This document shows, piece by piece, positions 1-64,000 of a DNA stretch of 64,000 nucleotides (positions within the stretch are counted from its first letter, which is position 1; every line of letters starts with the position of its first letter). The translations under genes were made by a program, and so were the position numbers. The notes under the pieces were generated by a model. The model did not search any database. It was given only the letters and a program-made list of their open reading frames with translations, and was not told where the DNA came from. The DNA is from Bacilli bacterium (GTDB lineage Bacteria > Bacillota_I > Bacilli_A > ML615J-28 > CAG-698). Location: contig JAQUZE010000004.1 in assembly GCA_028691515.1 (NCBI GenBank), positions 26,667-90,666 on the forward strand. Reading direction: 5' to 3'.

Positions 1-248
1 CTGATGGATTTGAACTTGCTGAAGCAGATTTACTAATTAGAGGACCTGGTGATTTTTTTGGTGAGAAACAGACAGGGTTAGTAACCTTTAAATTATCTGA
101 TATTATTGCTGATAAAGAATTACTTGAGTTATGCAATAATGCTGCAGAAGAAGTAATTGAAAAAGAGTTGTTATTTAATGAGAAATATAAAGAAATTTAT
201 GAAATTGTTCATAAGAATTATTTAGAAAATAAAGAGATGTTAGACTAA
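1..248 (+). CDS. recG: ATP-dependent DNA helicase RecG, C-terminal fragment (5' end outside window)
   Basis: The translation ends ...RGPGDFFGEKQTGL...NKEMLD*, with the stop at 246-248. The RGPGxFxGxxQSG motif is typical of the RecG C-terminus. recG sits upstream of plsX, as in B. subtilis. Confidence 0.7.
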   Translation, partial: DGFELAEADLLIRGPGDFFGEKQTGLVTFKLSDIIADKELLELCNNAAEEVIEKELLFNEKYKEIYEIVHKNYLENKEMLD

Positions 249-258
249 GGAGATATCT

Positions 259-1266
259 ATGATTAAATTAGCTATTGATGCAATGGGTGGAGATTTTGCT
301 CCAGAAGAAATTATTAAAGGAATAAATTTGGCCATTGAAGAATATGATGATATTCAACTTACAGTATATGGTGATGAGGGTAAAATTGCTAAATTTTTGA
401 TTCCAAACGAAAGAGTAATGGTCATTCATGCTCCAGATGCTATTGATATGGGAGAAAAAGATCCAATAAGAGAAATTAGAAGAAATAAAGAAACCTCACT
501 TGTAAGGGCTTTTCAAGCAGTTAAAGATAATGAAGTTCAGGGAGCAGTTACTGCTGGTCCTACGCAGGCAACAATTATTGCTGCACATTTAATTATTAGA
601 CGGTTAAAAGGAATGAAAAGAGCAGCTTTATGTCCGACTTTACCAAATCTTGGTGGCAAAAACCGATTGCTTCTTGATGTTGGGGCTAATATTGAATTAA
701 GAGCTGAACATATTTTACAGTTATCTCAATTTGCATCAATTTATATGAGAGAAGTAATGCAAGTTCATAATCCACTTGTTGGACTTTTAAATATTGGTTC
801 CGAACCAGGAAAAGGGAGAGAAGTAGATAAAGAATCTTTTCATTTATTATCTGCTGATCCTAACGTGAATTTTTATGGTAATGTAGAACCAAAAGAAATG
901 TTTACAACAAATTGTGATATATTAATTACTGATGGTTATACTGGTAATATGATAATGAAAACATCAGAAGGTGTCGCAAAAGCTGTTGGTACTTACTTAA
1001 AAGAATCAATTAGTGAATCATTTAAAGCTAAAATTGGTTATTTATTTATGAAAGATGTTTTTAAAGATTTTAAAAAAATTATGAGTGCCGATGAAATTGG
1101 TGGAGCTACTCTTTTTGGCGTTAATGGTATTGTTGTAAAAGCTCATGGTTCTAGTACAGCATTTGCTTTTAAAAATGCTATTGGTAAAGCGAGATTAGCT
1201 GTAAAAGGACGTGTAATTGAGAAAATGGAAGCAATTTTAAGCGAAATGGTGGAAGAAAATGAATAG
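259..1266 (+). CDS. plsX: phosphate acyltransferase PlsX
   Basis: The N-terminus reads MIKLAIDAMGGDFAPEEIIKG, the characteristic PlsX start. Length is 335 aa. The gene sits between recG and rnc. Confidence 0.9.
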   Translation: MIKLAIDAMGGDFAPEEIIKGINLAIEEYDDIQLTVYGDEGKIAKFLIPNERVMVIHAPDAIDMGEKDPIREIRRNKETSLVRAFQAVKDNEVQGAVTAGPTQATIIAAHLIIRRLKGMKRAALCPTLPNLGGKNRLLLDVGANIELRAEHILQLSQFASIYMREVMQVHNPLVGLLNIGSEPGKGREVDKESFHLLSADPNVNFYGNVEPKEMFTTNCDILITDGYTGNMIMKTSEGVAKAVGTYLKESISESFKAKIGYLFMKDVFKDFKKIMSADEIGGATLFGVNGIVVKAHGSSTAFAFKNAIGKARLAVKGRVIEKMEAILSEMVEENE

Positions 1267-1957
1267 TAATTGGGATGAGCAACTGTTGGAGCTTGCCAAT
1301 AAGTATAATTTTACAATTAAAAATAAAGATTTATACATTAAAGCATTTACCCATACATCTTATGCTAATGAACATAAATCAGATAGTAATGAAAGATTAG
1401 AATTTTTAGGTGATGCAATTTTAGATTTTCTTGTGGGAGAATATTTATTTATTAAATATCCAAATATGCCAGAAGGAGAAATGTCAAAAGCTCGATCAAC
1501 ATATGTTTGTGAAAAAGCTAATGCAGAATATTCACTGATTTTAAATTTGGATAAATGTTTATTGCTTGGTAAAGGTGAAGAAGAACAAGGCGGAAGAAGT
1601 AAAACATCTGTTTTAGGTGATTTGTTTGAAGCATTTTTGGGGGCAGTTTATTTGGAACATGGAATGAATAAAATTAGAGAAATAATAAGTGATGTGATTT
1701 TTTCTGTAATTGTGTTTATTGATGAAGATGGTTTTTTTGAAGATTATAAATCGACTTTGCAAGAATATATTCAAGCCGAAAGTAGGAAAGGTGTTTTATA
1801 TAAATTAGATCACGAAGAAGGACCTAGTCATGATAAAACCTTTACAACATCTGTTTATCATGATAATATCAGATTAGGCCAAGGAATAGGTAAAAGTAAA
1901 AAAGAATCTGAGCAAATGGCTGCTAGAAATGCGTTGGAAAAATTAGTTAAAAGTTGA
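1259..1957 (+). CDS. rnc: ribonuclease III
   Basis: The RNase III signature ERLEFLGDAILDFLV is present. A C-terminal dsRBD is present (EGPSHDKTFTTSVY). There is an 8-bp overlap with plsX. Confidence 0.9.
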   Translation: MNSNWDEQLLELANKYNFTIKNKDLYIKAFTHTSYANEHKSDSNERLEFLGDAILDFLVGEYLFIKYPNMPEGEMSKARSTYVCEKANAEYSLILNLDKCLLLGKGEEEQGGRSKTSVLGDLFEAFLGAVYLEHGMNKIREIISDVIFSVIVFIDEDGFFEDYKSTLQEYIQAESRKGVLYKLDHEEGPSHDKTFTTSVYHDNIRLGQGIGKSKKESEQMAARNALEKLVKS

Positions 1958-1967
1958 GGGATTATAG

Positions 1968-2591
1968 ATGGAAAAATATTATGAATTAATTAAAAATAAT
2001 GTAATTGATTTTAATGAATTATTGTTAGAACAATATTATTTGCTTGGATTGACAGAAGTAGATGTTGTTTTACTTATCAAGCTACATAATTTAATTGATA
2101 AAGATGTTAATACTATTTTTATTTCTAAACTTTTTAACAAAATGAGTATAAGTGAAGAAGAATTATCTAATTGTTTAGTAAGATTAATTGATATGGATTT
2201 TATTAATATAAGCCTTGATCAAAACAAAAAAGAACAATATAGTCTTAATGGAATATATAAAAAATTAAGTTTTTTATTATCAACAAATGAAAATGATAAA
2301 AAAGATTATTTAGTTCAAGAGAGAGTTAAAACAACTATAAAAAAATTGGAGAGTTCATTAAATAAAATTTTGTCGCCTTTAGAATTACAAATGATTAATA
2401 GATGGTTTTATGAGTATAATTATAAATATGATGATATTGATAAGACTATTAATAAAGCATTAATTAATAAGAATTGTGGAGTTAAATATATAGACAGAAG
2501 TCTACATAATTTGCTTAATAATAATGAACATAATGAGGATTTAAATGATTTAAAAAAATTATTTAATACTGTATATGGAAAAAATAGATAG
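1968..2591 (+). CDS. DnaD-like replication initiation/membrane attachment protein (tentative)
   Basis: The 207-aa protein has an N-terminal winged-helix-like segment (LLEQYYLLGLTEVDVVLLIKLHNL). A C-terminal region carries an I.RWFYEY motif resembling the DnaD DDBH2 domain. It lies immediately upstream of nth, matching the B. subtilis dnaD-nth arrangement. Confidence 0.5.
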   Translation: MEKYYELIKNNVIDFNELLLEQYYLLGLTEVDVVLLIKLHNLIDKDVNTIFISKLFNKMSISEEELSNCLVRLIDMDFINISLDQNKKEQYSLNGIYKKLSFLLSTNENDKKDYLVQERVKTTIKKLESSLNKILSPLELQMINRWFYEYNYKYDDIDKTINKALINKNCGVKYIDRSLHNLLNNNEHNEDLNDLKKLFNTVYGKNR

Positions 2592-3198
2592 AATAATAAA
2601 TAAATTAAATGAAATGTACCCTGATAATAAGGGAGATTTGCATTATAGCAGTATATTTCAATTAATTGTTGCTGTTACATTATCTGCTCAAACTACTGAT
2701 ATTGCAGTTAATAAGGCTACTATAGAGTTGTTTAAGAAATATCCTACAGAAAAAGAATTGGCAGTTGCTAATATTAATGATGTAAAGGAAATGATTAAAA
2801 CAATAGGATTATATAATAATAAAGCTAAAAATATTATTGAAATGGCAAGAATTTTAGTCAATAATGAAGGTATTATTGAACCTAATTTAGAGTTTCTTAC
2901 TAATCTTCCAGGGGTTGGAAGAAAGACAGCTAATGTTGTTTTAAGTGAAGGGTTTAAAATTCCTAGAATTGCTGTTGATACTCATGTTTTTAGAGTATCG
3001 CGTAGGTTAGGGTTATCAAATTCTAATAATGTATTAAAAGTCGAAGAAGATTTAATGAATTTAATTGATGAAAAAATGTGGGGAAAAGCTCATTTGCGAT
3101 TATTACGTTTTGGCAGATATTTTTGCAAGTCATTTAAACCAAATTGTAGCGAATGTCCTTTTCAAGATATTTGTGTTTATGATAATAAGAACATTTAA
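2575..3198 (+). CDS. nth: endonuclease III (DNA-(apurinic or apyrimidinic site) lyase)
   Basis: A helix-hairpin-helix motif LPGVGRKTANVVL is present. The LSAQTTD motif is present. The C-terminal 4Fe-4S cluster ligands are present (CKSFKPNCSECPFQDIC). Confidence 0.9.
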   Translation: MEKIDRIINKLNEMYPDNKGDLHYSSIFQLIVAVTLSAQTTDIAVNKATIELFKKYPTEKELAVANINDVKEMIKTIGLYNNKAKNIIEMARILVNNEGIIEPNLEFLTNLPGVGRKTANVVLSEGFKIPRIAVDTHVFRVSRRLGLSNSNNVLKVEEDLMNLIDEKMWGKAHLRLLRFGRYFCKSFKPNCSECPFQDICVYDNKNI

Positions 3199-3200
3199 AA

Positions 3201-3226
3201 AAAGTAGCGATTTTGCTACTTTTTTA
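3201..3226. terminator. bidirectional Rho-independent terminator between nth (+) and rqcH (-)
   Basis: The hairpin is AAAGTAGC-gatttt-GCTACTTT, followed by a T-run. It overlaps the stop of the minus-strand gene. Confidence 0.6.
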
Positions 3227-4787
3227 TTGCTTTATTAATTTTATCTATATTTGGAGTAACTGATAATGTTTTTTGGTTTTTATAAGTAACATAAGATCCG
3301 TAAGTTTTTGGTATTTTTTTTACATATTTAACTAAAGTATAGTCAACTTGAATATTTTCACTATTTTTTGCTTTCGAGTATAATGCCGCAATTTCAGCTG
3401 CAAATATTAAATCATCATTAGTTATAGATTTTCCGCGTAAGATTGTATGAGAACCTGGTATTCCTTTCACATGAAAAAAATAATCATTTTTATTTGCAAA
3501 AGAATGTGTTAAATAATTATTTTGGATGTTATTTTTTCCAACATATATTTTTACGTTATTATATTCATAAGTATCAAAATTAGGTTTTTTAGTTTTAGTA
3601 GTTTTTTTAGTGGGTTTTCCAATATTTAACTCAAAGATTATTTCCTTTAAATCTTCAAATTTTGCTAATTCAATTTGGGTTAATAAATCTTCAAAATAGG
3701 CAATTGAGGATTTAGTTTCTTTAATTTGTATTTCTAAATAATTAATAGTTCTTTTCGCTTTTTTATATTTATTAAATATTTTATCTAAATTTTCTGATGG
3801 AGATATTAAAGGATTTAAATCAATTTTTATATCTTTATTTTTATCATAGTAATCTTTAACAGTTATAGAACTAAATCCCTTTTTTACAAGATGTAAATTT
3901 GATTTTAGTAATAATCCTATTTTTTCTAAAACAAGATTATTATTTGCTTCTTTTTTTTCTTCAATTTGTTTATTAAGTTTTTTTGTTGCTTTGATTATTT
4001 CTTTATTAACATGATTTAGTAATAGTTTTTGTTCATGGTTTAAAATATTTTCTTGATTAGTTTGATAGAAGTATTGTTCTAATAAAATAGACAAATTATC
4101 ATAAACTACTCTTTCACCCGGAAGATGTTCTAAATTAAAACAGTAAAATTTATTTTTATTTTTTGATTTAAATAAAGTTGGAATTGTTTTGTTATTAATT
4201 AAATCAATATTATTCTGTAAAACTATTTCTGAAAATAATTGATTGGAAACTCCTTCATATTCGTTGGTTTGGTATATTATTTTAGTTTTAAAAGGGTTTA
4301 TTTTATTTGTGATTGGATACTGATATTTATTTTTGTTTATTAATAATCTATTAGATTCTAAAGTTGATGGTTTTAAAACTTCTTGTATTATAAAATTTTC
4401 ATCAACAATAATTAAATTATACATTTTTCCAAATGCTTCAAATATAAGTGTGTATTGGGCACTATACCCTAAATCATCATATTTTTCGATTTCTAGAAGG
4501 ATAATTCTATCGTTGTTGTGCTGTTTAATATTTCTTATGATACTATTATCAAATAATCTTTTTAGAGAGACATAAAATCGCTGATTATTTGTTGAATTAA
4601 TAATATCCATTTGCGTAAAATGAAGATTTGGATTAGAACTAATATTAAATAAAAGCTTTTTTTTATTTGATAACAACATGACAAAATCATGATCGTTTAA
4701 AACCACTAGTTTATTGATTCTTTGGTTAATGATAAAAGGAGATAATTCTTTTAATAAATGATTAATAAATACGCCATCAAAACTCAT
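3216..4787 (-). CDS. rqcH: RqcH/FbpA family protein (NFACT-domain ribosome quality-control factor, annotated as fibronectin-binding protein A in many genomes)
   Basis: The N-terminus MSFDGVFINHLLKELSPFI is typical of FbpA/NFACT-N. A central coiled coil is present. A C-terminal NFACT-R-like segment (KGIPGSHTILRG) is present. Length is 523 aa. Confidence 0.8.
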   Translation of the reverse strand: MSFDGVFINHLLKELSPFIINQRINKLVVLNDHDFVMLLSNKKKLLFNISSNPNLHFTQMDIINSTNNQRFYVSLKRLFDNSIIRNIKQHNNDRIILLEIEKYDDLGYSAQYTLIFEAFGKMYNLIIVDENFIIQEVLKPSTLESNRLLINKNKYQYPITNKINPFKTKIIYQTNEYEGVSNQLFSEIVLQNNIDLINNKTIPTLFKSKNKNKFYCFNLEHLPGERVVYDNLSILLEQYFYQTNQENILNHEQKLLLNHVNKEIIKATKKLNKQIEEKKEANNNLVLEKIGLLLKSNLHLVKKGFSSITVKDYYDKNKDIKIDLNPLISPSENLDKIFNKYKKAKRTINYLEIQIKETKSSIAYFEDLLTQIELAKFEDLKEIIFELNIGKPTKKTTKTKKPNFDTYEYNNVKIYVGKNNIQNNYLTHSFANKNDYFFHVKGIPGSHTILRGKSITNDDLIFAAEIAALYSKAKNSENIQVDYTLVKYVKKIPKTYGSYVTYKNQKTLSVTPNIDKINKAIKK

Positions 4788-4917
4788 ATTTTATACTTCC
4801 TAACTTTATTATTTTATCAAAAAATATCTAAAATATCAATATAAACAACTAGCTCTCGCTTTTAGTTCATTTACTAATACTTATTAATAAATATATTTGT
4901 ATTATAGTTGTTCAAGT

Positions 4918-4946
4918 TTGACTTTTTTTAATAAATGAAGTATAAT
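4918..4946 (+). promoter_or_regulatory. sigma-A type promoter upstream of gmk
   Basis: The -35 box TTGACT is at 4918-4923. A 17-nt spacer follows. The -10 box TATAAT is at 4941-4946. The RBS AGAGGTGA precedes the GTG start at 4974. Confidence 0.6.
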
Positions 4947-4973
4947 GATTAAAATATTCTTTAGAGGTGATTT

Positions 4974-5603
4974 GTGAAATTAGATGAAAAAGGTTTATTG
5001 ATAGTTATATCTGGACCATCAGGTGTTGGAAAAGGGACTGTTCGCAGTGCTTTGTTTGATATGACAGGTCATGATCTTGTTTACTCAATTTCTATGACTA
5101 CAAGAAAACCAAGGGCAAATGAAGTAGATGGTGAAGATTATTTTTTTGTCAGTAAAGAAGAGTTTGAAAAAAGAATATCAGAAGGTAAAATGCTGGAATA
5201 TGCAGAGTTCATAAATAATTACTATGGAACGCCATTAGATGAAGTTGAAAGAAATCTTAATTTAGGGAAAGAAGTTGTTTTAGAAATTGAGGTAAATGGA
5301 GCAACTCAAGTTCGTGAAAAAATGAAGGATGCTATTTTTATTTTTATTGCTCCTCCAAGTTTCAAATCTCTAAAAGATAGATTAATGAGTAGAGGAACAG
5401 AACCTGTTGAACTTATTGAGGAACGATGTAATAAAGCTGAAAGAGAATTACATTTAGCGTATATGTACGATTATATTGTTGTAAATGATTCCGTAGAAAA
5501 TGCTGCAGATAAAATTATGGCAATTATTAGAGCTGAACATGCAAAGACTGAAAGAACAATTCAGAAATATAAACAAATATTGGAGGAAGAAAATGAATAT
5601 TGA
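4974..5603 (+). CDS. gmk: guanylate kinase
   Basis: The P-loop ISGPSGVGKGTV is present. Length is 209 aa. It is followed by rpoZ, as in B. subtilis. The start is GTG and the stop is TGA. Confidence 0.9.
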   Translation: MKLDEKGLLIVISGPSGVGKGTVRSALFDMTGHDLVYSISMTTRKPRANEVDGEDYFFVSKEEFEKRISEGKMLEYAEFINNYYGTPLDEVERNLNLGKEVVLEIEVNGATQVREKMKDAIFIFIAPPSFKSLKDRLMSRGTEPVELIEERCNKAERELHLAYMYDYIVVNDSVENAADKIMAIIRAEHAKTERTIQKYKQILEEENEY

Positions 5604-5820
5604 TCATTCTAAAGATGGTATGCGATATCCATCTATTGATGTTTTATTAGATAAAACGGAATCAAAATATGTTTTAGTTGTTGGAGCTGCTAAAAGAGCA
5701 AAAGCTATTAAAAAAGAGGGAACATGTTTAGTTGAAAATCCTTATAATAAAAAGACGATTGGTATTGCTTTAGAAGAAATTTATACAGGGAAAATTTTAA
5801 TTAAAAAAATTAATGATTAA
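5593..5820 (+). CDS. rpoZ: DNA-directed RNA polymerase subunit omega
   Basis: The six-frame ORF 5500..5820 is trimmed to the internal ATG at 5593 (MNIDHSKDGMRYPSIDVLLDKTESKYVLVVGAAKRAKAI). This is typical RpoZ. It overlaps the gmk end by 11 nt. Confidence 0.8.
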   Translation: MNIDHSKDGMRYPSIDVLLDKTESKYVLVVGAAKRAKAIKKEGTCLVENPYNKKTIGIALEEIYTGKILIKKIND

Positions 5821-5824
5821 TAAA

Positions 5825-5854
5825 AGCAGACATCCTGCTTTTTTTATTTTTTTT
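5825..5854 (+). terminator. Rho-independent terminator after rpoZ
   Basis: The hairpin is AGCAG-acatc-CTGCT, followed by a long T-run. Confidence 0.75.
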
Positions 5855-5947
5855 AGATTAATTAGTTAATATATAGAATACAATATAAGTAAATGTTTAT
5901 TTTATCATGGTGCTATGTTAAAATATATAATATAGGAGGAAGATTAT

Positions 5948-6814
5948 ATGTTAATTGGTGCTCTTGAAGCAGGGGGAACTAAATTTAAATGTGCTGTAGC
6001 AATTTCTTCAGGGGAAATTATGAAATCTGTTGTTATTAAAACTACAACAATTGAAGAAACTATGCAAAAGGTTGTTAATTTTTTTCTTCCATATCATATT
6101 GAAGATTTAGGAGTTGGTTGTTTTGGACCAATTTCACTTGATAAGAAAAGCAAATTCTATGGACAAATTTTAGATACGCCTAAAGAAAAATGGAAATATT
6201 ATGACATTTATAATTATTTAAAAGATAAATTAAATTGTAATGTTTATATTAATACTGATGTTGTTACATCAGCTTATGGTGAATATTATTTTGGTTTTAA
6301 TAGCTTATATAAAAATATTTTGTATTTTACAGTTGGAACTGGTATTGGAGTAGGGGTTATTTATAATGGAAATGTATTACAAGGAAATCACCATACAGAA
6401 ATGGGACATATTACTATTAATAGAGAAAAAAATGATGATTATTTAAGTACTTGTGAATTCCATGATAATTGTTTGGAAGGATTAGCTAGTGGTAATAGTC
6501 TCGATAATAGATATAATTTAACTTATGAACAACTTGAAAATAGAGAAGATATTTTAAGACAAGAGGCATTTTATCTTGCTCAAGGAATATATGCATATGT
6601 TTTGGCTTTTGCTCCAGATAAAGTAATTATAGGAGGTGGGGTTAGCCATCAGAAAAAGTTAATTCCTTTTATTAGAGAAGAATTTAAAAAAATTAATAAT
6701 GGATATTTTCATTATCCATTATTAGATGATATTAATAATTTTATTGTTGAACCTAAATTGAAGGATGATTCTGGATTATATGGGGCTATTGCTTTAGCAG
6801 TTAAAAAACTATAA
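5948..6814 (+). CDS. ROK-family sugar kinase, fructokinase-like
   Basis: The N-terminus MLIGALEAGGTKFKCAV is present. A ROK zinc motif (GHITI...CEFHDNCLEGLASG) is present. Length is 288 aa. Confidence 0.75.
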   Translation: MLIGALEAGGTKFKCAVAISSGEIMKSVVIKTTTIEETMQKVVNFFLPYHIEDLGVGCFGPISLDKKSKFYGQILDTPKEKWKYYDIYNYLKDKLNCNVYINTDVVTSAYGEYYFGFNSLYKNILYFTVGTGIGVGVIYNGNVLQGNHHTEMGHITINREKNDDYLSTCEFHDNCLEGLASGNSLDNRYNLTYEQLENREDILRQEAFYLAQGIYAYVLAFAPDKVIIGGGVSHQKKLIPFIREEFKKINNGYFHYPLLDDINNFIVEPKLKDDSGLYGAIALAVKKL

Positions 6815-6829
6815 AGGAGATGATTTTTA

Positions 6830-9133
6830 ATGTTTGCAAAAGTTGTTGTAGATGTAAGATCTAGCAATGTTGATATTATGTATACTTACTTTATACCAGA
6901 TAAATTTATTGATTATATATTTATTGGTAGTAGAGTTTTAGTAAATTTTAATTTGCGAGATATTTTAGGTTATGTTATTGAAATTTCCGAAGAAACTGAA
7001 TATTCTGGAAAAATTAAAGAAATAATTGATGTTTTAGATTTTGATAAACAATTAACTCAAGAGCAGATTGAACTAGCATTAAAAATTAGTCATGAAACAA
7101 GAAGTTTACTTGTTAGTAGTTTAGATTTGATGTATCCTTCGTTTTTAAAAACAAAATACAGAAAATTTTTAAAAGTAATAAATTATGAGTCTCTTGATGC
7201 AAATATAGCATTATTATTTAAAGAAAAAGATAGGATTGTTTTAGATAGTAATTTATTAGATAATATACCTAATATTAATAAAGAAGTTAAAAAAGGTAAT
7301 TTGGAAATTATTTATGATAATTATCATTATGGTAAAAATAAATATACCAATAAATATAGTATTAAAAAGGAAAATATTAACTTTGACTTATTAACAAAAA
7401 AAAGAAAAAGAATTATTAATTTTCTTAGGGAAAATGATAATAAAGATATTAATCAAATTAGTACAGCGTGTGATTGTAGTTATTTTTTAATTAAAGATTT
7501 AGCAAATAAAGGTTATTTGACTATAAATAAAGAGATAGTTATTGAATCAGAAGAAAAAACTTTTTACAGGCCAATTATTAATTATAGTTTTGATGAAAAA
7601 GAAGTCAAAGATAAATATTTGTTGAATACTAAGAAACCTTACCTTTTTGTTACAAATGATTTAGAGTTTCGTGATAAATTTATTTTAGATATAATATCAG
7701 AAGTTTTGTTAAATAATAAACAGGTTTTAGTTGTTACAAAATCTATTTTACAGTCATTTGAAGTTTCAAATTTTTTAGAAAGTCATTTATTTAATGCAGT
7801 GATTTACAATTTTAATTCTGCAATTCCAACCTCTGAATATTTTGATAATTATATACAAGTAAAGTACCAAAATGTTGATATTGTTGTAACGACAATGTCA
7901 GGAATATTTTTACCTTTAGAAAAAATAGGTTTGGTAATAATGTATGAAGAGAATGATATTAACTACATTAACGAAAAAAGTCCTAAGTATAGTAGTTTAG
8001 AAGTAATAAAATTTCGTGCTGATTATAACAATGCAAAACTTGTGTTTGTTAATGAAGCAATATGTGTTGAAAATTATTACCAATATTACATCAACAAATA
8101 TACTTTTTTATCATATATTAAAAAATATGATAATGAAAAGTTTCTTATTAATATGCGAAATGAAGTTGCGAAACCTAGTTATTTAATGTCTAGTTTATTA
8201 GTTAAGAAAATTAATCAAACGTTAAATAATAATAAGATTTCATTTCTTATTTTAAATCAAAAAAATTATAGTGAAACAATAATTTGTAAGAGTTGTTCAA
8301 CAGTTTTGAAATGTCCAAATTGTTTAGTTTCTTTAAGTTTTAATAAAGAACAAAATGAGGCTAAATGCCATTATTGTGGTTATAGTGTAAAAAAAGAAGA
8401 GATTACATGTAAGAAATGTGGATCGCATGATTTTGCTTTGTTTGATTTAGGTTTAGAAAAATTAAGTGAAGAAATTAATGAATTGTTTCCTAATGTTAAA
8501 ATAATTCAAATTGATAGTGATACAGTAAATAATCAAATTGAGTATGACCAAACAGTTATATCAATAGAAGAAAATCAAGAACAGATTGTTATTGGAACAA
8601 ATATTTTACTCGATTTACTTGATTATGAAAATATTGGCTTAGTAGCATTAATAAATGCTGATAATATATTAAATAACAGTGATTATAAAAGTTCTCAAAT
8701 ACTATATCAAAATATTTCTAAAGTTATGAATCGTAAAGATGTAATAGGCGTATTTCAAGGATATAATATAGGACATTATAGTGTTACTTATGCAATTGAA
8801 GGAGATTATTTTAATTTTTATACAAAGGAAATCGAATTTAGAAATAATTTAAAATATCCACCAAAATATGAAATTATGAGATTAATTATTTTAGGTCCAT
8901 ATAAAGATATGTATCATGCTGCGAATTATTTTAGGAAAGTATACAAAAATATTTTAGATGATGAGAGTGATATTTTAGGTCCTGTATATTTAAGAAGATA
9001 TAAGGGAGTTCAATTAGTTTTAAAAACTAACGAATTTGATAGAATTTCTAGATTAATAAATGAAGTAGAAAAAAAATTCATTGCAAAAAATGTTACTTTT
9101 AAATTCGAAAGATATCCTAAATTATTTTATTAA
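6830..9133 (+). CDS. priA: primosomal protein N' (PriA) homolog with degenerate ATPase motifs
   Basis: A Cys-rich zinc-binding region is present (CKSCSTVLKCPNCLVSLSF...CHYCGY...CKKCGS). The position between rpoZ and fmt matches B. subtilis. Walker A, DEEH and the arginine finger are replaced (VTNDLEF, YEEN, NISKVMNR). Confidence 0.75.
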   Translation: MFAKVVVDVRSSNVDIMYTYFIPDKFIDYIFIGSRVLVNFNLRDILGYVIEISEETEYSGKIKEIIDVLDFDKQLTQEQIELALKISHETRSLLVSSLDLMYPSFLKTKYRKFLKVINYESLDANIALLFKEKDRIVLDSNLLDNIPNINKEVKKGNLEIIYDNYHYGKNKYTNKYSIKKENINFDLLTKKRKRIINFLRENDNKDINQISTACDCSYFLIKDLANKGYLTINKEIVIESEEKTFYRPIINYSFDEKEVKDKYLLNTKKPYLFVTNDLEFRDKFILDIISEVLLNNKQVLVVTKSILQSFEVSNFLESHLFNAVIYNFNSAIPTSEYFDNYIQVKYQNVDIVVTTMSGIFLPLEKIGLVIMYEENDINYINEKSPKYSSLEVIKFRADYNNAKLVFVNEAICVENYYQYYINKYTFLSYIKKYDNEKFLINMRNEVAKPSYLMSSLLVKKINQTLNNNKISFLILNQKNYSETIICKSCSTVLKCPNCLVSLSFNKEQNEAKCHYCGYSVKKEEITCKKCGSHDFALFDLGLEKLSEEINELFPNVKIIQIDSDTVNNQIEYDQTVISIEENQEQIVIGTNILLDLLDYENIGLVALINADNILNNSDYKSSQILYQNISKVMNRKDVIGVFQGYNIGHYSVTYAIEGDYFNFYTKEIEFRNNLKYPPKYEIMRLIILGPYKDMYHAANYFRKVYKNILDDESDILGPVYLRRYKGVQLVLKTNEFDRISRLINEVEKKFIAKNVTFKFERYPKLFY

Positions 9134-9145
9134 GGAGTTGATAAT

Positions 9146-10075
9146 TTGAAAATCATATTTATGGGAACACCACAATTTGCAGTACCAATTTTAGAAAAAA
9201 TTAATAAAAAACACGACATTATTTTAGTTGTTACTCAGCCAGATAATTTAAATAGGAAGAAAATTATTTTTTCTCCAGTTAAGCAATTTGCAATTAATAA
9301 TAATTTACAAGTATTTCAACCTCAAAATATAAATATTGAAAATGAAATTTTATTTAAAGAGTCTGCTGATTTAATTGTTACTGCAGCTTATGGACAATTT
9401 ATTGGTCATAAAATACTTAATTTTCCTAAGTATGGTTGTATTAATGTTCATGGATCAATTCTTCCAAAATATAGAGGAGGGGCTCCTATTCAAAGATCAA
9501 TCATTAATGGTGATAAAAAGTCTGGAATTACAATTTTATATATGGATAAAAAAATGGATGCAGGCGATATTATTACTCAAAGAGAGATTGAAATTAATGA
9601 TCTTGATACTCAAGATTCATTGTTTAATAAACTTTCAATACTTGGTAGTGAATTAATTCTAGATGTTATTAGCAATATAGAACATGGTAATATCATAAGA
9701 GTAAAACAAGATGAATCAAAAGTTTCTTTTGCATATAACTTAACTAGTAAAGATTTAATAATTGACTTTAATAGAAGTGCATTAGATATTTATAATCAAA
9801 TAAGAGGTTTGAATAGTAATCCAGGAGCATATTTTGTTCATAAAGGTAAGATATATAAAATTTATGCTTCTAAATTAAGTGATTTGAAACATAATAGAAA
9901 AAGTGGTACAATATTAAATGCAGATAAAAATAATTTAATTATTGCTTGTGACAATGGAAGTAGTATTTCTATTTTAGAAATACAACCAGAATCTAAAAGG
10001 AAAATGAATATCAAAAGCTTCCTTAATGGTAATGGTAGAAATTTTTTTATTAAAAATGAAATAATAGGAGAATAA
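9146..10075 (+). CDS. fmt: methionyl-tRNA formyltransferase
   Basis: The N-terminus MKIIFMGTPQFAVPILEKI is present. A formyltransferase core is present (HGSILPKYRGGAPIQRSIINGD). Length is 309 aa. Confidence 0.9.
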   Translation: MKIIFMGTPQFAVPILEKINKKHDIILVVTQPDNLNRKKIIFSPVKQFAINNNLQVFQPQNINIENEILFKESADLIVTAAYGQFIGHKILNFPKYGCINVHGSILPKYRGGAPIQRSIINGDKKSGITILYMDKKMDAGDIITQREIEINDLDTQDSLFNKLSILGSELILDVISNIEHGNIIRVKQDESKVSFAYNLTSKDLIIDFNRSALDIYNQIRGLNSNPGAYFVHKGKIYKIYASKLSDLKHNRKSGTILNADKNNLIIACDNGSSISILEIQPESKRKMNIKSFLNGNGRNFFIKNEIIGE

Positions 10076-10076
10076 T

Positions 10077-10634
10077 ATGGTTAATAAATTAATATTTTCA
10101 AGAGAAGAAATGTTCAAATTAAATCGTGATAAATTAAGATCACGAGGTGTGGAAATTGAAGATATTGCAAAGATCGCTTTCTTTCAACAATCCAAGTACA
10201 ATAAAGATATTTCAATGAGTACTTGTATAGAAAGTGTTGAAAAAATTTTAACTTATAGAGATATTTTTCATATTGTGCAATTAAGTATTGATATAGATAT
10301 ATTGACCGAAAAAAAGATGTTTTCTGCTCCAATACAAAATATTATGGAAGCTGATTTAGGCATGTTTGGAATTGATGAAATATTAGGATTAAATATTGCG
10401 GCAAATTATGGCGTTATTGGACAGACAAATTTTGGAGATATTGATGTAAATAAACCAGGAATTGTAAAAGATTTAAATGATCACGGGAAATTAGGGTCAA
10501 AAAATTGTCACACTTTTCTAGATGATGTTGTGGGGGCAATTGCGGCTGCTGCTAGCACTAGGGTTGCTCAAATTCAAAGCGAAGAACAAGCAGAAAAAAA
10601 TCCTAATGTAACTTATATAAAATTAGATATATAA
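10077..10634 (+). CDS. hypothetical cytosolic protein, possibly PgpA-family (YutG-like)
   Basis: The 185-aa protein has no TM segments. Its C-terminal motif NCHTFLDDVVGAIAAAASTRVAQ resembles the conserved tail of the phosphatidylglycerophosphatase A family. This is recalled from memory and not verified. Confidence 0.35.
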   Translation: MVNKLIFSREEMFKLNRDKLRSRGVEIEDIAKIAFFQQSKYNKDISMSTCIESVEKILTYRDIFHIVQLSIDIDILTEKKMFSAPIQNIMEADLGMFGIDEILGLNIAANYGVIGQTNFGDIDVNKPGIVKDLNDHGKLGSKNCHTFLDDVVGAIAAAASTRVAQIQSEEQAEKNPNVTYIKLDI

Positions 10635-10640
10635 ATTAAA

Positions 10641-10666
10641 AATGTCAGTTTAACTGACATTTTTTA
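10641..10666. terminator. bidirectional terminator between convergent genes
   Basis: The hairpin is AATGTCAG-tttaa-CTGACATT, followed by TTTT. Confidence 0.7.
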
Positions 10667-10667
10667 A

Positions 10668-11339
10668 TTAATTATTTATTAATTTTTGAAAAGCATCAAA
10701 TATAATTTTACTTACTTTATCATCTATATGTATTTCAGGATGCCACTGAATTCCAATAATTGGTAATGATTCATGAATTATGGCTTCATTAGTTCCATCT
10801 AAGTGTTTAGCAATTTCTATAAATCCTGGAGCAATTTGTTTAACTGCTTGATGATGATAACTATTTGTTTCAATAACCTTCTCAAATTTCAACAATCTAT
10901 TTTTTACTGTTACAACTTCATGATTTTTTGCGATACTTTTGTGTGAATCACCTATATCTTGTATTAAAGAACCACCTAAAAAAACATTGATTGCTTGATG
11001 TCCTCGACATATTCCTAAAAGTGGTTTCTTATTTTCAAATGCATGTTCAACAATTTGTTTATCTAATAAATCAAGAGATGAATTAACATTTTTGGACTTC
11101 CCATTATTTTCTTCTCCGAAATATTCTGGGTTAATATCAGAACCACCTGTTATAAGAAAAGCATCACATAGTTTTAAAAGATCTTCTACATCTTCATTAT
11201 CTAAAGTGATCATTAATACTTGGAAACCTCTATCTACAAGAGGGTTAACATATCTACGATTTACAAATTCTTTTTCCACATTTTCAACTGTTACTAAACG
11301 TGGAGTAATTCCTATAATTTTTTTCATAAAACTCTCCAT
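10668..11339 (-). CDS. class I glutamine amidotransferase-like hydrolase (gamma-glutamyl-GABA hydrolase/peptidase C26 family)
   Basis: The catalytic triad context is present (LLGICRGHQ, NSYHHQAV, QWHPE). Length is 223 aa. Confidence 0.75.
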   Translation of the reverse strand: MESFMKKIIGITPRLVTVENVEKEFVNRRYVNPLVDRGFQVLMITLDNEDVEDLLKLCDAFLITGGSDINPEYFGEENNGKSKNVNSSLDLLDKQIVEHAFENKKPLLGICRGHQAINVFLGGSLIQDIGDSHKSIAKNHEVVTVKNRLLKFEKVIETNSYHHQAVKQIAPGFIEIAKHLDGTNEAIIHESLPIIGIQWHPEIHIDDKVSKIIFDAFQKLINN

Positions 11340-11439
11340 TTCTTTGTTATTTTAATATAAAAGAAAGAAAAACTCAAGTAAAACAATATCTATATTATTT
11401 GTAGAAATTATATGATATAATTGTTGAAGGTGATAATGA

Positions 11440-12624
11440 ATGGAATCTTTAAAAGAATTATACAAGATTGGGAGAGGACCTTCTAGTTCTCATACAATGG
11501 GTCCAGTTAAGGCGGCTGAAAATTTTCTTAAAAAAAATATGAATGCTGATAAATTTAAAGTTGAATTATACGGTTCTCTTGCCTTTACTGGAAAAGGACA
11601 TTTAACTGATGTTGCTTTGAGACAAATTTTAGGCGAAGAGACAATAATTGAATTTCATTATGAAATAATTTATACATATCACACTAACGGTATGAAATTT
11701 TTTGCATACCTTAAAGATGAAATAATTGATGAATGGCTTGTTTTTTCTATTGGAGGAGGATCTTTAAAAGAACTTGATGAGCCTAGAAATTTTAATAAAG
11801 ATAATCTTTATAAAGAGACTTCTATGCAAGAAATATTAGATTATTGTAGTATAAATAAACTTAATTTATTAGAATATATTCTTAAAAATGAGGACAACAC
11901 CTTTATAACTTATATGGAAAAGATTGTTAAGCAAATGTTTGCTACGGTTGAAGAAGGTTTATCTAAAGAGGAAGTGTTACCTGGAAAATTGCAAGTTAAG
12001 CGAAAAGCAAAAAAATATTATGAAAATTATTTAATACACAAATTGTTTTCATCACTAGTTTTTGCAAATGCCCTAGCGGCTTCTGAAGAAAATGCAAGTG
12101 GAGGAATAATTGTTATTGCTCCTACGTGTGGTTCAAGTGGGGTTATGCCTGGAGTTATGAAGTCATTTTATGATGAAAAAAAATATTCTTTTAAACAAAT
12201 AGTTGATGCGGTTATTGTGGGTGGTCTAATTGGCAATTTGGTCAAAAGTAATGCATCTATTTCTGGTGCTGAAGTTGGATGTCAAGGTGAAGTAGGCACA
12301 GCTTGTGCTATGACAGCTGCAGCACTTGCTTTTTTAAAAGGGGGAACAAATTCTCAAATAGAGTATGCTGCAGAAATCGCACTAGAACATCATTTAGGAA
12401 TGACGTGTGATCCAATTTTAGGTTATGTACAAATTCCATGTATTGAAAGGAATGCTATTTCTGCAATGAGAGCAATTGATTCCGCTAATTATTCTTTATT
12501 AGGAGATGGAAAGCATTTAATTACTTTGGATATGGTAATTGCTTCATTAAAAGAAACTGGTGCTGATATGCATGTTAATTACAGAGAGACAAGTTTAGGT
12601 GGACTTGCTAAACATATTAAATAA
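11440..12624 (+). CDS. sdaA: L-serine dehydratase, iron-sulfur dependent (fused beta+alpha single chain)
   Basis: The N-terminal beta-domain motif GRGPSSSHTMGPVKAAENF is present. The alpha-domain motifs GAEVGCQGEVGTACAMTAAAL and MTCDP are present. Confidence 0.8.
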   Translation: MESLKELYKIGRGPSSSHTMGPVKAAENFLKKNMNADKFKVELYGSLAFTGKGHLTDVALRQILGEETIIEFHYEIIYTYHTNGMKFFAYLKDEIIDEWLVFSIGGGSLKELDEPRNFNKDNLYKETSMQEILDYCSINKLNLLEYILKNEDNTFITYMEKIVKQMFATVEEGLSKEEVLPGKLQVKRKAKKYYENYLIHKLFSSLVFANALAASEENASGGIIVIAPTCGSSGVMPGVMKSFYDEKKYSFKQIVDAVIVGGLIGNLVKSNASISGAEVGCQGEVGTACAMTAAALAFLKGGTNSQIEYAAEIALEHHLGMTCDPILGYVQIPCIERNAISAMRAIDSANYSLLGDGKHLITLDMVIASLKETGADMHVNYRETSLGGLAKHIK

Positions 12625-12626
12625 AA

Positions 12627-12655
12627 AAAGCTAACTTTATGTTAGCTTTTATTTT
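12627..12655. terminator. bidirectional terminator between sdaA (+) and coaD (-)
   Basis: The hairpin is AAAGCTAAC-tttat-GTTAGCTTT, flanked by A-run and T-run. Confidence 0.7.
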
Positions 12656-13134
12656 CTTTCTTTAATTATTTTAACTGCAAATTCTAGAATTTTTTTTGGT
12701 AAGTATTCTGATACATCAGCATCAAAAATAATTAACTCTTTAATTGCTGAACTAGATAAGAATAAATTGTTCATTGTTGGAAACAAAAAGAATGTATCAA
12801 TATTTTCATTAATTGTTCTATTAAATTGAAATCTTGTCATTTCATCATCGTAATCAGAAATATTTCTTAAACCCCTAATAATTATCTTTGCATTTTTTTC
12901 TTTCGCATAATTAATCATTAATTTTTCACTTAATTCACAATGAACATTTTTAAGATGTGAAGTTACTTTTTTCATCATATATAAACGTTCTTCATCAGTA
13001 AAAGTATATTTTTTATTTGGGTTTAAAGATATCAAAACATAAACTTCATCAAATGATTGTGCTATTCTTTCAATAATATTTAAATGTCCATTTGAAACTG
13101 GATCAAAAGATCCTGGATATACACATATTTTCAT
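12649..13134 (-). CDS. coaD: phosphopantetheine adenylyltransferase
   Basis: The N-terminus MKICVYPGSFDPVSNGHLNIIERI is the classic CoaD (T/H)xGH nucleotidyltransferase motif. Length is 161 aa. Confidence 0.9.
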   Translation of the reverse strand: MKICVYPGSFDPVSNGHLNIIERIAQSFDEVYVLISLNPNKKYTFTDEERLYMMKKVTSHLKNVHCELSEKLMINYAKEKNAKIIIRGLRNISDYDDEMTRFQFNRTINENIDTFFLFPTMNNLFLSSSAIKELIIFDADVSEYLPKKILEFAVKIIKERK

Positions 13135-13282
13135 AAATAATACCTCTAGTAAATTATATTATAAATTATCATCTTTTGCAAGTGATAGAAGTAATAATAC
13201 ATTTATATAAATATTTTTAGATTGTTATTATTTTGACATTTATATAATTTTAGTGTAGTATAATAATTATATAGGTGGAAAA

Positions 13283-15001
13283 ATGAGAACAAAAGATATT
13301 ATTTTTAATACATTAAAAAACAGTAAAACTTTAATTGCTACACTTGTAATTTATATGATATTATCAACTGTTTTTCTAATTGGGTTTCCATTGATTGGTT
13401 GGAAGTTGCTTGAAGTTGCTGATACTTTAGAAGTTAATAGTATATGGCTTATATTATTTTCTTTATCTGCTTTATTGTTTTTTATATTTGATAATTTAAG
13501 AGTGAAAACTAATGTAATTTTATGTACTAAAGTAAATAATAATTTACAAAATGTGTTATATAAAACTGCTCTAAATGGCGATTTTCGAGATTTAGAAAAA
13601 CTTGATGATGCTTATCTAACAAAAAATATTATTATAAACACTAAAAAAATTACTTTAGATTATATGGAAAACAACATTATAGTTTTTATTAATGAAATTT
13701 TAGTGATTATTGCAATTTTTATTGCTGCTTTTAGTGTCCATGCAATTTTTGCTGCAATATTGCTGGCATCTTTACCAATTATTTATATAATATTAAAAGC
13801 ATTTGTAAAATTTTCTGATAAATTTTATGATAAAAAAATGCATACTGAAAAAGAAAGAATTTCTGAAATATCAAATAAAATTAAAAATATTAAAAACATT
13901 AAAATAAGAAATGGAATTCAAAAAGAAGAAAGTATTTTTAGTGAAGAACTAAAGAAATATTCAAAAAGTCATAAGAAAAATGAAATTTTAAATTTTATGA
14001 GTAATAAGAGTATGAGAACATTATTAAGTGCAGTGTTAATGGTTACTTTTATTTCTCTTGGAATTATTTTGATGAAGAATCAACATAATTGGGATTTGGG
14101 AATTAGACCTACTGGAGTTAGAGATATTTTACTTTTTGTGTTACTGACACCTATTGCGTATGCTTCTTTCAATAAAATTACTAGTTGTCATTTATCACCT
14201 TCACAAATTAGTGATGAATTAGACGAGATTGATCAATTTTTATTAATTAGAAGTGAAACAAAAGAAGGTCAAGTTGATCATTTTGATGATGTAAGGATAT
14301 TGTCATTTGAAAATGTTTCATATTCTTCTGATAAAGCTAATTTTTCTAATATTAGTTTTGAAGTTAAAAAAAATCAAAAAATTGCGCTATTTATAGAATC
14401 AAATAATATTAATGAAGTTTTAACTAATTTAGTTAATAAACTTGAAAAACCTCAATATGGCTCAATTAGTATTAATGATTGTGATTTTAATCGAATAGAT
14501 ACAAATTATTTAAGAGGATTAATTAGTGAAATTATTCCGGAAAGTAAATTAACAAAAAACAGCATAAGAGATAATATTATTTACCCATTTGAATTTGATG
14601 AGTATCAATATAATGATGTATTAAATAAATGTTTATTGAAAGAAACCATTAATCGTTTTGAGAAAAAAGATAATACAATTATAGATAAAGAAACTGATCT
14701 TTCCGAAGATGAAAAATTACGATTAATTTGGGCTGGTGCATTATATCGTGATGGTAAAGTTATTTTAATTGATGATACTAATATATCTATTAGTGAAACT
14801 AAATATAGTTTGATTAAAGAAACATTAAAACTTAAAAATAGAATTTTTATTTTTATTACTAAAGATATTGATGTTATAAAAAATTGTGACAAAGTAGTAA
14901 TTTTTAAAGATAATATAATTGTTGAATCAGGAGATACACAAGATTTGTTGAATGATAAAAAATCAATAATTTCGAGTATGATAAAAAAGAAGAATAGATA
15001 A
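13283..15001 (+). CDS. ABC exporter-type half transporter with degenerate (non-catalytic) nucleotide-binding domain
   Basis: The N-terminal ~300 aa has about six predicted TM helices (type I exporter TMD). The C-terminal NBD fold is recognisable but Walker A is absent (KIALFIESNNINEV). The signature is LSEDE instead of LSGGQ. Walker B is ILIDD. The H-loop His is absent. Confidence 0.65.
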   Translation: MRTKDIIFNTLKNSKTLIATLVIYMILSTVFLIGFPLIGWKLLEVADTLEVNSIWLILFSLSALLFFIFDNLRVKTNVILCTKVNNNLQNVLYKTALNGDFRDLEKLDDAYLTKNIIINTKKITLDYMENNIIVFINEILVIIAIFIAAFSVHAIFAAILLASLPIIYIILKAFVKFSDKFYDKKMHTEKERISEISNKIKNIKNIKIRNGIQKEESIFSEELKKYSKSHKKNEILNFMSNKSMRTLLSAVLMVTFISLGIILMKNQHNWDLGIRPTGVRDILLFVLLTPIAYASFNKITSCHLSPSQISDELDEIDQFLLIRSETKEGQVDHFDDVRILSFENVSYSSDKANFSNISFEVKKNQKIALFIESNNINEVLTNLVNKLEKPQYGSISINDCDFNRIDTNYLRGLISEIIPESKLTKNSIRDNIIYPFEFDEYQYNDVLNKCLLKETINRFEKKDNTIIDKETDLSEDEKLRLIWAGALYRDGKVILIDDTNISISETKYSLIKETLKLKNRIFIFITKDIDVIKNCDKVVIFKDNIIVESGDTQDLLNDKKSIISSMIKKKNR

Positions 15002-15015
15002 TTATAGTATTTGAA

Positions 15016-15050
15016 GGTATTATTCATAAAAATAATACCTTTTTTTATTT
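15016..15050 (+). terminator. Rho-independent terminator after the ABC gene
   Basis: The hairpin is GGTATTATT-cataaaa-AATAATACC, followed by TTTTTTTATTT. Confidence 0.7.
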
Positions 15051-15087
15051 AAAAATATGTAAATATATTTAATTCCAAAAAAAATAA

Positions 15088-15096
15088 TGTTATAAT
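15088..15096 (+). promoter_or_regulatory. extended -10 promoter element upstream of the giant CvpA-fused gene
   Basis: The element is TGTTATAAT (TGn + TATAAT), about 26 nt upstream of the ATG at 15122. The RBS-like AAGGGACGGG follows it. Confidence 0.4.
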
Positions 15097-15121
15097 AAAG
15101 CAGAAAGGGACGGGATTTATT

Positions 15122-18100
15122 ATGGATATACCTAATGTAGAATCATTATTTTTATATTTTAATATAGCGATGGTCGTTTTTTTGGTATTGGGAGCATTAT
15201 TTGGTTTTTTAAAAGGATTTTTTAAGTCAACATATAATTTGGCTGTTTTTGTGGGGTTATTGATAATAGGAATTATTATTAGTCCAATTTTTGTAAAAAT
15301 AATTTTAAATTTTGATATTTCAAGTGTAGTTGACGTTGATTATGATGGTGTTATAATTACTAGCCTCAGTGCATCAATTACTCCAATTGCTGAAAAAATT
15401 ATGCCTGAGTTAGCAGGAAAAGTTGTACCGGGGACAGAAATGTATGAATTGGTTTATCAATTAATGGTAACTATTTCAAGATTGATTTTTATTATAGTTT
15501 GGTATTTTTTAACAATTTCAATTTTTAAATTTATAAGTTGGATTGTTTACTTAATAATTCGCCCCCGAAAGAAAAATAGAAAAAAGAAAACATTAAATTC
15601 TCGTTTGCTTGGTATGGGTATTGGATTTGTACATGTAGTTGTAGTTATGTTTATTATTAGTATTCCAATGGGTGGAATTACATCTCTTGCTGCAAGTGCA
15701 CAAAACTTGATTCCATCAAATGACGAAGGGGACCTAGCTTTTTTTGAAGAAGAAACACCTTTAATAGATCTTGCATCTGGTGATTCAGATGAATTAATGA
15801 CATTAATGATTGATTTCTCTAAAAAACTATCTAAGGATTATCGAAAAACAGTAATTGGTGGAATTAGTGGTTTTATCAAGATTGATGGAGAAGGTTTGGA
15901 CGAAAGATTTTTCTCATCATTGTTCTCAGTAAAATATAATAAACAAAATATAAGATTAACTTCAGAGTTAAAAAAAGGTTTGTCAATTTATAGCTTAATT
16001 GAGGAAAAAATTGATGAAGAAATTTCTATTCAAGAAGTCTTGTCTTTAGATGAAGAAACACTTAATTATATTATTGATACAATTAAAGAGTTAAAAATTA
16101 TAAATATTATACCTCCTGTTGGGTTAGAGTTTGCATATTTAACAGGTGAACTAGATATGATAACTCAAGAAGATTACCAGGCAATTCTTACTGAAATAAA
16201 AGCTGTTAATTTTTCTAATGATATATCAAGTATTGCTGATGTAGGCGTTAAAGCTGGTAAATTAGGTCTTTTAGAAAAACAAGAAACTGATTACTATTTA
16301 AATTTAGATGTAGATAAAGTTAAAGAATTATTCATAGGTATCGGTTCTCTTGAATTACTAGATGCTATTGATTCATTTGCATTTGATTTACTTTTAAATA
16401 TGCCAGAAGTTAATGATGCATTAATTAATGCAAATATTGATCCAGAAGAAATTAATTTATCAAATGTTTCACTAGGAGATGAAGTTACAAATTTAGGTAA
16501 CATTTATGAAGCTTTTGTTGAAATGAAAATTGCCTATAATGATGAAACCCAAACTGTTAATTTAGAGTTAGTTTCAGATGATAGTATTAATTTGTTTTCT
16601 ACAGCAATTTATGAGTCATTATTATTTTCTCAAAATATTAATGTATTAACTAATATTTTAATTGAACAACTACCAGCTGAATATAGAGATGTTTTAACAA
16701 TAGATATAATTGAGCAAAATGATTTTGTTTCAATTTTATCTTTGGGAGTTATCCTTATTAAAACCAATATTTTATCAGAGGAATTTGATTTTACTGATTT
16801 GTTTGGTGAAGAGACTATGGATAAAATTGCAACACATATTTCTAATTCACATTTGTTAGCAGATAATATCAACGGAGTATTAGATATTATTTTAACTGAA
16901 GCCGATTTACCATTTAAAATAGATATACCGGAAGATTTAACTTGGTATGGTGATACAGGTAAAACAGAATTAAAGGCTTTATTGGGCTCTGCTCGTCAAT
17001 TATTTGAACTTGGTATTGCTGAAGAAAATTTTGTTGAAAATTTAAATTCAACAAATATTGAGGAACTTTCAGATGTTATGGATGATTCTGTAATATTAAT
17101 GCATAATATGAATAATTTACTTGATTTTGTAATTGGAGAATCTGGTATTAATGATACCGTTACAATTACAATTAGAGATATAGACTGGGAAAGCACAGAA
17201 GGAAAAGAAGAGTTTAGAAATATTTTAGGTTCTGTTGCACTAATATTTGAAGCTAAATTATTAGACAATCCTAATCTTGCTGAATTGTCTGATGGTACTA
17301 TTGATACAAATGAAGATGGAGTTATTAATGAAGATGATGATAATATTATTAATGACCTTGCAAAAAAATTATCTTCATCTATAATAATAAAAGATAATTT
17401 AAGTAGTATTATTGATCAATTAGTAACTACTGAAATTCCTGATTTAGAATTTGAAACATTTACTGATCCAGATGATTGGACAGAAACAGAATTAGATTCA
17501 ATTTTTAGATCAGTTAAAATTATTATCACAAAAGAGAATATTCCGGAAGATTTGTTTGCTTTATCTGAAAATGAAATAGATACTGTTTTGTCCTCAAGAC
17601 TTATTGGTCAAATTTTTGTTAAAACTATTGAAAAAGAAGCAGAAATTGGTGGTAGTTTACATGGGTTATTAATAGTCCAACGGGCTGAAGGTAATTGGTA
17701 TGATCAGTATCTTGGTGAAGTTAGAGTAGACGGGGAATTAAGAAAGTTAGTTAAATCAGCAAAAATATTATTAGGAGACAATCCGAATTTTGATGATCCT
17801 GATAATATTCTTGACATAAATGCTATTTTAGATTTGACAGATGCGAAATTAGATGAATTAACAAATTCAATAGTGTTAAAAGATTCAATTTCTAATCAAA
17901 TCATTGATTTAGGAAATGAAGAAATTATTGTTGTAAGTATTCCTCAATTTGATAATAGGTGGAACGATGAAATCCCTAATTTTATAAAAGGAATTAAAAC
18001 TATTGTTGGAGAAGAAGTTGATTTAGATAATTTAAATATTGATGTTAATAATATTAAAAATTTAACTGATGGTACGGTTGATCCAAGTGATGATGAAATA

Positions 18101-20167
18101 GGAACAATGTTATCTTCATTAATTATTAGTGACACTATTATTGATAAAATAATTGGATTAGGTGATACTGGCGGCAGTTTAGTTGTAAATTTAACAGCAA
18201 CAGATGCAAGATGGTATGACACTGAAACAGAAGATGGTGAAATAAGAAAGCTTATTAAGGCAATAAAAATTTTTATTGATGAAGAGGCTGACTTAAATGA
18301 TTCTAATTCTTTTGACATTAATAAAATTAGAACTTTAACTGATGGTTCAGTTGATCCAAGTGATGATGAAATAGGAACAATGTTATCTTCATTAATTATT
18401 AGTGACACTATTATTGATAAAATAATTGGATTAGGTGATACTGGCGGCAGTTTAGTTGTAAATTTAACAGCAACAGATGCAAGATGGTATGACACTGAAA
18501 CAGAAGATGGTGAAATAAGAAAGCTTATTAAGGCAATAAAAATTTTTATTGATGAAGAGGCTGACTTAAATGATTCTAATTCTTTTGACATTAATAAAAT
18601 TAGAACTTTAACTGATGGTTCAGTTGATCCAAGTGATGATGAAATAGGAACAATGTTATCTTCATTAATTATTAGTGACACTATTATAGATAAAATAATT
18701 GATTTAGGTGATACTAGTGGCACTTTAATTGTTAATTTATCAGTAAATGATCCTAGATGGTATGATACTGAAACAGAAGACGGTGAAATAAGAAAATTAA
18801 TTAAAGCGTTAAAAGTATTAATTGGTGAAGAAGAGGACATTAATAATCCAAGCTCGATAGATGTTAATACAATTAAGACCTTATCAGATGGTTCTATTGA
18901 TCCAAACGATGATGAAATAGGAACAATGTTATCTTCATTAATTATTAGTGACACTATTATTGATAAAATAATTGGATTAGGTGATACTGGCGGCAGTTTA
19001 GTTGTAAATTTAACAGCAACAGATGCAAGATGGTATGACACTGAAACAGAAGATGGTGAAATTAGAAGATTAATTAAAACTTTAAAATTATTGATTGGAG
19101 AAACAGGAGATCTAAATGATCCTTCTGTAATTGACATTGATGAAATAATTAGCTTGGATGAAACAGCAATGAATACTTTAGTGACTTCAATTATTATTGT
19201 AGATACAGCTGTTAATTCGATTGAAGATTTAACTTCCTCAACTGGTTCACTTAATAACATATTAATTGTTCCTGATGATTTAACAAATGAGGATTACTAT
19301 GGAATTAATGGGGAATTGAAAAGGTTCTTAACTGCTGTAAAAACTATTAGAGGTGCAGGAACTTTAGAAAACACAACCTTTAATGTTGATAAATTTTTGG
19401 GAGAAGACCAAGAAACACTTCTTAATTCTAGAATTATTGAAGCATCAGCAATTAGTTATATTTTATCTTCAGATAAATTATTGATTCCAGATAGTGTAAC
19501 ACCATATTATTATTTGTCTAATGAAGATATAGTTTGGGAGAGAACTTATTCTGGAGAAACTTTAGAAGATATTGGAGAATTAAGAAGATTCTTATCAGGA
19601 GTTAAAACTCTTGTTGGCGTAAATACATTTGCTGACTTGGCATTTGATATGAATACAATGTTAGCTATTGATTTTACTGATGTTGTTAAATCAAGAGTAC
19701 TAGAAGCTACAATAACTGATATGGTTACTGAATTAATCGAGACAGGACCTTTAAATGGTTTAATTAAACAACCTAGTAATAATTATCAATGGTATTATCA
19801 TGAAACAAGTAATGACGTAAATGTTGGTCTTATTAGAAGGGGCGAATTTGAATTAACAAATAGCCCAACTTATCAATATTCTGATTTACTTGGATTCTTG
19901 AATGCAATTCAACAAATGGATTCAGTTGGTTTGAATTTTAATTCTGTTGATATGAATACTATTGCAGCAATAAATTCTACAGATTTAGCAACTGCATTTT
20001 GGGATTATTCAAGAATTACTAGAGGTTCAGTTGCAACAATATTGAATTACGTATTAAAAGATGTTAATCATCCATTAAAACCAACATTTACTGATTCACA
20101 GTTTAGTGATAAACAAGATGTAATTGATGGATTAGATATATTTAAATACTTTGTTTCTTTAATGTAA
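15122..20167 (+). CDS. giant membrane-anchored acidic repeat protein with N-terminal CvpA-like (colicin V production family) transmembrane domain
   Basis: The 1681-aa ORF is uninterrupted. The N-terminal ~200 aa has four or more TM helices resembling CvpA (MDIPNVESLFLYFNIAMVVFLVLGALFGFLKGFFKS). The remainder is highly acidic. It consists of repeated ~91-aa modules, each with a W(Y)D...GE(I/V)R(K/R)L(I/V)K core. Confidence 0.7.
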   Translation: MDIPNVESLFLYFNIAMVVFLVLGALFGFLKGFFKSTYNLAVFVGLLIIGIIISPIFVKIILNFDISSVVDVDYDGVIITSLSASITPIAEKIMPELAGKVVPGTEMYELVYQLMVTISRLIFIIVWYFLTISIFKFISWIVYLIIRPRKKNRKKKTLNSRLLGMGIGFVHVVVVMFIISIPMGGITSLAASAQNLIPSNDEGDLAFFEEETPLIDLASGDSDELMTLMIDFSKKLSKDYRKTVIGGISGFIKIDGEGLDERFFSSLFSVKYNKQNIRLTSELKKGLSIYSLIEEKIDEEISIQEVLSLDEETLNYIIDTIKELKIINIIPPVGLEFAYLTGELDMITQEDYQAILTEIKAVNFSNDISSIADVGVKAGKLGLLEKQETDYYLNLDVDKVKELFIGIGSLELLDAIDSFAFDLLLNMPEVNDALINANIDPEEINLSNVSLGDEVTNLGNIYEAFVEMKIAYNDETQTVNLELVSDDSINLFSTAIYESLLFSQNINVLTNILIEQLPAEYRDVLTIDIIEQNDFVSILSLGVILIKTNILSEEFDFTDLFGEETMDKIATHISNSHLLADNINGVLDIILTEADLPFKIDIPEDLTWYGDTGKTELKALLGSARQLFELGIAEENFVENLNSTNIEELSDVMDDSVILMHNMNNLLDFVIGESGINDTVTITIRDIDWESTEGKEEFRNILGSVALIFEAKLLDNPNLAELSDGTIDTNEDGVINEDDDNIINDLAKKLSSSIIIKDNLSSIIDQLVTTEIPDLEFETFTDPDDWTETELDSIFRSVKIIITKENIPEDLFALSENEIDTVLSSRLIGQIFVKTIEKEAEIGGSLHGLLIVQRAEGNWYDQYLGEVRVDGELRKLVKSAKILLGDNPNFDDPDNILDINAILDLTDAKLDELTNSIVLKDSISNQIIDLGNEEIIVVSIPQFDNRWNDEIPNFIKGIKTIVGEEVDLDNLNIDVNNIKNLTDGTVDPSDDEIGTMLSSLIISDTIIDKIIGLGDTGGSLVVNLTATDARWYDTETEDGEIRKLIKAIKIFIDEEADLNDSNSFDINKIRTLTDGSVDPSDDEIGTMLSSLIISDTIIDKIIGLGDTGGSLVVNLTATDARWYDTETEDGEIRKLIKAIKIFIDEEADLNDSNSFDINKIRTLTDGSVDPSDDEIGTMLSSLIISDTIIDKIIDLGDTSGTLIVNLSVNDPRWYDTETEDGEIRKLIKALKVLIGEEEDINNPSSIDVNTIKTLSDGSIDPNDDEIGTMLSSLIISDTIIDKIIGLGDTGGSLVVNLTATDARWYDTETEDGEIRRLIKTLKLLIGETGDLNDPSVIDIDEIISLDETAMNTLVTSIIIVDTAVNSIEDLTSSTGSLNNILIVPDDLTNEDYYGINGELKRFLTAVKTIRGAGTLENTTFNVDKFLGEDQETLLNSRIIEASAISYILSSDKLLIPDSVTPYYYLSNEDIVWERTYSGETLEDIGELRRFLSGVKTLVGVNTFADLAFDMNTMLAIDFTDVVKSRVLEATITDMVTELIETGPLNGLIKQPSNNYQWYYHETSNDVNVGLIRRGEFELTNSPTYQYSDLLGFLNAIQQMDSVGLNFNSVDMNTIAAINSTDLATAFWDYSRITRGSVATILNYVLKDVNHPLKPTFTDSQFSDKQDVIDGLDIFKYFVSLM
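17795..19159 (+). repeat. tandem array of 273-bp (91-codon) coding repeats inside the giant gene; 4 high-identity copies at 18068, 18341, 18614, 18887 plus a diverged leading copy
   Basis: Starts are spaced exactly 273 bp apart. Copies 1 and 2 are near-identical at nucleotide level over the full unit (DG(T/S)VDPSDDEIGTMLSSLIISDTIIDKIIGLGDTGGSLVVNLTATDARWYDTETEDGEIRKLIKAIKIFIDEEADLNDSNSFDINKIRTLT). Copies 3 and 4 share the first half. Confidence 0.85.
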
Positions 20168-20179
20168 ATAAAAAATATA

Positions 20180-20220
20180 AAACCCTTAAGATTTATTAAA
20201 CTTAGGGGTTTTTCTTTTAT
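20180..20220 (+). terminator. Rho-independent terminator after the giant repeat gene
   Basis: The hairpin is AAACCCTTAAG-atttattaaa-CTTAGGGGTTT, followed by TTCTTTTAT. Confidence 0.65.
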
Positions 20221-20322
20221 TATAAAGGTAATTAATTGGAATTATAAAGCTATCTTTTTTGTGTAAAATATGGTATAATAAGCAAAATGATTTAACTGTA
20301 TAAAAGGAGATTTATTTTAATT

Positions 20323-21759
20323 ATGAAAACGATAAGAACAAGATTTGCACCGAGCCCAACTGGATTTATGCATGTTGGTAATCTAAGATCAGCATTGTAT
20401 GCTTTTTTATTTGCTAAGCAAAATAATGGGAAACTAATTTTAAGAATTGAAAATACGGATACAGATAGAGTTGTTCCGGGAGCTGTTGAAGTTATATATA
20501 ATACATGTAAAGCAGCAAAGATTACTTTTGACGAAGGTCCAAATGAAGGTGGAAATTTTGGACCATATGTACAAAGTGAAAGAAAAGAAATATATCAGAA
20601 ACACGCAAAAGAATTAATTGATAAAGGGCATGCATATTATTGTTTTTGTGATAAAGAGAGATTAGCAAATGTCACTTTTATGGGGACACATAGATATGAT
20701 AAACATTGTTTATACTTATCAAAAGAACAAATAGAAGAAAATTTAGCAAAAGGTATTCCGTATACTATAAGACAAAACATCCCAATTGAAGGTGTAAGCG
20801 AGTTTGAAGATTTGGTTTTTGGTAAAATAACAATTCCTAATAAAGAGTTAGAAGATAATGTGCTATTGAAATCTGATGGTATGCCAACATATAATTTTGC
20901 TAATGTTGTTGATGATCATTTGATGGGAATAACTCACGTTATTAGAGGTAATGAATATTTAAGTTCAACTCCAAAATATAATTTTTTATATGATAATTTT
21001 GGTTGGGAAAGACCTGAATATATTCATTTAACTCCAATTATGAAAGATGAAAATAGAAAATTAAGCAAGAGACATGGTGATGCAAATTTTGATGATTTTA
21101 TAAATAAAGGTTATTTAGCTGAAGCCATTGTTAATTATATTGCATTGTTAGGATGGAGTCCTAAAGATAATCAAGAAAAATTTACTATGGAACAACTTAT
21201 AAATAGCTTTTCAGTTTCAGGTTTAAGCAGATCAAGTAGTGTATTTGATGAAGTGAAAATGAAATGGTTAAATGGAGAATATATTAAGGAATTAAGTTTT
21301 GATAACTTTATGAATTATGCTATACCATATTTTGAAAAATCTAATATTAAAGGAAAATATGATTATAATAAATTTGGACATTTATTGCAAAGTAGAATAG
21401 AAACTTTTGGTGAAATCCCTGAAAAAGTAAGTTTTATTACTAATTATCATAAATTTGATAAGAATTTATATTATAATAAAAGATTTAAAATTGATTATAA
21501 TAAAGCAAGAGAAGTTATTGAAATAAGTTTATCTTTATTTAATAAACTTGATAATTGGTTAGATGAAGAATTAAATAATATAATTAACAAAACCGCTGAA
21601 GTATTAGAAATTAAATCAGGTGCTGTATATTCGGTATTGCGCCTTGCAATATCAGGTGTTCAAATTACTCCTGGAGGTGCTGTAGAAATTGCTGATATTT
21701 TAGGAAAAGAAGAAACAATAGAAAGATTGAATAAGGCTTTGAATTGGCTAAGAGATTAA
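20323..21759 (+). CDS. gltX: glutamyl-tRNA synthetase
   Basis: The HIGH-region context is present (RTRFAPSPTGFMHVGNLRSALYAF). A KMSKS-like KLSKRHG is present. Length is 478 aa. Confidence 0.9.
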   Translation: MKTIRTRFAPSPTGFMHVGNLRSALYAFLFAKQNNGKLILRIENTDTDRVVPGAVEVIYNTCKAAKITFDEGPNEGGNFGPYVQSERKEIYQKHAKELIDKGHAYYCFCDKERLANVTFMGTHRYDKHCLYLSKEQIEENLAKGIPYTIRQNIPIEGVSEFEDLVFGKITIPNKELEDNVLLKSDGMPTYNFANVVDDHLMGITHVIRGNEYLSSTPKYNFLYDNFGWERPEYIHLTPIMKDENRKLSKRHGDANFDDFINKGYLAEAIVNYIALLGWSPKDNQEKFTMEQLINSFSVSGLSRSSSVFDEVKMKWLNGEYIKELSFDNFMNYAIPYFEKSNIKGKYDYNKFGHLLQSRIETFGEIPEKVSFITNYHKFDKNLYYNKRFKIDYNKAREVIEISLSLFNKLDNWLDEELNNIINKTAEVLEIKSGAVYSVLRLAISGVQITPGGAVEIADILGKEETIERLNKALNWLRD

Positions 21760-23165
21760 ATATAGGAGAAGATATGCTTAAAAAAGAAGAATTAAAAAAA
21801 ATATTAGATGTATGTTTGGAAACTGGTGGTGATTTTGCTGAATTATATTTTGAAGATACAATTAAAAATAATTATGAATTAACTAGTGGTAAAGTAACAA
21901 GAATTACTACGAATAATTTGTATGGTGCTTCAATTAGAATTTTACATGGAGCAGAAGAGTCATTTGGTTATTCAAGTGATATTAGTTTTGATAGTTTAAT
22001 GACTCTTGCTAAAAAACTTAATGCTAGTTTCAATTATCCAAAATTAGATATTGATTTTGAACTAAAAGAAGAACACACACCAATTATTAATTTACCTGTT
22101 ATTTTACCTAGTTCTTTAAGTAATAAAGATAAGATTAAACATCTAAAGTTGTTAAATAAAGGTATTTTAACTTATAAAAGTGATGAAATTAGCCAAGTAA
22201 TTTGTATGTTATCTGATGAGGAGCAAAGAATTACAGTAGTTAATACATTGAATAAAATGGTTACAGATTTAAGGACTCATATTAGACTTGCAGCAAATGT
22301 TGTGGCAAAAAATGAAGATGTAATGCAAACTGCATTTGATTCTAAAGCTGGCAATCAAGGTTACGAAATGTTTGATGATTTTAATTATGATGATTTTGGC
22401 TATGAAATTGCTAAAACTGCAGTAACTATTCTTCATGCTGATGAAATGGTTGGTGGGAATATGGATGTAGTTTTACATAATGGGTTTGGTGGTGTATTAC
22501 TTCATGAAGCTTGTGTTCATTCACTTGAAGCTACTTCTGTTGCAAAGGGGAATTCTGTTTTTTGTAATAAATTAGGGCAAAAAATTGCTAGTGATATTGT
22601 TACTGCTGTTGATGATGGAACTATTCCTAATGGGTGGGGTTCTTTAAATGTTGATGATGAAGGGAATAAAACACAAAGAAATGTTTTAATTGAAAATGGA
22701 ATTTTAAAATCTTATTTAGTTGATTATAGAAATAGTAAAATTATGAATCACTCAATTACTGGGTCTGGTAGGAGACAGAGTTATAAATATTCTCCAACAT
22801 CTAGAATGACAAATACTTTTTTTACGCCAGGTGAAAGCAAATTTGAAGAAATTATTGAAAATACTAAATTTGGTTTATTTGCCAAGAAAATGGGCGGTGG
22901 ATCAGTAAATCCAACAACAGGGGAATTTAATTTTTCAGTTAATGAAGGATATATGATTGAAGATGGTAAAATTACTAAACCTGTAAGAGGTGCTACACTT
23001 GTGGGGAGTGGTGCATATATTTTAAAAAACATAGATATGATTGCAAATAATTTGGAGTTTTCTTATGGTATGTGTGGTTCTAAGAGTGGTTCTATTCCAA
23101 CAATAGTTGGTCAACCTACAGTTAGAGTTTTAAATCTAACAGTAGGAGGAAGGGGAGAGAAATAA
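21744..23165 (+). CDS. tldD: TldD family metalloprotease
   Basis: The HExxxH zinc motif is present (LHEACVHSLEA). The length and its pairing with the downstream PmbA paralog fit TldD. The true start may be the internal ATG (MLKKEEL) near 21775. Confidence 0.8.
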   Translation: MAKRLNIGEDMLKKEELKKILDVCLETGGDFAELYFEDTIKNNYELTSGKVTRITTNNLYGASIRILHGAEESFGYSSDISFDSLMTLAKKLNASFNYPKLDIDFELKEEHTPIINLPVILPSSLSNKDKIKHLKLLNKGILTYKSDEISQVICMLSDEEQRITVVNTLNKMVTDLRTHIRLAANVVAKNEDVMQTAFDSKAGNQGYEMFDDFNYDDFGYEIAKTAVTILHADEMVGGNMDVVLHNGFGGVLLHEACVHSLEATSVAKGNSVFCNKLGQKIASDIVTAVDDGTIPNGWGSLNVDDEGNKTQRNVLIENGILKSYLVDYRNSKIMNHSITGSGRRQSYKYSPTSRMTNTFFTPGESKFEEIIENTKFGLFAKKMGGGSVNPTTGEFNFSVNEGYMIEDGKITKPVRGATLVGSGAYILKNIDMIANNLEFSYGMCGSKSGSIPTIVGQPTVRVLNLTVGGRGEK

Positions 23166-24475
23166 TGGATTATCAAAAACTTTTTGACTATGGCAAAAAA
23201 ATAGGTTTTGACGATTTAGAAATTGGGATTAGTTATAATGAGTCTCTTTCAATCTCTTTGTTTGAAGGAAAAGTTGAAAAAAATGAAGCTGTTGTTGAGA
23301 AAAGATTTACATTAAAAGGTTTATTAAATGATAAGATGGCTGTTATTTCTTTTGAAGACGAATTTATTAATGAAAAAACACTTATAAAAAAATTAAAAGA
23401 AAATGTTGAGAGTTTAACTTCCGATGAAAAATATGAAATATTCGCTGGTAGTGAAGCTTATCCAGATACTATTAATAGAAATGCAGGATTTAAAAGCATT
23501 TCTTCTTTAGAGAAGATTGAGTTATTAAAGACTTTAGAAAAAGAAATACTTTCTTTAGACGATAGAATTAAAGCTGTTCCTCATTGCTCATATGAAGAAG
23601 ATACTAGTGCTATTCAAATAATTAATAGCAAAGGTTTAAATCTTGAGAAAACAGGAGAATATTGTTTCTTAGTAGCTCAAGCTGTCGCAAAAGATGGAGA
23701 AGAAACACAAGATTCTTTTGAAGTGAAAGCAGTTTTAAAGTATGAGGATTTTGATGTTAAATCTATTGCAAAAAAATTAGTACATGAAGCTATTTCCATG
23801 TTAGGTGCTAAACCAATAAAATCTGGAAAATATCCAATTATTTTTGAAAAGAAAGCTATGAGTTCTCTTTTTGGAGCTTTTAGTTCTCTTTTTAATGGTG
23901 AAGCTGCAATTAAAAAATTAACAACTCTTCTTGGTAAAGAAGGAAAACAAATTATGAATAACAGTATCAATATTATTGAAGATCCTCTTGATTTAAATTT
24001 TTTAAGATATCAACCATTTGATGATGAAGGAGTTGCTACTTATAAAAAGTATATTGTTAAAGAAGGTATTTTTACTTCTTTTATCCATAATTTAAAAACT
24101 GCAAAGTATTTTAATACTAAAACTACAGGAAACGGGTATAATGGTTCAGTTGGTTTTTCTAATGTTTATATTGAAGCAGGAGATAAAAAGTATGATGAAA
24201 TGATTTCTGGTATGGAAGATGGATTATTAATCACTAGTTTATCTGGACTGCACGCAGGTGTAAATCCTATAAGTGGAGATTTTAGTTTGCAATCTTCAGG
24301 ATTTTATATTAAAGATGGAAAAATTGAGAAACCTGTTACTTTAATAGTTGTTTCAGGAAATTTCTTAAAAATGATGAATAATATTGATGAAATAGGTTCT
24401 GATTTAGAACTTAGATATAATGGTATAAGTGCACCTTCTATAAAGGTGAAAAGTTTGCCAGTTTCTGGCGAATAA
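23165..24475 (+). CDS. pmbA: PmbA/TldE family metalloprotease partner
   Basis: It is a paralog of the upstream gene but lacks HExxH. It shares the C-terminal beta-rich region. Stop and start overlap with tldD (ATAATGG), suggesting translational coupling. Confidence 0.75.
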   Translation: MDYQKLFDYGKKIGFDDLEIGISYNESLSISLFEGKVEKNEAVVEKRFTLKGLLNDKMAVISFEDEFINEKTLIKKLKENVESLTSDEKYEIFAGSEAYPDTINRNAGFKSISSLEKIELLKTLEKEILSLDDRIKAVPHCSYEEDTSAIQIINSKGLNLEKTGEYCFLVAQAVAKDGEETQDSFEVKAVLKYEDFDVKSIAKKLVHEAISMLGAKPIKSGKYPIIFEKKAMSSLFGAFSSLFNGEAAIKKLTTLLGKEGKQIMNNSINIIEDPLDLNFLRYQPFDDEGVATYKKYIVKEGIFTSFIHNLKTAKYFNTKTTGNGYNGSVGFSNVYIEAGDKKYDEMISGMEDGLLITSLSGLHAGVNPISGDFSLQSSGFYIKDGKIEKPVTLIVVSGNFLKMMNNIDEIGSDLELRYNGISAPSIKVKSLPVSGE

Positions 24476-24511
24476 AAAGTATTTTTAAGAAATACTTTGT
24501 GAAAGGAAAGA

Positions 24512-26110
24512 ATGAATAATTTTAACAATTTAGAAATACACCCTTTAATATTAAAGGGTATCGAAAAAAAAGAATTTACGGAAATGACTGAAGTACAGGA
24601 AAAGGTATTACCTTTAGCTCTTTCAGGAAATGATATTTTGGCTCAAGCGCCAACAGGAACAGGAAAAACATTAGCTTTTGCTATTCCTATTTTACAAAAG
24701 ATTGATACATCAAAAGATGAATTACAAGCAATTATAATTTCTCCAACAAGAGAGTTAGCTTTGCAAATTACAACTGAAATTAATTCAATAGCATTATATA
24801 TTAAACGATTAAAAATAGTGACAATATATGGTGGAGAATTTATTGGTAAACAAATTAAAGAATTAAGAAAAACTCCGCAAATTATTGTGGCAACACCAGG
24901 TAGGTTATTAGATCATATGTCTAGAGGAAATATAAATTTAAGCGGAATTCAAACTGCTGTTTTTGATGAAGCTGATGAAATGCTTAATATGGGTTTTATT
25001 GAAGATGTAAATTATATTTTAGATCAAATCAAAGGTAAACCACAAATAATGATGTTTTCAGCAACAATTTCCAAAGAAATTGAAAAATTAACTAAGAGTT
25101 ATTTAATTAATGCTGAAACAATTAGAATAAGTAGAAAAGAATTAGTTACACAACAAGTTAAAACTTTTTATATAGAGGTATATCCTGAAGATAAAATTGA
25201 AGTTATGACGCGGATAATAGACATTTATGATTATAAATTAGTAATGGTTTTCTGTAATACAAAAGTTGCTGTTGATGAAGTGACTGCAAAATTATTACAA
25301 AGAGGATATTTAGTTGAAGGTTTACATGGAGACATGAAACAAGAACAACGTGAAAGAGTCATGAATAGATATAGAAGTGGATCTCTTGATATTTTAGTTG
25401 CTTCTGATGTTGCTGCAAGAGGACTTGATATTAATGATATCGATGTTGTATTTAATTATGATGTTCCAACAGATATGGAATATTATATTCACAGAATCGG
25501 AAGAACAGGAAGAGCTAAAGCAGAAGGGAAAGCTATTTCTTTAGTTACAAAAAGAGAAAGGTCAAAATTAAGAGCAATTATGGCTTATACTCGTTCTGAA
25601 ATTACAAAAATGGATATTCCAGATTTGGAAAATGTAATTAAAAAAAGAATTAAAAATTTGATTTTAGAAGCTTCTAAATCAGCATCTTCGGATTCGAAAT
25701 ATCAAAAATATGTAAATGAAGGAATTACAGATTTAAAAAACCAAGGTTATGATCTTGCTGATGTATGTAATGGTTTAATTAAATTGCGATTAAATAATTT
25801 AACTTATGATGAAGTAAATGATCCAAGTAAAGAAAGAAATGTTTTTTCAGGAAAAGAAAATACAAAAACTCGATTATTTATTACACTTGGAAAAAAAGAT
25901 AAAGTTGAAATAAGAGATTTAATAAAATTAATTACAGAAACTACATCAATTAATAATAGAGATATATCTAAAGTTGAAATTCATGATACATTTTCTTTTT
26001 GTGATATACCGACTAGAAAACTAGAAGAATTATTAGAAGCGTTTGAGTTTATTAAGTATAAGGGGAGAAGAGTAAATATTGAAGTAGCCAACCGTAAAAA
26101 AAGAAGATAG
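24512..26110 (+). CDS. DEAD-box ATP-dependent RNA helicase with C-terminal DbpA-type RNA-binding domain
   Basis: The Q motif, Walker A ([13 protein letters not shown]), DEAD (FDEADEM), SAT and [10 protein letters not shown] motifs are present. The C-terminal ~80 aa extension is DbpA/RBD-like. Confidence 0.9.
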
Positions 26111-26120
26111 AGGAAAAATT

Positions 26121-27272
26121 ATGAAAGAGAAGAAACTATTTACATCTGAATCAGTAACTGAAGGTCATCCTGATAAAGTTTGTGATCAAATTGCTGATGC
26201 TATTTTGGATAAAATAATTGAATTCGATCCAAAAAGCCGTGTTGCTTGTGAAGTTTGTGCAACAACCGGTTTAGTATTGGTTATGGGTGAAATAACAACA
26301 AATGCATATATTGATGTTCAAAAAGTTGTTCGTGATACTGTAAGAAATATTGGTTATGATCGAGGGAAAATTGGTTTTGATGCAGATAATGTAGGTGTTT
26401 TAGTATGTATTGATGAGCAATCTCCAGATATTGCTCAAGGAGTAAAAGAAGATTCAAGTGGAGCAGGGGACCAAGGATTAATGTTTGGATATGCTACTAA
26501 TGAAACTAAAGAATATATGCCTATGCCAATTATTTTAGCTCATAAATTAACCAAAAGATTGAGTGAAGTCCGTAAAATGGAATTAGTAAATTATTTGAGA
26601 CCAGATGGAAAAAGTCAGGTTACTGTTGAATACAATAATTTGGGAAATATTATAAGGGTTGATAGTGTAGTTATTTCTGCACAACATGATGAAAAAGTAA
26701 AAATGGAAGATTTGCAAAAATTTATTATAAAAGAAGTAATAGAATATATCATTCCTAAAAACTTTTTAGATAAGGATACAAAATATTTTATTAATCCAAC
26801 TGGAAGTTTTTTCTTTGGTGGTCCAAAAAGTGACACAGGTTTAACAGGCAGAAAAATTATTGTAGATACATATGGTGGCTATTCAAGACATGGTGGTGGT
26901 TCCTTTAGTGGAAAAGATCCAACTAAAGTTGATAGAAGTGCTACATACATGGCAAGATATATTGCTAAAAATTTAGTTGCAGCAGAAGTTGCTGATAAAA
27001 TAGAAGTTGGATTAAGTTATGTTATAGGCATTTCTGAACCAAGCAGTATTTTAGTTGAAACATTTGGAACAGGAAAGTTTTCTGATGATGAGATAATCTC
27101 TTGTATAAGAAATTTATTTCCTTTAAAACCAAGAGATATTATTGACTATTTAGATTTAAGAAAACCTATTTATCAACAAGTTTCAAATTATGGACATTTT
27201 GGAAGAAATGATCTAGAATTAAGTTGGGAACAATTAGATAAAGTTTCAGAAATAAAAAAATATTTAAAATAA
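26121..27272 (+). CDS. metK: S-adenosylmethionine synthetase
   Basis: The N-terminus [24 protein letters not shown] is present. The [16 protein letters not shown] motif is present. Length is 383 aa. Confidence 0.95.
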
Positions 27273-27299
27273 TACTTTCTATAAGAAAGTATTTTTTTA
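27273..27299 (+). terminator. Rho-independent terminator after metK
   Basis: The hairpin is TACTTTCT-ata-AGAAAGTA, followed by TTTTTTT. Confidence 0.7.
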
Positions 27300-27490
27300 T
27301 ATTTTACTTATTTAGTTATAAATATAAAGTGTTATTACTTATTTTTATTACAAAATCACCAAATTTAGTAGATTATTAATTAATAAAATGTTATACTATA
27401 TTTGTAAACGTTTTATATTGGCAAAAAATTTATAATAGGAGGAAAGTAATAAGGAAAGCCAATATATATAATCCTTATTGCGAAGTTTTT

Positions 27491-30400
27491 ATGAAAAGAA
27501 TAACAAAATATTTACTTATTTTTGTTTTCGTTTTATCAGTCTTTACTTTGGCTGCTTGTGGCAAAGTAAAAGTTACTGATATTACTATTGAGAATCCTGC
27601 AATTTCATTAGAAGAAGAAGCTACAGAGCAAATCGTTTATACGGTATTGCCTGAAGATGCAACTGATAAAACAGTTACATTTGCTTCTGCAAATCCTGAA
27701 ATTGCAACTGTTAGTGAGACAGGTTTAGTTACTGGTGTTGCTGCCGGTGATACAAAAATTACTGTTACTTCTGGTAAAATTGAAAAAGAAGTTGATGTAA
27801 CAGTTGTTGAAAAAGGCCCTGAACCTTTAACTATTTCTGCGGCTTTAGCCCTTGATGATCTAGCAGATGTTACTTTAAAAGGACAAGTAATTGGTATCCA
27901 AGGTACACAAGCATGGTTAGCTGATACTGAAGCTGGTATTTCTTTATATAATGTACCAGAAGCAGATTTAGCTAAAATCGTTGTTGGTAATGTTATAGTT
28001 GTTACTGGAAAACGTGCTGATTATTCAGGCACAAAGCAAATTGGTGATATAACTGAAATTAAGGTTGTTGAAACTGATAAACCTGCAATAGCATCTATTA
28101 ATCTTGCTGATTTGTCTGAAACTAAGTTAAATGAATCTAATCAAAGATTAATTAAAGGTAGTTTTGAAATAACACAAGTTCCTACAACAATTGAATATAA
28201 TGAAGATGGCTCATTAAAGAACCATTTAACTTATAAAATGACTGACGGAACTAATGAAGTAATTTTTTATGTGAAAAAATATTTATCTGCTGCTGCTGTT
28301 ACTTCAATGAAAACTGTTTTAGACAGTATTGAATTAGGTGGAAAAATTACATTTGATAAGGCTGTTGTTGGCTGGTATAAATCAGTTCCTCAAGTTTTAG
28401 TTATAAATGAGACAGTATTATCATATGAAGCTCCAACTATTGTTGAAGTTACTGGTGTAGAAGTAACAAATAAAACTGTTAAAGTTGATCAAGAATCAAC
28501 AGAACAGATAATTTATGAAGTTTTACCTGCAAATGCAACAGATAAGACTGTTACATTTACTTCTGCTGATGATACTATTGCTACAGTTAGTGAAACAGGT
28601 TTGATTACAGGTGTTGCTGTTGGTGAAACAACTATTTCTGTAAAAGCAAAAACATTTGAACAAATCGTTACTGTAACTGTAACAGAAAAACCTCTTACAA
28701 TAGCTGAAGTATTAGCTGTTGATGATGAAACTGAAGTTTTATTTAAAGGTCAAGTTATTGGTATTCAAGGAACACAAGCATGGTTAGCTGATGGAGAAGC
28801 AGGTGTGTCTTTATATTCAATACCAAGCGAACACATGGATAAAATCGTTGTTGGTAATGTTATTGTAGTTGCTGGGCAACGTTCTGATTATTCAGGAACA
28901 AAACAAATATCAAGTATTACATCAATTGAAGTTCGAGAAACTGGACAATCACAACTTGATTCAATTGATCTTGCAGATTTGGAAGCAGATACTTTAAATA
29001 ATACTCTTCAACAATTAATAGGAGGCAGCTTTGAAGTTACTGCTGTTCCTAATGCTGTAGAATATAATGAAGATGGTTCTTTAAAAAATCATTTAACTTA
29101 TAAAATAAGTGATGGAACTAATGAAGTTGTTTTCTATGTTAAAAAATATTTATCTATAGAAGCTGTTACATCAATGAAAGATGTATTAGATTCTATCGAA
29201 TTAGGTGGAACACTTACTTTTGATAATGCTGTTGTTGGTTGGTATAAATCAGTACCGCAAGTATTGGTTATTAATGAAACATCAATTAGTTTTGTTGCTC
29301 CTGCTGATCCTACTAGTGTGGTTATAACAAATGTTGACGAATTTGTAATTAATGTTCCTAAACAACTAGAAGCAATCGCTATTCCAGTTGGAAAAGTTGT
29401 TAATTACGAATGGTCAGTAGATAATGAAGCTATAGCAACTATTTCAGAATCTGGGGAGCTTACATTTATTGCACCTGGTGAAGTTGTTGTTACAGTTAAA
29501 ATTGTAGAATTTCCTACATTGACTGCATCTAAAACATTTACTCTTGTAGCACCAGATCCAACAGATATTACTATTGAAGGAGATTCAAAAGTAATTATTC
29601 ATGAGGGACAAACTTATCAGTATATTGCTACAGTTAATCCAGCTGGCGCATTACAAACAGTAACTTGGTCTGTTAATGATGTTACTAAAGCTACTGTTGA
29701 TGAATTTGGAGTTTTAACTCCAATTGCTGAAGGCTCTGTACAACTTACTGCCACTTCAACAATTAATGAAGCAATAACAAGAATAAAATTTGTTCAAATA
29801 GAAAATTATATTGAACCTAATGTTGTTATTGAAGGCTCACCAATGGTTTCTGTAGGAATTCCTACACCATTTAAAGCTACTGTAGAATCAAATTTTTTAA
29901 GTAAAAAAGTTGTTTGGTCAATTAGTGATGAAACTATTGCAACTATTTCTGAAGATGGAATATTAACAGGATTAGTTGAAGGTACAGTTACGGTTACTGC
30001 AACTTCTGAAGATGATCCTCTAGTAAAGAGTACATTCGAAGTAGAAGTTATTGTAATTTCACATGCTAATATTGTAATTGATGCAACAATTAATGACGAA
30101 ACACCATTTGAATTAACTTATGATGAAGTAGTTTATTATAAAGGAATTAATGCATTTGCAGAATTTTCTGATGCAGCTGCTTTAATTCAAGATGGAGCTA
30201 TTATTTATGTATTACCTGGTGAATACATTAAAAAAGCATCATTTAATGCTAGTAATATTCAAATTATTGGACCTAATGCAGGTATAAATCCTGTAACTGA
30301 TTTAGGATCAAGAACTGATGAAGCTAATGTACAAGCTGAATTATCTTTTGGAACTAAAACTAATAAATTAAGCAATGTTGTTATAGATGGTCTTAAATTT

Positions 30401-33400
30401 ACTGGATCTGGTTATATTTATGCTCCTTATGGAATAGATGATTTAACTGTACAAAACGTATGGTTTACTGCTCCAAATATTGACGCAGCGAAAGGTATGA
30501 TTTATGCTGCTGCTCCAACAATTGATGTTACAAGTAAAAATATTATTGTTCAAAATTCAGTGTTGGATGATAGTAATTTCTTAGGATATCGTGGTATTAG
30601 ATTAAATAATACTGAAAATATTACTATTATAGATAATTATTTCTATCAATTCTATGATGCAATTAGATTAGAATGTACAGGTAATGGTGGCTTTAATGTT
30701 GCTCCTAATGGTATTGGGGCTGCTGGAACTGTATTAATTTCAGGAAATGAATTTGATATGAATCGTCAGTATCCAATCATTCTTACTGTAGTAAGTGCAA
30801 CAAAAGTAGATGTTATTCACAATACAGTTTTGACAGATGTTGCTTTTGGAGGATCATGGGGACAAGTTTATATGTCTAATATCGTTCCAACAGATGGAGT
30901 TAAAACTGTTATAAATATTAAATATAATACATTTGAGAATTTTAATAATTATCATTCTGTAAGAATTAAATCTAACGGTCTTACTGCTGAAAATCTTGAA
31001 TATAATGTTAATTTTAATAAATGGTTAGCACAAAATAATATATATGAAGAAGCTGGTGAAATGGTTCATGAATCATATGTTTATTGTTCAATGGCTGAAG
31101 GAGATGTTGATTTAGTTACAAATGCGGCAAACAATTATTTTGCAGTAGCACCTGAAGCTATCGACTTTACAAATGTAAATACATTTGAACCTTACTTTAC
31201 AGATCTTGAAGCGTTTGAATATGCAAAAGGTGTAGACTTAGGCGAAATTGATCCCCTTGAATTACATTTATTCTTAGAAAGCAATCAAATTCAAGCTGGA
31301 AAGACAGCTCAATTAACATCTAATCTTGAGGGAACTACTTATGTTTCAAGCAATACAGATGTTGCAACAATCGATGCTTCTGGATTAATAACAGGAGTAA
31401 CTGAAGGAGAAGCAGTAATCACTGCTACAAATGGTGAAAAAACCGCAACTGTTACTGTAACAATTATTATGGGATACGATCCTTTAAATATGATGGTTGA
31501 TCCAGCTTGGGCAACTGAAGTTGAAGGAACAATGATAACTGTTAATGAACTTGAATATATAGTTGGATTGAACGGTTTTGCAACATTAGCTGATGCTGTT
31601 GAAAATGCAATTGATAATTCAACAATCTTAGTTATGGCTGGAGAATATGATGGAGGATTTGACATTGTTAAATCTGGTGTTTCAATTATTGCACCTAATG
31701 CTGAGACAAATCCAGTACTTGATGAAACTCCTTTCTTAAAAGCATCTGAAACTGCAGTACATATTAATACTGAATTTTATGTAAACGCAAGTAATGTTAC
31801 TATTAAAGGAATTTCTATGACTGGTGATGTTAGACTTCGTGGATTTACACAAATTTCTAATTTCCATTTTGAAAACAATTATGTATATGAAACATACGCA
31901 GCAACAGTAGCATGGAAAGAATTAACATATGGTATTGATTCTTCAAGTACTGGAGAGGTTACTCCTGGAGTTATTAATTTTGCTGGAAATTATACATGGG
32001 CACAAAATTTTGAATTTATTAATAACAAATTTTATAATGTTGATGATACAAATGTGTTCTTAGGATTCGCTGATAGCGCTACATTTATTGGCAATCATTT
32101 TGAAGGGTTTGGCAGAGATGCTGTACGTTTTGACTACGGACAAAACAAAGGAGTATTTGTATTAGATAACAATGAATTTATCAATGGTAAATTAAATGCT
32201 ATTTTCTTTAGAGGCTATACATCTTCAATTGCACCTGGAGAAATTAGTGTAACAGTATCAAATAATACATTTGATTCAGTTGGATTAAATCCTGATGAAA
32301 TTGTTACAACAAGTATTGCATTTGCTGGATTAGCAATTAGAAACCATCAAGAAAAAGCTGATGCAGTGTTTAATATATTTAAAAATGATTTTGTAGATTG
32401 TCCTGTAGCATTATCATTAAGAAATAATTATGCTTCAAGTATGCCTTATGAACTTGAAATATATGTTTCTTATAACTCATTTATTAATGAAGTAGCTCCA
32501 GCTTTCTATCATAAAAATCAATTTGGGGGAGATAGTAATACTTCAAATCCTGCTGATGCAGTATTTAAACACAACTATTATGGGTCAAGTGAAACTGTAG
32601 CTGTTGTTCCAACAGCAAGTCAATTTAATAATGCTGTTGTTGAACATGAAAATGATTTTGCAACATACGCAGATTTAGCAGCTGAAAGACCTAATGTAGA
32701 ATTATATGGAAAACTGATAACTTCATTAGAAATTACAAAATATGATGGAGTTGATTGGAGTGGTTTATTAGTAGTTTTAGATCCAGATGGAGACAAAGGA
32801 GCATATTGGTATAATATTATCTTACGTGAAACTACTACTGAAGGATTGTATGAAATAGTAGCAATTGGCGTTGGCGCAGTATTTAATGCTGAAACTGATG
32901 ACTACTGTATTGGTATACATGACGAAAATCCTCTTTATTCAAGCTTTGTAGCAAGTGGCCTAGAAGTTGGACATATAGTTACTTTCCCAGGAACTGATTT
33001 ATCAACTTTATCTCCTGGTGCGATTTCTGTAATGGCGAATTTCTATGGTGAAGTTGCTGAAGATTTACCACCTGTTTTAGAATTAACAATTGAAAATACC
33101 GAAATTGAAGCTGGAACAAACGGACAACTAGTTGCCAATATTGAGGGAACAACTTATGAATCAAGTGATATTTCTATTGCTACAGTTGATGAGTTTGGAG
33201 TTGTTACTGGAATCAGTTCAGGAGAAGTTACTATTACTGCAACTAATGGGGAACAAACAGCGACTATTACAATAACTATTTTTGAAGTAATTGTTCCTTT
33301 AAATTTATTAGTTGATCCTGCTATGGTTTTAGCTAATGATGAAGTATTTACTTTTGACGGAATTGAATACAAAGTGGGAGAAACTGCTTTTGCATTGTTA

Positions 33401-34921
33401 AGTGATGCTTTAGCCATTTTAAATGAAGGTTATACAATAACATTAAGAGAAGGTCTTTATGATCAAGCATTTGCAATTTCTTTAAATGATGTTACTCTTA
33501 AGGGAGCTGTTAATGAAACAGCTATAATAACAAATAAAGTTACTATTTCAGGAGCAAATGGTTTAACAATTTCTAATTTAGCTTTTACTGAGTTAGGTCA
33601 AATATATGGAACTGGAGCATTAGATAATTTTACATTTGAAAACAATAATGTTTATGCTAGTACAATAGTTGCAAGTGCTTTTTCTCCAAATAATAGAGTA
33701 GATGTAAATGCATTTATTCAATTATATAGCGGGACTGGATCAAATTTATTAGGTAATGTTACTATTGCAAATAATGTATTTGATGGGATGTCTTCAGATA
33801 TTATTAATCTTGATCGTACTTCTATTGGTAAAGAAATTAATATTTTAGATAATCAATTTAGAAATTTTGCTATTGGCGCAATTAGATTTGATGGTGGATA
33901 TAATAATGGTACTTATAATATTTTAAAAAATATATTTGTTAATGATGAATTAGGTGCTTTTGCTGGAATAGTATTTAGAGCTTATAGTGCAAGTGCTGAC
34001 CAAACACAAGTAATTAATATTGAAGAAAATTTATTTATGAATATTGGTGATTTAAGCTATGATGACGAGAATGATGAATCATATCCTCGTACTGCTGTTA
34101 TTACTACTTCAACATTCAATGACAAAAATGTTACTATGAATATTTTGAATAATGAGTTTGTAAATAATATAAACGATCTTCATTTACGTAATTCTGGAGC
34201 ATTAGCTACTAACTGGTTAACTACAATAAATTATAATGAGTTCAGAGGAACTCAAGGATATGTTTATTACGAAACAGTTGACTTAGCTGATTTGAATCAT
34301 AATTATTTTGAAGATACAGTAGGCAATCCAATTACTGATCCAACAATTTTAGCTACTTTAATTAAAACTAACACTAATCATGCAACATTAAAAGAAAAAG
34401 CGGTTGTTGAAGCAGGGAATTTATTCTTCTCTGAATATACTGAAGGTGGAAGCTATAATAAAGCAATAGAAATTTATAATAATTCTGGAAAATATGTTGA
34501 TTTGACAGGGTATATTATTGAATCTTATGCTAATGGAAAAACAACAATTGGAGCTACAATTGTATTAGAAGGAATTTTAGCAGCAGGTGACACATTTGTT
34601 ATTGCACATACTAGTGCTGCTGATGAACTTAAGAATAAAGCTGATTTACTTAGTGGTTCTCTTTCACATAATGGAGACGATGATTATTTGTTGAAGTTTG
34701 GTGATGAACTTCTTGATGCTTTTGGTCAAATTGGATTCGATCCAGGAACTGGATACGGAACAGATCCTAGTACTGCTGATATGACATGGGTTAGAAAATC
34801 TAGTATCACAACTGGTGACAAGATTTCTGATGATGTATTTGATCCAAATGTAGAATGGGTACCTACATCTTATGAAGATTTTTCTGGCTTTGGAAGTCAT
34901 ACTATTGATTCAATTGATTAA
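27491..34921 (+). CDS. giant surface lipoprotein: lipobox signal peptide, multiple Big_2 (bacterial Ig-like) domains, three right-handed parallel beta-helix (pectin-lyase-like) regions and a C-terminal lamin-tail domain (LTD)
   Basis: The signal peptide MKRITKYLLIFVFVLSVFTLAACGK carries a LAAC lipobox. Big_2-like segments are present (ATVSETGLVTGVAAGDTKITVTS and similar). NxxF(Y/F)-rich beta-helix repeats are present. The C-terminal motif FSEYTEGGSYNKAIEIYNNSGKYVDLTGY is typical of an LTD. Length is 2476 aa. Confidence 0.75.
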   Translation: MKRITKYLLIFVFVLSVFTLAACGKVKVTDITIENPAISLEEEATEQIVYTVLPEDATDKTVTFASANPEIATVSETGLVTGVAAGDTKITVTSGKIEKEVDVTVVEKGPEPLTISAALALDDLADVTLKGQVIGIQGTQAWLADTEAGISLYNVPEADLAKIVVGNVIVVTGKRADYSGTKQIGDITEIKVVETDKPAIASINLADLSETKLNESNQRLIKGSFEITQVPTTIEYNEDGSLKNHLTYKMTDGTNEVIFYVKKYLSAAAVTSMKTVLDSIELGGKITFDKAVVGWYKSVPQVLVINETVLSYEAPTIVEVTGVEVTNKTVKVDQESTEQIIYEVLPANATDKTVTFTSADDTIATVSETGLITGVAVGETTISVKAKTFEQIVTVTVTEKPLTIAEVLAVDDETEVLFKGQVIGIQGTQAWLADGEAGVSLYSIPSEHMDKIVVGNVIVVAGQRSDYSGTKQISSITSIEVRETGQSQLDSIDLADLEADTLNNTLQQLIGGSFEVTAVPNAVEYNEDGSLKNHLTYKISDGTNEVVFYVKKYLSIEAVTSMKDVLDSIELGGTLTFDNAVVGWYKSVPQVLVINETSISFVAPADPTSVVITNVDEFVINVPKQLEAIAIPVGKVVNYEWSVDNEAIATISESGELTFIAPGEVVVTVKIVEFPTLTASKTFTLVAPDPTDITIEGDSKVIIHEGQTYQYIATVNPAGALQTVTWSVNDVTKATVDEFGVLTPIAEGSVQLTATSTINEAITRIKFVQIENYIEPNVVIEGSPMVSVGIPTPFKATVESNFLSKKVVWSISDETIATISEDGILTGLVEGTVTVTATSEDDPLVKSTFEVEVIVISHANIVIDATINDETPFELTYDEVVYYKGINAFAEFSDAAALIQDGAIIYVLPGEYIKKASFNASNIQIIGPNAGINPVTDLGSRTDEANVQAELSFGTKTNKLSNVVIDGLKFTGSGYIYAPYGIDDLTVQNVWFTAPNIDAAKGMIYAAAPTIDVTSKNIIVQNSVLDDSNFLGYRGIRLNNTENITIIDNYFYQFYDAIRLECTGNGGFNVAPNGIGAAGTVLISGNEFDMNRQYPIILTVVSATKVDVIHNTVLTDVAFGGSWGQVYMSNIVPTDGVKTVINIKYNTFENFNNYHSVRIKSNGLTAENLEYNVNFNKWLAQNNIYEEAGEMVHESYVYCSMAEGDVDLVTNAANNYFAVAPEAIDFTNVNTFEPYFTDLEAFEYAKGVDLGEIDPLELHLFLESNQIQAGKTAQLTSNLEGTTYVSSNTDVATIDASGLITGVTEGEAVITATNGEKTATVTVTIIMGYDPLNMMVDPAWATEVEGTMITVNELEYIVGLNGFATLADAVENAIDNSTILVMAGEYDGGFDIVKSGVSIIAPNAETNPVLDETPFLKASETAVHINTEFYVNASNVTIKGISMTGDVRLRGFTQISNFHFENNYVYETYAATVAWKELTYGIDSSSTGEVTPGVINFAGNYTWAQNFEFINNKFYNVDDTNVFLGFADSATFIGNHFEGFGRDAVRFDYGQNKGVFVLDNNEFINGKLNAIFFRGYTSSIAPGEISVTVSNNTFDSVGLNPDEIVTTSIAFAGLAIRNHQEKADAVFNIFKNDFVDCPVALSLRNNYASSMPYELEIYVSYNSFINEVAPAFYHKNQFGGDSNTSNPADAVFKHNYYGSSETVAVVPTASQFNNAVVEHENDFATYADLAAERPNVELYGKLITSLEITKYDGVDWSGLLVVLDPDGDKGAYWYNIILRETTTEGLYEIVAIGVGAVFNAETDDYCIGIHDENPLYSSFVASGLEVGHIVTFPGTDLSTLSPGAISVMANFYGEVAEDLPPVLELTIENTEIEAGTNGQLVANIEGTTYESSDISIATVDEFGVVTGISSGEVTITATNGEQTATITITIFEVIVPLNLLVDPAMVLANDEVFTFDGIEYKVGETAFALLSDALAILNEGYTITLREGLYDQAFAISLNDVTLKGAVNETAIITNKVTISGANGLTISNLAFTELGQIYGTGALDNFTFENNNVYASTIVASAFSPNNRVDVNAFIQLYSGTGSNLLGNVTIANNVFDGMSSDIINLDRTSIGKEINILDNQFRNFAIGAIRFDGGYNNGTYNILKNIFVNDELGAFAGIVFRAYSASADQTQVINIEENLFMNIGDLSYDDENDESYPRTAVITTSTFNDKNVTMNILNNEFVNNINDLHLRNSGALATNWLTTINYNEFRGTQGYVYYETVDLADLNHNYFEDTVGNPITDPTILATLIKTNTNHATLKEKAVVEAGNLFFSEYTEGGSYNKAIEIYNNSGKYVDLTGYIIESYANGKTTIGATIVLEGILAAGDTFVIAHTSAADELKNKADLLSGSLSHNGDDDYLLKFGDELLDAFGQIGFDPGTGYGTDPSTADMTWVRKSSITTGDKISDDVFDPNVEWVPTSYEDFSGFGSHTIDSID

Positions 34922-34930
34922 ATAAAAAGA

Positions 34931-34958
34931 AAGACTCTCTTCGGAGAGTCTTTTTTTG
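34931..34958. terminator. strong bidirectional Rho-independent terminator (convergent with the radical SAM gene)
   Basis: The hairpin is AAGACTCTC-ttcg-GAGAGTCTT, followed by TTTTTTT. Confidence 0.85.
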
Positions 34959-34990
34959 TTTGTAAATATAAATGAGTGAAAAAAAGTGTT

Positions 34991-35938
34991 TTATTTATTG
35001 TTTATTCCTTGATAATACTTTTTTCTAATCATTTCTTTATCAATCTCATTCATAATGATGAATTTTTGTAATGACCAAGTTGGAACTATTAATTCTTCTT
35101 TTTTAGGATCGCCATTAATTCTATGAATAATAATTTTTGGATCTAAGATAGCAAGTTGTTCTGTTACTATATTTACATATTCTTTTAATGTAAGCATTGG
35201 AAAAGGATTTTTAAGATATTCCTTTCCAAGTCGACTGTTTTTTACAACATATAAATTATGGATTTTAAGTCCCTGAATGTCTAAAGTGTTTATATATTTA
35301 ATTGTATCTTTCATATCTTCTAAAGTTTCATTTGGTAAACCATTAATAATATGGACAATTGTTTCTATGTTTTTTTCTCTTAATTTTTTTACTGCATTTG
35401 TAAATACATCAAGCGTATAGCCTCTATTAATATATTTATTAGTTTCTTCATGTTTTGATTGAAGACCAAGTTCAATCATTACCGGAATTCTTTTGTTTAA
35501 ATCATTTAAATAATCAATTATTTCATTTGAAAGACAATCTGGTCTTGTTGAAATGCTAATTGCAACAATTTTTTCGTCTAATTTTATAGCATCTTCATAT
35601 AATTTTTTTAGTTTGTCTAGTGGAGCATATGTATTTGTAAAAGATTGAAAATATACAATGTATTTTGAATTTGGCCATTTTTTTAAAATATTGTTTTTTA
35701 TTTCTTCAAATTGTTTTCTTAGAGAATCTAATCTATTTCCAGCAAATTCTCCGCTACCTTTTTCACTACAATATATACAACCTTTATCACTAATTGTGCC
35801 GTCTCTATTTGGACAAGTAAACCCGCCATCTAGACTAACTTTAAATACTTTTGAAGAATATTTATTTTTAAAATAATCAGATAAAGTATTATATTTATGT
35901 TGAGAAGTGACAAATTTATTCATTATGTATCCTTTCAA
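34991..35938 (-). CDS. TIGR01212-family radical SAM protein (YhcC-like)
   Basis: The N-terminus is MNKFVTSQHKYNTLSDYFKNKYSSKVFKVSLDGGFTCPNRDGTISDKGCIYCSE. The C-x8-C-x2-C cluster motif is characteristic of this family. Length is 315 aa. Confidence 0.75.
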   Translation of the reverse strand: MKGYIMNKFVTSQHKYNTLSDYFKNKYSSKVFKVSLDGGFTCPNRDGTISDKGCIYCSEKGSGEFAGNRLDSLRKQFEEIKNNILKKWPNSKYIVYFQSFTNTYAPLDKLKKLYEDAIKLDEKIVAISISTRPDCLSNEIIDYLNDLNKRIPVMIELGLQSKHEETNKYINRGYTLDVFTNAVKKLREKNIETIVHIINGLPNETLEDMKDTIKYINTLDIQGLKIHNLYVVKNSRLGKEYLKNPFPMLTLKEYVNIVTEQLAILDPKIIIHRINGDPKKEELIVPTWSLQKFIIMNEIDKEMIRKKYYQGINNK

Positions 35939-36035
35939 TAATTATATAATGATATTAATAGTTTGCTATATGTTATAATATATATAGTAGTATAGACATC
36001 ATTATATCATATAAATTATATTTAAGGAGATAAAA

Positions 36036-36896
36036 ATGAAGAAGAATATTAGAATTATGGCTGATAGTACTATAGGGATAAATGAGTACGAAATTAAAAA
36101 AAGGAATATTACTATTATTCCATTAAATGTAATTATTGATGGAGTAAGTTATAAAGATGAAGTAGAGATTTTTATTGATGAAGTTTTAGAATTTGTAAAA
36201 AAGGGTGTAAAAGTGGGAAGTAGTCAACCTTCACCAGATCTTTTTGAAAAGAAATTTTTACAATTAATAGAAGAAGGAGCTACTGATATTTTATGCTTTA
36301 CTCTTTCGTCTACATTATCAGGTACTTATCAATCAGCAAATATTGCAAAAACAGATATTAAAGATGTAAACATTTATATTATTGATACTTTTTCTGCATC
36401 AATTGGTTCATTATTAATGTATGATATTGCAATGGAAGATTTGGATAGCGGTATGGAAATTACTGATATGGTGAAACACATTGAAGCTTTAACAAGAAAA
36501 AGCACTGTAATTTTAAATATGGAAAATTTAAATGCTTTGAAGATATCTGGTAGAATTTCTAGAATTAGAGCTGCAATTGGAAATTTAATTAAGGTTAAAC
36601 CTATTTTAGAATATAAGGAAGGAATATTAGAAGTTACTAGTAAATATAGAACTGAATCTGCAGTTCATAATGCAATTATTGAGAAGATTAAAAATGATTA
36701 TCTTAAAATGAAGAAAAGAATGATTATTTATATTGGACATGTTTACAATAGAGAAAGCAGTAAAAAACTTCAAAATTTAATTGAAAAAACAAAAGAACTA
36801 AAAAATGTTACTATTAAATTTTTTGATAAAATGACTGCAGTTGTTGCAATAAATATAGGATTTGGCGGGATAGGTCTTTCTTGGGTTTATGAGTAA
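36036..36896 (+). CDS. DegV family fatty-acid-binding protein
   Basis: The N-terminus MKKNIRIMADSTIGINEYEIKKRNITIIPLNVIIDG is a typical DegV/FakB start. Length is 286 aa. Confidence 0.85.
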   Translation: MKKNIRIMADSTIGINEYEIKKRNITIIPLNVIIDGVSYKDEVEIFIDEVLEFVKKGVKVGSSQPSPDLFEKKFLQLIEEGATDILCFTLSSTLSGTYQSANIAKTDIKDVNIYIIDTFSASIGSLLMYDIAMEDLDSGMEITDMVKHIEALTRKSTVILNMENLNALKISGRISRIRAAIGNLIKVKPILEYKEGILEVTSKYRTESAVHNAIIEKIKNDYLKMKKRMIIYIGHVYNRESSKKLQNLIEKTKELKNVTIKFFDKMTAVVAINIGFGGIGLSWVYE

Positions 36897-36922
36897 TTAT
36901 CTTTTCTTATAATAATATATTG

Positions 36923-36931
36923 TGGTATAAT
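36923..36931 (+). promoter_or_regulatory. extended -10 promoter (TGGTATAAT) driving the sRNA candidate
   Basis: The element TGn-TATAAT is at 36923-36931. The predicted TSS is about 7-9 nt downstream. Confidence 0.5.
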
Positions 36932-36937
36932 ATATTT

Positions 36938-37154
36938 AGGGTCTGGGGAGTACGCGTTTTTATAGATATGCGGACCGAACACTTTTATATAGGATATTGA
37001 GGTATAGTGGGTGTTGAATGCTTAGTTTATCTAAGAATCCCGATACTATGCAAAAATAGAGATAACCACTTTTTAAGAATGTGGTTTCACATGATAATAA
37101 CGGCTTCCCGGATCAATTTTAAAATAGATAATAATATTGTCTATTTTTTTATTT
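36938..37154 (+). ncRNA. candidate ~200-nt structured small RNA (class unassigned; 6S-like closed-helix architecture possible)
   Basis: It has its own extended -10 promoter. A 12-bp terminal helix is formed by 36940-36951 (GGUCUGGGGAGU) and 37103-37114 (GCUUCCCGGAUC), with G-U wobbles. Internal hairpins include CTTAG-tttat-CTAAG and AACCAC-11nt-GTGGTT. The 3' hairpin AATAGA-11nt-TCTATT is followed by a T-run (37123-37154). There is no coding potential. Confidence 0.4.
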
Positions 37155-37159
37155 AGCTT

Positions 37160-37195
37160 TTAGTTATCAAAGATGGAATTATATGATATAATAAT
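37160..37195 (+). promoter_or_regulatory. probable argS promoter (-35 TTATCA, 17-nt spacer, -10 TATAAT) overlapping the 5' end of the six-frame ORF
   Basis: The sequence ttatcaaagatggaattatatgaTATAAT is followed by the RBS GGAG and the ATG at 37216. Confidence 0.45.
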
Positions 37196-37215
37196 AACAT
37201 ATATGGAGAAAATTA

Positions 37216-38855
37216 TGATTGAAGAAGTATTAAGAAGAATTGAAGAAAAAATAAAAACTATTGTTATTAAGTTATATAGTAAAGAGTTAGATGTTTTTTT
37301 TGAAGTGCCTAAGGATTCAACTTTTGGGGATTATTCTGTAAATGTTGCTATGAGACTTGCAAGAGAATTAAAGAAAAATCCTGTTTTAATAGCAAAAGAA
37401 ATTGTTAAACTAATAAATTTAGAAGAACTTAAATTAGAACGAGTAGATGTTAAGGGAAGTGGATTTATTAATTTATTTATTGATAGACATTTCTTACATG
37501 AAGTTGTTTTTTTAATTAATAAAGAAAAAGATAACTATGGTAATTTAAAAATCGGACAAAAAGAATATATTAATTTAGAATTTGTAAGTGCAAATCCCAC
37601 TGGATATTTACATATTGGCCATGGTAGAGGAGCTGCTTATGGTGATTCACTTGCTAGAATACTTAGAAAAGCTGGATATAGAGTCTCTACTGAGCATTAT
37701 GTAAATGATGCAGGAAAACAAATAGAAAATTTAACAAATAGTATCTATGAAAGATACAAAGAATTATTTGGTTTTGATATTAATTTAAAAGAAGATTATT
37801 ATCATGGTAAAGAAATAATTGAAATTGCAAAGCTAATTAAAGATGATAATGGTGATTATTTTTTAGGTAATGATTGGTTTGAGTATTTTAGAACATTTGG
37901 ATTAGATTATTTGCTTAATGGTTTAAAAAAAGATTTGAATGATTTTAATGTAGTTTTTGATAATTGGTTTTCTGAAAAATCATTATATGATAATAATGAT
38001 GTTGAAAAAACTTTGAATTTTTTAGTTGATAATGCTTATACTTATGAACTAGATGGTGCTGTTTGGCTAAAAACTACAATGTATGGAGATGAAAAAGATA
38101 GAGTTTTAGTAAAAAGTGATGGTAATATGACTTATTTATTGCCTGATGTTGCTTATCATTATAATAAATTGTTAAGAGGTTATACTCATCTAATTGATGT
38201 TTTGGGTAGCGATCATCATGGTTATGTTCCAAGATTAAAAGCTGCAATTGCTTTTGTGGGGGGAAATCCTGATTTATTAGATGTAGAAATATTGCAAATG
38301 GTTAGAGCTATACAAGATGGTAAAGAAGTAAAAATGAGTAAACGAAGTGGAAAGTCTATTACTTTAAGAGATTTAATTGATGAAGTTGGAAGTGATGCTT
38401 TAAGATATATGTATATTTCTAAATCATTATCAACACATATGGATTTAGATCTTGATTTAGCAATTAAAAATACTAATGAGAATCCAGTATTTTATGTGCA
38501 ATATGCTTATGCCAGAATTTGCTCTTTATTTTCAATATTAAATGATAGAGGTTTAGAATTTAAAGAAGTGACAAAATTTGAGTTAATTGATTTTAATAAA
38601 TCATCAAAGATTGTCTTAGATCTTATTCAATATCCTCAATATATTGAAGAGGCTGCTCTTAAAAGACTACCACATAAAATTTGTCAGTATGTTTACTCAC
38701 TTGCGTCTGATTTACATAGTTATTATAATGATGAAAAAATTATCACGGATAATATTTTAGAAATGAATGAAAAATTAACATTATTAAAGGCGGTTCAAAT
38801 AGTTTTAAAAAATAGTCTTGAGTTAATTGGTGTAAAAGTAAAGGAGAAAATGTAG
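37216..38855 (+). CDS. argS: arginyl-tRNA synthetase (start trimmed from 37173 to 37216)
   Basis: The class I HIGH motif is present (PTGYLHIGHGRGAAYGD). A KMSKS-like MSKRSGK is present. The N-terminus MIEEVLRRIEEKIK fits the ArgRS Add-1 domain start. The upstream in-frame codons lie inside the promoter -10 box. Confidence 0.9.
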
Positions 38856-38856
38856 T

Positions 38857-39522
38857 ATGGTAAACTTGTTTAAAAAATATTTATGGGTATTTGAGTGGGT
38901 AGGAGCAGCAATATTAATTGGAATTGGTATTACAGTTGCTATTGTTGATCCAATAGTTTACGTTGTAACAGGTATTATTTTAACAATTTTTGGATTATTT
39001 AGAGTGATTCCTTTAGTTAGAACAACAAAAGCTAAAACGATGAAAATTATTTTAACTGTAGAAGTAGGTTTGAATATTATATTAGGTGGATTATTAATAT
39101 TTTTTGGCTTAAAAGAGAATTTTGATTTAAGCACTTTAAATAATATATATGGTTATTTATTAGGAGCAATTTTATATTCACGAGGAGTAATATATTTTCT
39201 TGGTACAAGTATTTATCAAGAAAGGACTTCACCAGTTTTATTTCTAGCTCATATTGCGTTTATTACTTTGGGGACTTGGTTTATTTTATCTGGAAATCTT
39301 ACAAGTGAAAAATTAGGCTTTGCTATTTTAGGTTTAGCTATTTTAGCAGCATTAATATTAATTTTACATGGTTCGAGAGGCTATAAGAGTTATCGTATTG
39401 ATTCTTTATCTAAAGATGAAACAAAAAGCATTAAAACTAAAGAACAACCTATAAAAAGTGATAAAAAAGATATAATTGTTGATAAGGAAGAACAAAAGAG
39501 AGAGGAGAATATAATTAATTAA
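38857..39522 (+). CDS. hypothetical polytopic membrane protein with charged C-terminal tail
   Basis: There are five to six hydrophobic helices with repeated small-residue motifs. The C-terminal 50 aa is Lys/Glu-rich. It is tightly packed between argS and an M42 peptidase. Confidence 0.5.
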   Translation: MVNLFKKYLWVFEWVGAAILIGIGITVAIVDPIVYVVTGIILTIFGLFRVIPLVRTTKAKTMKIILTVEVGLNIILGGLLIFFGLKENFDLSTLNNIYGYLLGAILYSRGVIYFLGTSIYQERTSPVLFLAHIAFITLGTWFILSGNLTSEKLGFAILGLAILAALILILHGSRGYKSYRIDSLSKDETKSIKTKEQPIKSDKKDIIVDKEEQKREENIIN

Positions 39523-39524
39523 TT

Positions 39525-40604
39525 ATGAATAAAAATGAATTAAAGTTATTAAAAAACATTTCAGAAATTGATGGTGTAAGTGGTCATGAAAAAGAAATTC
39601 GTGAGTTTATAAAAAATGAATTTCTTAATGTTGTTTCAGAAGAAAATATTTCATATGATAGACTAGGTTCTATTATTGCGAAAAAAGAAGGACTTAGTGA
39701 TGGCCCTAAAATTTTGATAACAGGACATATGGATGAAATAGGTATGATTGTTACTAAAATTACTGATGAGGGATTTATTAAATTTCAAACTATTGGTGGT
39801 TGGTGGAGTCAAGTAATGTCTAGTCAAAAGTATACTATTACAACAACTAAAGGCAAAAAAGTTAGAGCTGTTATAGGTTCACTTCCTCCACATATTTTAC
39901 AAAAAGAACAACTTGCAAAACCTGTTGATGTGAAAGATATGTTTATGGATATTGGGGTTAAAAATAGGGAAGAGGCTGAAAAGTTAGGAATTAAAATAGG
40001 AGATTCAATTACTCCGTATACAACTTTTGAACAAATGGGTAATAAGAATTATTTACTTGGCAAAGCTTGGGATGATAGAATTGGATGTGCAATTGCCATT
40101 GATGTCTTAAAAGAATTAAAAGAAGTAAAACACCCCAATATAGTATATGCAGCAGGAACTGTCCAAGAAGAGGTTGGTTGTCGAGGAGCTAAAACTGTAG
40201 CTCAAATTGTTAATCCTGATATTTCTATTGCTTTAGATACTGGAATTGCTTTTGATGTGCCTGGAACTGATGGTCATGTAAAAATAGGTGATGGTCCTGT
40301 AATGTTGGTTTATGATGGAGGATTAATTGGTCATTTAGCATTACGAGAAAAAATGATGGAAATTGCTGATGAATTAAAAATTCCTTATCAGTTAGATCAT
40401 TTGCAACGTGGGGGCACTGATGCTTCACAAATGCATCTTGTTCATGATGGTGCACCTTCAATGTCATTTATTGTAGCTACACGTTATATTCATGGACATA
40501 CTTCAGTTATCCATTATGATGATTATAAAAATGCTGTAAAAATCATTGTGGAACTTATTAAAAGACTAGATAAAGATACTGTTAATAAAATAACTTTTGA
40601 TTAA
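39525..40604 (+). CDS. M42 family glutamyl aminopeptidase (FrvX/YsdC/PepA-like)
   Basis: The metal-binding context is present (LITGHMDEIGMIVTKITDEGFI). The motifs WDDRIGCA and QEEVGCRGA are present. Length is 359 aa. Confidence 0.85.
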   Translation: MNKNELKLLKNISEIDGVSGHEKEIREFIKNEFLNVVSEENISYDRLGSIIAKKEGLSDGPKILITGHMDEIGMIVTKITDEGFIKFQTIGGWWSQVMSSQKYTITTTKGKKVRAVIGSLPPHILQKEQLAKPVDVKDMFMDIGVKNREEAEKLGIKIGDSITPYTTFEQMGNKNYLLGKAWDDRIGCAIAIDVLKELKEVKHPNIVYAAGTVQEEVGCRGAKTVAQIVNPDISIALDTGIAFDVPGTDGHVKIGDGPVMLVYDGGLIGHLALREKMMEIADELKIPYQLDHLQRGGTDASQMHLVHDGAPSMSFIVATRYIHGHTSVIHYDDYKNAVKIIVELIKRLDKDTVNKITFD

Positions 40605-40622
40605 GGATTTAAATTTTAAATT

Positions 40623-40656
40623 AAGCTGGAATATTAAATTTATTCCAGCTTTTACT
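40623..40656 (+). terminator. Rho-independent terminator after the M42 peptidase gene
   Basis: The hairpin is AAGCTGGAAT-attaaattt-ATTCCAGCTT, followed by TTT. Confidence 0.65.
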
Positions 40657-40722
40657 TAAATAATATTCAGTTTAAATATTGAAAATAGTTACTATTTGTG
40701 ATAATATATTTTAGTAATAAAT

Positions 40723-40799
40723 GCGCCTATAACTCAACTGGATAGAGTATCTGACTTCGAATCAGAAGGTTACGAGTTCGAATCTTGTTAGGCGTGCCA
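40723..40799 (+). tRNA. tRNA-Arg (anticodon UCG as read from the loop CUUCGAA)
   Basis: The 77-nt cloverleaf has acceptor GCGCCUA/UAGGCGU, D stem ACUC/GAGU, anticodon stem UCUGA/UCAGA and T arm ACGAG-UUCGAAU-CUUGU. Discriminator G and CCA are encoded. Confidence 0.75.
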
Positions 40800-40802
40800 G
40801 AT

Positions 40803-40878
40803 GGCCTGTTGGAGAAGTGGTTAACTCATAAGCCTCTCAAGCTTACATTCACGGGTTCAAGTCCCGTACAGGTCACCA
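40803..40878 (+). tRNA. tRNA-Glu (anticodon CUC as read from the loop CUCUCAA; isotype assignment tentative)
   Basis: The 76-nt cloverleaf has acceptor GGCCUGU/ACAGGUC, anticodon stem UAAGC/GCUUA and T arm ACGGG-UUCAAGU-CCCGU. A 5-nt variable loop is present. The CCA end is encoded. Confidence 0.65.
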
Positions 40879-40891
40879 TAAAACATTAATA

Positions 40892-40928
40892 CTCTGCTAT
40901 TCATAATTTGAGTAGCGGAGTTTTTATT
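40892..40928 (+). terminator. terminator after the tRNA pair
   Basis: The hairpin is CUCUGCUA-13nt-UAGCGGAG (one G-U), followed by TTTTTATTT. Confidence 0.55.
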
Positions 40929-41195
40929 TATTTCTATATAAATAAATACAATTAGAATAATTAATTTTATAATGATATTTTAATATATTAACTTAATATG
41001 TTATAAAAATTCTTAAATTGCTTGTTTATTGTATTTTTGATACAATATAGTCATAATGTAAAAATAAATAGCTTTTTAAGTATTAATTACTTGTTATAAA
41101 TGTTGTTTTGAAGTAAAATCTTTTTTAGCATTTTTTTCTTTTTAAATGATGTAGGTTATAGTTAGATGAGGCGGTTATTATGGGGTTAATTAGTA

Positions 41196-44100
41196 ATGTT
41201 AGAAGAATATTTAAAAAAAAATAGAATAACAGAAGTAAAACCAAGTGAAATTGAAAAAGTTACTAAATCATTTTTACTATTTTTTGATTTTATAAACAAG
41301 CCAGTTAATAGAAGTAATTTTATAAATACTTTAATAGGAAGAAATAATTCTTTAAAAATGAAAGATCAAACTTCTATATTCGGTTCTTTGAATGATTTAA
41401 ATTATGATGCTGTAAAAAAATATCTATTTTATTTTATTTCTCTAGATTATATTTCTATCGTTAAACATAGTAGTTATACTTTTATAGTTAAAAATAATAA
41501 AACTAAGAATTTAATAAGGGATGTAAATAACTTTGATATTAATTCATTTAAAATGCCTAATGACGAAAATAATTTTATTAATATATATATTAGAGATTTA
41601 GATAGTAAAAAATCAAATCTTATTGATGAAAAAATAGTACAAAATAATAAATTTTCAAATGTAGAGGAAATAAATTACGATAAAAAACTTTATGATATCC
41701 TTGCTAAGAAACGGAGCGACATTGCTTTGGAGCGTAATATTCCATCTTATATGGTTGTGAATAATCAAACGCTAAAGTTAATAACAGAAATAAAGCCAGT
41801 TACTGAGGAATCTATGCTAAGTATTTATGGTATGGGAAAAAAGAAATTTGATTCTTTTGGGAACCAATTTTTGAATCTTATAAAATTATACTTAATAAAA
41901 AATGAAGAAGAACAATATGTAGATTCAATGAGTGATTTAAACTATATATTTTCAGGAAAAAGGTTTATTTCAAAAAAAGAAATTGAAGAAATATATAATC
42001 TTTATAATAAAAATGAAATTAAGAAAAATCAAAATTATGATAAATATTTTGAGAATTTAAAAATACTAGAGGATTTTCGTGAATTATATAACGAGAAGTT
42101 TGTAAAACAAAAATTAATTGAAGAAAAACAGTATCTTGATTCAATTCTTGAAGTTGTTGATCCTGTGATTAAATTAGATAAAAAACAAAGAGAAGTAGTT
42201 TTAAGAGATGAAGATTATACTCTTGTGGTTGCTGGAGCTGGTTCAGGGAAAACTACAACAGTAGCCGCAAAAGTAAAATATTTAGTTGATAAGAAAAAAA
42301 CATGTCCAGAAAAGATTTTAATTGTATCCTATACTAATAAAGCAGTTGATGAATTAAAAGATAGAATTAACAAACAACTGAAAATACCTGCCATTATTTC
42401 TACTTTTCATAAGGTTGGCTATGCTCTCGTTAAGAAGACAAGAGATAATGAGCAGATAAAAGTTGCTCGTGATGCTATTACATATAATATTATTAGAGAA
42501 TATTTAAATGTTTATTTAAAAAATAAACCAGATGAATTAAGAGCTTTAATTATGTTTTTTGGTTATTATATTGATGCTCCTATTTCAGGTACAGACATAG
42601 AGAGTTTTATTAGACATTTTCAAAGAAATGATTTCACAACTTTAAAAACGAATATCAAGCAGATCACTGAGCAGTTAATTGATAATAAAGCTGCTAATAA
42701 GAGTTCTATTCAGCATGAAGTTATGCGGTCACTAGAAGAAGTTCAAATTGCAAACTTTTTATATTTAAATAGTGTAGATTATGAATACGAAGCCTCTTAT
42801 CCCTTTGTTTTAGAAGGCTCAAGTAAAATTTATACTCCTGACTTTACAATTCGTTATAAAGATAAAGTTATTTATTTAGAACATTTTGGGATTAGTCAAG
42901 ATGGTAAATGTTCACGATATACTGAATCAGAATTGGAACGATATAAAAAAAATATTAATGATAAAATATTACTACATCGCAAAAGGAACACAATTTTAAT
43001 TTATACATTTTCTACATATATTGATGGAAAAGATTTATTACAACACTTAAAAGAATTGCTAGAACAATCAGGAATTGAATTAATTCCAAGATCAGTTAGT
43101 GAAGTTTATAAAACAATAGCAAATGAAGAAAGCAATAAATATTTTAATAGGTTTGTATTTTTTGTTAAGGATTTTATTTCTTCTTTTAAAACTAATGGTT
43201 ATACTGAAAAAGATTTTGAAAAATTAATGAATAAAACTGATAATGTAAGAATTCGTTTATTTTTAAACATTTGTAAACCAATATATATGCATTATCAAAA
43301 AGAATTATATGAAAACAATTTTTTAGATTTTGAAGATATGATTAATGAATCTGCAAGATTATTAGAAAATCCAGAATTTATAAAACAAATACCTGAATTT
43401 GAATATGTTATTATTGATGAATATCAAGATATTTCGCGACAAAGATTCGACTTAACAAAAGCTCTGTCTGATTTGACAAAAGCTAAACTAATAGCAGTTG
43501 GGGATGATTGGCAATCAATTTTTGCTTTTGCTGGATCAAGAATTGATTTATTTTTAAAATTCAAGGGATTAATGGGTTATGCTGATTATTTAACTATTGA
43601 TCATACATATAGAAACGCTCAAGAAGTGATTAATATTGCTGGTGATTTTATTCAAAAAAATAGTAGTCAATTAAAGAAAAATTTAATATCACCAAAAAAT
43701 ATCGATATTCCAATAATTTTATATGAATATAACGATATTACATATAAAAATGAAATTAAAGGTTATAAGGGGATTATTATTGAAAAAGCGAAAATACTTA
43801 ATAAGATAATTAGTTCTATATCAAGACAATATGGTACAAACCAAACAATAGCTGTTTTGGGTAGGTATAATTTTGAAGAACAACAATTAACTAAGACAGA
43901 TTTATTTTATTTAGATAAAAAAGCTAATTTAAGATCAAAAAATTTTCCTAAAGTAAAACTAATTTTTTCAACAATTCATAATTCAAAAGGATTAGGGTTT
44001 GATAATGTTATTATTTTAAATGGCAGTAATGAAGTTTATGGTTTTCCGTCACAAATTGAAATGGATCCTATTTTTAAATTGGTTAAATATTATGATCAAA

Positions 44101-44573
44101 CTATTAGTTATGCTGAGGAAAGAAGGTTATTTTATGTTGCTTTGACAAGAACAAAAAATCAAGTACATATTCTTTATCCTAAAACTAAACCTTCTTCGTT
44201 TGTTTTGGAACTTGCAAATAATTATGATTTAGTAAAACATCCTTCAGATATTACTGAAAAAGCACCATTACAAGATCGTAAAGATAAATTATGTCCAATT
44301 TGTGGTTATCCTTTACAATTGAAAAAAAATAGAGCATATGGGTTTAGGTTATTTATGTGTTCTAATGAGCCAGAACTTTGTGGATATTTAACTAACAACT
44401 TAAGAAGTGGTAAAGAAAGTATATCAAAATGTACAGAGTGTATGACAGGATATTTGGTTGTTAAACATTCTATAAAAAAAGATCAATACTTTTTTGGATG
44501 TACAAATTATAGAAAAGATGGTAAAGGATGTAACAAAACAAAACCTATTGATTACAGTGATGCAAATAAATAA
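41196..44573 (+). CDS. multidomain UvrD-like SF1 helicase: N-terminal RQC-like winged helix + HRDC domain, helicase core with ~250-aa nuclease-like insertion, C-terminal topoisomerase-type zinc ribbons
   Basis: The HRDC-like segment is KLYDILAKKRSDIALERNIPSYMVVNNQTLKLITEIKPVTEESMLSIYGMGKKKFDSFGNQF. The Walker A is VVAGAGSGKTTTVAAKV. Motif II is VIIDEYQDIS. Motif III is AVGDDWQSIFAFAGS. Motif V is STIHNSKGLGFDNVIIL. Motif VI is RRLFYVALTRTKNQ. The insertion between Ia and II contains YTPDFTIRYKDKVIYLEHFG. Two Cys4 ribbons are present (CPICGYP...CSNEPELCGY and CTECMTGY...CTNYRKDGKGC). Confidence 0.8.
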   Translation: MLEEYLKKNRITEVKPSEIEKVTKSFLLFFDFINKPVNRSNFINTLIGRNNSLKMKDQTSIFGSLNDLNYDAVKKYLFYFISLDYISIVKHSSYTFIVKNNKTKNLIRDVNNFDINSFKMPNDENNFINIYIRDLDSKKSNLIDEKIVQNNKFSNVEEINYDKKLYDILAKKRSDIALERNIPSYMVVNNQTLKLITEIKPVTEESMLSIYGMGKKKFDSFGNQFLNLIKLYLIKNEEEQYVDSMSDLNYIFSGKRFISKKEIEEIYNLYNKNEIKKNQNYDKYFENLKILEDFRELYNEKFVKQKLIEEKQYLDSILEVVDPVIKLDKKQREVVLRDEDYTLVVAGAGSGKTTTVAAKVKYLVDKKKTCPEKILIVSYTNKAVDELKDRINKQLKIPAIISTFHKVGYALVKKTRDNEQIKVARDAITYNIIREYLNVYLKNKPDELRALIMFFGYYIDAPISGTDIESFIRHFQRNDFTTLKTNIKQITEQLIDNKAANKSSIQHEVMRSLEEVQIANFLYLNSVDYEYEASYPFVLEGSSKIYTPDFTIRYKDKVIYLEHFGISQDGKCSRYTESELERYKKNINDKILLHRKRNTILIYTFSTYIDGKDLLQHLKELLEQSGIELIPRSVSEVYKTIANEESNKYFNRFVFFVKDFISSFKTNGYTEKDFEKLMNKTDNVRIRLFLNICKPIYMHYQKELYENNFLDFEDMINESARLLENPEFIKQIPEFEYVIIDEYQDISRQRFDLTKALSDLTKAKLIAVGDDWQSIFAFAGSRIDLFLKFKGLMGYADYLTIDHTYRNAQEVINIAGDFIQKNSSQLKKNLISPKNIDIPIILYEYNDITYKNEIKGYKGIIIEKAKILNKIISSISRQYGTNQTIAVLGRYNFEEQQLTKTDLFYLDKKANLRSKNFPKVKLIFSTIHNSKGLGFDNVIILNGSNEVYGFPSQIEMDPIFKLVKYYDQTISYAEERRLFYVALTRTKNQVHILYPKTKPSSFVLELANNYDLVKHPSDITEKAPLQDRKDKLCPICGYPLQLKKNRAYGFRLFMCSNEPELCGYLTNNLRSGKESISKCTECMTGYLVVKHSIKKDQYFFGCTNYRKDGKGCNKTKPIDYSDANK

Positions 44574-44685
44574 TTTTAAGTTTAAATAATAAATACAATA
44601 GTTAAACTAATTCTTTTATAGATTTGACTATTTATATACATTAATATATACTTAAATTATAAGTGTTAAATTTAGGAGGTAATTT

Positions 44686-45945
44686 ATGGCTAAAATTAAA
44701 GATGTAGAAATAGTAAATTCTCATACGATTAAATTATTGTCTGACGCTAATAAAGGTGATGAAATTGATTTATTAGAAATAAGTCAAATAGATACTTCAA
44801 TAATTTTGGAAAAGATTGATGCTGAGACAGATAAAATATATAATAAAAAATTAAATGATTTAAAATTACAGATGCAATCAGATAGTAATCTAAAAATGAT
44901 TGAAGCTACAAAAAAATTAGAAGATGAGATATTGAAACTTAAGACATTGTTTGAAACCAAAGAAAAAGAAATTACTATGTCTTTAGAATCAAAATTCATT
45001 GTTGAAAAAGGGAAATTAGAAAATCAAATTGCTCTTTTAAAAAGTGAAAATGAATCATTTGAAAGTAAAAAAGAATCTGCAGTTAATGAAGTGAAAAATA
45101 AATTAGAAAATGAACTATTGCAAGTACAACAAAAGTATAGTTCACAAATTTATGAGCAGAAAGAAAAAATTTCTAATTTAGAATTAACGAAATCTCTATT
45201 AAGTATAAAGAAAATTGGAGAAAAATTAGAAGAATGGTGTAATCAAGAATATTTAACTCATGAAATAAATGGTTTTGATAATTGTACTTGGGAAAAGGAT
45301 AATATCTCTATAAAAGATGAATTTTCTTCTCGAGCCACTAAAGCTGATTATATTTTTAAAGTTTATTCAAGTAACATTAAAGATGAATCAACTCTATTAA
45401 CATCTGTTGCTTGTGAAATGAAGAGTGAAGATCCTACTTCTTTAAATAAAAAGAAAAATTCTGATCATTATGCTAAATTAGATAAAGATAGAATAAAAAA
45501 GAATTGTGAATACGCGTTATTAATTAGTGAATTAGAATGGGAAACAGATAATGATGCCCCAATTAGAAAAGTAGTGGAATATGATAAAATGTATATGGTT
45601 AGACCTCAATACTTTATTGTCTTTTTAAGTATTATTACAGCATTAGGAAAAAAATATCACGATGTTATTAATGAACATAATATTCAAAAAGAACAATTTA
45701 AAGAAACAGAAGAAATAGTAGAAGAATTTGAGAAAATGAAAAATCAAATTTTATCTCATTCTATTAGACTTTTAGAAAAACACGCAAATAGTATTATAGA
45801 CAATGCACAAAAGATTGAAGGCTTATCAAATAATATACTAGAATCTGGAAGGTTGATAATTAATACATATCTTGATCAAATTAAAAATAAAATTGAAAAT
45901 TTTAATATAACAAAAATTAATAAAAAAATTGATAAAATTATTTAA
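44686..45945 (+). CDS. coiled-coil protein with C-terminal PD-(D/E)xK-like nuclease motif (family unassigned)
   Basis: The 419-aa protein has a strong AGGAGG RBS. Residues ~40-200 are heptad-rich (KLNDLKLQMQSDSNLKMIEATKKLEDEILKLKTLFETKEKEI...). The C-terminal globular region has KADYIFKVY...(20 aa)...LTSVACEMKSED, a candidate D...ExK catalytic arrangement. No P-loop is present. Confidence 0.6.
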   Translation: MAKIKDVEIVNSHTIKLLSDANKGDEIDLLEISQIDTSIILEKIDAETDKIYNKKLNDLKLQMQSDSNLKMIEATKKLEDEILKLKTLFETKEKEITMSLESKFIVEKGKLENQIALLKSENESFESKKESAVNEVKNKLENELLQVQQKYSSQIYEQKEKISNLELTKSLLSIKKIGEKLEEWCNQEYLTHEINGFDNCTWEKDNISIKDEFSSRATKADYIFKVYSSNIKDESTLLTSVACEMKSEDPTSLNKKKNSDHYAKLDKDRIKKNCEYALLISELEWETDNDAPIRKVVEYDKMYMVRPQYFIVFLSIITALGKKYHDVINEHNIQKEQFKETEEIVEEFEKMKNQILSHSIRLLEKHANSIIDNAQKIEGLSNNILESGRLIINTYLDQIKNKIENFNITKINKKIDKII

Positions 45946-45954
45946 ACTGAAATA

Positions 45955-45988
45955 AAAAACGTGATTTAAAAATCACGTTTTTATTTAA
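45955..45988 (+). terminator. Rho-independent terminator closing the two-gene module
   Basis: The hairpin is AAAAACGTGATTT-aa-AAATCACGTTTTT, followed by ATTT. Confidence 0.75.
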
Positions 45989-46037
45989 ATTTTCAACAAT
46001 TTAATACTAATCTATGTTATAATAATTAACAAATGAG

Positions 46038-47084
46038 GTGATAGAAATGCGTAAATTTTTATATGAAATGCTTGAGACAGCATCCGTTTCTGGAAATGAA
46101 ATTAATTTACAAAAGGTTGTAATTAAATATATGAAATCAGTTAGTGATAAAATCATTACTGATCATGCAGGTGATGTTATTTGTGTAATTAATCCTGAGG
46201 CTAATTTTAAAGTTTTGCTTGCTGCCCATAGTGATGAAATAGGTCTTACTATTGTTGAAATATTAAATGATGGTAGAGCTCTATTAAAAGAAGTGGGGTC
46301 TATTAAAGCTGGAGTTTATCCTGGACAAAAAGTAAGAGTTATTACTGACAAAGGAGAAGTTTTTGGAGTTGTTGGTTTTGATCAGTTTACATTTAAAAGT
46401 GAAATTACTGACAAAAATTTAATTTTAGATATTGGCGTATATTCAAAAGATGAAGCTGAAAAAATAATTACCATTGGTGATTCAGTTATACTTGATAGTA
46501 ATTATCGCGAACTTAATGATAATATTATTAGTGCTAGAGCTCTTGATGATAAAATTGGTGTTTATTCTATTATGGAAGTTTTAAAAAAATCAAAGGATAT
46601 TAATAAAGAAATTGGTGTATATTGTGCTAGTACTGTTGGTGAAGAAACTACAAAAGCAGGGGCTACTTTTGTTAGTAATTTGGTTAAACCAAATTGTGCA
46701 ATTATTATTGATGTTACTCATGATAGTTCCATAATGTTAAATAAAGGAAATAGAGAGTTTACTATGAATGGTAAAGGCCCCGTTTTATCAATTGGCACAG
46801 TTATTAATAAAGAATTTGTAAAGAAAGCCCAAAAGGCAGCTAAGAATAAAAATGTTTCATTACAAGTTTCTACTGAAGTATATAGAACATATACTGATTT
46901 AGATAAAATATATTTTAATGAATCAGGTATTCCTAGTTTATTAATTAGTATACCTTTACGTTATATGCATTCAAGTGCTGAACTCGTAGATATGAATGAT
47001 GTTAATGATATTATTTCATTAATTACTGAAATAATTGAATTATTAAAAACAGATAGAAATTTTAATCCTTTTGAGTTGCTATAA
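46038..47084 (+). CDS. M42 family aminopeptidase (second paralog)
   Basis: The motif LLAAHSDEIGLTIVEILNDG is present. The context SARALDDKIGV is present. Length is 348 aa. The start may be the ATG at 46047. Confidence 0.8.
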   Translation: MIEMRKFLYEMLETASVSGNEINLQKVVIKYMKSVSDKIITDHAGDVICVINPEANFKVLLAAHSDEIGLTIVEILNDGRALLKEVGSIKAGVYPGQKVRVITDKGEVFGVVGFDQFTFKSEITDKNLILDIGVYSKDEAEKIITIGDSVILDSNYRELNDNIISARALDDKIGVYSIMEVLKKSKDINKEIGVYCASTVGEETTKAGATFVSNLVKPNCAIIIDVTHDSSIMLNKGNREFTMNGKGPVLSIGTVINKEFVKKAQKAAKNKNVSLQVSTEVYRTYTDLDKIYFNESGIPSLLISIPLRYMHSSAELVDMNDVNDIISLITEIIELLKTDRNFNPFELL

Positions 47085-48646
47085 TGAAAACTTTATATAT
47101 TAATGGAAAGATTTTCACTCCAAATGGATTTAAAAAATGTTTGCTTGTAGAAGATGGTGTAATTAAAGAAATATATGACGTTAATAAAAAAATAACAGGA
47201 GTGAAAACTGTTAATTTAAAAAACAATGTTTTAATCCCAGGGTTTAATGATTCTCATTGTCATTTGTTTAGTCTAGCAAAGATTAATTCTCAGTTAGTTT
47301 TAAATGATGTTTCTTCAATTGATGAAATTATTATTAAAGGCAAGAAATTTATCGACGACAATCCAGGTATTTCTTTTGTTTTTGGCAGAGGATATAATGA
47401 TGATTTGCTTTTGGAAAAACGGATTTTAAGAAAAACGGATTTAGATAAAATATCAAAAGAAATTCCTATTATTATAACAAGAGTATGTGGACATGTTCAA
47501 ACTATTAATAGTAAAGCTATTGATTTATTGGGTTTAAAAATTACTGATAAAATTGCTGGTGGGGAAATAGAAGTGTTTGGTAATGAATTAAGTGGCGTGC
47601 TTTATGAAAATGCCATGAATTATACGGAAGAATTTTTTCCTTTATATGAAGTAAGTGTTGTAAAAACATTATTATTGAAAGAAATAAATAAGGCTAATAC
47701 TTTAGGTTTAACTTCAATTCAAACAAATGATATTAATGTTAATGATAAAAATTATACAATTATTTTAAATGCGTATAAAGAGTTATTAGAAGAAGGCAAT
47801 CTAAACATTAGAATTACTTTACAATCAACATTTAATGATATTGATGAGTATATTAAATTTAAATATTTAATTGAAAATAATGATTTTTTAAAAATAGGTC
47901 CACTTAAAATTTTTTTAGATGGTTCTTTAGGAGCTCAAAGTGCTTATATGAAAAATCCTTATAAAAATGATAAAAGAAATTTTGGTATTAGTTGTTATAC
48001 TAATGATGCTCTTTATTCAATTATTAAGAAATCTCGTGAAGAAGGAGTTTCTATTATAGCACATGCTATAGGGGATGCAGCAGTTGAACAATTTTTAGAT
48101 TGCAAAGAAAAAGTATATGGTAAGACTAATCCTAATAGATTAGGATTAGTCCATTGTCAAATTACAAACGAAGATTTACTTTTTCGTATTGGAGAATTAA
48201 ATGTATTAGTTTATGCGCAACCTATTTTTATTGATTATGATATGGATATTTTGAATTTATTAGTAGATAAAAAAACAGCTAATAGTTCTTACGCTTTTAA
48301 TACTTTAAATAAAAAAACAATAGTATCATTTGGAACTGATGCTCCAGTAGAAAGCTTAAATTGTTTCAAAAATATTTTTTGTGCAGTAACTAGATACAAT
48401 TTAAAACAGACTAAACAATTAAATCCTAGTGAAGCCTTTACAGTTAATGATGCAATAAAGGCTTACACTTATAATTCAGCATTTATGAGTTTTGATGAGG
48501 GCTACTTAGGTTTAATTAAGGAAGGATATGCAGCTGATTTTATAATTTTAAGTAAAGATATTTTTACTATCGATACAAGTGAATTACAATCTATTAATAT
48601 TCTTAGAACTGTTGTGGGTGGCAAAGAAGTATACATAAAGGAATAA
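47084..48646 (+). CDS. amidohydrolase-3 family metal-dependent hydrolase (YtcJ-like)
   Basis: The motif PGFNDSHCHLFS (HxH metal site) is present. The motif IIAHAIGDAAVE is present. The C-terminal motif FGTDAPVE is present. Length is 520 aa. Its start overlaps the stop of the M42 gene (ATAATGA). Confidence 0.8.
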   Translation: MKTLYINGKIFTPNGFKKCLLVEDGVIKEIYDVNKKITGVKTVNLKNNVLIPGFNDSHCHLFSLAKINSQLVLNDVSSIDEIIIKGKKFIDDNPGISFVFGRGYNDDLLLEKRILRKTDLDKISKEIPIIITRVCGHVQTINSKAIDLLGLKITDKIAGGEIEVFGNELSGVLYENAMNYTEEFFPLYEVSVVKTLLLKEINKANTLGLTSIQTNDINVNDKNYTIILNAYKELLEEGNLNIRITLQSTFNDIDEYIKFKYLIENNDFLKIGPLKIFLDGSLGAQSAYMKNPYKNDKRNFGISCYTNDALYSIIKKSREEGVSIIAHAIGDAAVEQFLDCKEKVYGKTNPNRLGLVHCQITNEDLLFRIGELNVLVYAQPIFIDYDMDILNLLVDKKTANSSYAFNTLNKKTIVSFGTDAPVESLNCFKNIFCAVTRYNLKQTKQLNPSEAFTVNDAIKAYTYNSAFMSFDEGYLGLIKEGYAADFIILSKDIFTIDTSELQSINILRTVVGGKEVYIKE

Positions 48647-48649
48647 ATT

Positions 48650-50140
48650 ATGAAAAGAAGTTTTTTTGAATATAAAGATAATCAATTATTATTAATGGAT
48701 ACTAAATTATTAGAAGTTGATTGCGTAATTATTTCAGCAAGTTCTCTTTTAAAAGCAATGGAGAATAGTAATTTTAATGAGGAAATATTTAATGAGTTAA
48801 TAAGTAATAAATCAATTTATATCAAAGTTAGTTTTCAAAATTATATAAGTACAAAGAAGATTTTAAATAATGATAATTTTCCTTTTATTTCAGGATTTTA
48901 TCTTGAAAATGTAGAATCAAAGTTTTTAAATAAAATGACAGATTTTTCTAGATGTTATGAAAAAGAACATAAGTTGAACTTTGGTTCATTAATCTTTATT
49001 GGAGAAATTTCTACTCCTAAAGCAACAATGGAAATAAAAAAAATTTGTAACTATGATCGTCTTTCTTTTTTAACATTTAATGTATTTAAATTTAAAGATT
49101 ATATTGGTGTTAATACTATCGATAAGATGCATTATTTTAATAAAATATTAGAGTGTGCTTTTTATTATAAAAAGTTTATTTTGTTACATGGTGTAAATTC
49201 TATAAATGAGTATAAAAATTTAGGAATAATTGGCGCAATAACTGATAATATCTTGGAAGTTACTACAATTAATGATATCTTTACTCCAAATGAAAAAGAG
49301 ATTAAAGAAGCTGACCTTTATTTAAATATGTATTTAGAGCATCAAAAAACTCATTCCAAAAAGCAATATTATAATTTTAGTACAAATAAATTACTTTATT
49401 ATAATCTGATTTTAGAAAGAGCATACATATTAAATAAAAATTATAAGGTGAATAGTCTTTCATTAATAAATAGTAATATTTCATTATTAAAAACAAAAAA
49501 ACAAGAAATTAGTAAATTTTATACTTTTGGTGAAGAATTAGGGAATTCTATTACTCATGGGATTGGCATTATTGCTGGTGTTGTATTCTTAATTTTGTTA
49601 TTGATTAAAGTAAATAATAATTATAATATAGTAAACTTTATGGCTTATTTAATATATTCTCTTAGTGTGATTGTTTTATATACTTCCTCTTTTATTTATC
49701 ATTTATTACCTTTGGGTACAAGAGCAAAGATGATATTTCAGCGTTTTGATCATATGACTATTTATTTACTTATTGCTGGCTCATATACACCTTTTGCTTT
49801 AATAGCGTTAGGAGGATTATCCGGTATTATTTTAGCAAGTATTATTTGGTTTGGTGCTATAAGCGGATTATTATTAAACTTATTTTGGTTTGGAAAATTT
49901 AGAGGATTTCATATTTTTTTATATTTACTATTAGGATGGGCAGCGCTATTTTTTATAGTTCCTATTATAAGAGGGTTAGGAACAACTGGGACAATTTTTT
50001 TATTTGCTGGAGGAGTCAGTTATACTATAGGCATTATTTTTTATAGTTTTAAATTATTTAAATTTACACATATGGTATGGCATTTGTTTGTATTGTTAGG
50101 AACAATTCTCCATTTCCTTGGTATTTATTTGTGTTTATAA
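48650..50140 (+). CDS. hemolysin III/PAQR-family 7-TM protein with ~290-aa N-terminal soluble extension of unknown function
   Basis: The C-terminal 200 aa has the Hly-III core (GNSITHGIGIIAGVVFLILL, YTSSFIYHLLP, FQRFDHMTIYLLIAGSYTPF). The N-terminal extension (MKRSFFEYKDNQLLLMDTKLLEVDCVIISASS...) matches no family I can name. Confidence 0.7.
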   Translation: MKRSFFEYKDNQLLLMDTKLLEVDCVIISASSLLKAMENSNFNEEIFNELISNKSIYIKVSFQNYISTKKILNNDNFPFISGFYLENVESKFLNKMTDFSRCYEKEHKLNFGSLIFIGEISTPKATMEIKKICNYDRLSFLTFNVFKFKDYIGVNTIDKMHYFNKILECAFYYKKFILLHGVNSINEYKNLGIIGAITDNILEVTTINDIFTPNEKEIKEADLYLNMYLEHQKTHSKKQYYNFSTNKLLYYNLILERAYILNKNYKVNSLSLINSNISLLKTKKQEISKFYTFGEELGNSITHGIGIIAGVVFLILLLIKVNNNYNIVNFMAYLIYSLSVIVLYTSSFIYHLLPLGTRAKMIFQRFDHMTIYLLIAGSYTPFALIALGGLSGIILASIIWFGAISGLLLNLFWFGKFRGFHIFLYLLLGWAALFFIVPIIRGLGTTGTIFLFAGGVSYTIGIIFYSFKLFKFTHMVWHLFVLLGTILHFLGIYLCL

Positions 50141-50232
50141 AAAATTTAAAGTTTTTGCTTTAAATTTTTTTATGGATAATTCTAATGAAAAAATGGATTA
50201 AATATGATAAAATGTAAAATAAGAGGTGGATT

Positions 50233-53200
50233 ATGAGTAAAAACAAAAAATTTTTGGATTTATTAAATGAATTAGATATAAATATTCCAGAAGAAGCAGT
50301 TACTGGAGAACTTACATCAATTTTAATAAACCACAAACTTTCTACTTTTACTTTTTCATTTAAATTTTTAGAAATTCCTAAAGTAGATTTTTTAAATGAA
50401 TTAATAGCAAAAGTTAATCATGTTTACATTAAAAAATTTAAAATTAAAGAAATAAAATTTAAATTTATTTATAAAAATAAATTTATTAAAGAAGCTTATC
50501 TTGAAGAATATTATATATATATATTAGATAAATTAAGTGAGTATAGACCTCATTTTACTATGTTTAATGCTTTTACTAAAAATTTTAGTGATAATAAAAT
50601 AGTATTTTATGTGGGTTGTAATAATGATCAAAAAGTAATTGAACAATTTATTGATGCATTTAAAAAAGGTTTTAATATTTATTCTCTTGATTTTATAAAT
50701 ATTGAAACAGATATTTCTCCTTTTGAAAAATCAATTGAAGAAGAGATAAAGTCAAAAATAGAAAGTATATCAGCAACTATTAATAGAGAACAACAAGTAT
50801 TTGATGGGTTAAAAAATAAAAATAACAATAAAGGAAGCACTCCGTTAAGGAGTATAAAGCCGAAATTACCAATTAACGGTAAAGCCACGCCTTTAAATGA
50901 ATTACCTTCTACAAATGCTCAATTGATTGAGTATCAACAAAAACATAGTTCTAGTAGTTTTGTTGTTGAGGGTGATTTAATTCAAGCAGAAATTAGACCT
51001 GTTACTGGTTATAATTTATTTCAAGGGGTTATTTTTGATGGTGAAAGTTCTTTAGTGATTAAATCATTTATAAGTGAAAATAATATTCAGCATTTGTCTT
51101 TTTATAAAACAAATTGTCTTGTTGGTAAAAAAATTAGAATATATGGATCTTTGCAATATGATAAATATAGTAAAGATTTAACTTTGAGTGTTCAAGATGT
51201 AATTCCTTTAGGAGATGCTCTTAAAAAAACTCGTCAAGATAATTACCCTAATAAAAGAGTAGAACTTCATGCACATACAAAAATGAGTGCTCAAGATAGT
51301 GTAATGGATGTTAATGAATATGTAGAATTAGCTAAAAATTTTGGACATAAAGCATTAGCTGTTACTGATCACGTATCTTTACAAGCTTTACCAGATTTTG
51401 AATCTGCATGTAAAAATTCAGATATTAAACCTATATTTGGTTTAGAGGGGAATTTAATCAAAAAATCTGAATATAAAATTTGTTTGTCAGATTTAGATGA
51501 TGACATTAATCTAAAAGATGCGAGTTATGTTGTATATGATTTAGAGACAACAGGATTATCTAGTAATTATAATGAGATTATTGAAATATCTGCTGTTCGC
51601 ATTAAACATGGAATTATGATTGATGAGTTTTCAACATTCGTAAAACCGAAAAACCCCATTCCTAAGTATATTACTAATTTTACTCATATTTCTAATGATG
51701 ATGTTAGAAATTCTAAAAGCATTGAAGAAGTATTACCTGATTTTATAGATTTTATTGGCAATTCAATTTTGGTTGCTCATAATGCCAGATTTGATAATTC
51801 TATGTTATATGCTAATATGAAAAATATTGGATTATATTTTAAGCCTTTTCCAACAATAGATACACTACAATTAGCTAAAAATTTTTATTCAGATAGATTA
51901 AAAAGATTTAATTTGAAAGCATTAAGTAAATTTTTTGATGTTGATTTAGTACAACATCATCGTGCTATTTATGATACAAGGGCAACTGCTGGTATTTTTA
52001 TTAAAATGTTGAATGAATTAAAAGAGCAAAATATTATTACTTATAATAGTATTAATAAACATATTACAAAAGAGGTTTATCAAACAATTATTCCTTATAA
52101 TGTTACTTTAATTGCTAAAAATAGAAAAGGAATGGTTAATTTAAATAAAATAGTTTCTGATTCATCAACTGTTCATTTTTATAGGGAGCCTAGAATTTTA
52201 GAAGATTTTCTACTTAAGCATAAAGAAGGTTTATTAATTGGTAGTGGTTGTCAAGATGGCGAAGTTTTTATAACTGCTTTTAATTCATCAGATGAACAAT
52301 TAAAAGAAGTAATTTCATTTTATGATTATATTGAAGTTCAACCTCCTAAACAATATAGATACATGTTTTCTGATATTTTTAAAGTTTATGAAGAAGATGA
52401 AGATGATGATAATAACTCACTTATTGAAGAACATCAAGAATTAGAAGAAGAATACATGAGTTATGTATATGATACAATAAATAGAATTATTAAAATAAGT
52501 AAAGAATTAAATAAACTTGTAGTTGCTACTGGTGATGTTCATCATTTAGATAAAGAAGATGTAATGTTAAGAGCAATGTTTGTTGAAGCGCCACAAGTAG
52601 GAGGAGGAATACATTATTTAGCTAGAGCTGGAGAACTAGTTTCTCAACATTTTATGTCAACTGATGAAATGATGGCTGAATTTGCATTTTTAGATAGTGA
52701 AGAAGCATTTAAAATTGTTGTGGAAAATACAAATATTATTGCAGATATGATAGAAGAGTTTACTTTATTCCCTAAGGGTTTACATGCACCTGCAGATAAT
52801 TTTTTTGCAGATAAAGGTATCCCTTCAATGAAAGAAGCTTGTATTAAATTAACTTATGAAACTGCAAAAAAAATATATGGAGAAAACATTCCTAAATATG
52901 TTTTGGAAAGATTAGATAAAGAACTAAATAGTATAATTGGAAATAATTATGCTCCAATATATTACGTTTCTTATTTATTGGTTAAACATAGTACAGATGC
53001 AGGATATATTGTTGGCAGTAGAGGTTCAGTGGGTTCCTCATTGGTTGCTACATTTATGAAAATAACAGAAGTTAATCCATTGCTTCCACATTATGTTTGT
53101 AAAAACTGTCATTATAGTGCTTTTAAACTTACAAGTAAACAAAAAGAAAAATATGGTATTGAGCCTTATCCTGCTTATATTGAAAATGCACTTCAAAGTG

Positions 53201-54783
53201 TAGGTAATGGTTACGACCTTCCTGAAAATAAATGTCCAGTCTGTGGTAATTTATTAAAAGGTGATGGAATGGATATTCCGTTTGAAACATTTTTAGGTTT
53301 TAGTGGCGAAAAAATTCCAGATATTGATCTTAACTTTTCAGGAGAATATCAAAATTTAGCTCATGATTATATACGAGATTTATTTGGAGAAGACAATGCT
53401 TTTAGAGCTGGTACGATTTCAACAGTTGCAAGTAAAACAGCATTCGGATATGTTAAAAAATATTTGGAGAAACATGAAATTCAGTTAAGACAATGCGAAG
53501 TTGATAGACTTTCGAAAAAAATTGAAGGTGTAAAAAGATCTACAGGGCAACATCCTGGTGGAATAGTAGTTATTCCTAAAGAAATTGATTATACAGATAT
53601 AATTCCAATACAGTATCCATCAGATAATATTGAATCAAGCTGGAGAACTACACATTATGATTATCATAAATTTGAAGATAATTTATTGAAACTAGATATT
53701 CTAGGTCATGATGATCCAACAATGGTTAAATATTTAATGGATTATGTAAAAGCAAATCCAAATGATTTTCCTTTTTCAACAGTTGAGGAAATACCACTAT
53801 CAGATCCTGATGTTTTGAGTTTATTTAATTCTGTTAAAGCTTTGGGAGTGAGTAGAGAACAGTTGTTACAAGAAATAGGAACAAGTGGATTACCTGAGTT
53901 TGGAACAAAAACAGCTAAGGAAATGTTAAAAGATATTAATCCAAATAAAGTTGAACAATTAATTAAAACTTCAGGTATCAGTCATGGAACAGATGTTTGG
54001 AATAATAATCAACGTGATTGTTTGCTTGGTTTAAATTCAAATAGTGAGCCAATTCCTTTTGAACAATTAATTGGTTGTCGTGATGATATTATGGTTTATT
54101 TAATTAAGATGGGAATGACAGAATTTGATGCTTTTACTATAATGGAGAGAGTAAGAAAGGGTAAAAGTTTATCAATGGAGCAAGAAAGTGAAATGAAAGC
54201 ATATAATATTCCCGATTGGTATATTCAATCATGTAAAAAAATACAATACATGTTTCCAAAAGCTCATGCTGCAGCATATGTTATTATGGCTTTGAGAATT
54301 GGTTGGTTTAAAATTCACCATCCTCTCTATTATTATTCATCATTTTTCAGTATTAGGTGTAATGCATTTGATGTTGAAGTAATGGCAGGAGGATATGAAA
54401 AAATAAAAATAAAATTTAATGAATTACAAAAATTAATATTACAACGTAAAGCCAAACAAAAGGAAATAGATTTATTTGATACTTTAACTGTTGCTTTAGA
54501 GATGACAGCAAGAGGATATAATTTTAATATGCCAGATTTAAATAAATCTGATTGGAAAAATTTTAATATTGAAGGCAATAATCTTTTTCTACCATTTAAT
54601 ACTATTGAATCTTTAGGAGATACTACAGCAAAGTCAATTATTGAAGCAAGAAATGAAGCACCATTTTCTTCAAAAAATGATTTCAAAAAAAGAACGAAAG
54701 TTTCTTCAACTGTCATGGAAAGAATGGATAGAATGTTTATTCTAGATAATCTTCCAGAAGATGATCAAACAACTTTATTTTAA
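50233..54783 (+). CDS. polC: DNA polymerase III PolC-type (Gram-positive replicative polymerase)
   Basis: Length is 1516 aa. The PHP domain is split by a DEDD 3'-5' exonuclease (VVYDLETTGLS, HNARFDNSML, HRAIYDT). The polymerase core motifs and a C4 zinc finger (CKNCHY...CPVCG) are present. Confidence 0.95.
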   Translation: MSKNKKFLDLLNELDINIPEEAVTGELTSILINHKLSTFTFSFKFLEIPKVDFLNELIAKVNHVYIKKFKIKEIKFKFIYKNKFIKEAYLEEYYIYILDKLSEYRPHFTMFNAFTKNFSDNKIVFYVGCNNDQKVIEQFIDAFKKGFNIYSLDFINIETDISPFEKSIEEEIKSKIESISATINREQQVFDGLKNKNNNKGSTPLRSIKPKLPINGKATPLNELPSTNAQLIEYQQKHSSSSFVVEGDLIQAEIRPVTGYNLFQGVIFDGESSLVIKSFISENNIQHLSFYKTNCLVGKKIRIYGSLQYDKYSKDLTLSVQDVIPLGDALKKTRQDNYPNKRVELHAHTKMSAQDSVMDVNEYVELAKNFGHKALAVTDHVSLQALPDFESACKNSDIKPIFGLEGNLIKKSEYKICLSDLDDDINLKDASYVVYDLETTGLSSNYNEIIEISAVRIKHGIMIDEFSTFVKPKNPIPKYITNFTHISNDDVRNSKSIEEVLPDFIDFIGNSILVAHNARFDNSMLYANMKNIGLYFKPFPTIDTLQLAKNFYSDRLKRFNLKALSKFFDVDLVQHHRAIYDTRATAGIFIKMLNELKEQNIITYNSINKHITKEVYQTIIPYNVTLIAKNRKGMVNLNKIVSDSSTVHFYREPRILEDFLLKHKEGLLIGSGCQDGEVFITAFNSSDEQLKEVISFYDYIEVQPPKQYRYMFSDIFKVYEEDEDDDNNSLIEEHQELEEEYMSYVYDTINRIIKISKELNKLVVATGDVHHLDKEDVMLRAMFVEAPQVGGGIHYLARAGELVSQHFMSTDEMMAEFAFLDSEEAFKIVVENTNIIADMIEEFTLFPKGLHAPADNFFADKGIPSMKEACIKLTYETAKKIYGENIPKYVLERLDKELNSIIGNNYAPIYYVSYLLVKHSTDAGYIVGSRGSVGSSLVATFMKITEVNPLLPHYVCKNCHYSAFKLTSKQKEKYGIEPYPAYIENALQSVGNGYDLPENKCPVCGNLLKGDGMDIPFETFLGFSGEKIPDIDLNFSGEYQNLAHDYIRDLFGEDNAFRAGTISTVASKTAFGYVKKYLEKHEIQLRQCEVDRLSKKIEGVKRSTGQHPGGIVVIPKEIDYTDIIPIQYPSDNIESSWRTTHYDYHKFEDNLLKLDILGHDDPTMVKYLMDYVKANPNDFPFSTVEEIPLSDPDVLSLFNSVKALGVSREQLLQEIGTSGLPEFGTKTAKEMLKDINPNKVEQLIKTSGISHGTDVWNNNQRDCLLGLNSNSEPIPFEQLIGCRDDIMVYLIKMGMTEFDAFTIMERVRKGKSLSMEQESEMKAYNIPDWYIQSCKKIQYMFPKAHAAAYVIMALRIGWFKIHHPLYYYSSFFSIRCNAFDVEVMAGGYEKIKIKFNELQKLILQRKAKQKEIDLFDTLTVALEMTARGYNFNMPDLNKSDWKNFNIEGNNLFLPFNTIESLGDTTAKSIIEARNEAPFSSKNDFKKRTKVSSTVMERMDRMFILDNLPEDDQTTLF

Positions 54784-54830
54784 GATTATTTTAATAATAT
54801 AATATATAATATATATGAGGTGAATAAATT

Positions 54831-55565
54831 ATGAGAATATATAATTCAAATCCTGCATTTAAAAAAATAAACAAAGCAGAATATACAGCTAGTTATGAAA
54901 TTGCAACATATAAAGGCATCGCTAAGAAAACTTTATTTTATTTATTACTAGTTTTGGTTGGTGCATTTGGTGGATTATTTTTAATTGCAAATAATCCTCC
55001 TATTGGAATAGCAGTTTTTATTGGATCATTTATTGTATCTTTAATAAGTGGTTTAATTGCTTTAATGATACCTAAAGCTACAAAAATAGCTGGTTCAATT
55101 TATTGTTTATTTCAAGGAATATTTGTTGGTGTAATATCAATGACATTTGCTGCTGAAACAAATGGTATTGTTCCTGCGGCTTTACTAGGAGTTATAACTG
55201 TTTTTTTAATTGTTACTACATTATATGTAACAAGAATTGTAAAAGTTACTAATAAATTTATGAATTTCTTATTTATATTTGCAATATCTTTCATTATTAC
55301 AATGGTGGCTTTATATTTGTTTTCAATATTTGGACAATTTGAATTTAGTTTGCCAATAATGGCTTTAATATCAGGAATTTCAGTAATTTTAGCAACATTT
55401 TATTTGTTTATGGATTTAGAGCAAATTAGAATGGTTGTTGAGGGCGGATATCCAAAAGAATATGAATGGCATTCAGCTTTTGCATTATCATATACCCTTA
55501 TTTGGCTTTATATAGAATTACTTAGATTAATCTTTATATTATCAAGAATATTTAGCAGAAATTAA
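54831..55565 (+). CDS. Bax inhibitor-1/YccA family membrane protein
   Basis: The 244-aa protein has 7 predicted TM helices. The N-terminal pattern ...YEIATYKGIAKKTLFYLLLVLV resembles YccA/YetJ. Confidence 0.55.
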   Translation: MRIYNSNPAFKKINKAEYTASYEIATYKGIAKKTLFYLLLVLVGAFGGLFLIANNPPIGIAVFIGSFIVSLISGLIALMIPKATKIAGSIYCLFQGIFVGVISMTFAAETNGIVPAALLGVITVFLIVTTLYVTRIVKVTNKFMNFLFIFAISFIITMVALYLFSIFGQFEFSLPIMALISGISVILATFYLFMDLEQIRMVVEGGYPKEYEWHSAFALSYTLIWLYIELLRLIFILSRIFSRN

Positions 55566-55625
55566 TAAAAATTAAGAGGAATAATTCCTCTTTTTTTGTT
55601 ATAATATGAGATGAGGTGAAAGGGA

Positions 55626-56057
55626 ATGAAAATCTTAGTTTTAAATGGTCCTAATATTAACTTTATTGGAATAAGAGAGAAGAATATTTATGGAGAAAAA
55701 AATTATAAATTTTTAGTAAAAAAAATACAAGATCATGCTAAAAAGTTAAAAGTAAAAGCAAAAATTATACAAAGCAATCATGAAGGATTTTTAATTGATT
55801 TAATACAAAAATGTTATTTTAAAAAATATGATGCTATAATTATTAATCCAGGAGCATATACTCATTATTCTATTGCTTTGTTGGATGCATTAAAGTCTGT
55901 TTCACCAATTAGAATAATTGAAGTTCACTTAAGTGATATTTTCAATAGAGAAATATATAGAAATAAGTCATTAATTAGTGAAGTTTCAGAAAAAGTATTT
56001 TTTGGGAAAGGAATAGATAGTTATTTAGAAGCTATAGATTATTTATTAATTAAATGA
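55626..56057 (+). CDS. aroQ: 3-dehydroquinate dehydratase, type II
   Basis: The N-terminus MKILVLNGPNINFIGIRE is present. The motifs IINPGAYTHYS and HLSDIFNRE are present. Length is 143 aa. Confidence 0.9.
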   Translation: MKILVLNGPNINFIGIREKNIYGEKNYKFLVKKIQDHAKKLKVKAKIIQSNHEGFLIDLIQKCYFKKYDAIIINPGAYTHYSIALLDALKSVSPIRIIEVHLSDIFNREIYRNKSLISEVSEKVFFGKGIDSYLEAIDYLLIK

Positions 56058-56158
56058 TAACGTTATACATTTTTTGTAAAGCGTTTTAACTTGAAATTAA
56101 GGACAAATAATGGTATTATATATATGATAAATTAAAATCATAAGGAGGTTTTTAATAT

Positions 56159-57172
56159 ATGGCAGTAAAAGTTGCAATTAATGGATTGGGACGTATTGGT
56201 AGATTAGCATTCCGTCTAATGTTTGGAGAAAAAGATTTTGATATCGTTGCAATTAACGATTTGACTAACGCTGAAGATTTGGCTTATTTATTAAAATATG
56301 ACACAACTCAAGGACGTTATAAAGAAGACTCTATTTCATTTAAAGAAGATGCTATTGTAGTTGATGGAAAAGAAATTAAGGTTTTTAAAGAAAAGGATCC
56401 AGCAAATCTTCCTTGGAAAGATTTAAAAGTTGACGTAGTAATTGAGTGTACAGGAGTATTTAATGATAAAGTTAAAGCTACTGCACATATTATAGCTGGA
56501 GCTAAAAAAGTCATTCTTTCTGCTCCTGGCACAGGAGATTTAAAAACTGTTGTTTATAAAGTAAATCATGAAATTCTTGATGGAACTGAAACTGTTATTT
56601 CTGGTGCTTCATGTACAACAAATTGTTTAGCTCCAGTAGCTAAAGTTTTACATGATAATTTTGGTATTGTAAAAGGATTTATGACAACTGTTCATGCATA
56701 TACTGGTGATCAAGCAACTCTTGATACACCGCATAAAAAAGGAATTAATGCAAGAAGAGGACGTGCTGCAGCACAAAATATTGTTCCTACATCTACAGGA
56801 GCAGCAAAAGCTATTGGTTTAGTTATTCCAGCAATTAAAGGAAAAATGGATGGAATTGCTATGCGAGTTCCAACAGCAACTGGGTCAGTTGTAGATTTAG
56901 TTGTTGAATTAGAAAGAAATGTTACAGTTGAAGAAATTAATGCTGCAATGAAAAAAGCTGCTAATGAAACTTTTAAATATACTGAAGATCCAATTGTTTC
57001 TAGTGATGTGATTGGAGAAACTCATGGTTCAATATTTGATGCAAAATCAACAAAAATTCTTGAAGTTGATGGCAAACAATTAGTAAAAGTTGTATCTTGG
57101 TATGATAATGAAATGAGTTATACTGCTCAATTAGTAAGAATTGCTAAATATGTAGTTAATCAAATAAAATAA
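56159..57172 (+). CDS. gap: glyceraldehyde-3-phosphate dehydrogenase
   Basis: The N-terminus [19 protein letters not shown] is present. The active site [10 protein letters not shown] is present. Length is 337 aa. Confidence 0.95.
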
Positions 57173-57182
57173 TATATTTTAA

Positions 57183-57210
57183 AAAAAGAACAGTTTCTGT
57201 TCTTTTTTTA
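57183..57210 (+). terminator. Rho-independent terminator after gap
   Basis: The hairpin is AAAGAACAG-ttt-CTGTTCTTT, followed by TTTTT. Confidence 0.8.
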
Positions 57211-57416
57211 TGGTTTATGGTTCAAAGGCTTTAAATCATACTCTAAAATGACTCTTAATGTATTTTTACTATTAATACTTATAATTAAGCAGTCTAGTAT
57301 AAAGTTGATTAAAATTAAAAATGACGGCTTTACTTGTTTATTTAATTTAAAATATAAAAAATATTTATTTTATTTTGTTATTAATAAAGGGTGAAATTTG
57401 TTATAATATAAAAAAG

Positions 57417-58760
57417 ATGGATGGTAATATGAAAATAAATGAAAAATTTAATGTTTTATGTGTTGATTTAACACATGATGGTTTGGGAGTATGTAAAATA
57501 GATAATTTTAGCATTTTTGTAAAATATTTATTACCTAATGAAGAAGCTCTGATAAAAATAACAAAAATAAATAAAAGTTTTGGTTTTGGAGAAATAATTA
57601 ATATTTATAAAGAATCTGTAAACAGAATAGAGCCAATTTGCAAACATTATTATGAGTGTGGTGGTTGTGATTTATTACATGTGAATTATAAATATCAATT
57701 AGAGTTCAAAAAGAAAATGGCAGAAGAGTCTTTTAAAAGATTAGGAAATCTAGATTTAAAAGTAGATAATATTTATGGAATGAATGAACCTTTGTTTTAT
57801 CGCAATAAAGTTCAAGTATTTTTTGATATGAATGATAAATTAATTAGTGGTTTTTATCAAAGTAAAACACATAAGGTTTTTTCGTTAGAGGAGTGTTTTA
57901 TTCAAACAGATACTGCAAGTATGATTGTGAAAGATTTTACACGACTTGCAAATAAATATAATTTAACAAGTTATGATGAAACACTAAAAAAAGGAATTCT
58001 AAGATCAATGTTAATTAGAAGTAATAGTGCTTGTGAATATATTATTGTAATTATTGTTAGACATGATATTGAAGTAGCTTTGAAAAATATTGCTGAAGAA
58101 CTAAAAAGATTGTATCCAAATATAATTCAGTTTATTATGAATTTAAATTATAAAGAAACTAATACAATATTAGGTAAAAAAGATAAAATAATATTTTATA
58201 ACAAAATGTTATATGAAGTAGTTAATAATATTAAATATGTTATTGATTATAAATCGTTTTTTCAAATCAATTATGTACAAATGGTTAAGTTATTTAATAA
58301 AGTTAAAGATTATATTACTATTTATGATAAAACTGTAGTTGATGGATATTGTGGTGTAGGAGCTATTTCTTTACAAGTTGCAAATAAAGTCAATAAGGTT
58401 TTTGGAATTGAAATTGTAGAAGAAGCTATTACAAATGCTAATTTAAACAAAGAAATAAATAACATTAAAAATATTGATTTTATATTGGGTAAAACAGAGA
58501 AACAGTTAAAGGCAATTAAAAATATTGATTGTATTATTGTTGATCCACCAAGAAAAGGTTTAGATATTGAATTAGTTAATTCGATAGTAGATAAAAAAAT
58601 TAATAAAATAATTTATGTGTCTTGTAATGTTGCAACTCTTGCTAGAGATTTAGCTGTTTTCAATAAAAATTATAATATTATTGAGGTTAATGCTTTTGAT
58701 CTTTTTCCACATACTAAAGGATTGGAAATGTGTTGTTTATTAACATTGAAAAATGAGTAA
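57417..58760 (+). CDS. rlmD: 23S rRNA (uracil-5-)-methyltransferase RlmD/RumA-type (TRAM + 4Fe-4S + SAM MTase)
   Basis: A TRAM-like N-terminus is present. The cluster motif CKHYYECGGCDLLH is present. The C-terminal motif DPPRKG is present. The six-frame ORF starts at 57375, but the promoter-like TTGTTATAAT at 57399-57408 places the start at the ATG at 57417 or 57429. Confidence 0.8.
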   Translation: MDGNMKINEKFNVLCVDLTHDGLGVCKIDNFSIFVKYLLPNEEALIKITKINKSFGFGEIINIYKESVNRIEPICKHYYECGGCDLLHVNYKYQLEFKKKMAEESFKRLGNLDLKVDNIYGMNEPLFYRNKVQVFFDMNDKLISGFYQSKTHKVFSLEECFIQTDTASMIVKDFTRLANKYNLTSYDETLKKGILRSMLIRSNSACEYIIVIIVRHDIEVALKNIAEELKRLYPNIIQFIMNLNYKETNTILGKKDKIIFYNKMLYEVVNNIKYVIDYKSFFQINYVQMVKLFNKVKDYITIYDKTVVDGYCGVGAISLQVANKVNKVFGIEIVEEAITNANLNKEINNIKNIDFILGKTEKQLKAIKNIDCIIVDPPRKGLDIELVNSIVDKKINKIIYVSCNVATLARDLAVFNKNYNIIEVNAFDLFPHTKGLEMCCLLTLKNE

Positions 58761-59040
58761 AGTTAACTGACGTATTTATTAATTATTAGGGTGAGTTGAT
58801 AAATTTTTTAGAAATATTTTATATACAATAAAATATTATTAATTAATAAGAAAAATATTGGATTAAATTGTTTTGTTATAGCTTCAATGTTTGAAATTTT
58901 AATAATTATTTTTTCTTAATTTTCTAATAATAAATTTTTGAAATTAGTATAGATGTCTCTAATGAATATAAAAAGTGTAGTTGATTAAAAGTTTTATTTT
59001 TGTTATAATATAAATGTTTTGAAAAATAGGAGGTATTTAG

Positions 59041-60294
59041 ATGAAAGTATTAAAAGGGGCATGTCTTTTTGGTCAATCAGGAGGACCTACTTCAGTTATT
59101 AATGCTAGTGCTGCGGGAGTATTTATCGAAGCATTATCACAAGAAAATATTACTGCTGTATATGGTGCAGAACATGGAATTAAAGGAATTTTAAATGAAA
59201 GATTTTTTGATATAAGTAGAGAAGATAGAGAAGAATTAGAATTATTGAAAACTACTCCATCATCTTCATTGGGGTCAGTCAGATATAAATTAAAATCTGA
59301 AGATGTAGATGAAACTGATTACATTAAATTATTAGAAGTGTTTAAAAAGTATAATATTCGTTATTTCTTTTATAATGGTGGAAATGACTCTATGGACACT
59401 TGTAATAAAATTAGTAAATATATGCAAAAATCAGGTCATGAATGTAGAGTAATTGGAGTTCCTAAAACTATTGATAATGACTTAGCGATTACTGATCACT
59501 GTCCAGGTTATGGTAGTGCTGCAAAATATGTTGCTACAACTTTGATGGAACTTTATTTAGATACTCATGTTTATGATACAGGATTAATTACTGTTGTGGA
59601 AATTATGGGAAGAAATGCAGGATGGTTAACAGCAGCATCACAACTTGCAAAATATAAGAATCTAGGTCCAGATTTAGTTTATTTGCCAGAAAAAGCTTTT
59701 GATTTGGATCAATTTATTAAAGATGTAAAAAGAGTTGCTAAAATGAAGAAAGATAAAGTGATTATTGCTGTAAGTGAAGGAATAAAAGATAAATCTGGAA
59801 AATATATTTCTGAATACGCATCAACAGTTACTAGGGATTCTTTTGGACATGCACAATTGGGAGGACTTGCTAATTTTCTTGCTAATGAAATAAATAGAGC
59901 TACAAATATAAAAGTAAGACCAATTGAATTTTCTCTTATGCAAAGATGCGGAGCACATTTAGCAAGTGCAACTGATGTAGAAGAAGCTTTTATGGCTGGT
60001 GTTATGGCTGTTAGAAGTGCAATTAATGGTGAAACTGACAAAATGGTTATTTTTAGAAGAGATGAAAAATCGAATAAATATAAAATTAATTATGATTTAA
60101 TTGATGTTAATTTAGTTGCTAATGCTGAAAAGAAAGTTCCACTTGAATGGATTAAAGATGATAATTCTGGTTTAACTCAAGAGTTTGTCGATTATGCATT
60201 ACCATTAATTCAAGGAGATTTTAAAGCTCCTTTGGTTGATGGACTACCAAGATTTGTTAAATTAAAAAAAGAATTAGTTACAATTAAACAATAA
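59041..60294 (+). CDS. 6-phosphofructokinase, PfkA family (likely PPi-dependent type)
   Basis: The motif GGPTSVINASAAGV is present. The motif NGGNDSMD is present. The motif PKTIDNDL is present. The motif MGRNAGWL is present. Length is 417 aa. Confidence 0.8.
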   Translation: MKVLKGACLFGQSGGPTSVINASAAGVFIEALSQENITAVYGAEHGIKGILNERFFDISREDREELELLKTTPSSSLGSVRYKLKSEDVDETDYIKLLEVFKKYNIRYFFYNGGNDSMDTCNKISKYMQKSGHECRVIGVPKTIDNDLAITDHCPGYGSAAKYVATTLMELYLDTHVYDTGLITVVEIMGRNAGWLTAASQLAKYKNLGPDLVYLPEKAFDLDQFIKDVKRVAKMKKDKVIIAVSEGIKDKSGKYISEYASTVTRDSFGHAQLGGLANFLANEINRATNIKVRPIEFSLMQRCGAHLASATDVEEAFMAGVMAVRSAINGETDKMVIFRRDEKSNKYKINYDLIDVNLVANAEKKVPLEWIKDDNSGLTQEFVDYALPLIQGDFKAPLVDGLPRFVKLKKELVTIKQ

Positions 60295-60309
60295 TTATTT
60301 TCAATAAAT

Positions 60310-60344
60310 ATATACAAATTGATGTTTGTATATATTTTTTTTTA
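60310..60344 (+). terminator. Rho-independent terminator after pfk
   Basis: The hairpin is ATATACAAA-ttgatg-TTTGTATAT, followed by a 10-nt T-run. Confidence 0.7.
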
Positions 60345-60375
60345 TGTTATAATTTATTAATAGAGGTATAGTAAT

Positions 60376-61908
60376 ATGATGTTTTTTAAAAAGTTTTTAA
60401 AACTTATTTTAAATAAATGGTTTATTTTTGCACTTCTTATTCTAATACAATTAGTAGGATTATCTTATTTAATATATGATAAACTTTACGAGCAATTTAA
60501 TGTATTTTATTTAATACTTTTTGCCTCAGTTTTATCTGCATTTGCAGTATTATCCATTATTAGAAGAGAATATAATCCAGCATATAAAATATCTTGGATT
60601 ATATTGGTTTCTTTTTTGCCAGTTATTGGCCCATTGTTTTATTTATTATATGGAAAAATGTCAGTAAGCTATTTTTTAAAAAAAGCCAGTTATAAAAGTT
60701 CTCATGATATATATGCATATTTACATGATTTTGAAAGGGAAATTGAGATAAATAATCCAAATTTCAAGAAAATGTCAAAATATATTACAAAAATAACGGG
60801 AATGCCTGTTTGGGATAAAACATCTACAGTCATTTATAATCGTGGTATTGATATATTTGAAGCAATTAAAATTTCATTGAAAGAAGCTAAAAAATTTATT
60901 TTTATTGAAATTTTTATTATTGCTGAAGGAAGAATGTTAAATGAAATAACAGAAATACTTATTGAAAAAGCAAAAGAAGGAATAGATGTTAGATTTATTT
61001 ATGATGACTTTGGAGGATCTGCTAGAATTCCTTCTCGCTATAAAAAAAGATTGAGTAAAAATGGTATAAAAATCAAAACTTTTAATCCTTTATTACCGAG
61101 AATGAGTTCATCAATCAATTATAGAGATCATCGAAAAATTATTGTTATTGATGGAAATATAGCTTTTACTGGAGGTATTAATTTTGCTGATGAATATATA
61201 AATGAAAATATTAGATTTGGCATTTGGAAGGATGGAGGAATTAGATTAATAGGACATGGAGTCTTTAACTTTACAATGATGTTTCTTAATATGTGGGAAA
61301 TACTTAATCGGACTACTGATAGTTATGAAAAATATATTCCTACTATTTCAAAAGAAACTGATGGTTTTGTACTTCCTTTTCCTGATGGCCCATTAGATGG
61401 AAATCAAACAACTGGAAATGTTTATTTAAAAATAATTAGTTCTGCCACTAAGTATGTGTATATTACTACTCCTTATCTTATACTAGATAATGAATTATTA
61501 GTTGGATTAAAAATTGCTGCTATGAGTGGTGTTGATGTTAGAATTATTACTCCTAACATTCCTGATAAACGTGTAGTGTTTATTGTTACCAAATCTTATT
61601 ATCGAGAATTAATCAATGCTGGAGTAAAAATATATCAATATACACCAGGATTTATACATACAAAATCAATTATTTCAGATGACGTTTTAGGTATTGTTGG
61701 AACAGCAAATTTTGATTTTAGAAGCTTGTATTTACATTTTGAAGACTCGTGTCTTTTATATAAAAATTCTTCTTTAATTAATTTAAGAAATGATTTCTTA
61801 GAAACGGTTGCAATATCTAAAAAAATAGAAAAAGAAGATTTAAAAAAAGAAGGAATTATTAAAAAATTTGTTTTAGCGATATTAAAAGTTTTTTCACCGC
61901 TGATGTAA
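60376..61908 (+). CDS. cls: cardiolipin synthase
   Basis: N-terminal TM helices are present. Two HKD motifs are present (HRKIIVIDG and HTKSIISDD). Length is 510 aa. Confidence 0.9.
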   Translation: MMFFKKFLKLILNKWFIFALLILIQLVGLSYLIYDKLYEQFNVFYLILFASVLSAFAVLSIIRREYNPAYKISWIILVSFLPVIGPLFYLLYGKMSVSYFLKKASYKSSHDIYAYLHDFEREIEINNPNFKKMSKYITKITGMPVWDKTSTVIYNRGIDIFEAIKISLKEAKKFIFIEIFIIAEGRMLNEITEILIEKAKEGIDVRFIYDDFGGSARIPSRYKKRLSKNGIKIKTFNPLLPRMSSSINYRDHRKIIVIDGNIAFTGGINFADEYINENIRFGIWKDGGIRLIGHGVFNFTMMFLNMWEILNRTTDSYEKYIPTISKETDGFVLPFPDGPLDGNQTTGNVYLKIISSATKYVYITTPYLILDNELLVGLKIAAMSGVDVRIITPNIPDKRVVFIVTKSYYRELINAGVKIYQYTPGFIHTKSIISDDVLGIVGTANFDFRSLYLHFEDSCLLYKNSSLINLRNDFLETVAISKKIEKEDLKKEGIIKKFVLAILKVFSPLM

Positions 61909-61925
61909 ATAGAAAGAAGGAGAAT

Positions 61926-63878
61926 ATGAATATTTTGAAAAAATTTTATTTATTAATGATTTTTTTATTATTGTTAATGGCTAGTTCATTAGTTAAGTTA
62001 AGTGCAATAGATACATATTATGATGATACTGAAACCGCGGGGTATCAACAAATTGAAAATGTTGATACAAGATCATTTTATAATGGCATTTTATATCAAA
62101 AAAATTTAGGAAATATTATTACTAGTTCTGCAATTAACCAGGTATCATATGCTATGCTATCAGGTAATCCTAATGATGATACAAAAGTTGTTTCTTATGC
62201 TTATCATTCAACTAATGATGCATTTCAACGAGCAAGTTTAAGTACAATAGCTTTAGATTATGAAGCAAAACATCCTGGATGGAAAGTAATGGGAATAACT
62301 AATGGTGATCAATTTACTTTAGGGAGAGGAAATAATCTTAATTCTGAAGGTAAAGATCCATATATTTATCAACCGTATTATCCATATATTGCTGATAATG
62401 AAAAATATTTTAGTATTAGAGCTACGGGTGGTGGAGGATCATTTGTTGGTATAAAAAATGAAGGTAATGATCCTTTAGTTCAAGTTAGTGCTAATTTAGA
62501 TCAAATATCTGGATTGAAATTAACTATTTTTGATGAATTAGGAAACGAAATTACTAAATTTGATGTTGATAATTTAAATACAGATCCTGGAAATGGGGAA
62601 ATAGCTATTTTTTCACCGTATTATACTGATATAATTGGTACTATACCAAATGTTACTGCAAGTGGTGATAATGTATTTTTTGTTGGAAATTCTAAACTTG
62701 CATATGTAAGTAATTCTAAAGAGTATTCAGAAATATTTAAGGGTACTCCAAAAGAAAATCAAGCAGTTGATGCATTTTATGGCAAAGGAAATATAAGTGA
62801 AGTCGGTACTAATTTTTCAGTTTCTAAAGGGCAATTTGCAATTATTTCTAATAATATTGAATTAAATAATGCTTTAAGTATTGGAACTTTAGTAAGGGCA
62901 CAATATGAGTATATTAATGATGAATATAATAATTTAGAATCAGGAATGGGTTTTCATACTGTTCAAAGAGATAATGGAGTGGATAGAGCTGTTTCAGGTG
63001 CTTATAATATTAATAAAAGGCCAAGATCTTTAATTGGCAGAAAACTTGATGGTACCATTAGTTTAATTGTTATTGATGACTATTTAAAAACATATGGGAC
63101 TACAGGATATGGAATTAATGCAATATTAAAAAAGGAAGGTATTGTTGAGGCATATCAAATGGATGGTGGCGGAAGCGCCCAAATGTATATTAGAGAAAAT
63201 GATGGTTTTATTCCTGTAACTCAATCAGCTGATTATTCAACGCCTACTCAACAAAGAATTGTATTAAATGCTTTGTTATTTGTTGTAAGAACTGAAGAAA
63301 TTTCTCATAAATGGATTTCTTCGGATTTAAGAGAAATTAAATTAAAAGTTGATTTAGTTGAAAGTTATGGAAAAGATATTCAAAAACTATATGTATATAT
63401 CAATAACAATTATTTTTTAGTTGATGAGGAAGGATATTGCAATATTAATAATCTTGCTGTTGGAACTGAATTTGAATATGATATATATTCTGAAAATAGT
63501 TTTGGAGAAAAGAGCAAAACAATATATTCAGGGGTTGCAAGTAGCGCTAAACCTGAACCAGAGCTTATGGGTTTTACATATGAATTTATTGATGATAAGA
63601 TTTCGTTTACTGTAAATATTAAAGATTCAAAAGATGCAATTATTGGTGAAAAAATGAATGTAAGTGGGAAATCTGCTACAAAAATAAATGGTAAGTATAC
63701 ATTTCCGTTAAGTTATTTAAATTCTGTTCCAATTATTGTTTGTAATTATAATTTGAATGATGGTCAAGGAGTAAAACAAATTAATTTTTATTGTTTTGGT
63801 CAAATTAATTCACTTATGGCAGCTGATTCTATAATATTACAGCAACAAATTCTTATTAATAGTATTTATAAAAACTAA
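61926..63878 (+). CDS. secreted phosphodiester glycosidase (NAGPA-domain) family protein with C-terminal beta-rich domains
   Basis: The signal peptide is MNILKKFYLLMIFLLLLMASSLVKLSA. The core motif is GRKLDGTISLIVIDDYLKTYGTTGYGINAILKKEGIVEAYQMDGGGSAQM. Length is 650 aa. Confidence 0.6.
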   Translation: MNILKKFYLLMIFLLLLMASSLVKLSAIDTYYDDTETAGYQQIENVDTRSFYNGILYQKNLGNIITSSAINQVSYAMLSGNPNDDTKVVSYAYHSTNDAFQRASLSTIALDYEAKHPGWKVMGITNGDQFTLGRGNNLNSEGKDPYIYQPYYPYIADNEKYFSIRATGGGGSFVGIKNEGNDPLVQVSANLDQISGLKLTIFDELGNEITKFDVDNLNTDPGNGEIAIFSPYYTDIIGTIPNVTASGDNVFFVGNSKLAYVSNSKEYSEIFKGTPKENQAVDAFYGKGNISEVGTNFSVSKGQFAIISNNIELNNALSIGTLVRAQYEYINDEYNNLESGMGFHTVQRDNGVDRAVSGAYNINKRPRSLIGRKLDGTISLIVIDDYLKTYGTTGYGINAILKKEGIVEAYQMDGGGSAQMYIRENDGFIPVTQSADYSTPTQQRIVLNALLFVVRTEEISHKWISSDLREIKLKVDLVESYGKDIQKLYVYINNNYFLVDEEGYCNINNLAVGTEFEYDIYSENSFGEKSKTIYSGVASSAKPEPELMGFTYEFIDDKISFTVNIKDSKDAIIGEKMNVSGKSATKINGKYTFPLSYLNSVPIIVCNYNLNDGQGVKQINFYCFGQINSLMAADSIILQQQILINSIYKN

Positions 63879-63900
63879 CCAATTGGTTAGTTTTTATTTA
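63871..63900 (+). terminator. Rho-independent terminator
   Basis: The palindrome is AAACTAACCAA/TTGGTTAGTTT, followed by TTTTATTT. Confidence 0.6.
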
Positions 63901-63956
63901 TAATTTTTGTCTTTAATGATATAATAATAGTAGGTAATAATTAGAGGAGGATAAAA

Positions 63957-64000
63957 ATGAAAAGAAATTTATTGTTAATATTTGGTGTTTTTGTATTGAT
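63957..64000 (+). CDS. 5' fragment of a secreted/membrane protein (signal-peptide-like MKRNLLLIFGVFVL...)
   Basis: An RBS GGAGGA is present. The ATG is at 63957. A hydrophobic N-terminus follows. The rest lies outside the window. Confidence 0.4.
   Translation, partial: MKRNLLLIFGVFVL

Follow-up and report, generated by a model that had tools for sequence, protein, structure and literature searches.

A giant acidic repeat protein of Bacilli with a remotely CvpA-like membrane domain and a putative role at the cell surface

The window analyzed here, a stretch of 64,000 nucleotides from a Bacilli bacterium (assembly GCA_028691515.1, contig JAQUZE010000004.1, positions 26,667 to 90,666 of the forward strand), includes a gene in one uninterrupted open reading frame (15122..20167, + strand), a complete coding sequence of 1,681 amino acids plus a stop codon. 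The encoded protein is very acidic and free of cysteine (pI 4.09, net charge -176, 17.7% Asp plus Glu, 7.2% Lys plus Arg), and, as a first-pass annotation of the sequence had claimed, the extension of approximately 1,487 residues that follows its membrane domain is strongly acidic, with an ectodomain charge of -182. Orthologs that are 82 to 100% identical to the 1,681-residue protein were found among P0001 to P0009, and remoter orthologs (P0008, P0010, and P0011) show 59 to 62% identity. A 438-residue antisense open reading frame (17944-19260) lies entirely within the repeat region and is treated as a by-product of the repeats. A second giant protein of surface type, carrying Big_2 and LTD domains, is encoded in the same window.

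The proposal that the gene has its own terminator is borne out by hairpin plus U-run terminators on both sides of it. The downstream intrinsic terminator (20179..20212, + strand) has a 12-bp stem, a centroid energy of -13.1 kcal/mol, and a minimum free energy of -13.6 kcal/mol, and none of 200 shuffled sequences folded equally well. The upstream hairpin (15013..15042, + strand; minimum free energy -11.2 kcal/mol, z -3.6), in which UUUUUUU comes after a 12-bp stem, serves the preceding ABC transporter gene as intrinsic terminator and divides it from the giant gene; the terminator scan overlooked it because its stem is rich in A+T. With terminators on either side, we read the giant gene as monocistronic. 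The accompanying proposal of an own promoter stood only in part: a candidate extended -10 element, TGTTATAAT (15088..15096, + strand), can be read from the sequence, but a consensus promoter scan of the region did no better than shuffles, with 42 sites found versus 41.8 expected in DNA of 26% GC. A purine-rich ribosome-binding region, GAAAGGGACGGGA (15103..15115, + strand), likewise read from the sequence, ends 6 nt before the ATG.

Immediately upstream, on the same strand, lies a gene for an ABC half-transporter with a degenerate nucleotide-binding domain (13283-15001, + strand; Pfam ABC_tran 26.4 bits, ABC_membrane 49.8 bits). The dead ATPase that had been suspected in this neighbor was confirmed motif by motif: FIESNNINEV stands where Walker A (GxxGxGK[ST]) would be expected, LSEDE replaces the LSGGQ signature, Walker B is ILIDDT, with Thr in place of the catalytic Glu, and Lys (ITK) has taken the position of the H-loop His. 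The direct same-strand adjacency of the two genes in both the window and a close relative might suggest that the half-transporter exports the giant protein or works with it. We regard such a pairing as extremely improbable, because the nucleotide-binding domain has lost all four of the elements just listed, a terminator hairpin stands between the genes, the adjacency is absent from all five other related loci examined (L001, L002, L004, L006, and L007), and an N-terminal multi-pass anchor needs no dedicated exporter. The adjacency is lineage specific, and the ABC protein is not a conserved partner. Across the related loci examined there is no conserved gene neighborhood: housekeeping genes surround the window gene, while the family gene adjoins alpha-amylase genes in two lineages and GH36/GH2 glycosidases in an Izemoplasmatales clade. 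A defense-system role was considered and set aside, PADLOC having returned no match.

The N-terminal 196 residues (15122..15709, + strand) make up a predicted CvpA-like four-helix membrane domain, delimited by hydropathy, AlphaFold2 (AF2) secondary structure, remote similarity to Colicin_V, and loop charges. Hydropathy and AF2 secondary structure, the latter with low pLDDT in this part, place transmembrane (TM) helices at approximately residues 6 to 31, 33 to 63, 106 to 145, and 158 to 196, and hydropathy confines hydrophobic helices to this domain, with none after residue 196. Pfam Colicin_V (PF02674) was the top family for all five family N termini tested, each of them below the gathering score of 29.3 bits: the window N terminus scored 19.7 to 20.6 bits (E 4.6e-4), the relative P0090 reached 27.0 bits, and the best E-value among the five members was 7.6e-6. 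When the full-length protein was searched against Pfam, Colicin_V was unmatched at E<=0.01. In the reverse direction, E. coli K-12 CvpA (b2313) scored 20.4 bits against a hidden Markov model (HMM) of 157 family sequences, through two collinear segments that take in the motif following TM1 as well as TM3, the next loop, and TM4 with its R-x-x-G-x-x-x-G-x-x-x-G pattern. None of 2,000 global or local shuffles attained this score, the maximum being 9.0 bits, and hhalign against the single E. coli CvpA sequence gave only 23% probability over 34 columns. The earlier reading of a CvpA-like four-TM N terminus thus survives, with a sequence likeness that is real but remote.

Two short motifs of the membrane domain align with E. 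coli CvpA. The first, G28-x-x-K/R-G32-x-x-K-S after TM1 (GFLKGFFKS; 15203..15229, + strand), aligns with SLIRGFVRE of E. coli CvpA, and all 157 family members have both G28 and G32. The second, R161-x-x-G164-x-x-x-G168-x-x-x-(G)172 at the start of TM4 (15602..15637, + strand), aligns with DRVLGVCFGALRG of E. coli CvpA and is conserved to varying degrees among the same 157 sequences (R161 in 146, or 93%; G164 in 155, or 99%; G168 in 150, or 96%; G172 in 109, or 69%). According to the CvpA literature, CvpA homologs share a nearly invariant Asp and three Gly residues, D-R-x-x-G-x-x-x-G-x-x-x-G; in the giant family, the position preceding R161 is a gap, Ser, or Asn, and the Asp of CvpA is not conserved.

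Such conservation could mean that the giant protein is the CvpA of its lineage, with a part in envelope homeostasis or transport, and that its ectodomain is an overgrown C-terminal tail that senses or binds outside partners and so regulates the membrane domain. The most conserved residues of the protein do lie in the membrane domain (G28 and G32 at 100%; R161, G164, and G168 at 93 to 99%), a point in favor of a role beyond passive anchoring, and the periplasmic C terminus of CvpA is described in the literature as variable in length, required for function, and possibly partner binding. Moreover, "CvpA family protein" is the existing NCBI name for some giant members, and Mycoplasma bovis has an enlarged gene listed under that name, of 1,398 nt or ~465 aa (PMC4045577). 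We nevertheless consider this account rather unlikely, as every family member tested falls below the Pfam gathering threshold, the near-invariant CvpA Asp is not conserved, and arrays of 12 to 34 modules with varying copy number suit a structural or spacer element better than a sensor. It would also explain little, since the molecular function of CvpA itself is not established in the CvpA literature.

The loop charges bear on which side of the membrane the acidic domain faces. Over 157 homologs, loops 1 and 3 carry net charges of +2.6 and +6.2, and the N terminus (-1.3), loop 2 (-5.2), and the segment after TM4 (-2.6) are negative. Because of the positive-inside rule and the C-terminus-out topology predicted for CvpA in the literature, we infer that the membrane domain is oriented N-out/C-out, and the acidic domain would therefore face outward and be extracytoplasmic. 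In such an arrangement, the CvpA-type four-helix bundle of ~196 residues would sit in the cytoplasmic membrane with both termini outside, the strongly basic loop preceding TM4 would remain cytoplasmic, and TM4 would serve as a signal-anchor for the translocation, presumably via Sec, of the 1,487 downstream residues to the outward face of that membrane. Wall-less bacteria depend on unusual internal scaffolds, and a Cys-free, all-helical domain fits either compartment. In an inverted topology, the acidic repeats would be cytoplasmic and would support a wall-less cell from within, as a scaffold tethered to the membrane or as a cytoskeletal element. [quoted passage not shown]

The predicted ectodomain begins with a family-conserved, mostly helical juxtamembrane region (residues 197 to 570; 15710..16831, + strand), recognized from profile matches and AF2 helices. 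It occupies the same position in all members inspected (15 sampled members and the window protein), and its profile matches 166 of ~200 pooled proteins, a count that takes in close relatives and fragments. Toward its C-terminal end, the region is weakly module-like. An AF2 model of residues 1 to 575 built from 11 sequences was poor overall (pLDDT 58.7, with 33 to 61 in the TM part) and shows helices with pLDDT of 60 to 87 for residues 280 to 575. Residues 197 to 570 had no match in Pfam or the PDB, and 14-3-3 proteins, which came up as PDB matches to the model of residues 1 to 575, were dismissed as noise (E>=0.5, TM score 0.1 to 0.2). At the other end of the protein, the C-terminal tail (residues 1602 to 1681; 19925..20164, + strand) resembles a divergent terminal module, and a profile of the tail also matches where modules lie in the rest of the protein. 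The tail has no hydrophobic anchor by hydropathy, and an LPXTG motif was not seen in the translation.

Between base and tail lies an array of 12 acidic alpha-helical modules with a period of 80 to 91 residues (residues 572 to 1601; 16835..19924, + strand), defined with module HMMs built on ~1,600 modules from the whole family. The first-pass annotation had counted ~15 modules of ~91 residues; sensitive profiles do reach 14 to 15, as iterated profiles alone add ~2 to 3 divergent copies within residues ~395 to 570 and 1570 to 1677, but the robust count is 12 and the period is not fixed at 91. Similarly, the W(Y)D...GE(I/V)R(K/R)L core that it had assigned to each module is present in its strict form in 7 to 8 modules, whereas the earlier modules show only a looser W...E(L/F). 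Among 109 diverse modules, the conserved columns are S11, P35, and E52, which correspond to the N terminus of helix 2, a loop, and the N terminus of helix 3, respectively. AlphaFold modeling, which had been recommended for the module, succeeded with a two-module segment, for which the family alignment used non-overlapping segments. The resulting model is confident and all-alpha (pLDDT 87.2, pTM 0.84), with four helices and a long ordered loop in each module. The confident placement of neighbors in this model suggests that the modules pack together without a break along the array, and we infer an elongated "rod" shape from the pTM alone.

The suspicion that this module lies outside known families was upheld by every search made. 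Pfam found no family common to more than 1 of the 109 diverse modules, NCBIfam had no match, a PDB sequence search with modules gave nothing significant, and a Foldseek search of the confident two-module model against the PDB returned no structural neighbor. The known helical surface-repeat families FIVAR, GA, and DUF1542 likewise had no Pfam match in the modules or the protein. A MurD-like_N match to the full-length protein (29.5 bits) contains no single stretch past the E-value cutoff, and one module alone scores 14.9 bits (E 0.034); we read the match as summed weak matches to near-identical modules and hence as noise. A calcium-binding, EF-hand type of module was also considered after non-significant PDB matches (E 0.09 to 1) and was rejected, as canonical loops are not enriched: strict PROSITE PS00018 occurred once in 146 family proteins versus 4.5 times expected from shuffles. 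A loose EF-loop pattern occurred 23 times versus 4 expected, sporadically and in only 20 of the 146 proteins, and the single such EF-hand-like loop of the window protein, DTNEDGVINEDD (residues 728 to 739; 17303..17338, + strand), lies within the insertion that separates its modules 2 and 3. Since the module has no sequence or structure neighbor of known function, nothing about it directly indicates a role as coat, adhesin, or cation binder.

Within the array, a comparison of sequence repeats identified four tandem copies of a 273-nt unit that encodes 91 residues (18039..19157, + strand). At the DNA level, the first two copies share 97% identity and the other pairs 81 to 86%. These four copies are the youngest modules and the site of copy-number difference among relatives, with four copies here, three in a 1,590-residue relative, and two in a 1,499-residue relative. 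Tandem duplication of the 273-nt unit would generate new modules, and protein length may therefore vary between strains. Short-read assemblies break or collapse at near-identical repeats of this kind, which is why truncated copies of the gene are frequent in metagenome-assembled genomes (MAGs); the MAG proteins P0007 and P0009 end abruptly within the tandem array, and collapse of the 97%-identical repeats may lie behind part of the copy-number differences seen in MAGs.

Adhesins typically show tandem modules at the cell surface and apparent variation in their copy number, and the repeats, predicted to be exposed, might form a stalk that presents a specific binding surface for a polysaccharide, a mineral or other particle, a host surface, or another cell, with length variation tuning its reach. 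The alpha-amylase neighbors in two lineages, the GH36/GH2 neighbors in the Izemoplasmatales clade, and the second giant surface-type protein (Big_2, LTD) of the window are in line with this idea. We judge a specific adhesin to be unlikely all the same, because Pfam and NCBIfam recognized no ligand-binding domain at the tip or elsewhere, neighborhoods vary by lineage with housekeeping genes around the window gene, and a uniform strong negative charge over the full length would be unusual for such a protein.

Judging from profile searches, the giant protein is a member of a large conserved family and not a unique fusion. The profile of its N-terminal domain matched 1,109 cluster representatives (50% identity) at E<=1e-3, of which 109 remain at E<=1e-30, and in every one of the matches listed the membrane domain is N-terminal, starting within residues 1 to 28. 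Of the newly retrieved top matches, 113 of 144 have at least 1,000 residues (median length, 1,404 residues). Among 146 pooled family proteins of at least 800 residues, 144 carry 1 to 34 of the same modules, and the 146 have a median of 17.9% Asp plus Glu and 4.8% Lys plus Arg. Family proteins often rank among the largest encoded on their contigs. A homolog search with the 109 modules as queries found one fragment only. Named sources, as taken from cluster names, are Acholeplasma sp., Acholeplasmataceae, Haloplasmataceae, Izemoplasmatales, and Tenericutes/Mycoplasmatota, with further members in unresolved Bacilli, Bacillota, and Firmicutes MAGs; a contig scan with one narrow peptide pattern gave two loci. 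Izemoplasmatales and Acholeplasmatales have been described as peptidoglycan-deficient orders (PMC10868615), and the cultured Xianfuyuplasma coldseepsis, which was found to have no cell wall by transmission electron microscopy (PMC8397711), carries a member (WP_258878251.1), so that experiments are possible. Our literature search found no paper describing a family of CvpA-like-anchored acidic repeat proteins.

Our results lead us to favor, by a modest degree of belief, a membrane-anchored cell-surface protein that gives wall-less or thin-walled Bacilli a polyanionic brush or coat. Its ectodomain would comprise the conserved helical base (residues 197 to 570) followed by 12 to 15 four-helix modules of 80 to 91 residues, and a coat or spacer of this kind could provide spacing, hydration, cation binding, protection, or attachment. 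A bolder version, which we put forward as speculation and think probably goes too far, is that of a "pseudo-wall": after the loss of peptidoglycan and teichoic acid in wall-less Bacilli (Acholeplasmatales, Izemoplasmatales, and Haloplasmatales), the external tail of a CvpA homolog would have grown into a giant acidic helical rod of unseen fold. Seated directly in the membrane, the rod would replace the cation-binding, spacing, and barrier roles of the anionic wall polymers of walled Gram-positive bacteria.

Free-living wall-less bacteria meet their environment with the membrane alone, and what covers that membrane is largely uncharted. The family numbers no fewer than 1,100 clusters at the 50% identity level, and its architecture of a CvpA-like anchor, a conserved base, and 1 to 34 acidic helical modules is conserved. 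If it does form a surface coat, the family would be a major and hitherto unnoticed envelope component of relatives of Acholeplasma, Izemoplasma, and Haloplasma. It would also bring a new helical repeat fold and give the widespread CvpA a concrete role as anchor or partner of outside structures.

Ordinary CvpA (PF02674) is the closest point of comparison. It shares with the giant protein four TM helices, a predicted N-out/C-out topology, G-x-x-[RK]-G after TM1, R-x-x-G-x-x-x-G-x-x-x-G at TM4, and an extracytoplasmic C-terminal segment of variable length. In contrast to ordinary CvpA, which has about 160 to 200 residues and a short C-terminal tail, the giant protein is ~10 times as long at 1,681 residues, its "tail" is a 1,487-residue repeat domain, and its family has a long (~55 residues) and acidic external loop 2, scores below threshold for Colicin_V, and does not conserve the Asp before the Arg. 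Long surface structures of tandem alpha-helical modules of ~70 to 130 residues with copy-number variation are also formed by S. aureus Ebh, with its FIVAR-GA modules, and by DUF1542 proteins, and the tandem helical modules and copy-number variation are what the giant protein has in common with this type. Unlike these proteins, it has no FIVAR, GA, or DUF1542 match, is extremely acidic, and is anchored by an N-terminal four-TM bundle instead of a C-terminal TM segment or LPXTG, and the host lineages named for its family are wall-less. The TM part of MarP would, by its Pfam architecture, also be CvpA-like. In Mycobacterium tuberculosis, MarP (Rv3671c) consists of four N-terminal TM helices and a large membrane-tethered extracytoplasmic C-terminal domain (PMC4992679), the same order as in the giant protein; its outside domain is a ~200-residue trypsin-like protease, whereas the giant protein has neither a protease nor another known domain. 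Mycoplasma bovis MBOVPG45_0669, the 1,398-nt (~465 aa) "CvpA family protein" gene mentioned above, tolerated transposon insertion (PMC4045577); it is alike in its annotation and in being far longer than ordinary CvpA, in another wall-less lineage, and is much shorter than the giant protein.

The gene at 15122-20167 (+), a single open reading frame (ORF) of 1,681 codons with an ATG start, is best explained as encoding a polyanionic protein of wall-less or thin-walled Bacilli that is anchored in the membrane and has outward-facing helical repeats. Its product contains zero cysteine, 17.7% Asp+Glu and 7.2% Lys+Arg, with a pI of 4.09 and a net charge of -176 at pH 7. The first-pass annotation had described a four-TM N terminus fused to a long acidic extension, and both features hold, as residues 195-1681 taken alone carry a net charge of -182 and the hydrophobic segments are confined to residues 3-193.

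Two hairpins on the + strand flank the gene, one with a 12-bp stem and a U-run 3' of the upstream ABC gene (15013-15042; -11.2 kcal/mol) and the other 3' of the giant gene itself (20179-20212; -13.1 kcal/mol, centroid structure). Both beat nearly all shuffles in folding energy; A+T-rich stems or long loops kept them from being picked up by a simple terminator scan. Of the promoter and terminator originally ascribed to the gene, the terminator is thus upheld by the hairpin at 20179-20212, whereas promoter-like sites in this A+T-rich DNA (window G+C, ~26%) occur at chance level in a consensus scan (42 versus 41.8 in shuffles), so that the extended -10 box TGTTATAAT read from the sequence at 15088-15096 (+) is only a plausible candidate promoter. 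A purine-rich ribosome binding site is readable by inspection ahead of the ORF. An antisense ORF of 438 aa (17944-19260, -) lies wholly within the repeat region and is most likely a by-product of repetitive, stop-poor sequence and not a gene.

Profile comparisons indicate that the N-terminal membrane domain belongs to the CvpA superfamily as a divergent branch, although it falls short of membership at the Pfam threshold. Colicin_V was absent among the Pfam matches of the full-length protein at an E value of <=0.01, and residues 1-264 alone match PF02674 (E value, 9e-4; profile positions 2-125 of 144) with 19.7 bits, below the gathering score of 29.3. Colicin_V was nevertheless the top Pfam family, below threshold, for all five divergent family N termini aligned (best E value, 7.6e-6), and the distant relative P0090 scored 27.0 bits against it. 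The proposal of a CvpA-like N terminus is further borne out by Escherichia coli CvpA (MG1655), which scores 20.4 bits against a hidden Markov model (HMM) of 157 family N termini, while its shuffled versions (1,000 global and 1,000 local within a 15-aa window) reached a maximum of 9.0 bits. This match consists of two collinear pieces, TM1 with the following G-x-x-R-G-F motif and TM3-loop-TM4 with R-x-L-G-x-x-x-G-x-x-x-G; hhalign of the family against CvpA returned a short match only (probability, 5.6% with 5 sequences and 23% with 157). All 157 N termini have G28 and G32; conservation is 93-99% for R161, G164, and G168 and 69% for G172. In CvpA homologues, "an aspartate and three glycines" are nearly invariant (bioRxiv 10.1101/2020.09.25.314492); the giant family retains Arg and three glycines but not this Asp. 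An AlphaFold2 model of the N-terminal 575 residues was poor (pLDDT, 58.7); it places helices at 280-575 in addition to four long TM helices, and its structural matches in the PDB were noise.

Mean net charges over 157 homologues alternate along this domain, from -1.3 (N terminus) through +2.6 (loop 1), -5.2 (loop 2), and +6.2 (loop 3) to -2.6 (segment after TM4). Under the positive-inside rule this pattern predicts an external location for both termini, as has been predicted for CvpA (bioRxiv 10.1101/2020.09.25.314492), and the acidic domain would therefore be extracellular; an inverted topology, with the acidic domain in the cytoplasm, is very improbable. The CvpA-type bundle would then serve as the anchor and TM4 as a signal-anchor exporting the C-terminal 1,487 residues. 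The resemblance to CvpA could also be read as making the membrane domain the functional centre and the repeats its regulatory tail, which we consider unlikely, though it is the alternative to which we give the most weight.

Beyond the membrane domain, aa 197-570 form a separate domain that recurs at a constant position in all the family members inspected and was matched in 166 of ~200 pooled proteins, close relatives and fragments counted. A module HMM was seeded with the four young tandem copies; iterated over five homologues as well as the window protein, it settled on a core of ~70 residues and found 12 copies in the latter. A profile rebuilt from ~1,600 family-wide modules recovered these 12 (aa 572-1601; period, 80-91 aa), nine with i-E values of <=1e-5 and three between 6e-6 and 1.4e-3. 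Twelve modules are thus firm, and the ~15 of the first-pass annotation are defensible solely with sensitive methods, iterated profiles suggesting that the C-terminal half of the aa 197-570 domain and the last ~100 residues may be very divergent modules. The W(Y)D...GE(I/V)R core proposed for every module is present in 7-8 of them but not elsewhere in its strict form, and across 109 diverse modules only Ser, Pro, and Glu are (nearly) invariant.

The young copies, four in register at 18039-19157 (+) by repeat search, were reported by Tandem Repeats Finder as a 273-nt unit at 18045-19067 (3.7 copies, 90% matches); copies 1 and 2 share 97% DNA identity and other pairs share 81-86%. There are four such copies in the window protein, three in a 1,590-aa relative, and two in a 1,499-aa relative, differences that fit unequal recombination in a surface protein and may in part reflect assembly collapse of the 97%-identical repeats. 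Two proteins from metagenome-assembled genomes (MAGs), P0007 and P0009, terminate inside the young array. Short-read MAG homologues are very often partial (P0007, P0009, P0016, and many cluster members), and some stop exactly within the near-identical array. Genes of this family systematically cause assemblies to break or collapse, and public copy numbers are therefore unreliable.

The view that the module falls outside known families was sustained by sequence and structure searches. No Pfam family was common to more than one of the 109 diverse modules, NCBIfam and PADLOC gave no match, and sequence searches of the PDB returned nothing for the full protein or for aa 1-575. The module profile matched a viral phosphoprotein best in the PDB (E value, 0.005) and then mainly EF-hand proteins (E values, 0.09-1), none convincingly. 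EF-hand modules were rejected, as canonical loops are not enriched and a loose pattern is sporadic (20/146 proteins), the window protein having one loose EF-hand-like loop, DTNEDGVINEDD, at aa 728-739. Pfam MurD-like_N scored 29.5 bits on the full protein against a gathering score of 27, with no single stretch within the E-value cutoff and one module alone reaching 14.9 bits, and looks like a false positive summed from weak matches over near-identical modules. AlphaFold2, given an alignment of 33 non-overlapping module pairs, modelled two modules with a pLDDT of 87.2 and a pTM of 0.84, each module having four helices (~8, 16, 12, and 6 residues) and a long, confidently placed non-regular loop. 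The high pTM suggests that the modules pack together as one continuous and probably elongated body. Foldseek with this model found nothing in the PDB at E values of <=10 and nothing meaningful in BFVD.

Whole-protein searches retrieved close relatives of 1,590, 1,499, and 1,411 aa in "Bacilli bacterium" MAGs and distant relatives of 1,222-2,639 aa that share its layout. In an exhaustive HMMER search, the N-terminal profile retrieved 1,109 representatives of 50%-identity clusters at E values of <=1e-3, 328 at <=1e-10, and 109 at <=1e-30; in every match listed the domain is N-terminal, starting within residues 1-28, and the 144 top matches that were newly retrieved have a median length of 1,404 aa, with 113 of them reaching at least 1,000 aa. 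Among pooled family proteins of at least 800 aa, 144/146 carry 1-34 modules of the window protein's type, with median D+E of 17.9% and K+R of 4.8%. Named sources are Acholeplasma sp. and Acholeplasmataceae (both annotated "CvpA family protein"), Haloplasmataceae, Candidatus Izemoplasmatales, and Tenericutes/Mycoplasmatota, in addition to Bacilli, Bacillota, and Firmicutes MAGs and the cultured Xianfuyuplasma coldseepsis (WP_258878251.1; 2,342 aa). Izemoplasmatales and Acholeplasmatales are peptidoglycan-deficient orders (PMC10868615), and no wall is visible in X. coldseepsis by TEM (PMC8397711). The 64-kb window encodes PolC and housekeeping functions, and wall-synthesis genes are absent from it, which says little either way about a wall. 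Charge, repetition, location, and host biology lead us to infer a coat, spacer, or cation-binding role; a specific adhesin seems unlikely, slightly more so than a regulatory tail.

The upstream ABC gene (13283-15001, +) encodes an exporter-type membrane domain (Pfam, 49.8 bits) and a weak nucleotide-binding domain (26.4 bits) that merits the earlier label of a dead ATPase, as all catalytic motifs are replaced: Walker A is absent, LSGGQ reads LSEDE, Thr stands in place of the catalytic Glu, and Lys replaces the H-loop His. The vicinity of the gene contains no partner half-transporter. The ABC gene and its adjacency to the giant gene are preserved in a close relative (L003), which might speak for a coupled function, but the neighbours differ at five other loci and the terminator hairpin at 15013-15042 separates the two genes, which argues against a functional pair and makes coupling hardly credible. 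Three Izemoplasmatales-type loci (L001, L002, and L004) carry a conserved block of PAP2, YcxB, TetR, ABC2, GH36, GH2, Trypsin_2, and the giant gene, the divergently transcribed Trypsin_2 gene (285-298 aa) lying directly upstream of the latter. L006 (the P0090 contig; P0173, from the same cluster as P0090, carries the name Acholeplasma sp.) and L007 (a food metagenome) share a different neighbourhood, with an alpha-amylase gene upstream and, downstream, a small ORF and genes for a 4HBT thioesterase and an ABC-F protein. In L004, the gene after the giant one encodes a 1,237-aa protein that has no Pfam match.

Elsewhere in the window, 27491-34921 (+) encodes a second giant protein, whose 2,476 aa include a Lamin Tail Domain at the C terminus and six or more Big_2 Ig-like domains; it is present also in L003 and is probably another surface protein of this organism. 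A TldD/PmbA metallopeptidase gene pair (21744-24475, +) lies directly 3' of gltX, whose end the first gene overlaps by 16 nt if a TTG start is used. A 221-aa ORF without a Pfam match (38857-39522, +) has argS on one side and an M42 aminopeptidase gene on the other, and in a 496-aa protein (48650-50140, +) the HlyIII (haemolysin-III/PAQR) domain spans only residues 293-489, leaving the N-terminal ~290 aa unassigned.

NCBI labels some family members "CvpA family protein," and our literature search found no paper describing this family. Precedents exist in giant repetitive surface proteins, in CvpA proteins whose outside tails vary, and in fusions of four TM segments to an outside domain, such as MarP (PMC4992679), whose layout is like that of the giant protein. 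What is new is the combination of these features as a large conserved family, the module outside Pfam, NCBIfam, and PDB, and the tie to wall-less lineages.

Follow-up and report, generated by a model that had tools for sequence, protein, structure and literature searches.

The stretch of DNA analysed here (the window, 64 kb) belongs to an uncultured bacterium with a very AT-rich genome. The interval under study carries, in this order, a gene for an M42 aminopeptidase (M42-1), a tRNA-Arg(TCG), a tRNA-Glu(CTC), a UvrD/helicase-IV-like helicase, a DUF2130 protein and a second M42 gene (M42-2). The genes, tRNAs and positions proposed for it in a first-pass annotation were all recovered at or near the places given, and the features are as follows:

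37173..40604, + strand: left synteny block (Pfam and NCBIfam matches; conserved gene order)
37173-38855, + strand: argS, left block
38857-39522, + strand: hyp221, a conserved 221-aa protein without family, left block
39525-40604, + strand: M42-1 aminopeptidase (Peptidase_M42, E=1.5e-103)
40723-40799, + strand: tRNA-Arg(TCG) (ARAGORN; Rfam tRNA, 66.5 bits)
40803-40878, + strand: tRNA-Glu(CTC) (ARAGORN; Rfam tRNA, 62.7 bits); the tRNA pair ends the left block
40891..40921, + strand: terminator-like hairpin and T-run after the tRNA pair (13-pair stem; terminator scan)
40879..41195, no strand: spacer between tRNA-Glu and helicase, 317 nt, 18.6% GC (sequence)
41196..44573, + strand: SF1 helicase, 1125 aa (Pfam, NCBIfam, motifs)
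44574..44685, + strand: spacer between helicase and DUF2130 gene, 112 nt, with a promoter-like TTGACT-17-TATACT at 44624-44652
44686..45945, + strand: DUF2130 protein, 419 aa (PF09903, E=1e-40)
45955..45982, no strand: bidirectional terminator-like hairpin after the DUF2130 gene (terminator scan; conserved in lineage L102)
46013, no strand: left limit of DNA colinearity with lineage L092 (blastn), 34 nt upstream of the M42-2 ATG
46047..54783, + strand: right synteny block (Pfam; conserved gene order)
46047-47084, + strand: M42-2 (Peptidase_M42, E=1e-63)
47084-48646, + strand: amidohydrolase, right block (Pfam)
48650-50140, + strand: HlyIII-family fusion protein, right block (Pfam)
50233-54783, + strand: PolC, right block (Pfam)

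The start of M42-2 is the ATG at 46047 in public MAG annotations (345 aa) and the GTG at 46038 in the ORF finder. The terminator scan returned three sites against 0.8 expected, and the lineage-specific segment has its left edge at the hairpin at 40891..40921. The spacer that follows tRNA-Glu contains this terminator and promoter-like sites at 41037-41065 and 41091-41119, the number of such promoter-like matches not exceeding the shuffle expectation, and an Rfam search of the spacer matched no family. It had been described as an AT-rich spacer of about 270 nt; it is indeed AT-rich, but its length is 317 nt and its GC content is ordinary for the intergenic DNA of the window (12 to 29%; n=18 regions of at least 80 nt).

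The helicase combines an N-terminal RQC/HRDC region (residues ~40-230), a UvrD/helicase-IV-like core (327-1000) and a C-terminal CxxC...C...C zinc ribbon (1079-1112), with Pfam matches to UvrD-helicase (1.5e-46), HRDC (5e-16), UvrD_C and Zn_ribbon_Top1. Among the SF1A helicases (E. coli helicase IV or HelD, PcrA, UvrD, Rep), its ATPase core is nearest to the helicase IV profile, and the nearest solved structures are those of PcrA and UvrD. However, it adds RecQ-type RQC/HRDC domains and a topoisomerase-type zinc ribbon to this core, and its score against the NCBIfam helicase IV model (PRK11054 equivalog) is 289.3 bits, under the curated cutoff of 543, with a best stretch that spans profile positions 349-676 only. 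Its assignment as a DNA helicase IV equivalog was thus rejected. We also compared the locus with Gabija, composed of the OLD-family nuclease GajA and the UvrD-like helicase GajB. As in this system, a helicase that matches the GajB profiles (E=1.5e-46, through the generic UvrD core only and in two to three separate stretches) adjoins a putative nuclease. However, the window helicase has RQC/HRDC and zinc-ribbon domains that are missing from GajB, and its neighbour is a DUF2130 protein with a PD-(D/E)XK motif, not an ATPase-TOPRIM GajA.

The DUF2130 protein scores 140.2 bits against PF09903 (gathering cutoff, 26.7 bits). In an AlphaFold model (pLDDT 83), it is predicted to consist of a small N-terminal beta domain, a helix of ~155 residues, a PD-(D/E)XK core and a long C-terminal helix. 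Foldseek matches to this model are weak, the top ones all being PD-(D/E)XK nucleases. The family has been placed in the PD-(D/E)XK superfamily with no function assigned (PMC3424549). Residues D221, E244 and K246, which form a D...ExK nuclease motif, are invariant across 42 homologs, and judging from sequence the protein is a putative coiled-coil nuclease with a PD-(D/E)XK core; a PADLOC search returned no match for it. RmuC-type nucleases have a long coiled coil followed by a restriction-endonuclease-like D...ExK core, a layout that the DUF2130 protein resembles when layout alone is compared; however, DUF2130 is a separate Pfam family. Some of its homologs lie within defence islands and others amid housekeeping genes. 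We infer that the helicase and the DUF2130 protein probably serve to repair or recombine DNA or to restrict DNA of foreign origin.

M42-1 and M42-2 each lie in a synteny block of their own, the two blocks being conserved separately. The left one reads DegV-ArgS-hyp221-M42-1-tRNA-Arg-tRNA-Glu and stops at the terminator of the tRNA pair. Wherever M42-1 is 54-66% identical and the contig is long enough, the order ArgS-hyp221-M42-1 is kept, and one or both tRNAs lie 3' of M42-1 in most relatives, the pair being inverted in one clade (L004, L009, L116 and L117). The block is conserved in ~45 loci, none of which has any gene of the 64-kb window after the tRNAs. What follows instead, in about 20 related lineages, amounts to at least eight different gene sets, mostly housekeeping: ylmE-sepF-ylmH-ileS in seven deep lineages and, in others, PEPCK, ADH, MFS, GGDEF-HD sensors, BspA-LRR with transhydrogenase, or acyltransferase with MFS. 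Some of these genes code for signalling and surface proteins. None of the non-conspecific relatives examined has the helicase/DUF2130 segment at the tRNA flank. Gene order 3' of the tRNA pair has been reshuffled repeatedly in the clade, and the housekeeping genes found there in relatives point to a rearrangement breakpoint, not to an integration hotspot. The left-block relatives include no genome at 85-95% identity.

The right block starts with M42-2 and extends through amidohydrolase and HlyIII to PolC. In L092, the 83% relative, positions 9967-20676 are colinear with window positions 46013-56707 (10.7 kb, 80.7% DNA identity by blastn), and left of 46013 the similarity is not above chance. 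The block is kept in L092-L095 at 70-83% amino-acid identity and in part in L097, L099 and L117. Upstream of it, L092 carries flavin reductase, TetR and MMPL genes, and L097 and L099 yet other ones; in the 83%, 63% and 54% relatives the genes at this place are unrelated. A hairpin comparable to the one at 45955..45982 precedes M42-2 in L092, where its offset from this gene is the same. In L102, colinearity covers window positions 44617-46103 at 75% DNA identity, that is, the DUF2130 gene, its terminator and the start of M42-2. This adjacency, common to a lineage at 75% identity, is thus old, and the DUF2130 gene belongs with the right block. Moreover, pairwise identities across lineages (79-84% for M42-2 and 67-72% for the DUF2130 set) indicate parallel divergence.

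Synteny breakpoints occur at tRNA and rRNA genes in bacterial chromosomes, and this category fits the interval best: the left block ends at a tRNA pair, at least eight arrangements follow it, the pair is inverted in one clade, and nothing distinctive stands against the assignment. Our preferred reading, to which we give a probability of roughly two in three, is that two chromosomal blocks, each conserved independently, meet in the interval, which is not a mobile element inserted within a tandem gene pair. The evidence favours an old chromosomal rearrangement, at a recurrent synteny breakpoint, over a mobile-element insertion, and the resulting lineage-specific junction is a largely ordinary finding. 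In this species the left block, up to the tRNA terminator, is joined to the right block, starting at M42-2, with two co-oriented genes between them. The DUF2130 gene already stood directly upstream of M42-2 in the ancestor common with L102; its absence from L092 would then reflect either a loss in that lineage or a gain that came after the split. The blocks were probably joined when the chromosome underwent an ordinary rearrangement at the tRNA flank, which changes often in this clade. Several observations count against a junction of this kind. The place of the segment, exactly 3' of a tRNA, is the classical one for islands; homologs of both its genes occur in defence-island-like surroundings (L088, L089 and L101), which are often mobile; the NJ tree is star-like, without support; and, in L117, M42-1 and an M42-2-like gene are 4 kb apart, so that an older proximity of the blocks with variable cargo is possible.

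The first two of these observations are also what an old integrative islet would predict. According to this explanation, which we consider unlikely, a small element, of mobile or defence type, brought the helicase and perhaps also the DUF2130 gene to the 3' flank of tRNA-Glu, then lost its integrase and att repeats while its composition ameliorated to that of the host. Indeed, as in tRNA-associated integrative islands, lineage-specific DNA starts immediately 3' of the tRNA (tRNA-Glu ends at 40878 and the segment starts past the terminator at 40921) and encodes DNA-processing enzymes of a sort common in defence islands. The DUF2130 gene is missing upstream of M42-2 in three outgroup lineages (M42-2 at 63%, 54% and 51%) and was therefore gained at some time, and a premature stop (K90*) in the helicase of one conspecific population suggests a dispensable gene. 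However, the signatures of such islands are lacking. From 40879 to 46037, no ORF reaches 60 aa other than the helicase, the DUF2130 gene and a 71-aa antisense ORF inside the latter; none of these is an integrase or recombinase, and neither the helicase nor the DUF2130 protein has a recombinase domain. The tRNA 3' end is not directly repeated at the distal boundary, shared words being at chance level (four 11-mers against 3.0 expected, one 12-mer against 0.86) with none in the tRNA body. GC, GC3 and codon-usage likelihood of the two genes are within ~1.1 sd of the 38 window genes, and GC skew is continuous through the interval. All eight conspecific contigs are colinear, diverge uniformly by 0.1-0.3% and carry the segment, with no presence/absence polymorphism among them. 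No relative examined (at the left block, none at 85-95% identity) shows an empty site with the tRNAs and M42-2 adjacent. Relatives carry housekeeping genes at the same site, the DUF2130-M42-2 adjacency is shared with the 75%-identity lineage, and homologs of neither gene were found in genuine phage genomes, the plasmid matches of DUF2130 being distant (~35% identity).

These results bear directly on the first-pass annotation, which proposed here a helicase/nuclease module inserted between tandem M42 paralogs at a likely tRNA integration hotspot, and they support it only in part. The segment is lineage-specific and the order of its flank variable, as this implies, but the M42 genes come from different blocks. 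The hotspot was not borne out, since the site holds mostly housekeeping genes in relatives and no mobile-element or defence domain occurs among the checked proteins downstream of their tRNAs; nor did att-like repeats turn up, or an empty site in which the tRNAs adjoin both M42 genes. The composition of 41196-45945 (GC, GC3, codon usage, GC skew) is indistinguishable from that of the rest of the window, an outcome that the annotation had itself named as telling against an insertion. On the other hand, its statements that integrase and direct repeats of the tRNA 3' end are missing hold, and the data agree with its caveat that an insertion, if there was one, would be old or non-canonical.

The inserted module did not survive either, because the pairing is absent in seven other contexts and the DUF2130 gene goes with the right block. 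Helicase and DUF2130 genes were adjacent in neither of the two non-self helicase contexts (L088 and L101) and in none of the five DUF2130 contexts (L089, L090/L091, L193, L194 and L102, whose upstream gene lacks assignment). They are no conserved two-gene module; they are separately distributed DNA-processing enzymes. This makes it improbable that they form a co-transcribed two-component DNA-targeting system for defence or repair, by analogy with Gabija, Hachiman or AddAB, even though they are co-oriented with a 112-nt gap, no terminator was found between them (44574..44685) and a single one follows the DUF2130 gene, the helicase ATPase motifs I, II, III and VI are intact (GSGKT349, DEYQD741, GDDWQ769 and VALTR981), and the nuclease triad of DUF2130 is invariant. 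The DUF2130 gene has its own promoter-like site, the L102 colinearity begins at 44617, within the spacer, the DUF2130 protein has no PADLOC match, and the GajB matches reflect generic UvrD homology with GajA absent. In favour of such a system, the helicase homolog of L101 is followed by a different nuclease gene, of the HNH type. We find it similarly doubtful that the two genes are a loosely coupled, uncharacterised pair acting against foreign DNA or controlling recombination at a tRNA-flank hotspot; if they were, the nuclease that works with the helicase would be exchangeable: DUF2130 here, HNH in L101, and HRDC-fused Mrr or NERD nucleases beside homologs elsewhere.

Finally, M42 genes had been called commonly tandem, which is true of distant taxa (Firmicutes, Chloroflexi and others), where 71 of 157 loci hold arrays of two or three genes, and of no lineage whose M42-1 is at least 54% identical. 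M42-1 and M42-2, only ~28% identical, are ancient paralogs. In L116 and L117 a second M42 gene lies 4 kb from the first, and L117, where acyltransferase and MFS genes intervene and the tRNA pair is inverted, is alone among the lineages in having the two M42 types close together. It is very improbable that the window pair descends from neighbouring genes of a tandem array separated by insertions, as the arrays and L117 might suggest, given that array members all score higher with M42-1 than with M42-2, no array exists at or above that 54% identity, and ylmE-sepF-ylmH-ileS follows M42-1 in the deepest lineages of the clade. In 22 of the 31 triplets examined, M42-1 and M42-2 find their best matches in different genes, and in 21 of these 22 the M42-2-like member is upstream of the M42-1-like one; this order is opposite to that of the window, so that the pair was rejected as neighbouring members of a canonical array in the same order.

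The interval is best read as the junction of two conserved gene blocks at a tRNA flank that is often rearranged in the clade, where the DUF2130 gene is an old upstream neighbour of the second M42 aminopeptidase gene (M42-2) and the helicase gene a lineage-specific neighbour. All the genes and tRNAs that the first-pass annotation had reported there are present, and the interval is organized as follows:

39525-40604: M42-1 aminopeptidase (Peptidase_M42, E=1.5e-103)
40723-40799: tRNA-Arg(TCG)
40803-40878: tRNA-Glu(CTC)
40891-40921: terminator-like hairpin
41196-44573: 1125-aa helicase
44686-45945: 419-aa DUF2130 protein
45955-45982: second hairpin, terminator of the DUF2130 gene
46047-47084: M42-2 (Peptidase_M42, E=1e-63), followed by genes for an amidohydrolase, an HlyIII-family protein and PolC

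The likeliest start of M42-2 is the ATG at 46047, as in the public annotation; an exact look-up of the protein begun at GTG gave no match, the annotated product beginning at the ATG. The spacer 3' of the tRNAs, which had been singled out as about 270 nt of extremely AT-rich DNA, is 317 nt long with 18.6% GC and is ordinary for the intergenic DNA of the window, whose overall GC content is about 26-27%, whose GC skew is positive and whose + strand holds nearly all genes. The closest public sequences are MAGs labelled 'Bacilli bacterium', with Acholeplasmatales, Tenericutes and 'Bacilli' MAGs as more distant relatives; the host belongs to a fast-rearranging, very AT-rich, Acholeplasmatales-like lineage.

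On the left side, some 20 related lineages with M42-1 at 54-66% identity, represented by about 45 loci, keep the order argS, 221-aa protein gene, M42-1, often preceded by degV, and tRNA-Arg(TCG), tRNA-Glu(CTC) or both usually lie 3' of M42-1. None of the genes of the 64-kb window is present downstream of the tRNAs in these loci. The relatives are not alike there either: the tRNA flank is followed by ylmE-sepF-ylmH-ileS-deoC-PNP in seven deep-branching lineages; elsewhere it is occupied by GGDEF-HD sensor proteins or PEPCK, by BspA-type LRR proteins with alanine dehydrogenase and transhydrogenase, or, in further relatives, by a zinc alcohol dehydrogenase, an MFS transporter or Big_2 surface proteins. 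This varied, mostly housekeeping content identifies the tRNA flank as a recurrent synteny breakpoint. The proteins checked downstream of the relatives' tRNAs contained no domain of an integrase, a transposase or a defence system, and the proposed insertion hotspot is not an integration hotspot with mobile cargo. In one related clade, the tRNA-Arg/tRNA-Glu pair 3' of M42-1 is inverted (comparison loci L004, 6093-6250; L009/L117, 11519-11673; L116, 2250-2404), a direct sign that the flank has been rearranged locally.

As to the right side, the relatives of M42-2 fall at 79-84%, 63% and 54% identity. The 83% lineage (L092-L095) keeps the order M42-2-amidohydrolase-HlyIII-PolC-BaxI-AroQ, and its DNA is colinear with the window from 46013 onward (80.7% identity). 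Upstream of M42-2, this lineage carries genes for a flavin reductase, TetR and two MMPL proteins, all absent from the window, while the 63% and 54% lineages carry there a GHL10 protein gene and a sugar-phosphate phosphatase gene, respectively. The conserved downstream order and the differing upstream genes therefore show that M42-2 heads its own block, with a variable upstream neighbour.

The decisive evidence on the adjacency of DUF2130 and M42-2 comes from a short contig, L102, which is colinear with the window over 44617-46103 at 75% DNA identity. The match takes in DUF2130 (69-72% amino-acid identity) with its terminator hairpin and extends 19 codons into M42-2; the adjacency is therefore older than the split of what are now clearly different species. 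The colinearity starts within the helicase-DUF2130 spacer, and DUF2130 has its own promoter-like site. The gene upstream of DUF2130 in L102 ends in KIQVNPE*, which matches none of the helicase C-termini compared. M42-2 forms a star of five lineages with 79-84% pairwise identity and DUF2130 a parallel set with 67-72%, the pattern expected from vertical descent of a faster-evolving gene. Since DUF2130 is absent upstream of M42-2 in three outgroup lineages, it was gained there at some earlier time.

The L092 lineage also has no DUF2130 upstream of M42-2. A hairpin at about 9912-9935 of L092 resembles the one at 45955-45982, at the same offset upstream of M42-2, with 17 of 21 arm positions in common; it would fit a loss of DUF2130 in that lineage and may be the remnant of a deletion. 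The L092 region upstream of M42-2 did not resemble the 3' end of DUF2130 above chance (244 of 300 shuffles scored at least as high).

We also weighed the possibility that the helicase and DUF2130 genes form an inserted island, and it holds only in its weakest form, an old and non-canonical gain. GC, GC1 and GC3 of both genes, as well as their codon usage (leave-one-out likelihood), lie within about 1.1 sd of the 38 window genes, so that the suspected deviant composition is not observed, and the repeats of the tRNA region found inside the interval, sought as degenerate att sites, are at chance level. No relative shows an empty site in which the tRNAs and the M42 genes are adjacent: scanning genome and metagenome contigs for M42-1 recovered conspecifics (100%) and then only sequences of at most 66% identity, and the left-block relatives fall into these two groups. 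All conspecific contigs (8/8) are colinear without indels, the helicase gene differing among them at 7-9 of its 3,378 nt and the genes on either side by 0 to 0.6%. A lineage-specific helicase/nuclease segment next to tRNAs can thus resemble an island and yet be a compositionally native block junction.

Another explanation, a tandem M42 array split by the intervening genes, is rejected on gene order. The premise that M42 genes are commonly tandem stands for 71 of 157 M42 loci, which have two or three adjacent copies, but all of these are from distant taxa. Every array member is closer to M42-1 than to M42-2, and in 22 of the 31 triplets examined the best match of M42-2 differs from the M42-1-like gene; in 21 of these 22 it stands 5' of the M42-1-like member, the reverse of the window order. 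The two M42 proteins of the window share only about 28% identity. In the clade to which the window belongs we found no M42 arrays, with one exception: in the L116/L117 lineage, M42-1 is followed at a distance of 4 kb by an M42-2-like gene (51% identity), and the DNA between them holds the inverted tRNAs, a small ORF and the genes of an acyltransferase and an MFS protein. This is the nearest to the predicted configuration, but it has a different, non-mobile cargo and is not an empty site. An NJ tree, unsupported and star-like, does not show L116/L117 as sister to the window's lineage. Distant Firmicutes, Endomicrobia and Chloroflexi commonly have adjacent M42 triplets (L024-L080 and L130-L182; e.g., L025, 8949-11969), which may reflect hetero-oligomeric TET-like peptidases.

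The helicase and DUF2130 genes are no conserved module. The closest helicase homologs (61-63% identity) lie on equally AT-rich contigs; in L088 the gene has a tiny ORF and then a second UvrD-like gene 3' of it, in L101 an HNH nuclease gene. In L090/L091 and in the complete Mycoplasmatota genome L193, DUF2130 homologs stand alone amid housekeeping genes; in L194 DUF2130 lies near GmrSD and MoxR/VWA-like genes. A genuine defence island surrounds the homolog of L089 (1-13423), where a DRT UG5-nitrilase reverse transcriptase gene (E=3e-166) lies immediately upstream of DUF2130 and a Mokosh-like helicase gene with DUF2726 (E about 1e-52) one gene further upstream, along with genes for a NERD-HRDC protein, HIT, HNH and MazG-like proteins and an Nhi-like helicase. 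HRDC-nuclease fusions occur near homologs of the helicase and of DUF2130 (Mrr_cat-HRDC and NERD-HRDC; L088, 14787-15643; L089, 1-66) and echo the HRDC module of the window's helicase.

The DUF2130 family has been placed in the PD-(D/E)XK superfamily with no function assigned (PMC3424549). We found no solved structure related to it by sequence. In an alignment of 42 homologs, D221, E244 and K246 are invariant, and the AlphaFold model (pLDDT 83) shows an alpha/beta core set between two long helices, the first of ~155 residues and preceded by a small beta domain; its best Foldseek matches are weak and are all PD-(D/E)XK nucleases. Genuine phage genomes gave no match, and matches on viral contigs (29-36% identity) and plasmids are distant. 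One of the latter, on plasmid AP014720.1 of Arthrobacter sp. Hiyo8, is annotated 'uncharacterized protein MG148', and this single annotation hints that the family may include a minimal-genome protein of Mycoplasma genitalium.

The helicase combines an N-terminal region matching the RQC/HRDC module of the RecQ C-terminus, a UvrD-type core that is closest to helicase IV while scoring below the family cutoff (289 vs 543 bits), and a four-cysteine ribbon of topoisomerase type at the C-terminus. It retains intact motifs I, II, III and VI, and among solved structures PcrA and UvrD come nearest. Assignment to Gabija was rejected, the GajB matches from PADLOC covering the generic core only and GajA being absent. 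Searches in phages returned only short virome fragments or generic PcrA-like genes, and no genuine phage genome. In the conspecific metagenome population Ga0265293_10004701, the helicase carries a premature stop, K90* (AAA to TAA; window 41463-41465, L085 11672-11941), and three missense changes; it may be dispensable, or the stop may be a sequencing or assembly variant. The distinctive RQC/HRDC, UvrD and zinc-ribbon architecture of the helicase, like the invariant D...ExK triad and coiled-coil architecture of DUF2130, makes each a reasonable candidate for functional study. Beyond annotation, the importance of these findings is little, and nothing in them makes an open question directly testable.

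Several other features of the two blocks were recorded. A 6S/SsrS RNA gene lies at 36937-37118 (+) between degV and argS (Rfam RF00013, 51.7 bits vs a gathering score of 46.4, E=1.5e-9), and explains why the GC content of this spacer (29%) is unusually high for the genome. The 221-aa protein (38857-39522) is strictly conserved between argS and M42-1 clade-wide, at about 32-44% identity, and has no Pfam, NCBIfam, PADLOC or PHROG match. Throughout the clade (L001-L018, L105-L127), tRNA-Arg(TCG) lies two genes 3' of argS, a conserved linkage of a synthetase with its cognate tRNA. Finally, the product of the gene at 48650-50140 carries an HlyIII/TrhA-family membrane domain at residues ~295-494; the ~290 residues N-terminal to it are an extension with a weak AAA/RFC-like match only, and this fusion is kept in L092 at 70% identity.

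Follow-up and report, generated by a model that had tools for sequence, protein, structure and literature searches.

The two genes at positions 41196-45945 of the window (the whole 64,000-nucleotide stretch of Bacilli bacterium contig JAQUZE010000004.1 that was analysed) are best explained, with a probability of about 0.65, as functionally independent neighbours whose adjacency is species-specific, gene 1 encoding an accessory nuclease-helicase and gene 2 an independent nuclease of the DUF2130 family. The original prediction had joined them into one helicase/nuclease module of defence type; that reading fails because the two genes were not found together in any of the loci searched outside the window's species. 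Gene 1 is read as a single-protein nuclease-helicase, probably defensive and analogous to Hhe or Nhi, which landed beside an unrelated conserved gene, and gene 2 most likely serves the DNA metabolism of the host itself, apart from gene 1.

Organization of the locus

Gene 1 (ORF 41196-44573, 1125 aa, read here as a stand-alone, accessory UvrD-type SF1 helicase-nuclease) and gene 2 (ORF 44686-45945, 419 aa, a DUF2130/COG4487 protein) lie on the forward strand with a spacing of 112 bp. Both ORFs, the gap and the strong ribosome-binding site predicted for gene 2 were confirmed, the latter being AGGAGG at 44674-44679 on the forward strand, 6 nt 5' of the gene 2 ATG, and a sequence scan located a promoter-like site for gene 2, TTGACT-17-TATACT, at 44624-44652 on the same strand. 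A terminator scan predicted none between genes 1 and 2, so that read-through co-transcription is possible, and placed a bidirectional intrinsic terminator 3' of gene 2 (stem 45955-45982, forward strand), where a terminator shared by the pair had been expected. Upstream, the two tRNA genes recognized in the original prediction were identified by ARAGORN and Rfam as tRNA-Arg(TCG) at 40723-40799 and tRNA-Glu(CTC) at 40803-40878, both on the forward strand; they have their own terminator at 40891-40921, and the intergenic stretch 40879-41195 is AT-rich as described, with a GC content of 0.19. The tRNA pair delimits the site of helicase insertion on its upstream side, and Peptidase_M42 genes stand on either side of the gene 1-gene 2 pair. 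An Rfam scan of 40500-46200 (E<=0.1) returned the two tRNAs only and no riboswitch or leader.

Genes 1 and 2 deviate in GC content by approximately 1.2 SD or less from the window's genes and are identical in GC3, and thus give no compositional sign of recent transfer. In 40600-46100, a search for direct or inverted repeats originating from the 3' ends of the tRNAs gave only AT-rich chance repeats, and neither an integrase nor an att repeat nor any other gene of a mobile element was found at the locus. Gene 1 lies here in a housekeeping region, not a defence island, and is fixed in all sampled strains.

Co-occurrence of the two genes

The helicase was found within 10 kb on either side of DUF2130 in none of 80 loci, each from a distinct species, and a DUF2130 gene was found near the helicase family in none of 88 loci outside the window's species. 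The latter comprise 86 loci searched over 10 kb on either side as far as the contig allowed (80 metagenomic loci and 6 of close helicase relatives) and two on short contigs. As to the next-closest helicase relatives, none of the genes called downstream in L175 is DUF2130, and L176 has hardly any flanking sequence. The pair itself was seen in no species but the window's own, with identities of 99-100 % at the 8 places shown among 19 contigs read. Adjacent co-occurrence across unrelated genomes, which would mark a generic multi-gene defence system, is thus lacking in these loci.

In the two nearest DUF2130 relatives, L177 and L178 (64-69 % identity), DUF2130 and the downstream M42b gene are syntenic with the window, the homology starts at 44616/44617, at DUF2130's own promoter, and the TTGACT element is kept in both. 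No helicase was found upstream of DUF2130 in either genome, and in L177 a different gene and a hairpin occupy that side. The possibility, raised alongside the original prediction, that gene 1 is a core factor kept at this position in relatives is disfavoured by its absence 5' of DUF2130 in L177 and L178.

Domain architecture of gene 1

Judged by its sequence, gene 1 is a UvrD/Rep/PcrA-type SF1A helicase, in agreement with the SF1 helicase and intact UvrD-type motifs first described. Pfam UvrD-helicase (PF00580; 1.5e-46, 159.7 bits, cut-off 23) and UvrD_C (PF13361; 1e-14, 55.2 bits, cut-off 25.6) are both matched above their cut-offs, PcrA was aligned to gene 1 at 2e-30, and motifs I, Ia and II-VI are intact. 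All SF1 motifs are invariant in 16 homologs, namely GAGSGKT (346-353), TNKA (380-383), DEYQD (741-745), GDDWQS (769-774), YRN (805-807), the motif V block H928-G934 and TRTKN (984-988).

Helicase domain 1B is replaced by an insertion of 267 aa (residues 424-690; 42465-43265, forward strand), which substitutes for PcrA residues 110-170 (60 aa). Pfam detected no nuclease family in the insertion by itself, so a fold comparison was needed, in which membership was judged by conserved acidic residues on strands beta2 and beta3 of an alpha-beta-beta-beta-alpha-beta core. By this comparison the insertion folds as a PD-(D/E)xK nuclease of Vsr-like type, and the restriction-endonuclease-like insertion of approximately 250 aa that had been proposed is accordingly upheld. 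The nuclease core spans residues 504-629 (42705-43082, forward strand), and E515, P548-D549-F550 and E562-H563-F564-G565 are invariant in the 16 homologs; K590 and H594 are also invariant. From the invariant motifs and residues and the modelled Vsr-like fold, both the helicase and the nuclease of gene 1 are predicted to be catalytically competent.

The N-terminus carries a module resembling the C-terminus of RecQ (41322-41882, forward strand; Pfam and TIGR01389), made up of an RQC-like winged helix (residues 43-108) and an HRDC domain (residues 163-229). The predicted HRDC domain is well matched in Pfam (E 5e-16, and 8e-17 in a second scan); the predicted RQC-like part stays under the Pfam RQC cut-off (16.6 bits against 23), and C-terminal positions 422-589 of the RecQ model TIGR01389 align to residues 40-230 at 56.7 bits. 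In gene 1 homologs the module is N-terminal, C-terminal or absent. Two Cys4 zinc ribbons follow at the C-terminus (residues 1033-1112; 44292-44531, forward strand), with eight cysteines invariant in the 16 homologs (1033, 1036, 1055, 1062, 1079, 1082, 1102 and 1112). The twin ribbons proposed earlier are borne out by these cysteines, and their assignment to the topoisomerase type falls just short, Pfam Zn_ribbon_Top1 scoring 27.9 bits over two stretches against a cut-off of 32; precomputed PF01396 matches exist in many homologs.

The 5' end of gene 1 is polymorphic (41180-41221, forward strand). Strain comparison places the ancestral ATG at 41180, behind a GAGG. A poly-A tract occupies 41213-41221 and has the A9 form in this sequence, and only the A9 haplotype has the ATG at 41196; A8 strains read MGLISKVRRIFKKNRITEV... 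at the start, and the gene is called there as 1130 aa. Homologs begin MG(L/F/I).

Gene 2 and the DUF2130 family

Gene 2 matches Pfam DUF2130 (PF09903) at 1e-40 and 140.2 bits over residues 148-413 (gathering cut-off 26.7). A small N-terminal beta domain (residues 1-36) is followed by a coiled coil (38-196), a PD-(D/E)xK core (approximately 197-323) in which D221, E244 and K246 are invariant, and C-terminal helices (325-418); the predicted model agrees, with long helices at 38-136 and 144-196 and then the nuclease core. Carrying the motif D...(D/E)xK on the core strands of a restriction-endonuclease fold, gene 2 is a member of the PD-(D/E)xK superfamily, and the long coiled coil and C-terminal nuclease motif ascribed to it are both recovered. 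Nor is gene 2 without known counterparts: it is a clear member of DUF2130/COG4487, which is listed within the PD-(D/E)XK superfamily as a family of unknown function (PMC3424549). Nothing sets gene 2 apart from its DUF2130 subfamily, in which coiled-coil length varies between members, and one homolog is annotated as Mycoplasma genitalium MG148. Against the PDB, a single-sequence search was blank and a profile search gave coiled-coil noise only (E>0.02).

The neighbours of DUF2130 are varied housekeeping genes, in Mollicutes-like Bacilli throughout, with few specific defence matches. Among the 80 loci, pcrA is close to DUF2130 in 11 and an AddB-like gene in 5, and no DUF2130 homolog was found in phage records. 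Gene 2 has no match in PADLOC and no ATPase family match in Pfam or NCBIfam, as expected from the lack of an ATPase motif already remarked on; a Lamassu-type or SMC-like coiled-coil ATPase was rejected for these reasons, in keeping with the mismatch to Lamassu stated in the original prediction.

Comparison with known systems

Gene 1 scores below the curated equivalog thresholds for HelD, PcrA, UvrD, Rep, RecQ, AddA and RecB. Its best curated match is HelD (DNA helicase IV, NF008276), with which it shares SF1A motifs and the 1A/2A core, but the match reaches 289.3 bits against a cut-off of 543, in two stretches only. Compared with HelD, UvrD, PcrA and Rep, gene 1 has gained an HRDC domain and zinc ribbons and bears a 267-aa nuclease in place of a 60-aa 1B segment, and its 2B-equivalent region has approximately 80 residues versus approximately 235 in PcrA. 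RecQ was rejected since the motor is SF1 and not SF2 DEAH, and the 56.7 bits to TIGR01389 compare with a cut-off of 640. Of the helicase-nucleases AddA/RecB and AdnAB, with which gene 1 was also compared, AddA and RecB were rejected at 55-77 bits against cut-offs of 650-860; they have a C-terminal nuclease and need partner subunits, whereas gene 1 has an internal nuclease and no conserved partner.

Among defence systems, Hhe has an Upf1-like SF1B core, DUF4011, DUF3320 and a C-terminal Vsr-like nuclease. Gene 1 resembles it (HheA) in that an SF1 helicase and a Vsr-type PD-(D/E)xK nuclease are joined in a single polypeptide and in that both occur in defence islands, and differs in its UvrD-like SF1A core, the position of the nuclease inside domain 1B, and the added HRDC domain and zinc ribbons. 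It was not assigned to Hhe, given its UvrD-type core and an insertion that, scanned alone, matches no Hhe model at E<=1. In Hhe, mutation of the nuclease site abolished a weak anti-T7 activity (bioRxiv 10.1101/2022.06.16.496414). Gabija likewise has a UvrD-type helicase that works with a nuclease, and GajB models are the top PADLOC matches of gene 1 (up to 157 bits). GajB is without an embedded nuclease, HRDC domain or zinc ribbons, unlike gene 1; the matches cover the generic UvrD core only, and the flanking genes encode M42 peptidases and no GajA (OLD/TOPRIM ATPase), so the PADLOC run agrees with the original prediction that Gabija does not fit. The nuclease domain of gene 1 is matched by the C-terminal ~120 residues of PDC-S68 (E 1e-13) and by PDC-S69 (3e-6); in PDC-S68 the nuclease is the C-terminus of a ~1200-aa protein of which only that domain resembles gene 1, and neither model is among the best PADLOC matches of full-length gene 1.

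Distribution and genomic context of the gene 1 family

The domain combination of gene 1 had been called unfamiliar, yet it is not rare in databases, the insertion being carried by at least 790 clusters at 50 % identity. Members are usually annotated as 'UvrD-helicase domain-containing protein' or, in some sources, 'DNA helicase IV'. The family is widely dispersed, most often situated in defence islands and on plasmids, and is found in Firmicutes, on proteobacterial plasmids and on plasmids of unrelated phyla, including conjugative and mobilizable ones, and plasmid homologs adjoin DUF262 pairs and a GIY-YIG nuclease. Its immediate neighbours on either side match 52 PADLOC families (E<=1e-20). 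Counted by loci, the neighbours include type IV mREase (8), HNH (6), GmrSD (4), PDC-S41 (4), PDC-S72 (3), AspBHI/Mrr (2) and McrBC (2), and at least one such defence-type cluster is present at 26 of 81 helicase loci and at 20 of the 40 well-flanked ones. Close relatives at 51-63 % identity sit in wholly different, defence-rich contexts, and one close relative is embedded in a series of small ORFs, together with HTH and NERD genes. Phage records with the gene 1 architecture consist only of unannotated 4-8 kb 'Bacteriophage sp.' fragments. No conserved partner gene was found across the family's loci. At 17 of 83 loci the helicase is adjoined by a recurrent protein of approximately 200 aa, which was considered as a hidden partner, but nothing homologous to it was found in the helicase of the window or in the proteins flanking it. 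PADLOC-DB v2.0.0 has no model specific to the family, and literature searches gave nothing on the architecture of gene 1.

Functional interpretation

Since relatives of gene 1 are found beside known defence genes, a role of defence type is plausible for it, and on this neighbourhood association gene 1 is probably defensive; this much of the original prediction survives, for gene 1 by itself and not for a two-gene system. The winged-helix/HRDC module and the zinc ribbons may serve as DNA-binding anchors through which the protein is loaded at DNA ends or on branched intermediates of the invader's DNA, where the UvrD-like motor would translocate using ATP and the embedded nuclease would cut the strand under processing, a logic comparable to that of Hhe, Nhi or AddAB. 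The more specific proposal, that the family works by itself as an anti-phage or anti-plasmid system not yet listed in defence catalogues, its nuclease degrading invading DNA during unwinding, is tentative and somewhat less probable than not. Gene 2 is probably transcribed from a conserved promoter of its own, and sister species retain it together with the M42 peptidase gene downstream.

A housekeeping role for gene 1, as a repair or replication-restart helicase-nuclease substituting for RecQ or AddAB in a reduced genome with DUF2130 in a loosely related function, is unlikely: the RecQ-like winged-helix and HRDC module, the fixation at one chromosomal position in all strains (which fits a domesticated repair function), the normal GC and GC3 without att repeats or integrase, and the occurrence of DUF2130 near pcrA and AddB-like genes would all suit it, but close relatives occupy different, defence-rich contexts, sister species have no helicase upstream of DUF2130, the family resides on plasmids of unrelated phyla, and gene 1 falls below every curated equivalog threshold applied. 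It is very improbable that gene 1 is the remnant or cargo of a mobile element (plasmid, ICE or prophage) whose replication or maintenance it would serve instead of host defence, since the locus holds no integrase, att repeat or mobile-element gene, the phage records are short unannotated fragments and the plasmid neighbours are defence genes rather than replication modules; its homologs on conjugative and mobilizable plasmids, the relative in a small-ORF run with HTH and NERD genes, the adjoining tRNA genes and the family members on 'Bacteriophage sp.' fragments point the other way. A single two-gene immunity system, in which the helicase would be the sensor or motor and DUF2130 the effector or scaffold, is likewise very improbable and already largely refuted by the co-occurrence tests. 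It would account for two genes on one strand with a terminator only after the second, for a pair that every sampled strain of the species carries, for conserved nuclease motifs in both proteins and for distant DUF2130 paralogs in multi-gene defence-like clusters with helicases; against it stand the absence of the pairing from the 80 DUF2130 and 88 helicase loci outside the species, the nearest DUF2130 relatives, which keep promoter and M42b synteny without a helicase, and a gene 2 that has its own promoter and strong ribosome-binding site and no PADLOC match.

As genes 1 and 2 are not a unit, cloning of the wrong construct is avoided. The lasting interest lies in a large uncharacterised helicase family that recurs in the company of restriction genes and candidate defence genes, and in a nuclease that takes the place of domain 1B of an SF1A motor, an unusual structural position. 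If defensive, the gene 1 family would supply gut Firmicutes with a common single-gene system and would offer a new structural solution to coupling unwinding with cleavage.

DUF2130 is itself a widespread nuclease family of unknown function that reaches minimal genomes. Distant DUF2130 paralogs on plasmids sit in defence-like clusters, one example being OLD endonuclease-DUF2130-methyltransferase-DEAD helicase; the family is thus not purely housekeeping, and these paralogs merit study of their own.

Locus organization

The DNA comes from the MAG of an uncultured 'Bacilli bacterium' and has a GC content of about 27%. In the ORF listing, a UvrD-type SF1 helicase-nuclease gene (41196-44573, plus strand, 1125 aa), here termed the helicase, is followed after a gap of 112 bp by a DUF2130 gene (44686-45945, plus strand, 419 aa). 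Two tRNA genes, Arg-TCG and Glu-CTC (40723-40878), lie upstream with their own terminator at 40891-40921; the DUF2130 gene has an AGGAGG ribosome-binding site (RBS) 6 nt 5' of its ATG and a terminator on its 3' side (45955-45982). The ORF, tRNA and terminator coordinates bear out the two-gene layout of the original prediction. Minus-strand antisense ORFs of 80 aa within an M42 peptidase gene (40225-40467) and 71 aa within the DUF2130 gene (44784-44999) are probably chance ORFs of AT-rich sequence. The window also contains two giant ORFs: the first (27491-34921, 2476 aa) carries six Big_2 Ig-like repeats and a lamin-tail domain and is probably a surface adhesin, and the second (15122-20167, 1681 aa) has essentially no Pfam matches.

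Co-occurrence of the two genes

The two genes had been predicted to form one defence-type module, and their pairing was tested as adjacency in flanks of up to ±10 kb. On the DUF2130 side, the helicase served as query against 80 loci, each from a different GTDB species (34-52% identity); no helicase ortholog was found at any of them within flanks of up to ±10 kb, the sole matches being PcrA-type genes of ~30% identity, mostly on the opposite strand. On the helicase side, DUF2130 was absent within ±10 kb from 80 metagenomic loci (42-56% identity) and from six loci with three close relatives (51-63%). The neighbors of two further close relatives (61-63%) were HNH and kinase genes and RloB, respectively, with no DUF2130 on these short contigs. 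The pair was confined to the window's own species (eight places shown among 19 contigs read), where the order argS-membrane protein-M42-[tRNAs]-helicase-DUF2130-M42-amidohydrolase-HlyIII-PolC is invariable. With no co-occurrence outside the species, a two-gene system is not supported.

The two nearest DUF2130 relatives, at loci L178 and L177, are 69% and 64% identical to the window protein, and the downstream M42 gene is conserved in both (95% over a 19-residue fragment in L178 and 80% in L177). Nucleotide homology of L177 and L178 with the window begins at 44616/44617, at a promoter-like TTGACT...TATACT of the DUF2130 gene; the region upstream of this gene contains an unrelated gene plus a hairpin in L177 and, over the 228 bases of sequence in L178, no helicase. 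These two loci and the co-occurrence data identify the DUF2130 gene as long established at this site, with a promoter of its own, and the comparison indicates that the helicase was acquired upstream of it specifically in this lineage.

Domain architecture of the helicase

The UvrD-type motifs are intact, with Pfam matches to UvrD-helicase (1.5e-46) and UvrD_C (1e-14) and every SF1 motif invariant across 16 aligned family members. Of the RQC-like and HRDC domains proposed for the N-terminus, HRDC was matched (5e-16) and the RecQ model TIGR01389 aligned with residues 40-230 through its RQC-HRDC end, but Pfam RQC itself remained sub-threshold (16.6 vs 23 bits). Residues 326-423 and 691-845 correspond to PcrA 11-109 and 171-326; because the PcrA alignment breaks between them, residues 424-690 are taken to stand in for the ~60-residue 1B segment. 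The 2B-equivalent region is far shorter than in PcrA. Within the insertion E515, P548-D549-F550, E562-H563-F564-G565, K590 and H594 are invariant, and the suspected restriction-endonuclease-like element proved to be a conserved Vsr-like nuclease replacing domain 1B. Two C-terminal zinc ribbons are marked by eight cysteines invariant in the 16 members, although Zn_ribbon_Top1 scored slightly below its cut-off.

At E<=1e-10, at least 790 clusters (50% identity) contain the insertion domain, and most of the best-matching full-length proteins have ~850-1300 residues and carry it at the same relative position; the architecture, thought unfamiliar beforehand, is therefore common and not unique. In alignment A2 (P0044, P0045, P0096 and P0114 vs the window protein) the HRDC (+ RQC-like) module lies at the N-terminus in the window's subfamily and at the C-terminus in others, and many members of ~915-950 aa lack it, a pattern which points to repeated domain shuffling round a constant helicase, nuclease and zinc-ribbon core.

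Helicase neighborhood

Neighbors were clustered over 83 helicase loci, and multi-locus clusters and ±1 genes were annotated. These included PLD-ResIII-DUF3427 type IV restriction enzymes (8 loci), HNH proteins (6), GmrSD (4), the SLFN-type helicase PDC-S41 (4), Fic PDC-S72 (3), AAA_14 PDC-S01 (3), AspBHI/Mrr (2), McrBC (2) and a type IIG-like methyltransferase (2, labeled without a family scan). At least one such cluster lay within ±4 genes at 26 of 81 loci, and at 20 of the 40 with six or more neighbor ORFs, both being lower bounds as singleton neighbors were left unannotated. A PADLOC scan of 138 immediate neighbors (E<=1e-20) matched 52 families, DpdF, PsyrT and several PDC candidates among them. 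Plasmid-borne homologs (27-35% identity, covering insertion and ribbons) adjoin DUF262 pairs, a GIY-YIG nuclease and AAA-ATPase/UvrD genes. Downstream of the closest relative outside the species (63% identity, L081) come another, distinct UvrD-type helicase of 940 aa (L081:6291-9113), several ORFs without family match and an HSP70-like gene, and an AspBHI/Mrr-type gene lies close by; the whole may represent a further composite defence locus.

No conserved partner was found across the 83 loci, save an optional unannotated protein of ~180-250 aa, absent from the window, which directly adjoins the helicase in 17 (e.g. L127:12507-13118, L102:6808-7428, L163:9071-9790). It has no Pfam or PADLOC match and is homologous to residues 8-103 of helicase P0025, and is thus an accessory domain either fused or separately encoded.

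Comparison with known systems and proposed role

Family tests placed the two proteins among UvrD-type SF1 helicases, the PD-(D/E)xK fold and DUF2130, and in no other group. No curated equivalog cut-off was reached by the helicase (best HelD, 289 bits vs 543), and PADLOC-DB v2.0.0 held no full-length model for it, the best match being to generic GajB models (157 bits). Scanned alone, the nuclease insertion matched the C-terminus of PDC-S68 (1e-13) and also PDC-S69, and gave no match to the PADLOC Hhe models.

The helicase alone is plausibly a candidate single-gene defence system of a large existing family. The main rival is a role in repair, not defence. HelD, PcrA and UvrD are nearest in sequence, and Hhe, Nhi and AddAB in logic. 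Given the helicase's association with defence islands, foreign DNA is its likeliest target. With an intact SF1A motor, a Vsr-like nuclease for domain 1B, a RecQ-type HRDC/winged-helix and two zinc ribbons established, a defence helicase would bind DNA ends or branched DNA through its accessory modules, move 3'->5' like other UvrD-like enzymes and cleave the DNA under processing with its embedded nuclease.

DUF2130 in other genomes

The downstream gene is a member of an already known DUF, whose neighbors at the 80 loci are varied housekeeping genes (ABC ATPase, pcrA, sigma factor, aspartokinase, upp, rpiB, DegV, AddB-like) with few specific defence matches. A pcrA-type helicase gene lies 1-2 genes (~2 kb) upstream of DUF2130 at 11 of the 80 (e.g. 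L038, L043, L055, L056, L068, L069), in the reverse orientation at 10 of these 11, and an AddB-like nuclease gene lies 1-2 genes upstream at five; a DNA-repair neighborhood in some lineages is weakly hinted at. The protein might tentatively be viewed as a nuclease made oligomeric by its coiled coil and acting in host DNA metabolism. Distant plasmid paralogs (~35% identity, nuclease domain alone) occur in defence-like clusters. Enterobacter plasmid pAR0468_1 (L182, 1-12549) carries helicase-DUF4391-OLD-type ATP-dependent endonuclease-DUF2130-DNA methyltransferase-DEAD helicase-DUF262, and in Lactococcus pCV56A (L181, 5527-9397) DUF2130 is followed 47 bp on by a TrlF-family AAA-like ATPase, with an Eco57I-type enzyme near; both may be genuine multi-gene systems with DUF2130 as nuclease.

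Variation at the helicase 5' end

The helicase 5' end varies between strains (41180-41221; loci L087-L094). Where the poly-A tract is A8, the ORF begins at an RBS-preceded ATG (41180; MGLISK..., 1130 aa). In the window and six other strains the tract is A9, the frame from ATG 41180 ends after 14 codons, and the ORF begins at ATG 41196, which arises by an A->T change restricted to this haplotype. The difference could affect the level of helicase expression, and it looks like two lineages, not rapid phase variation.
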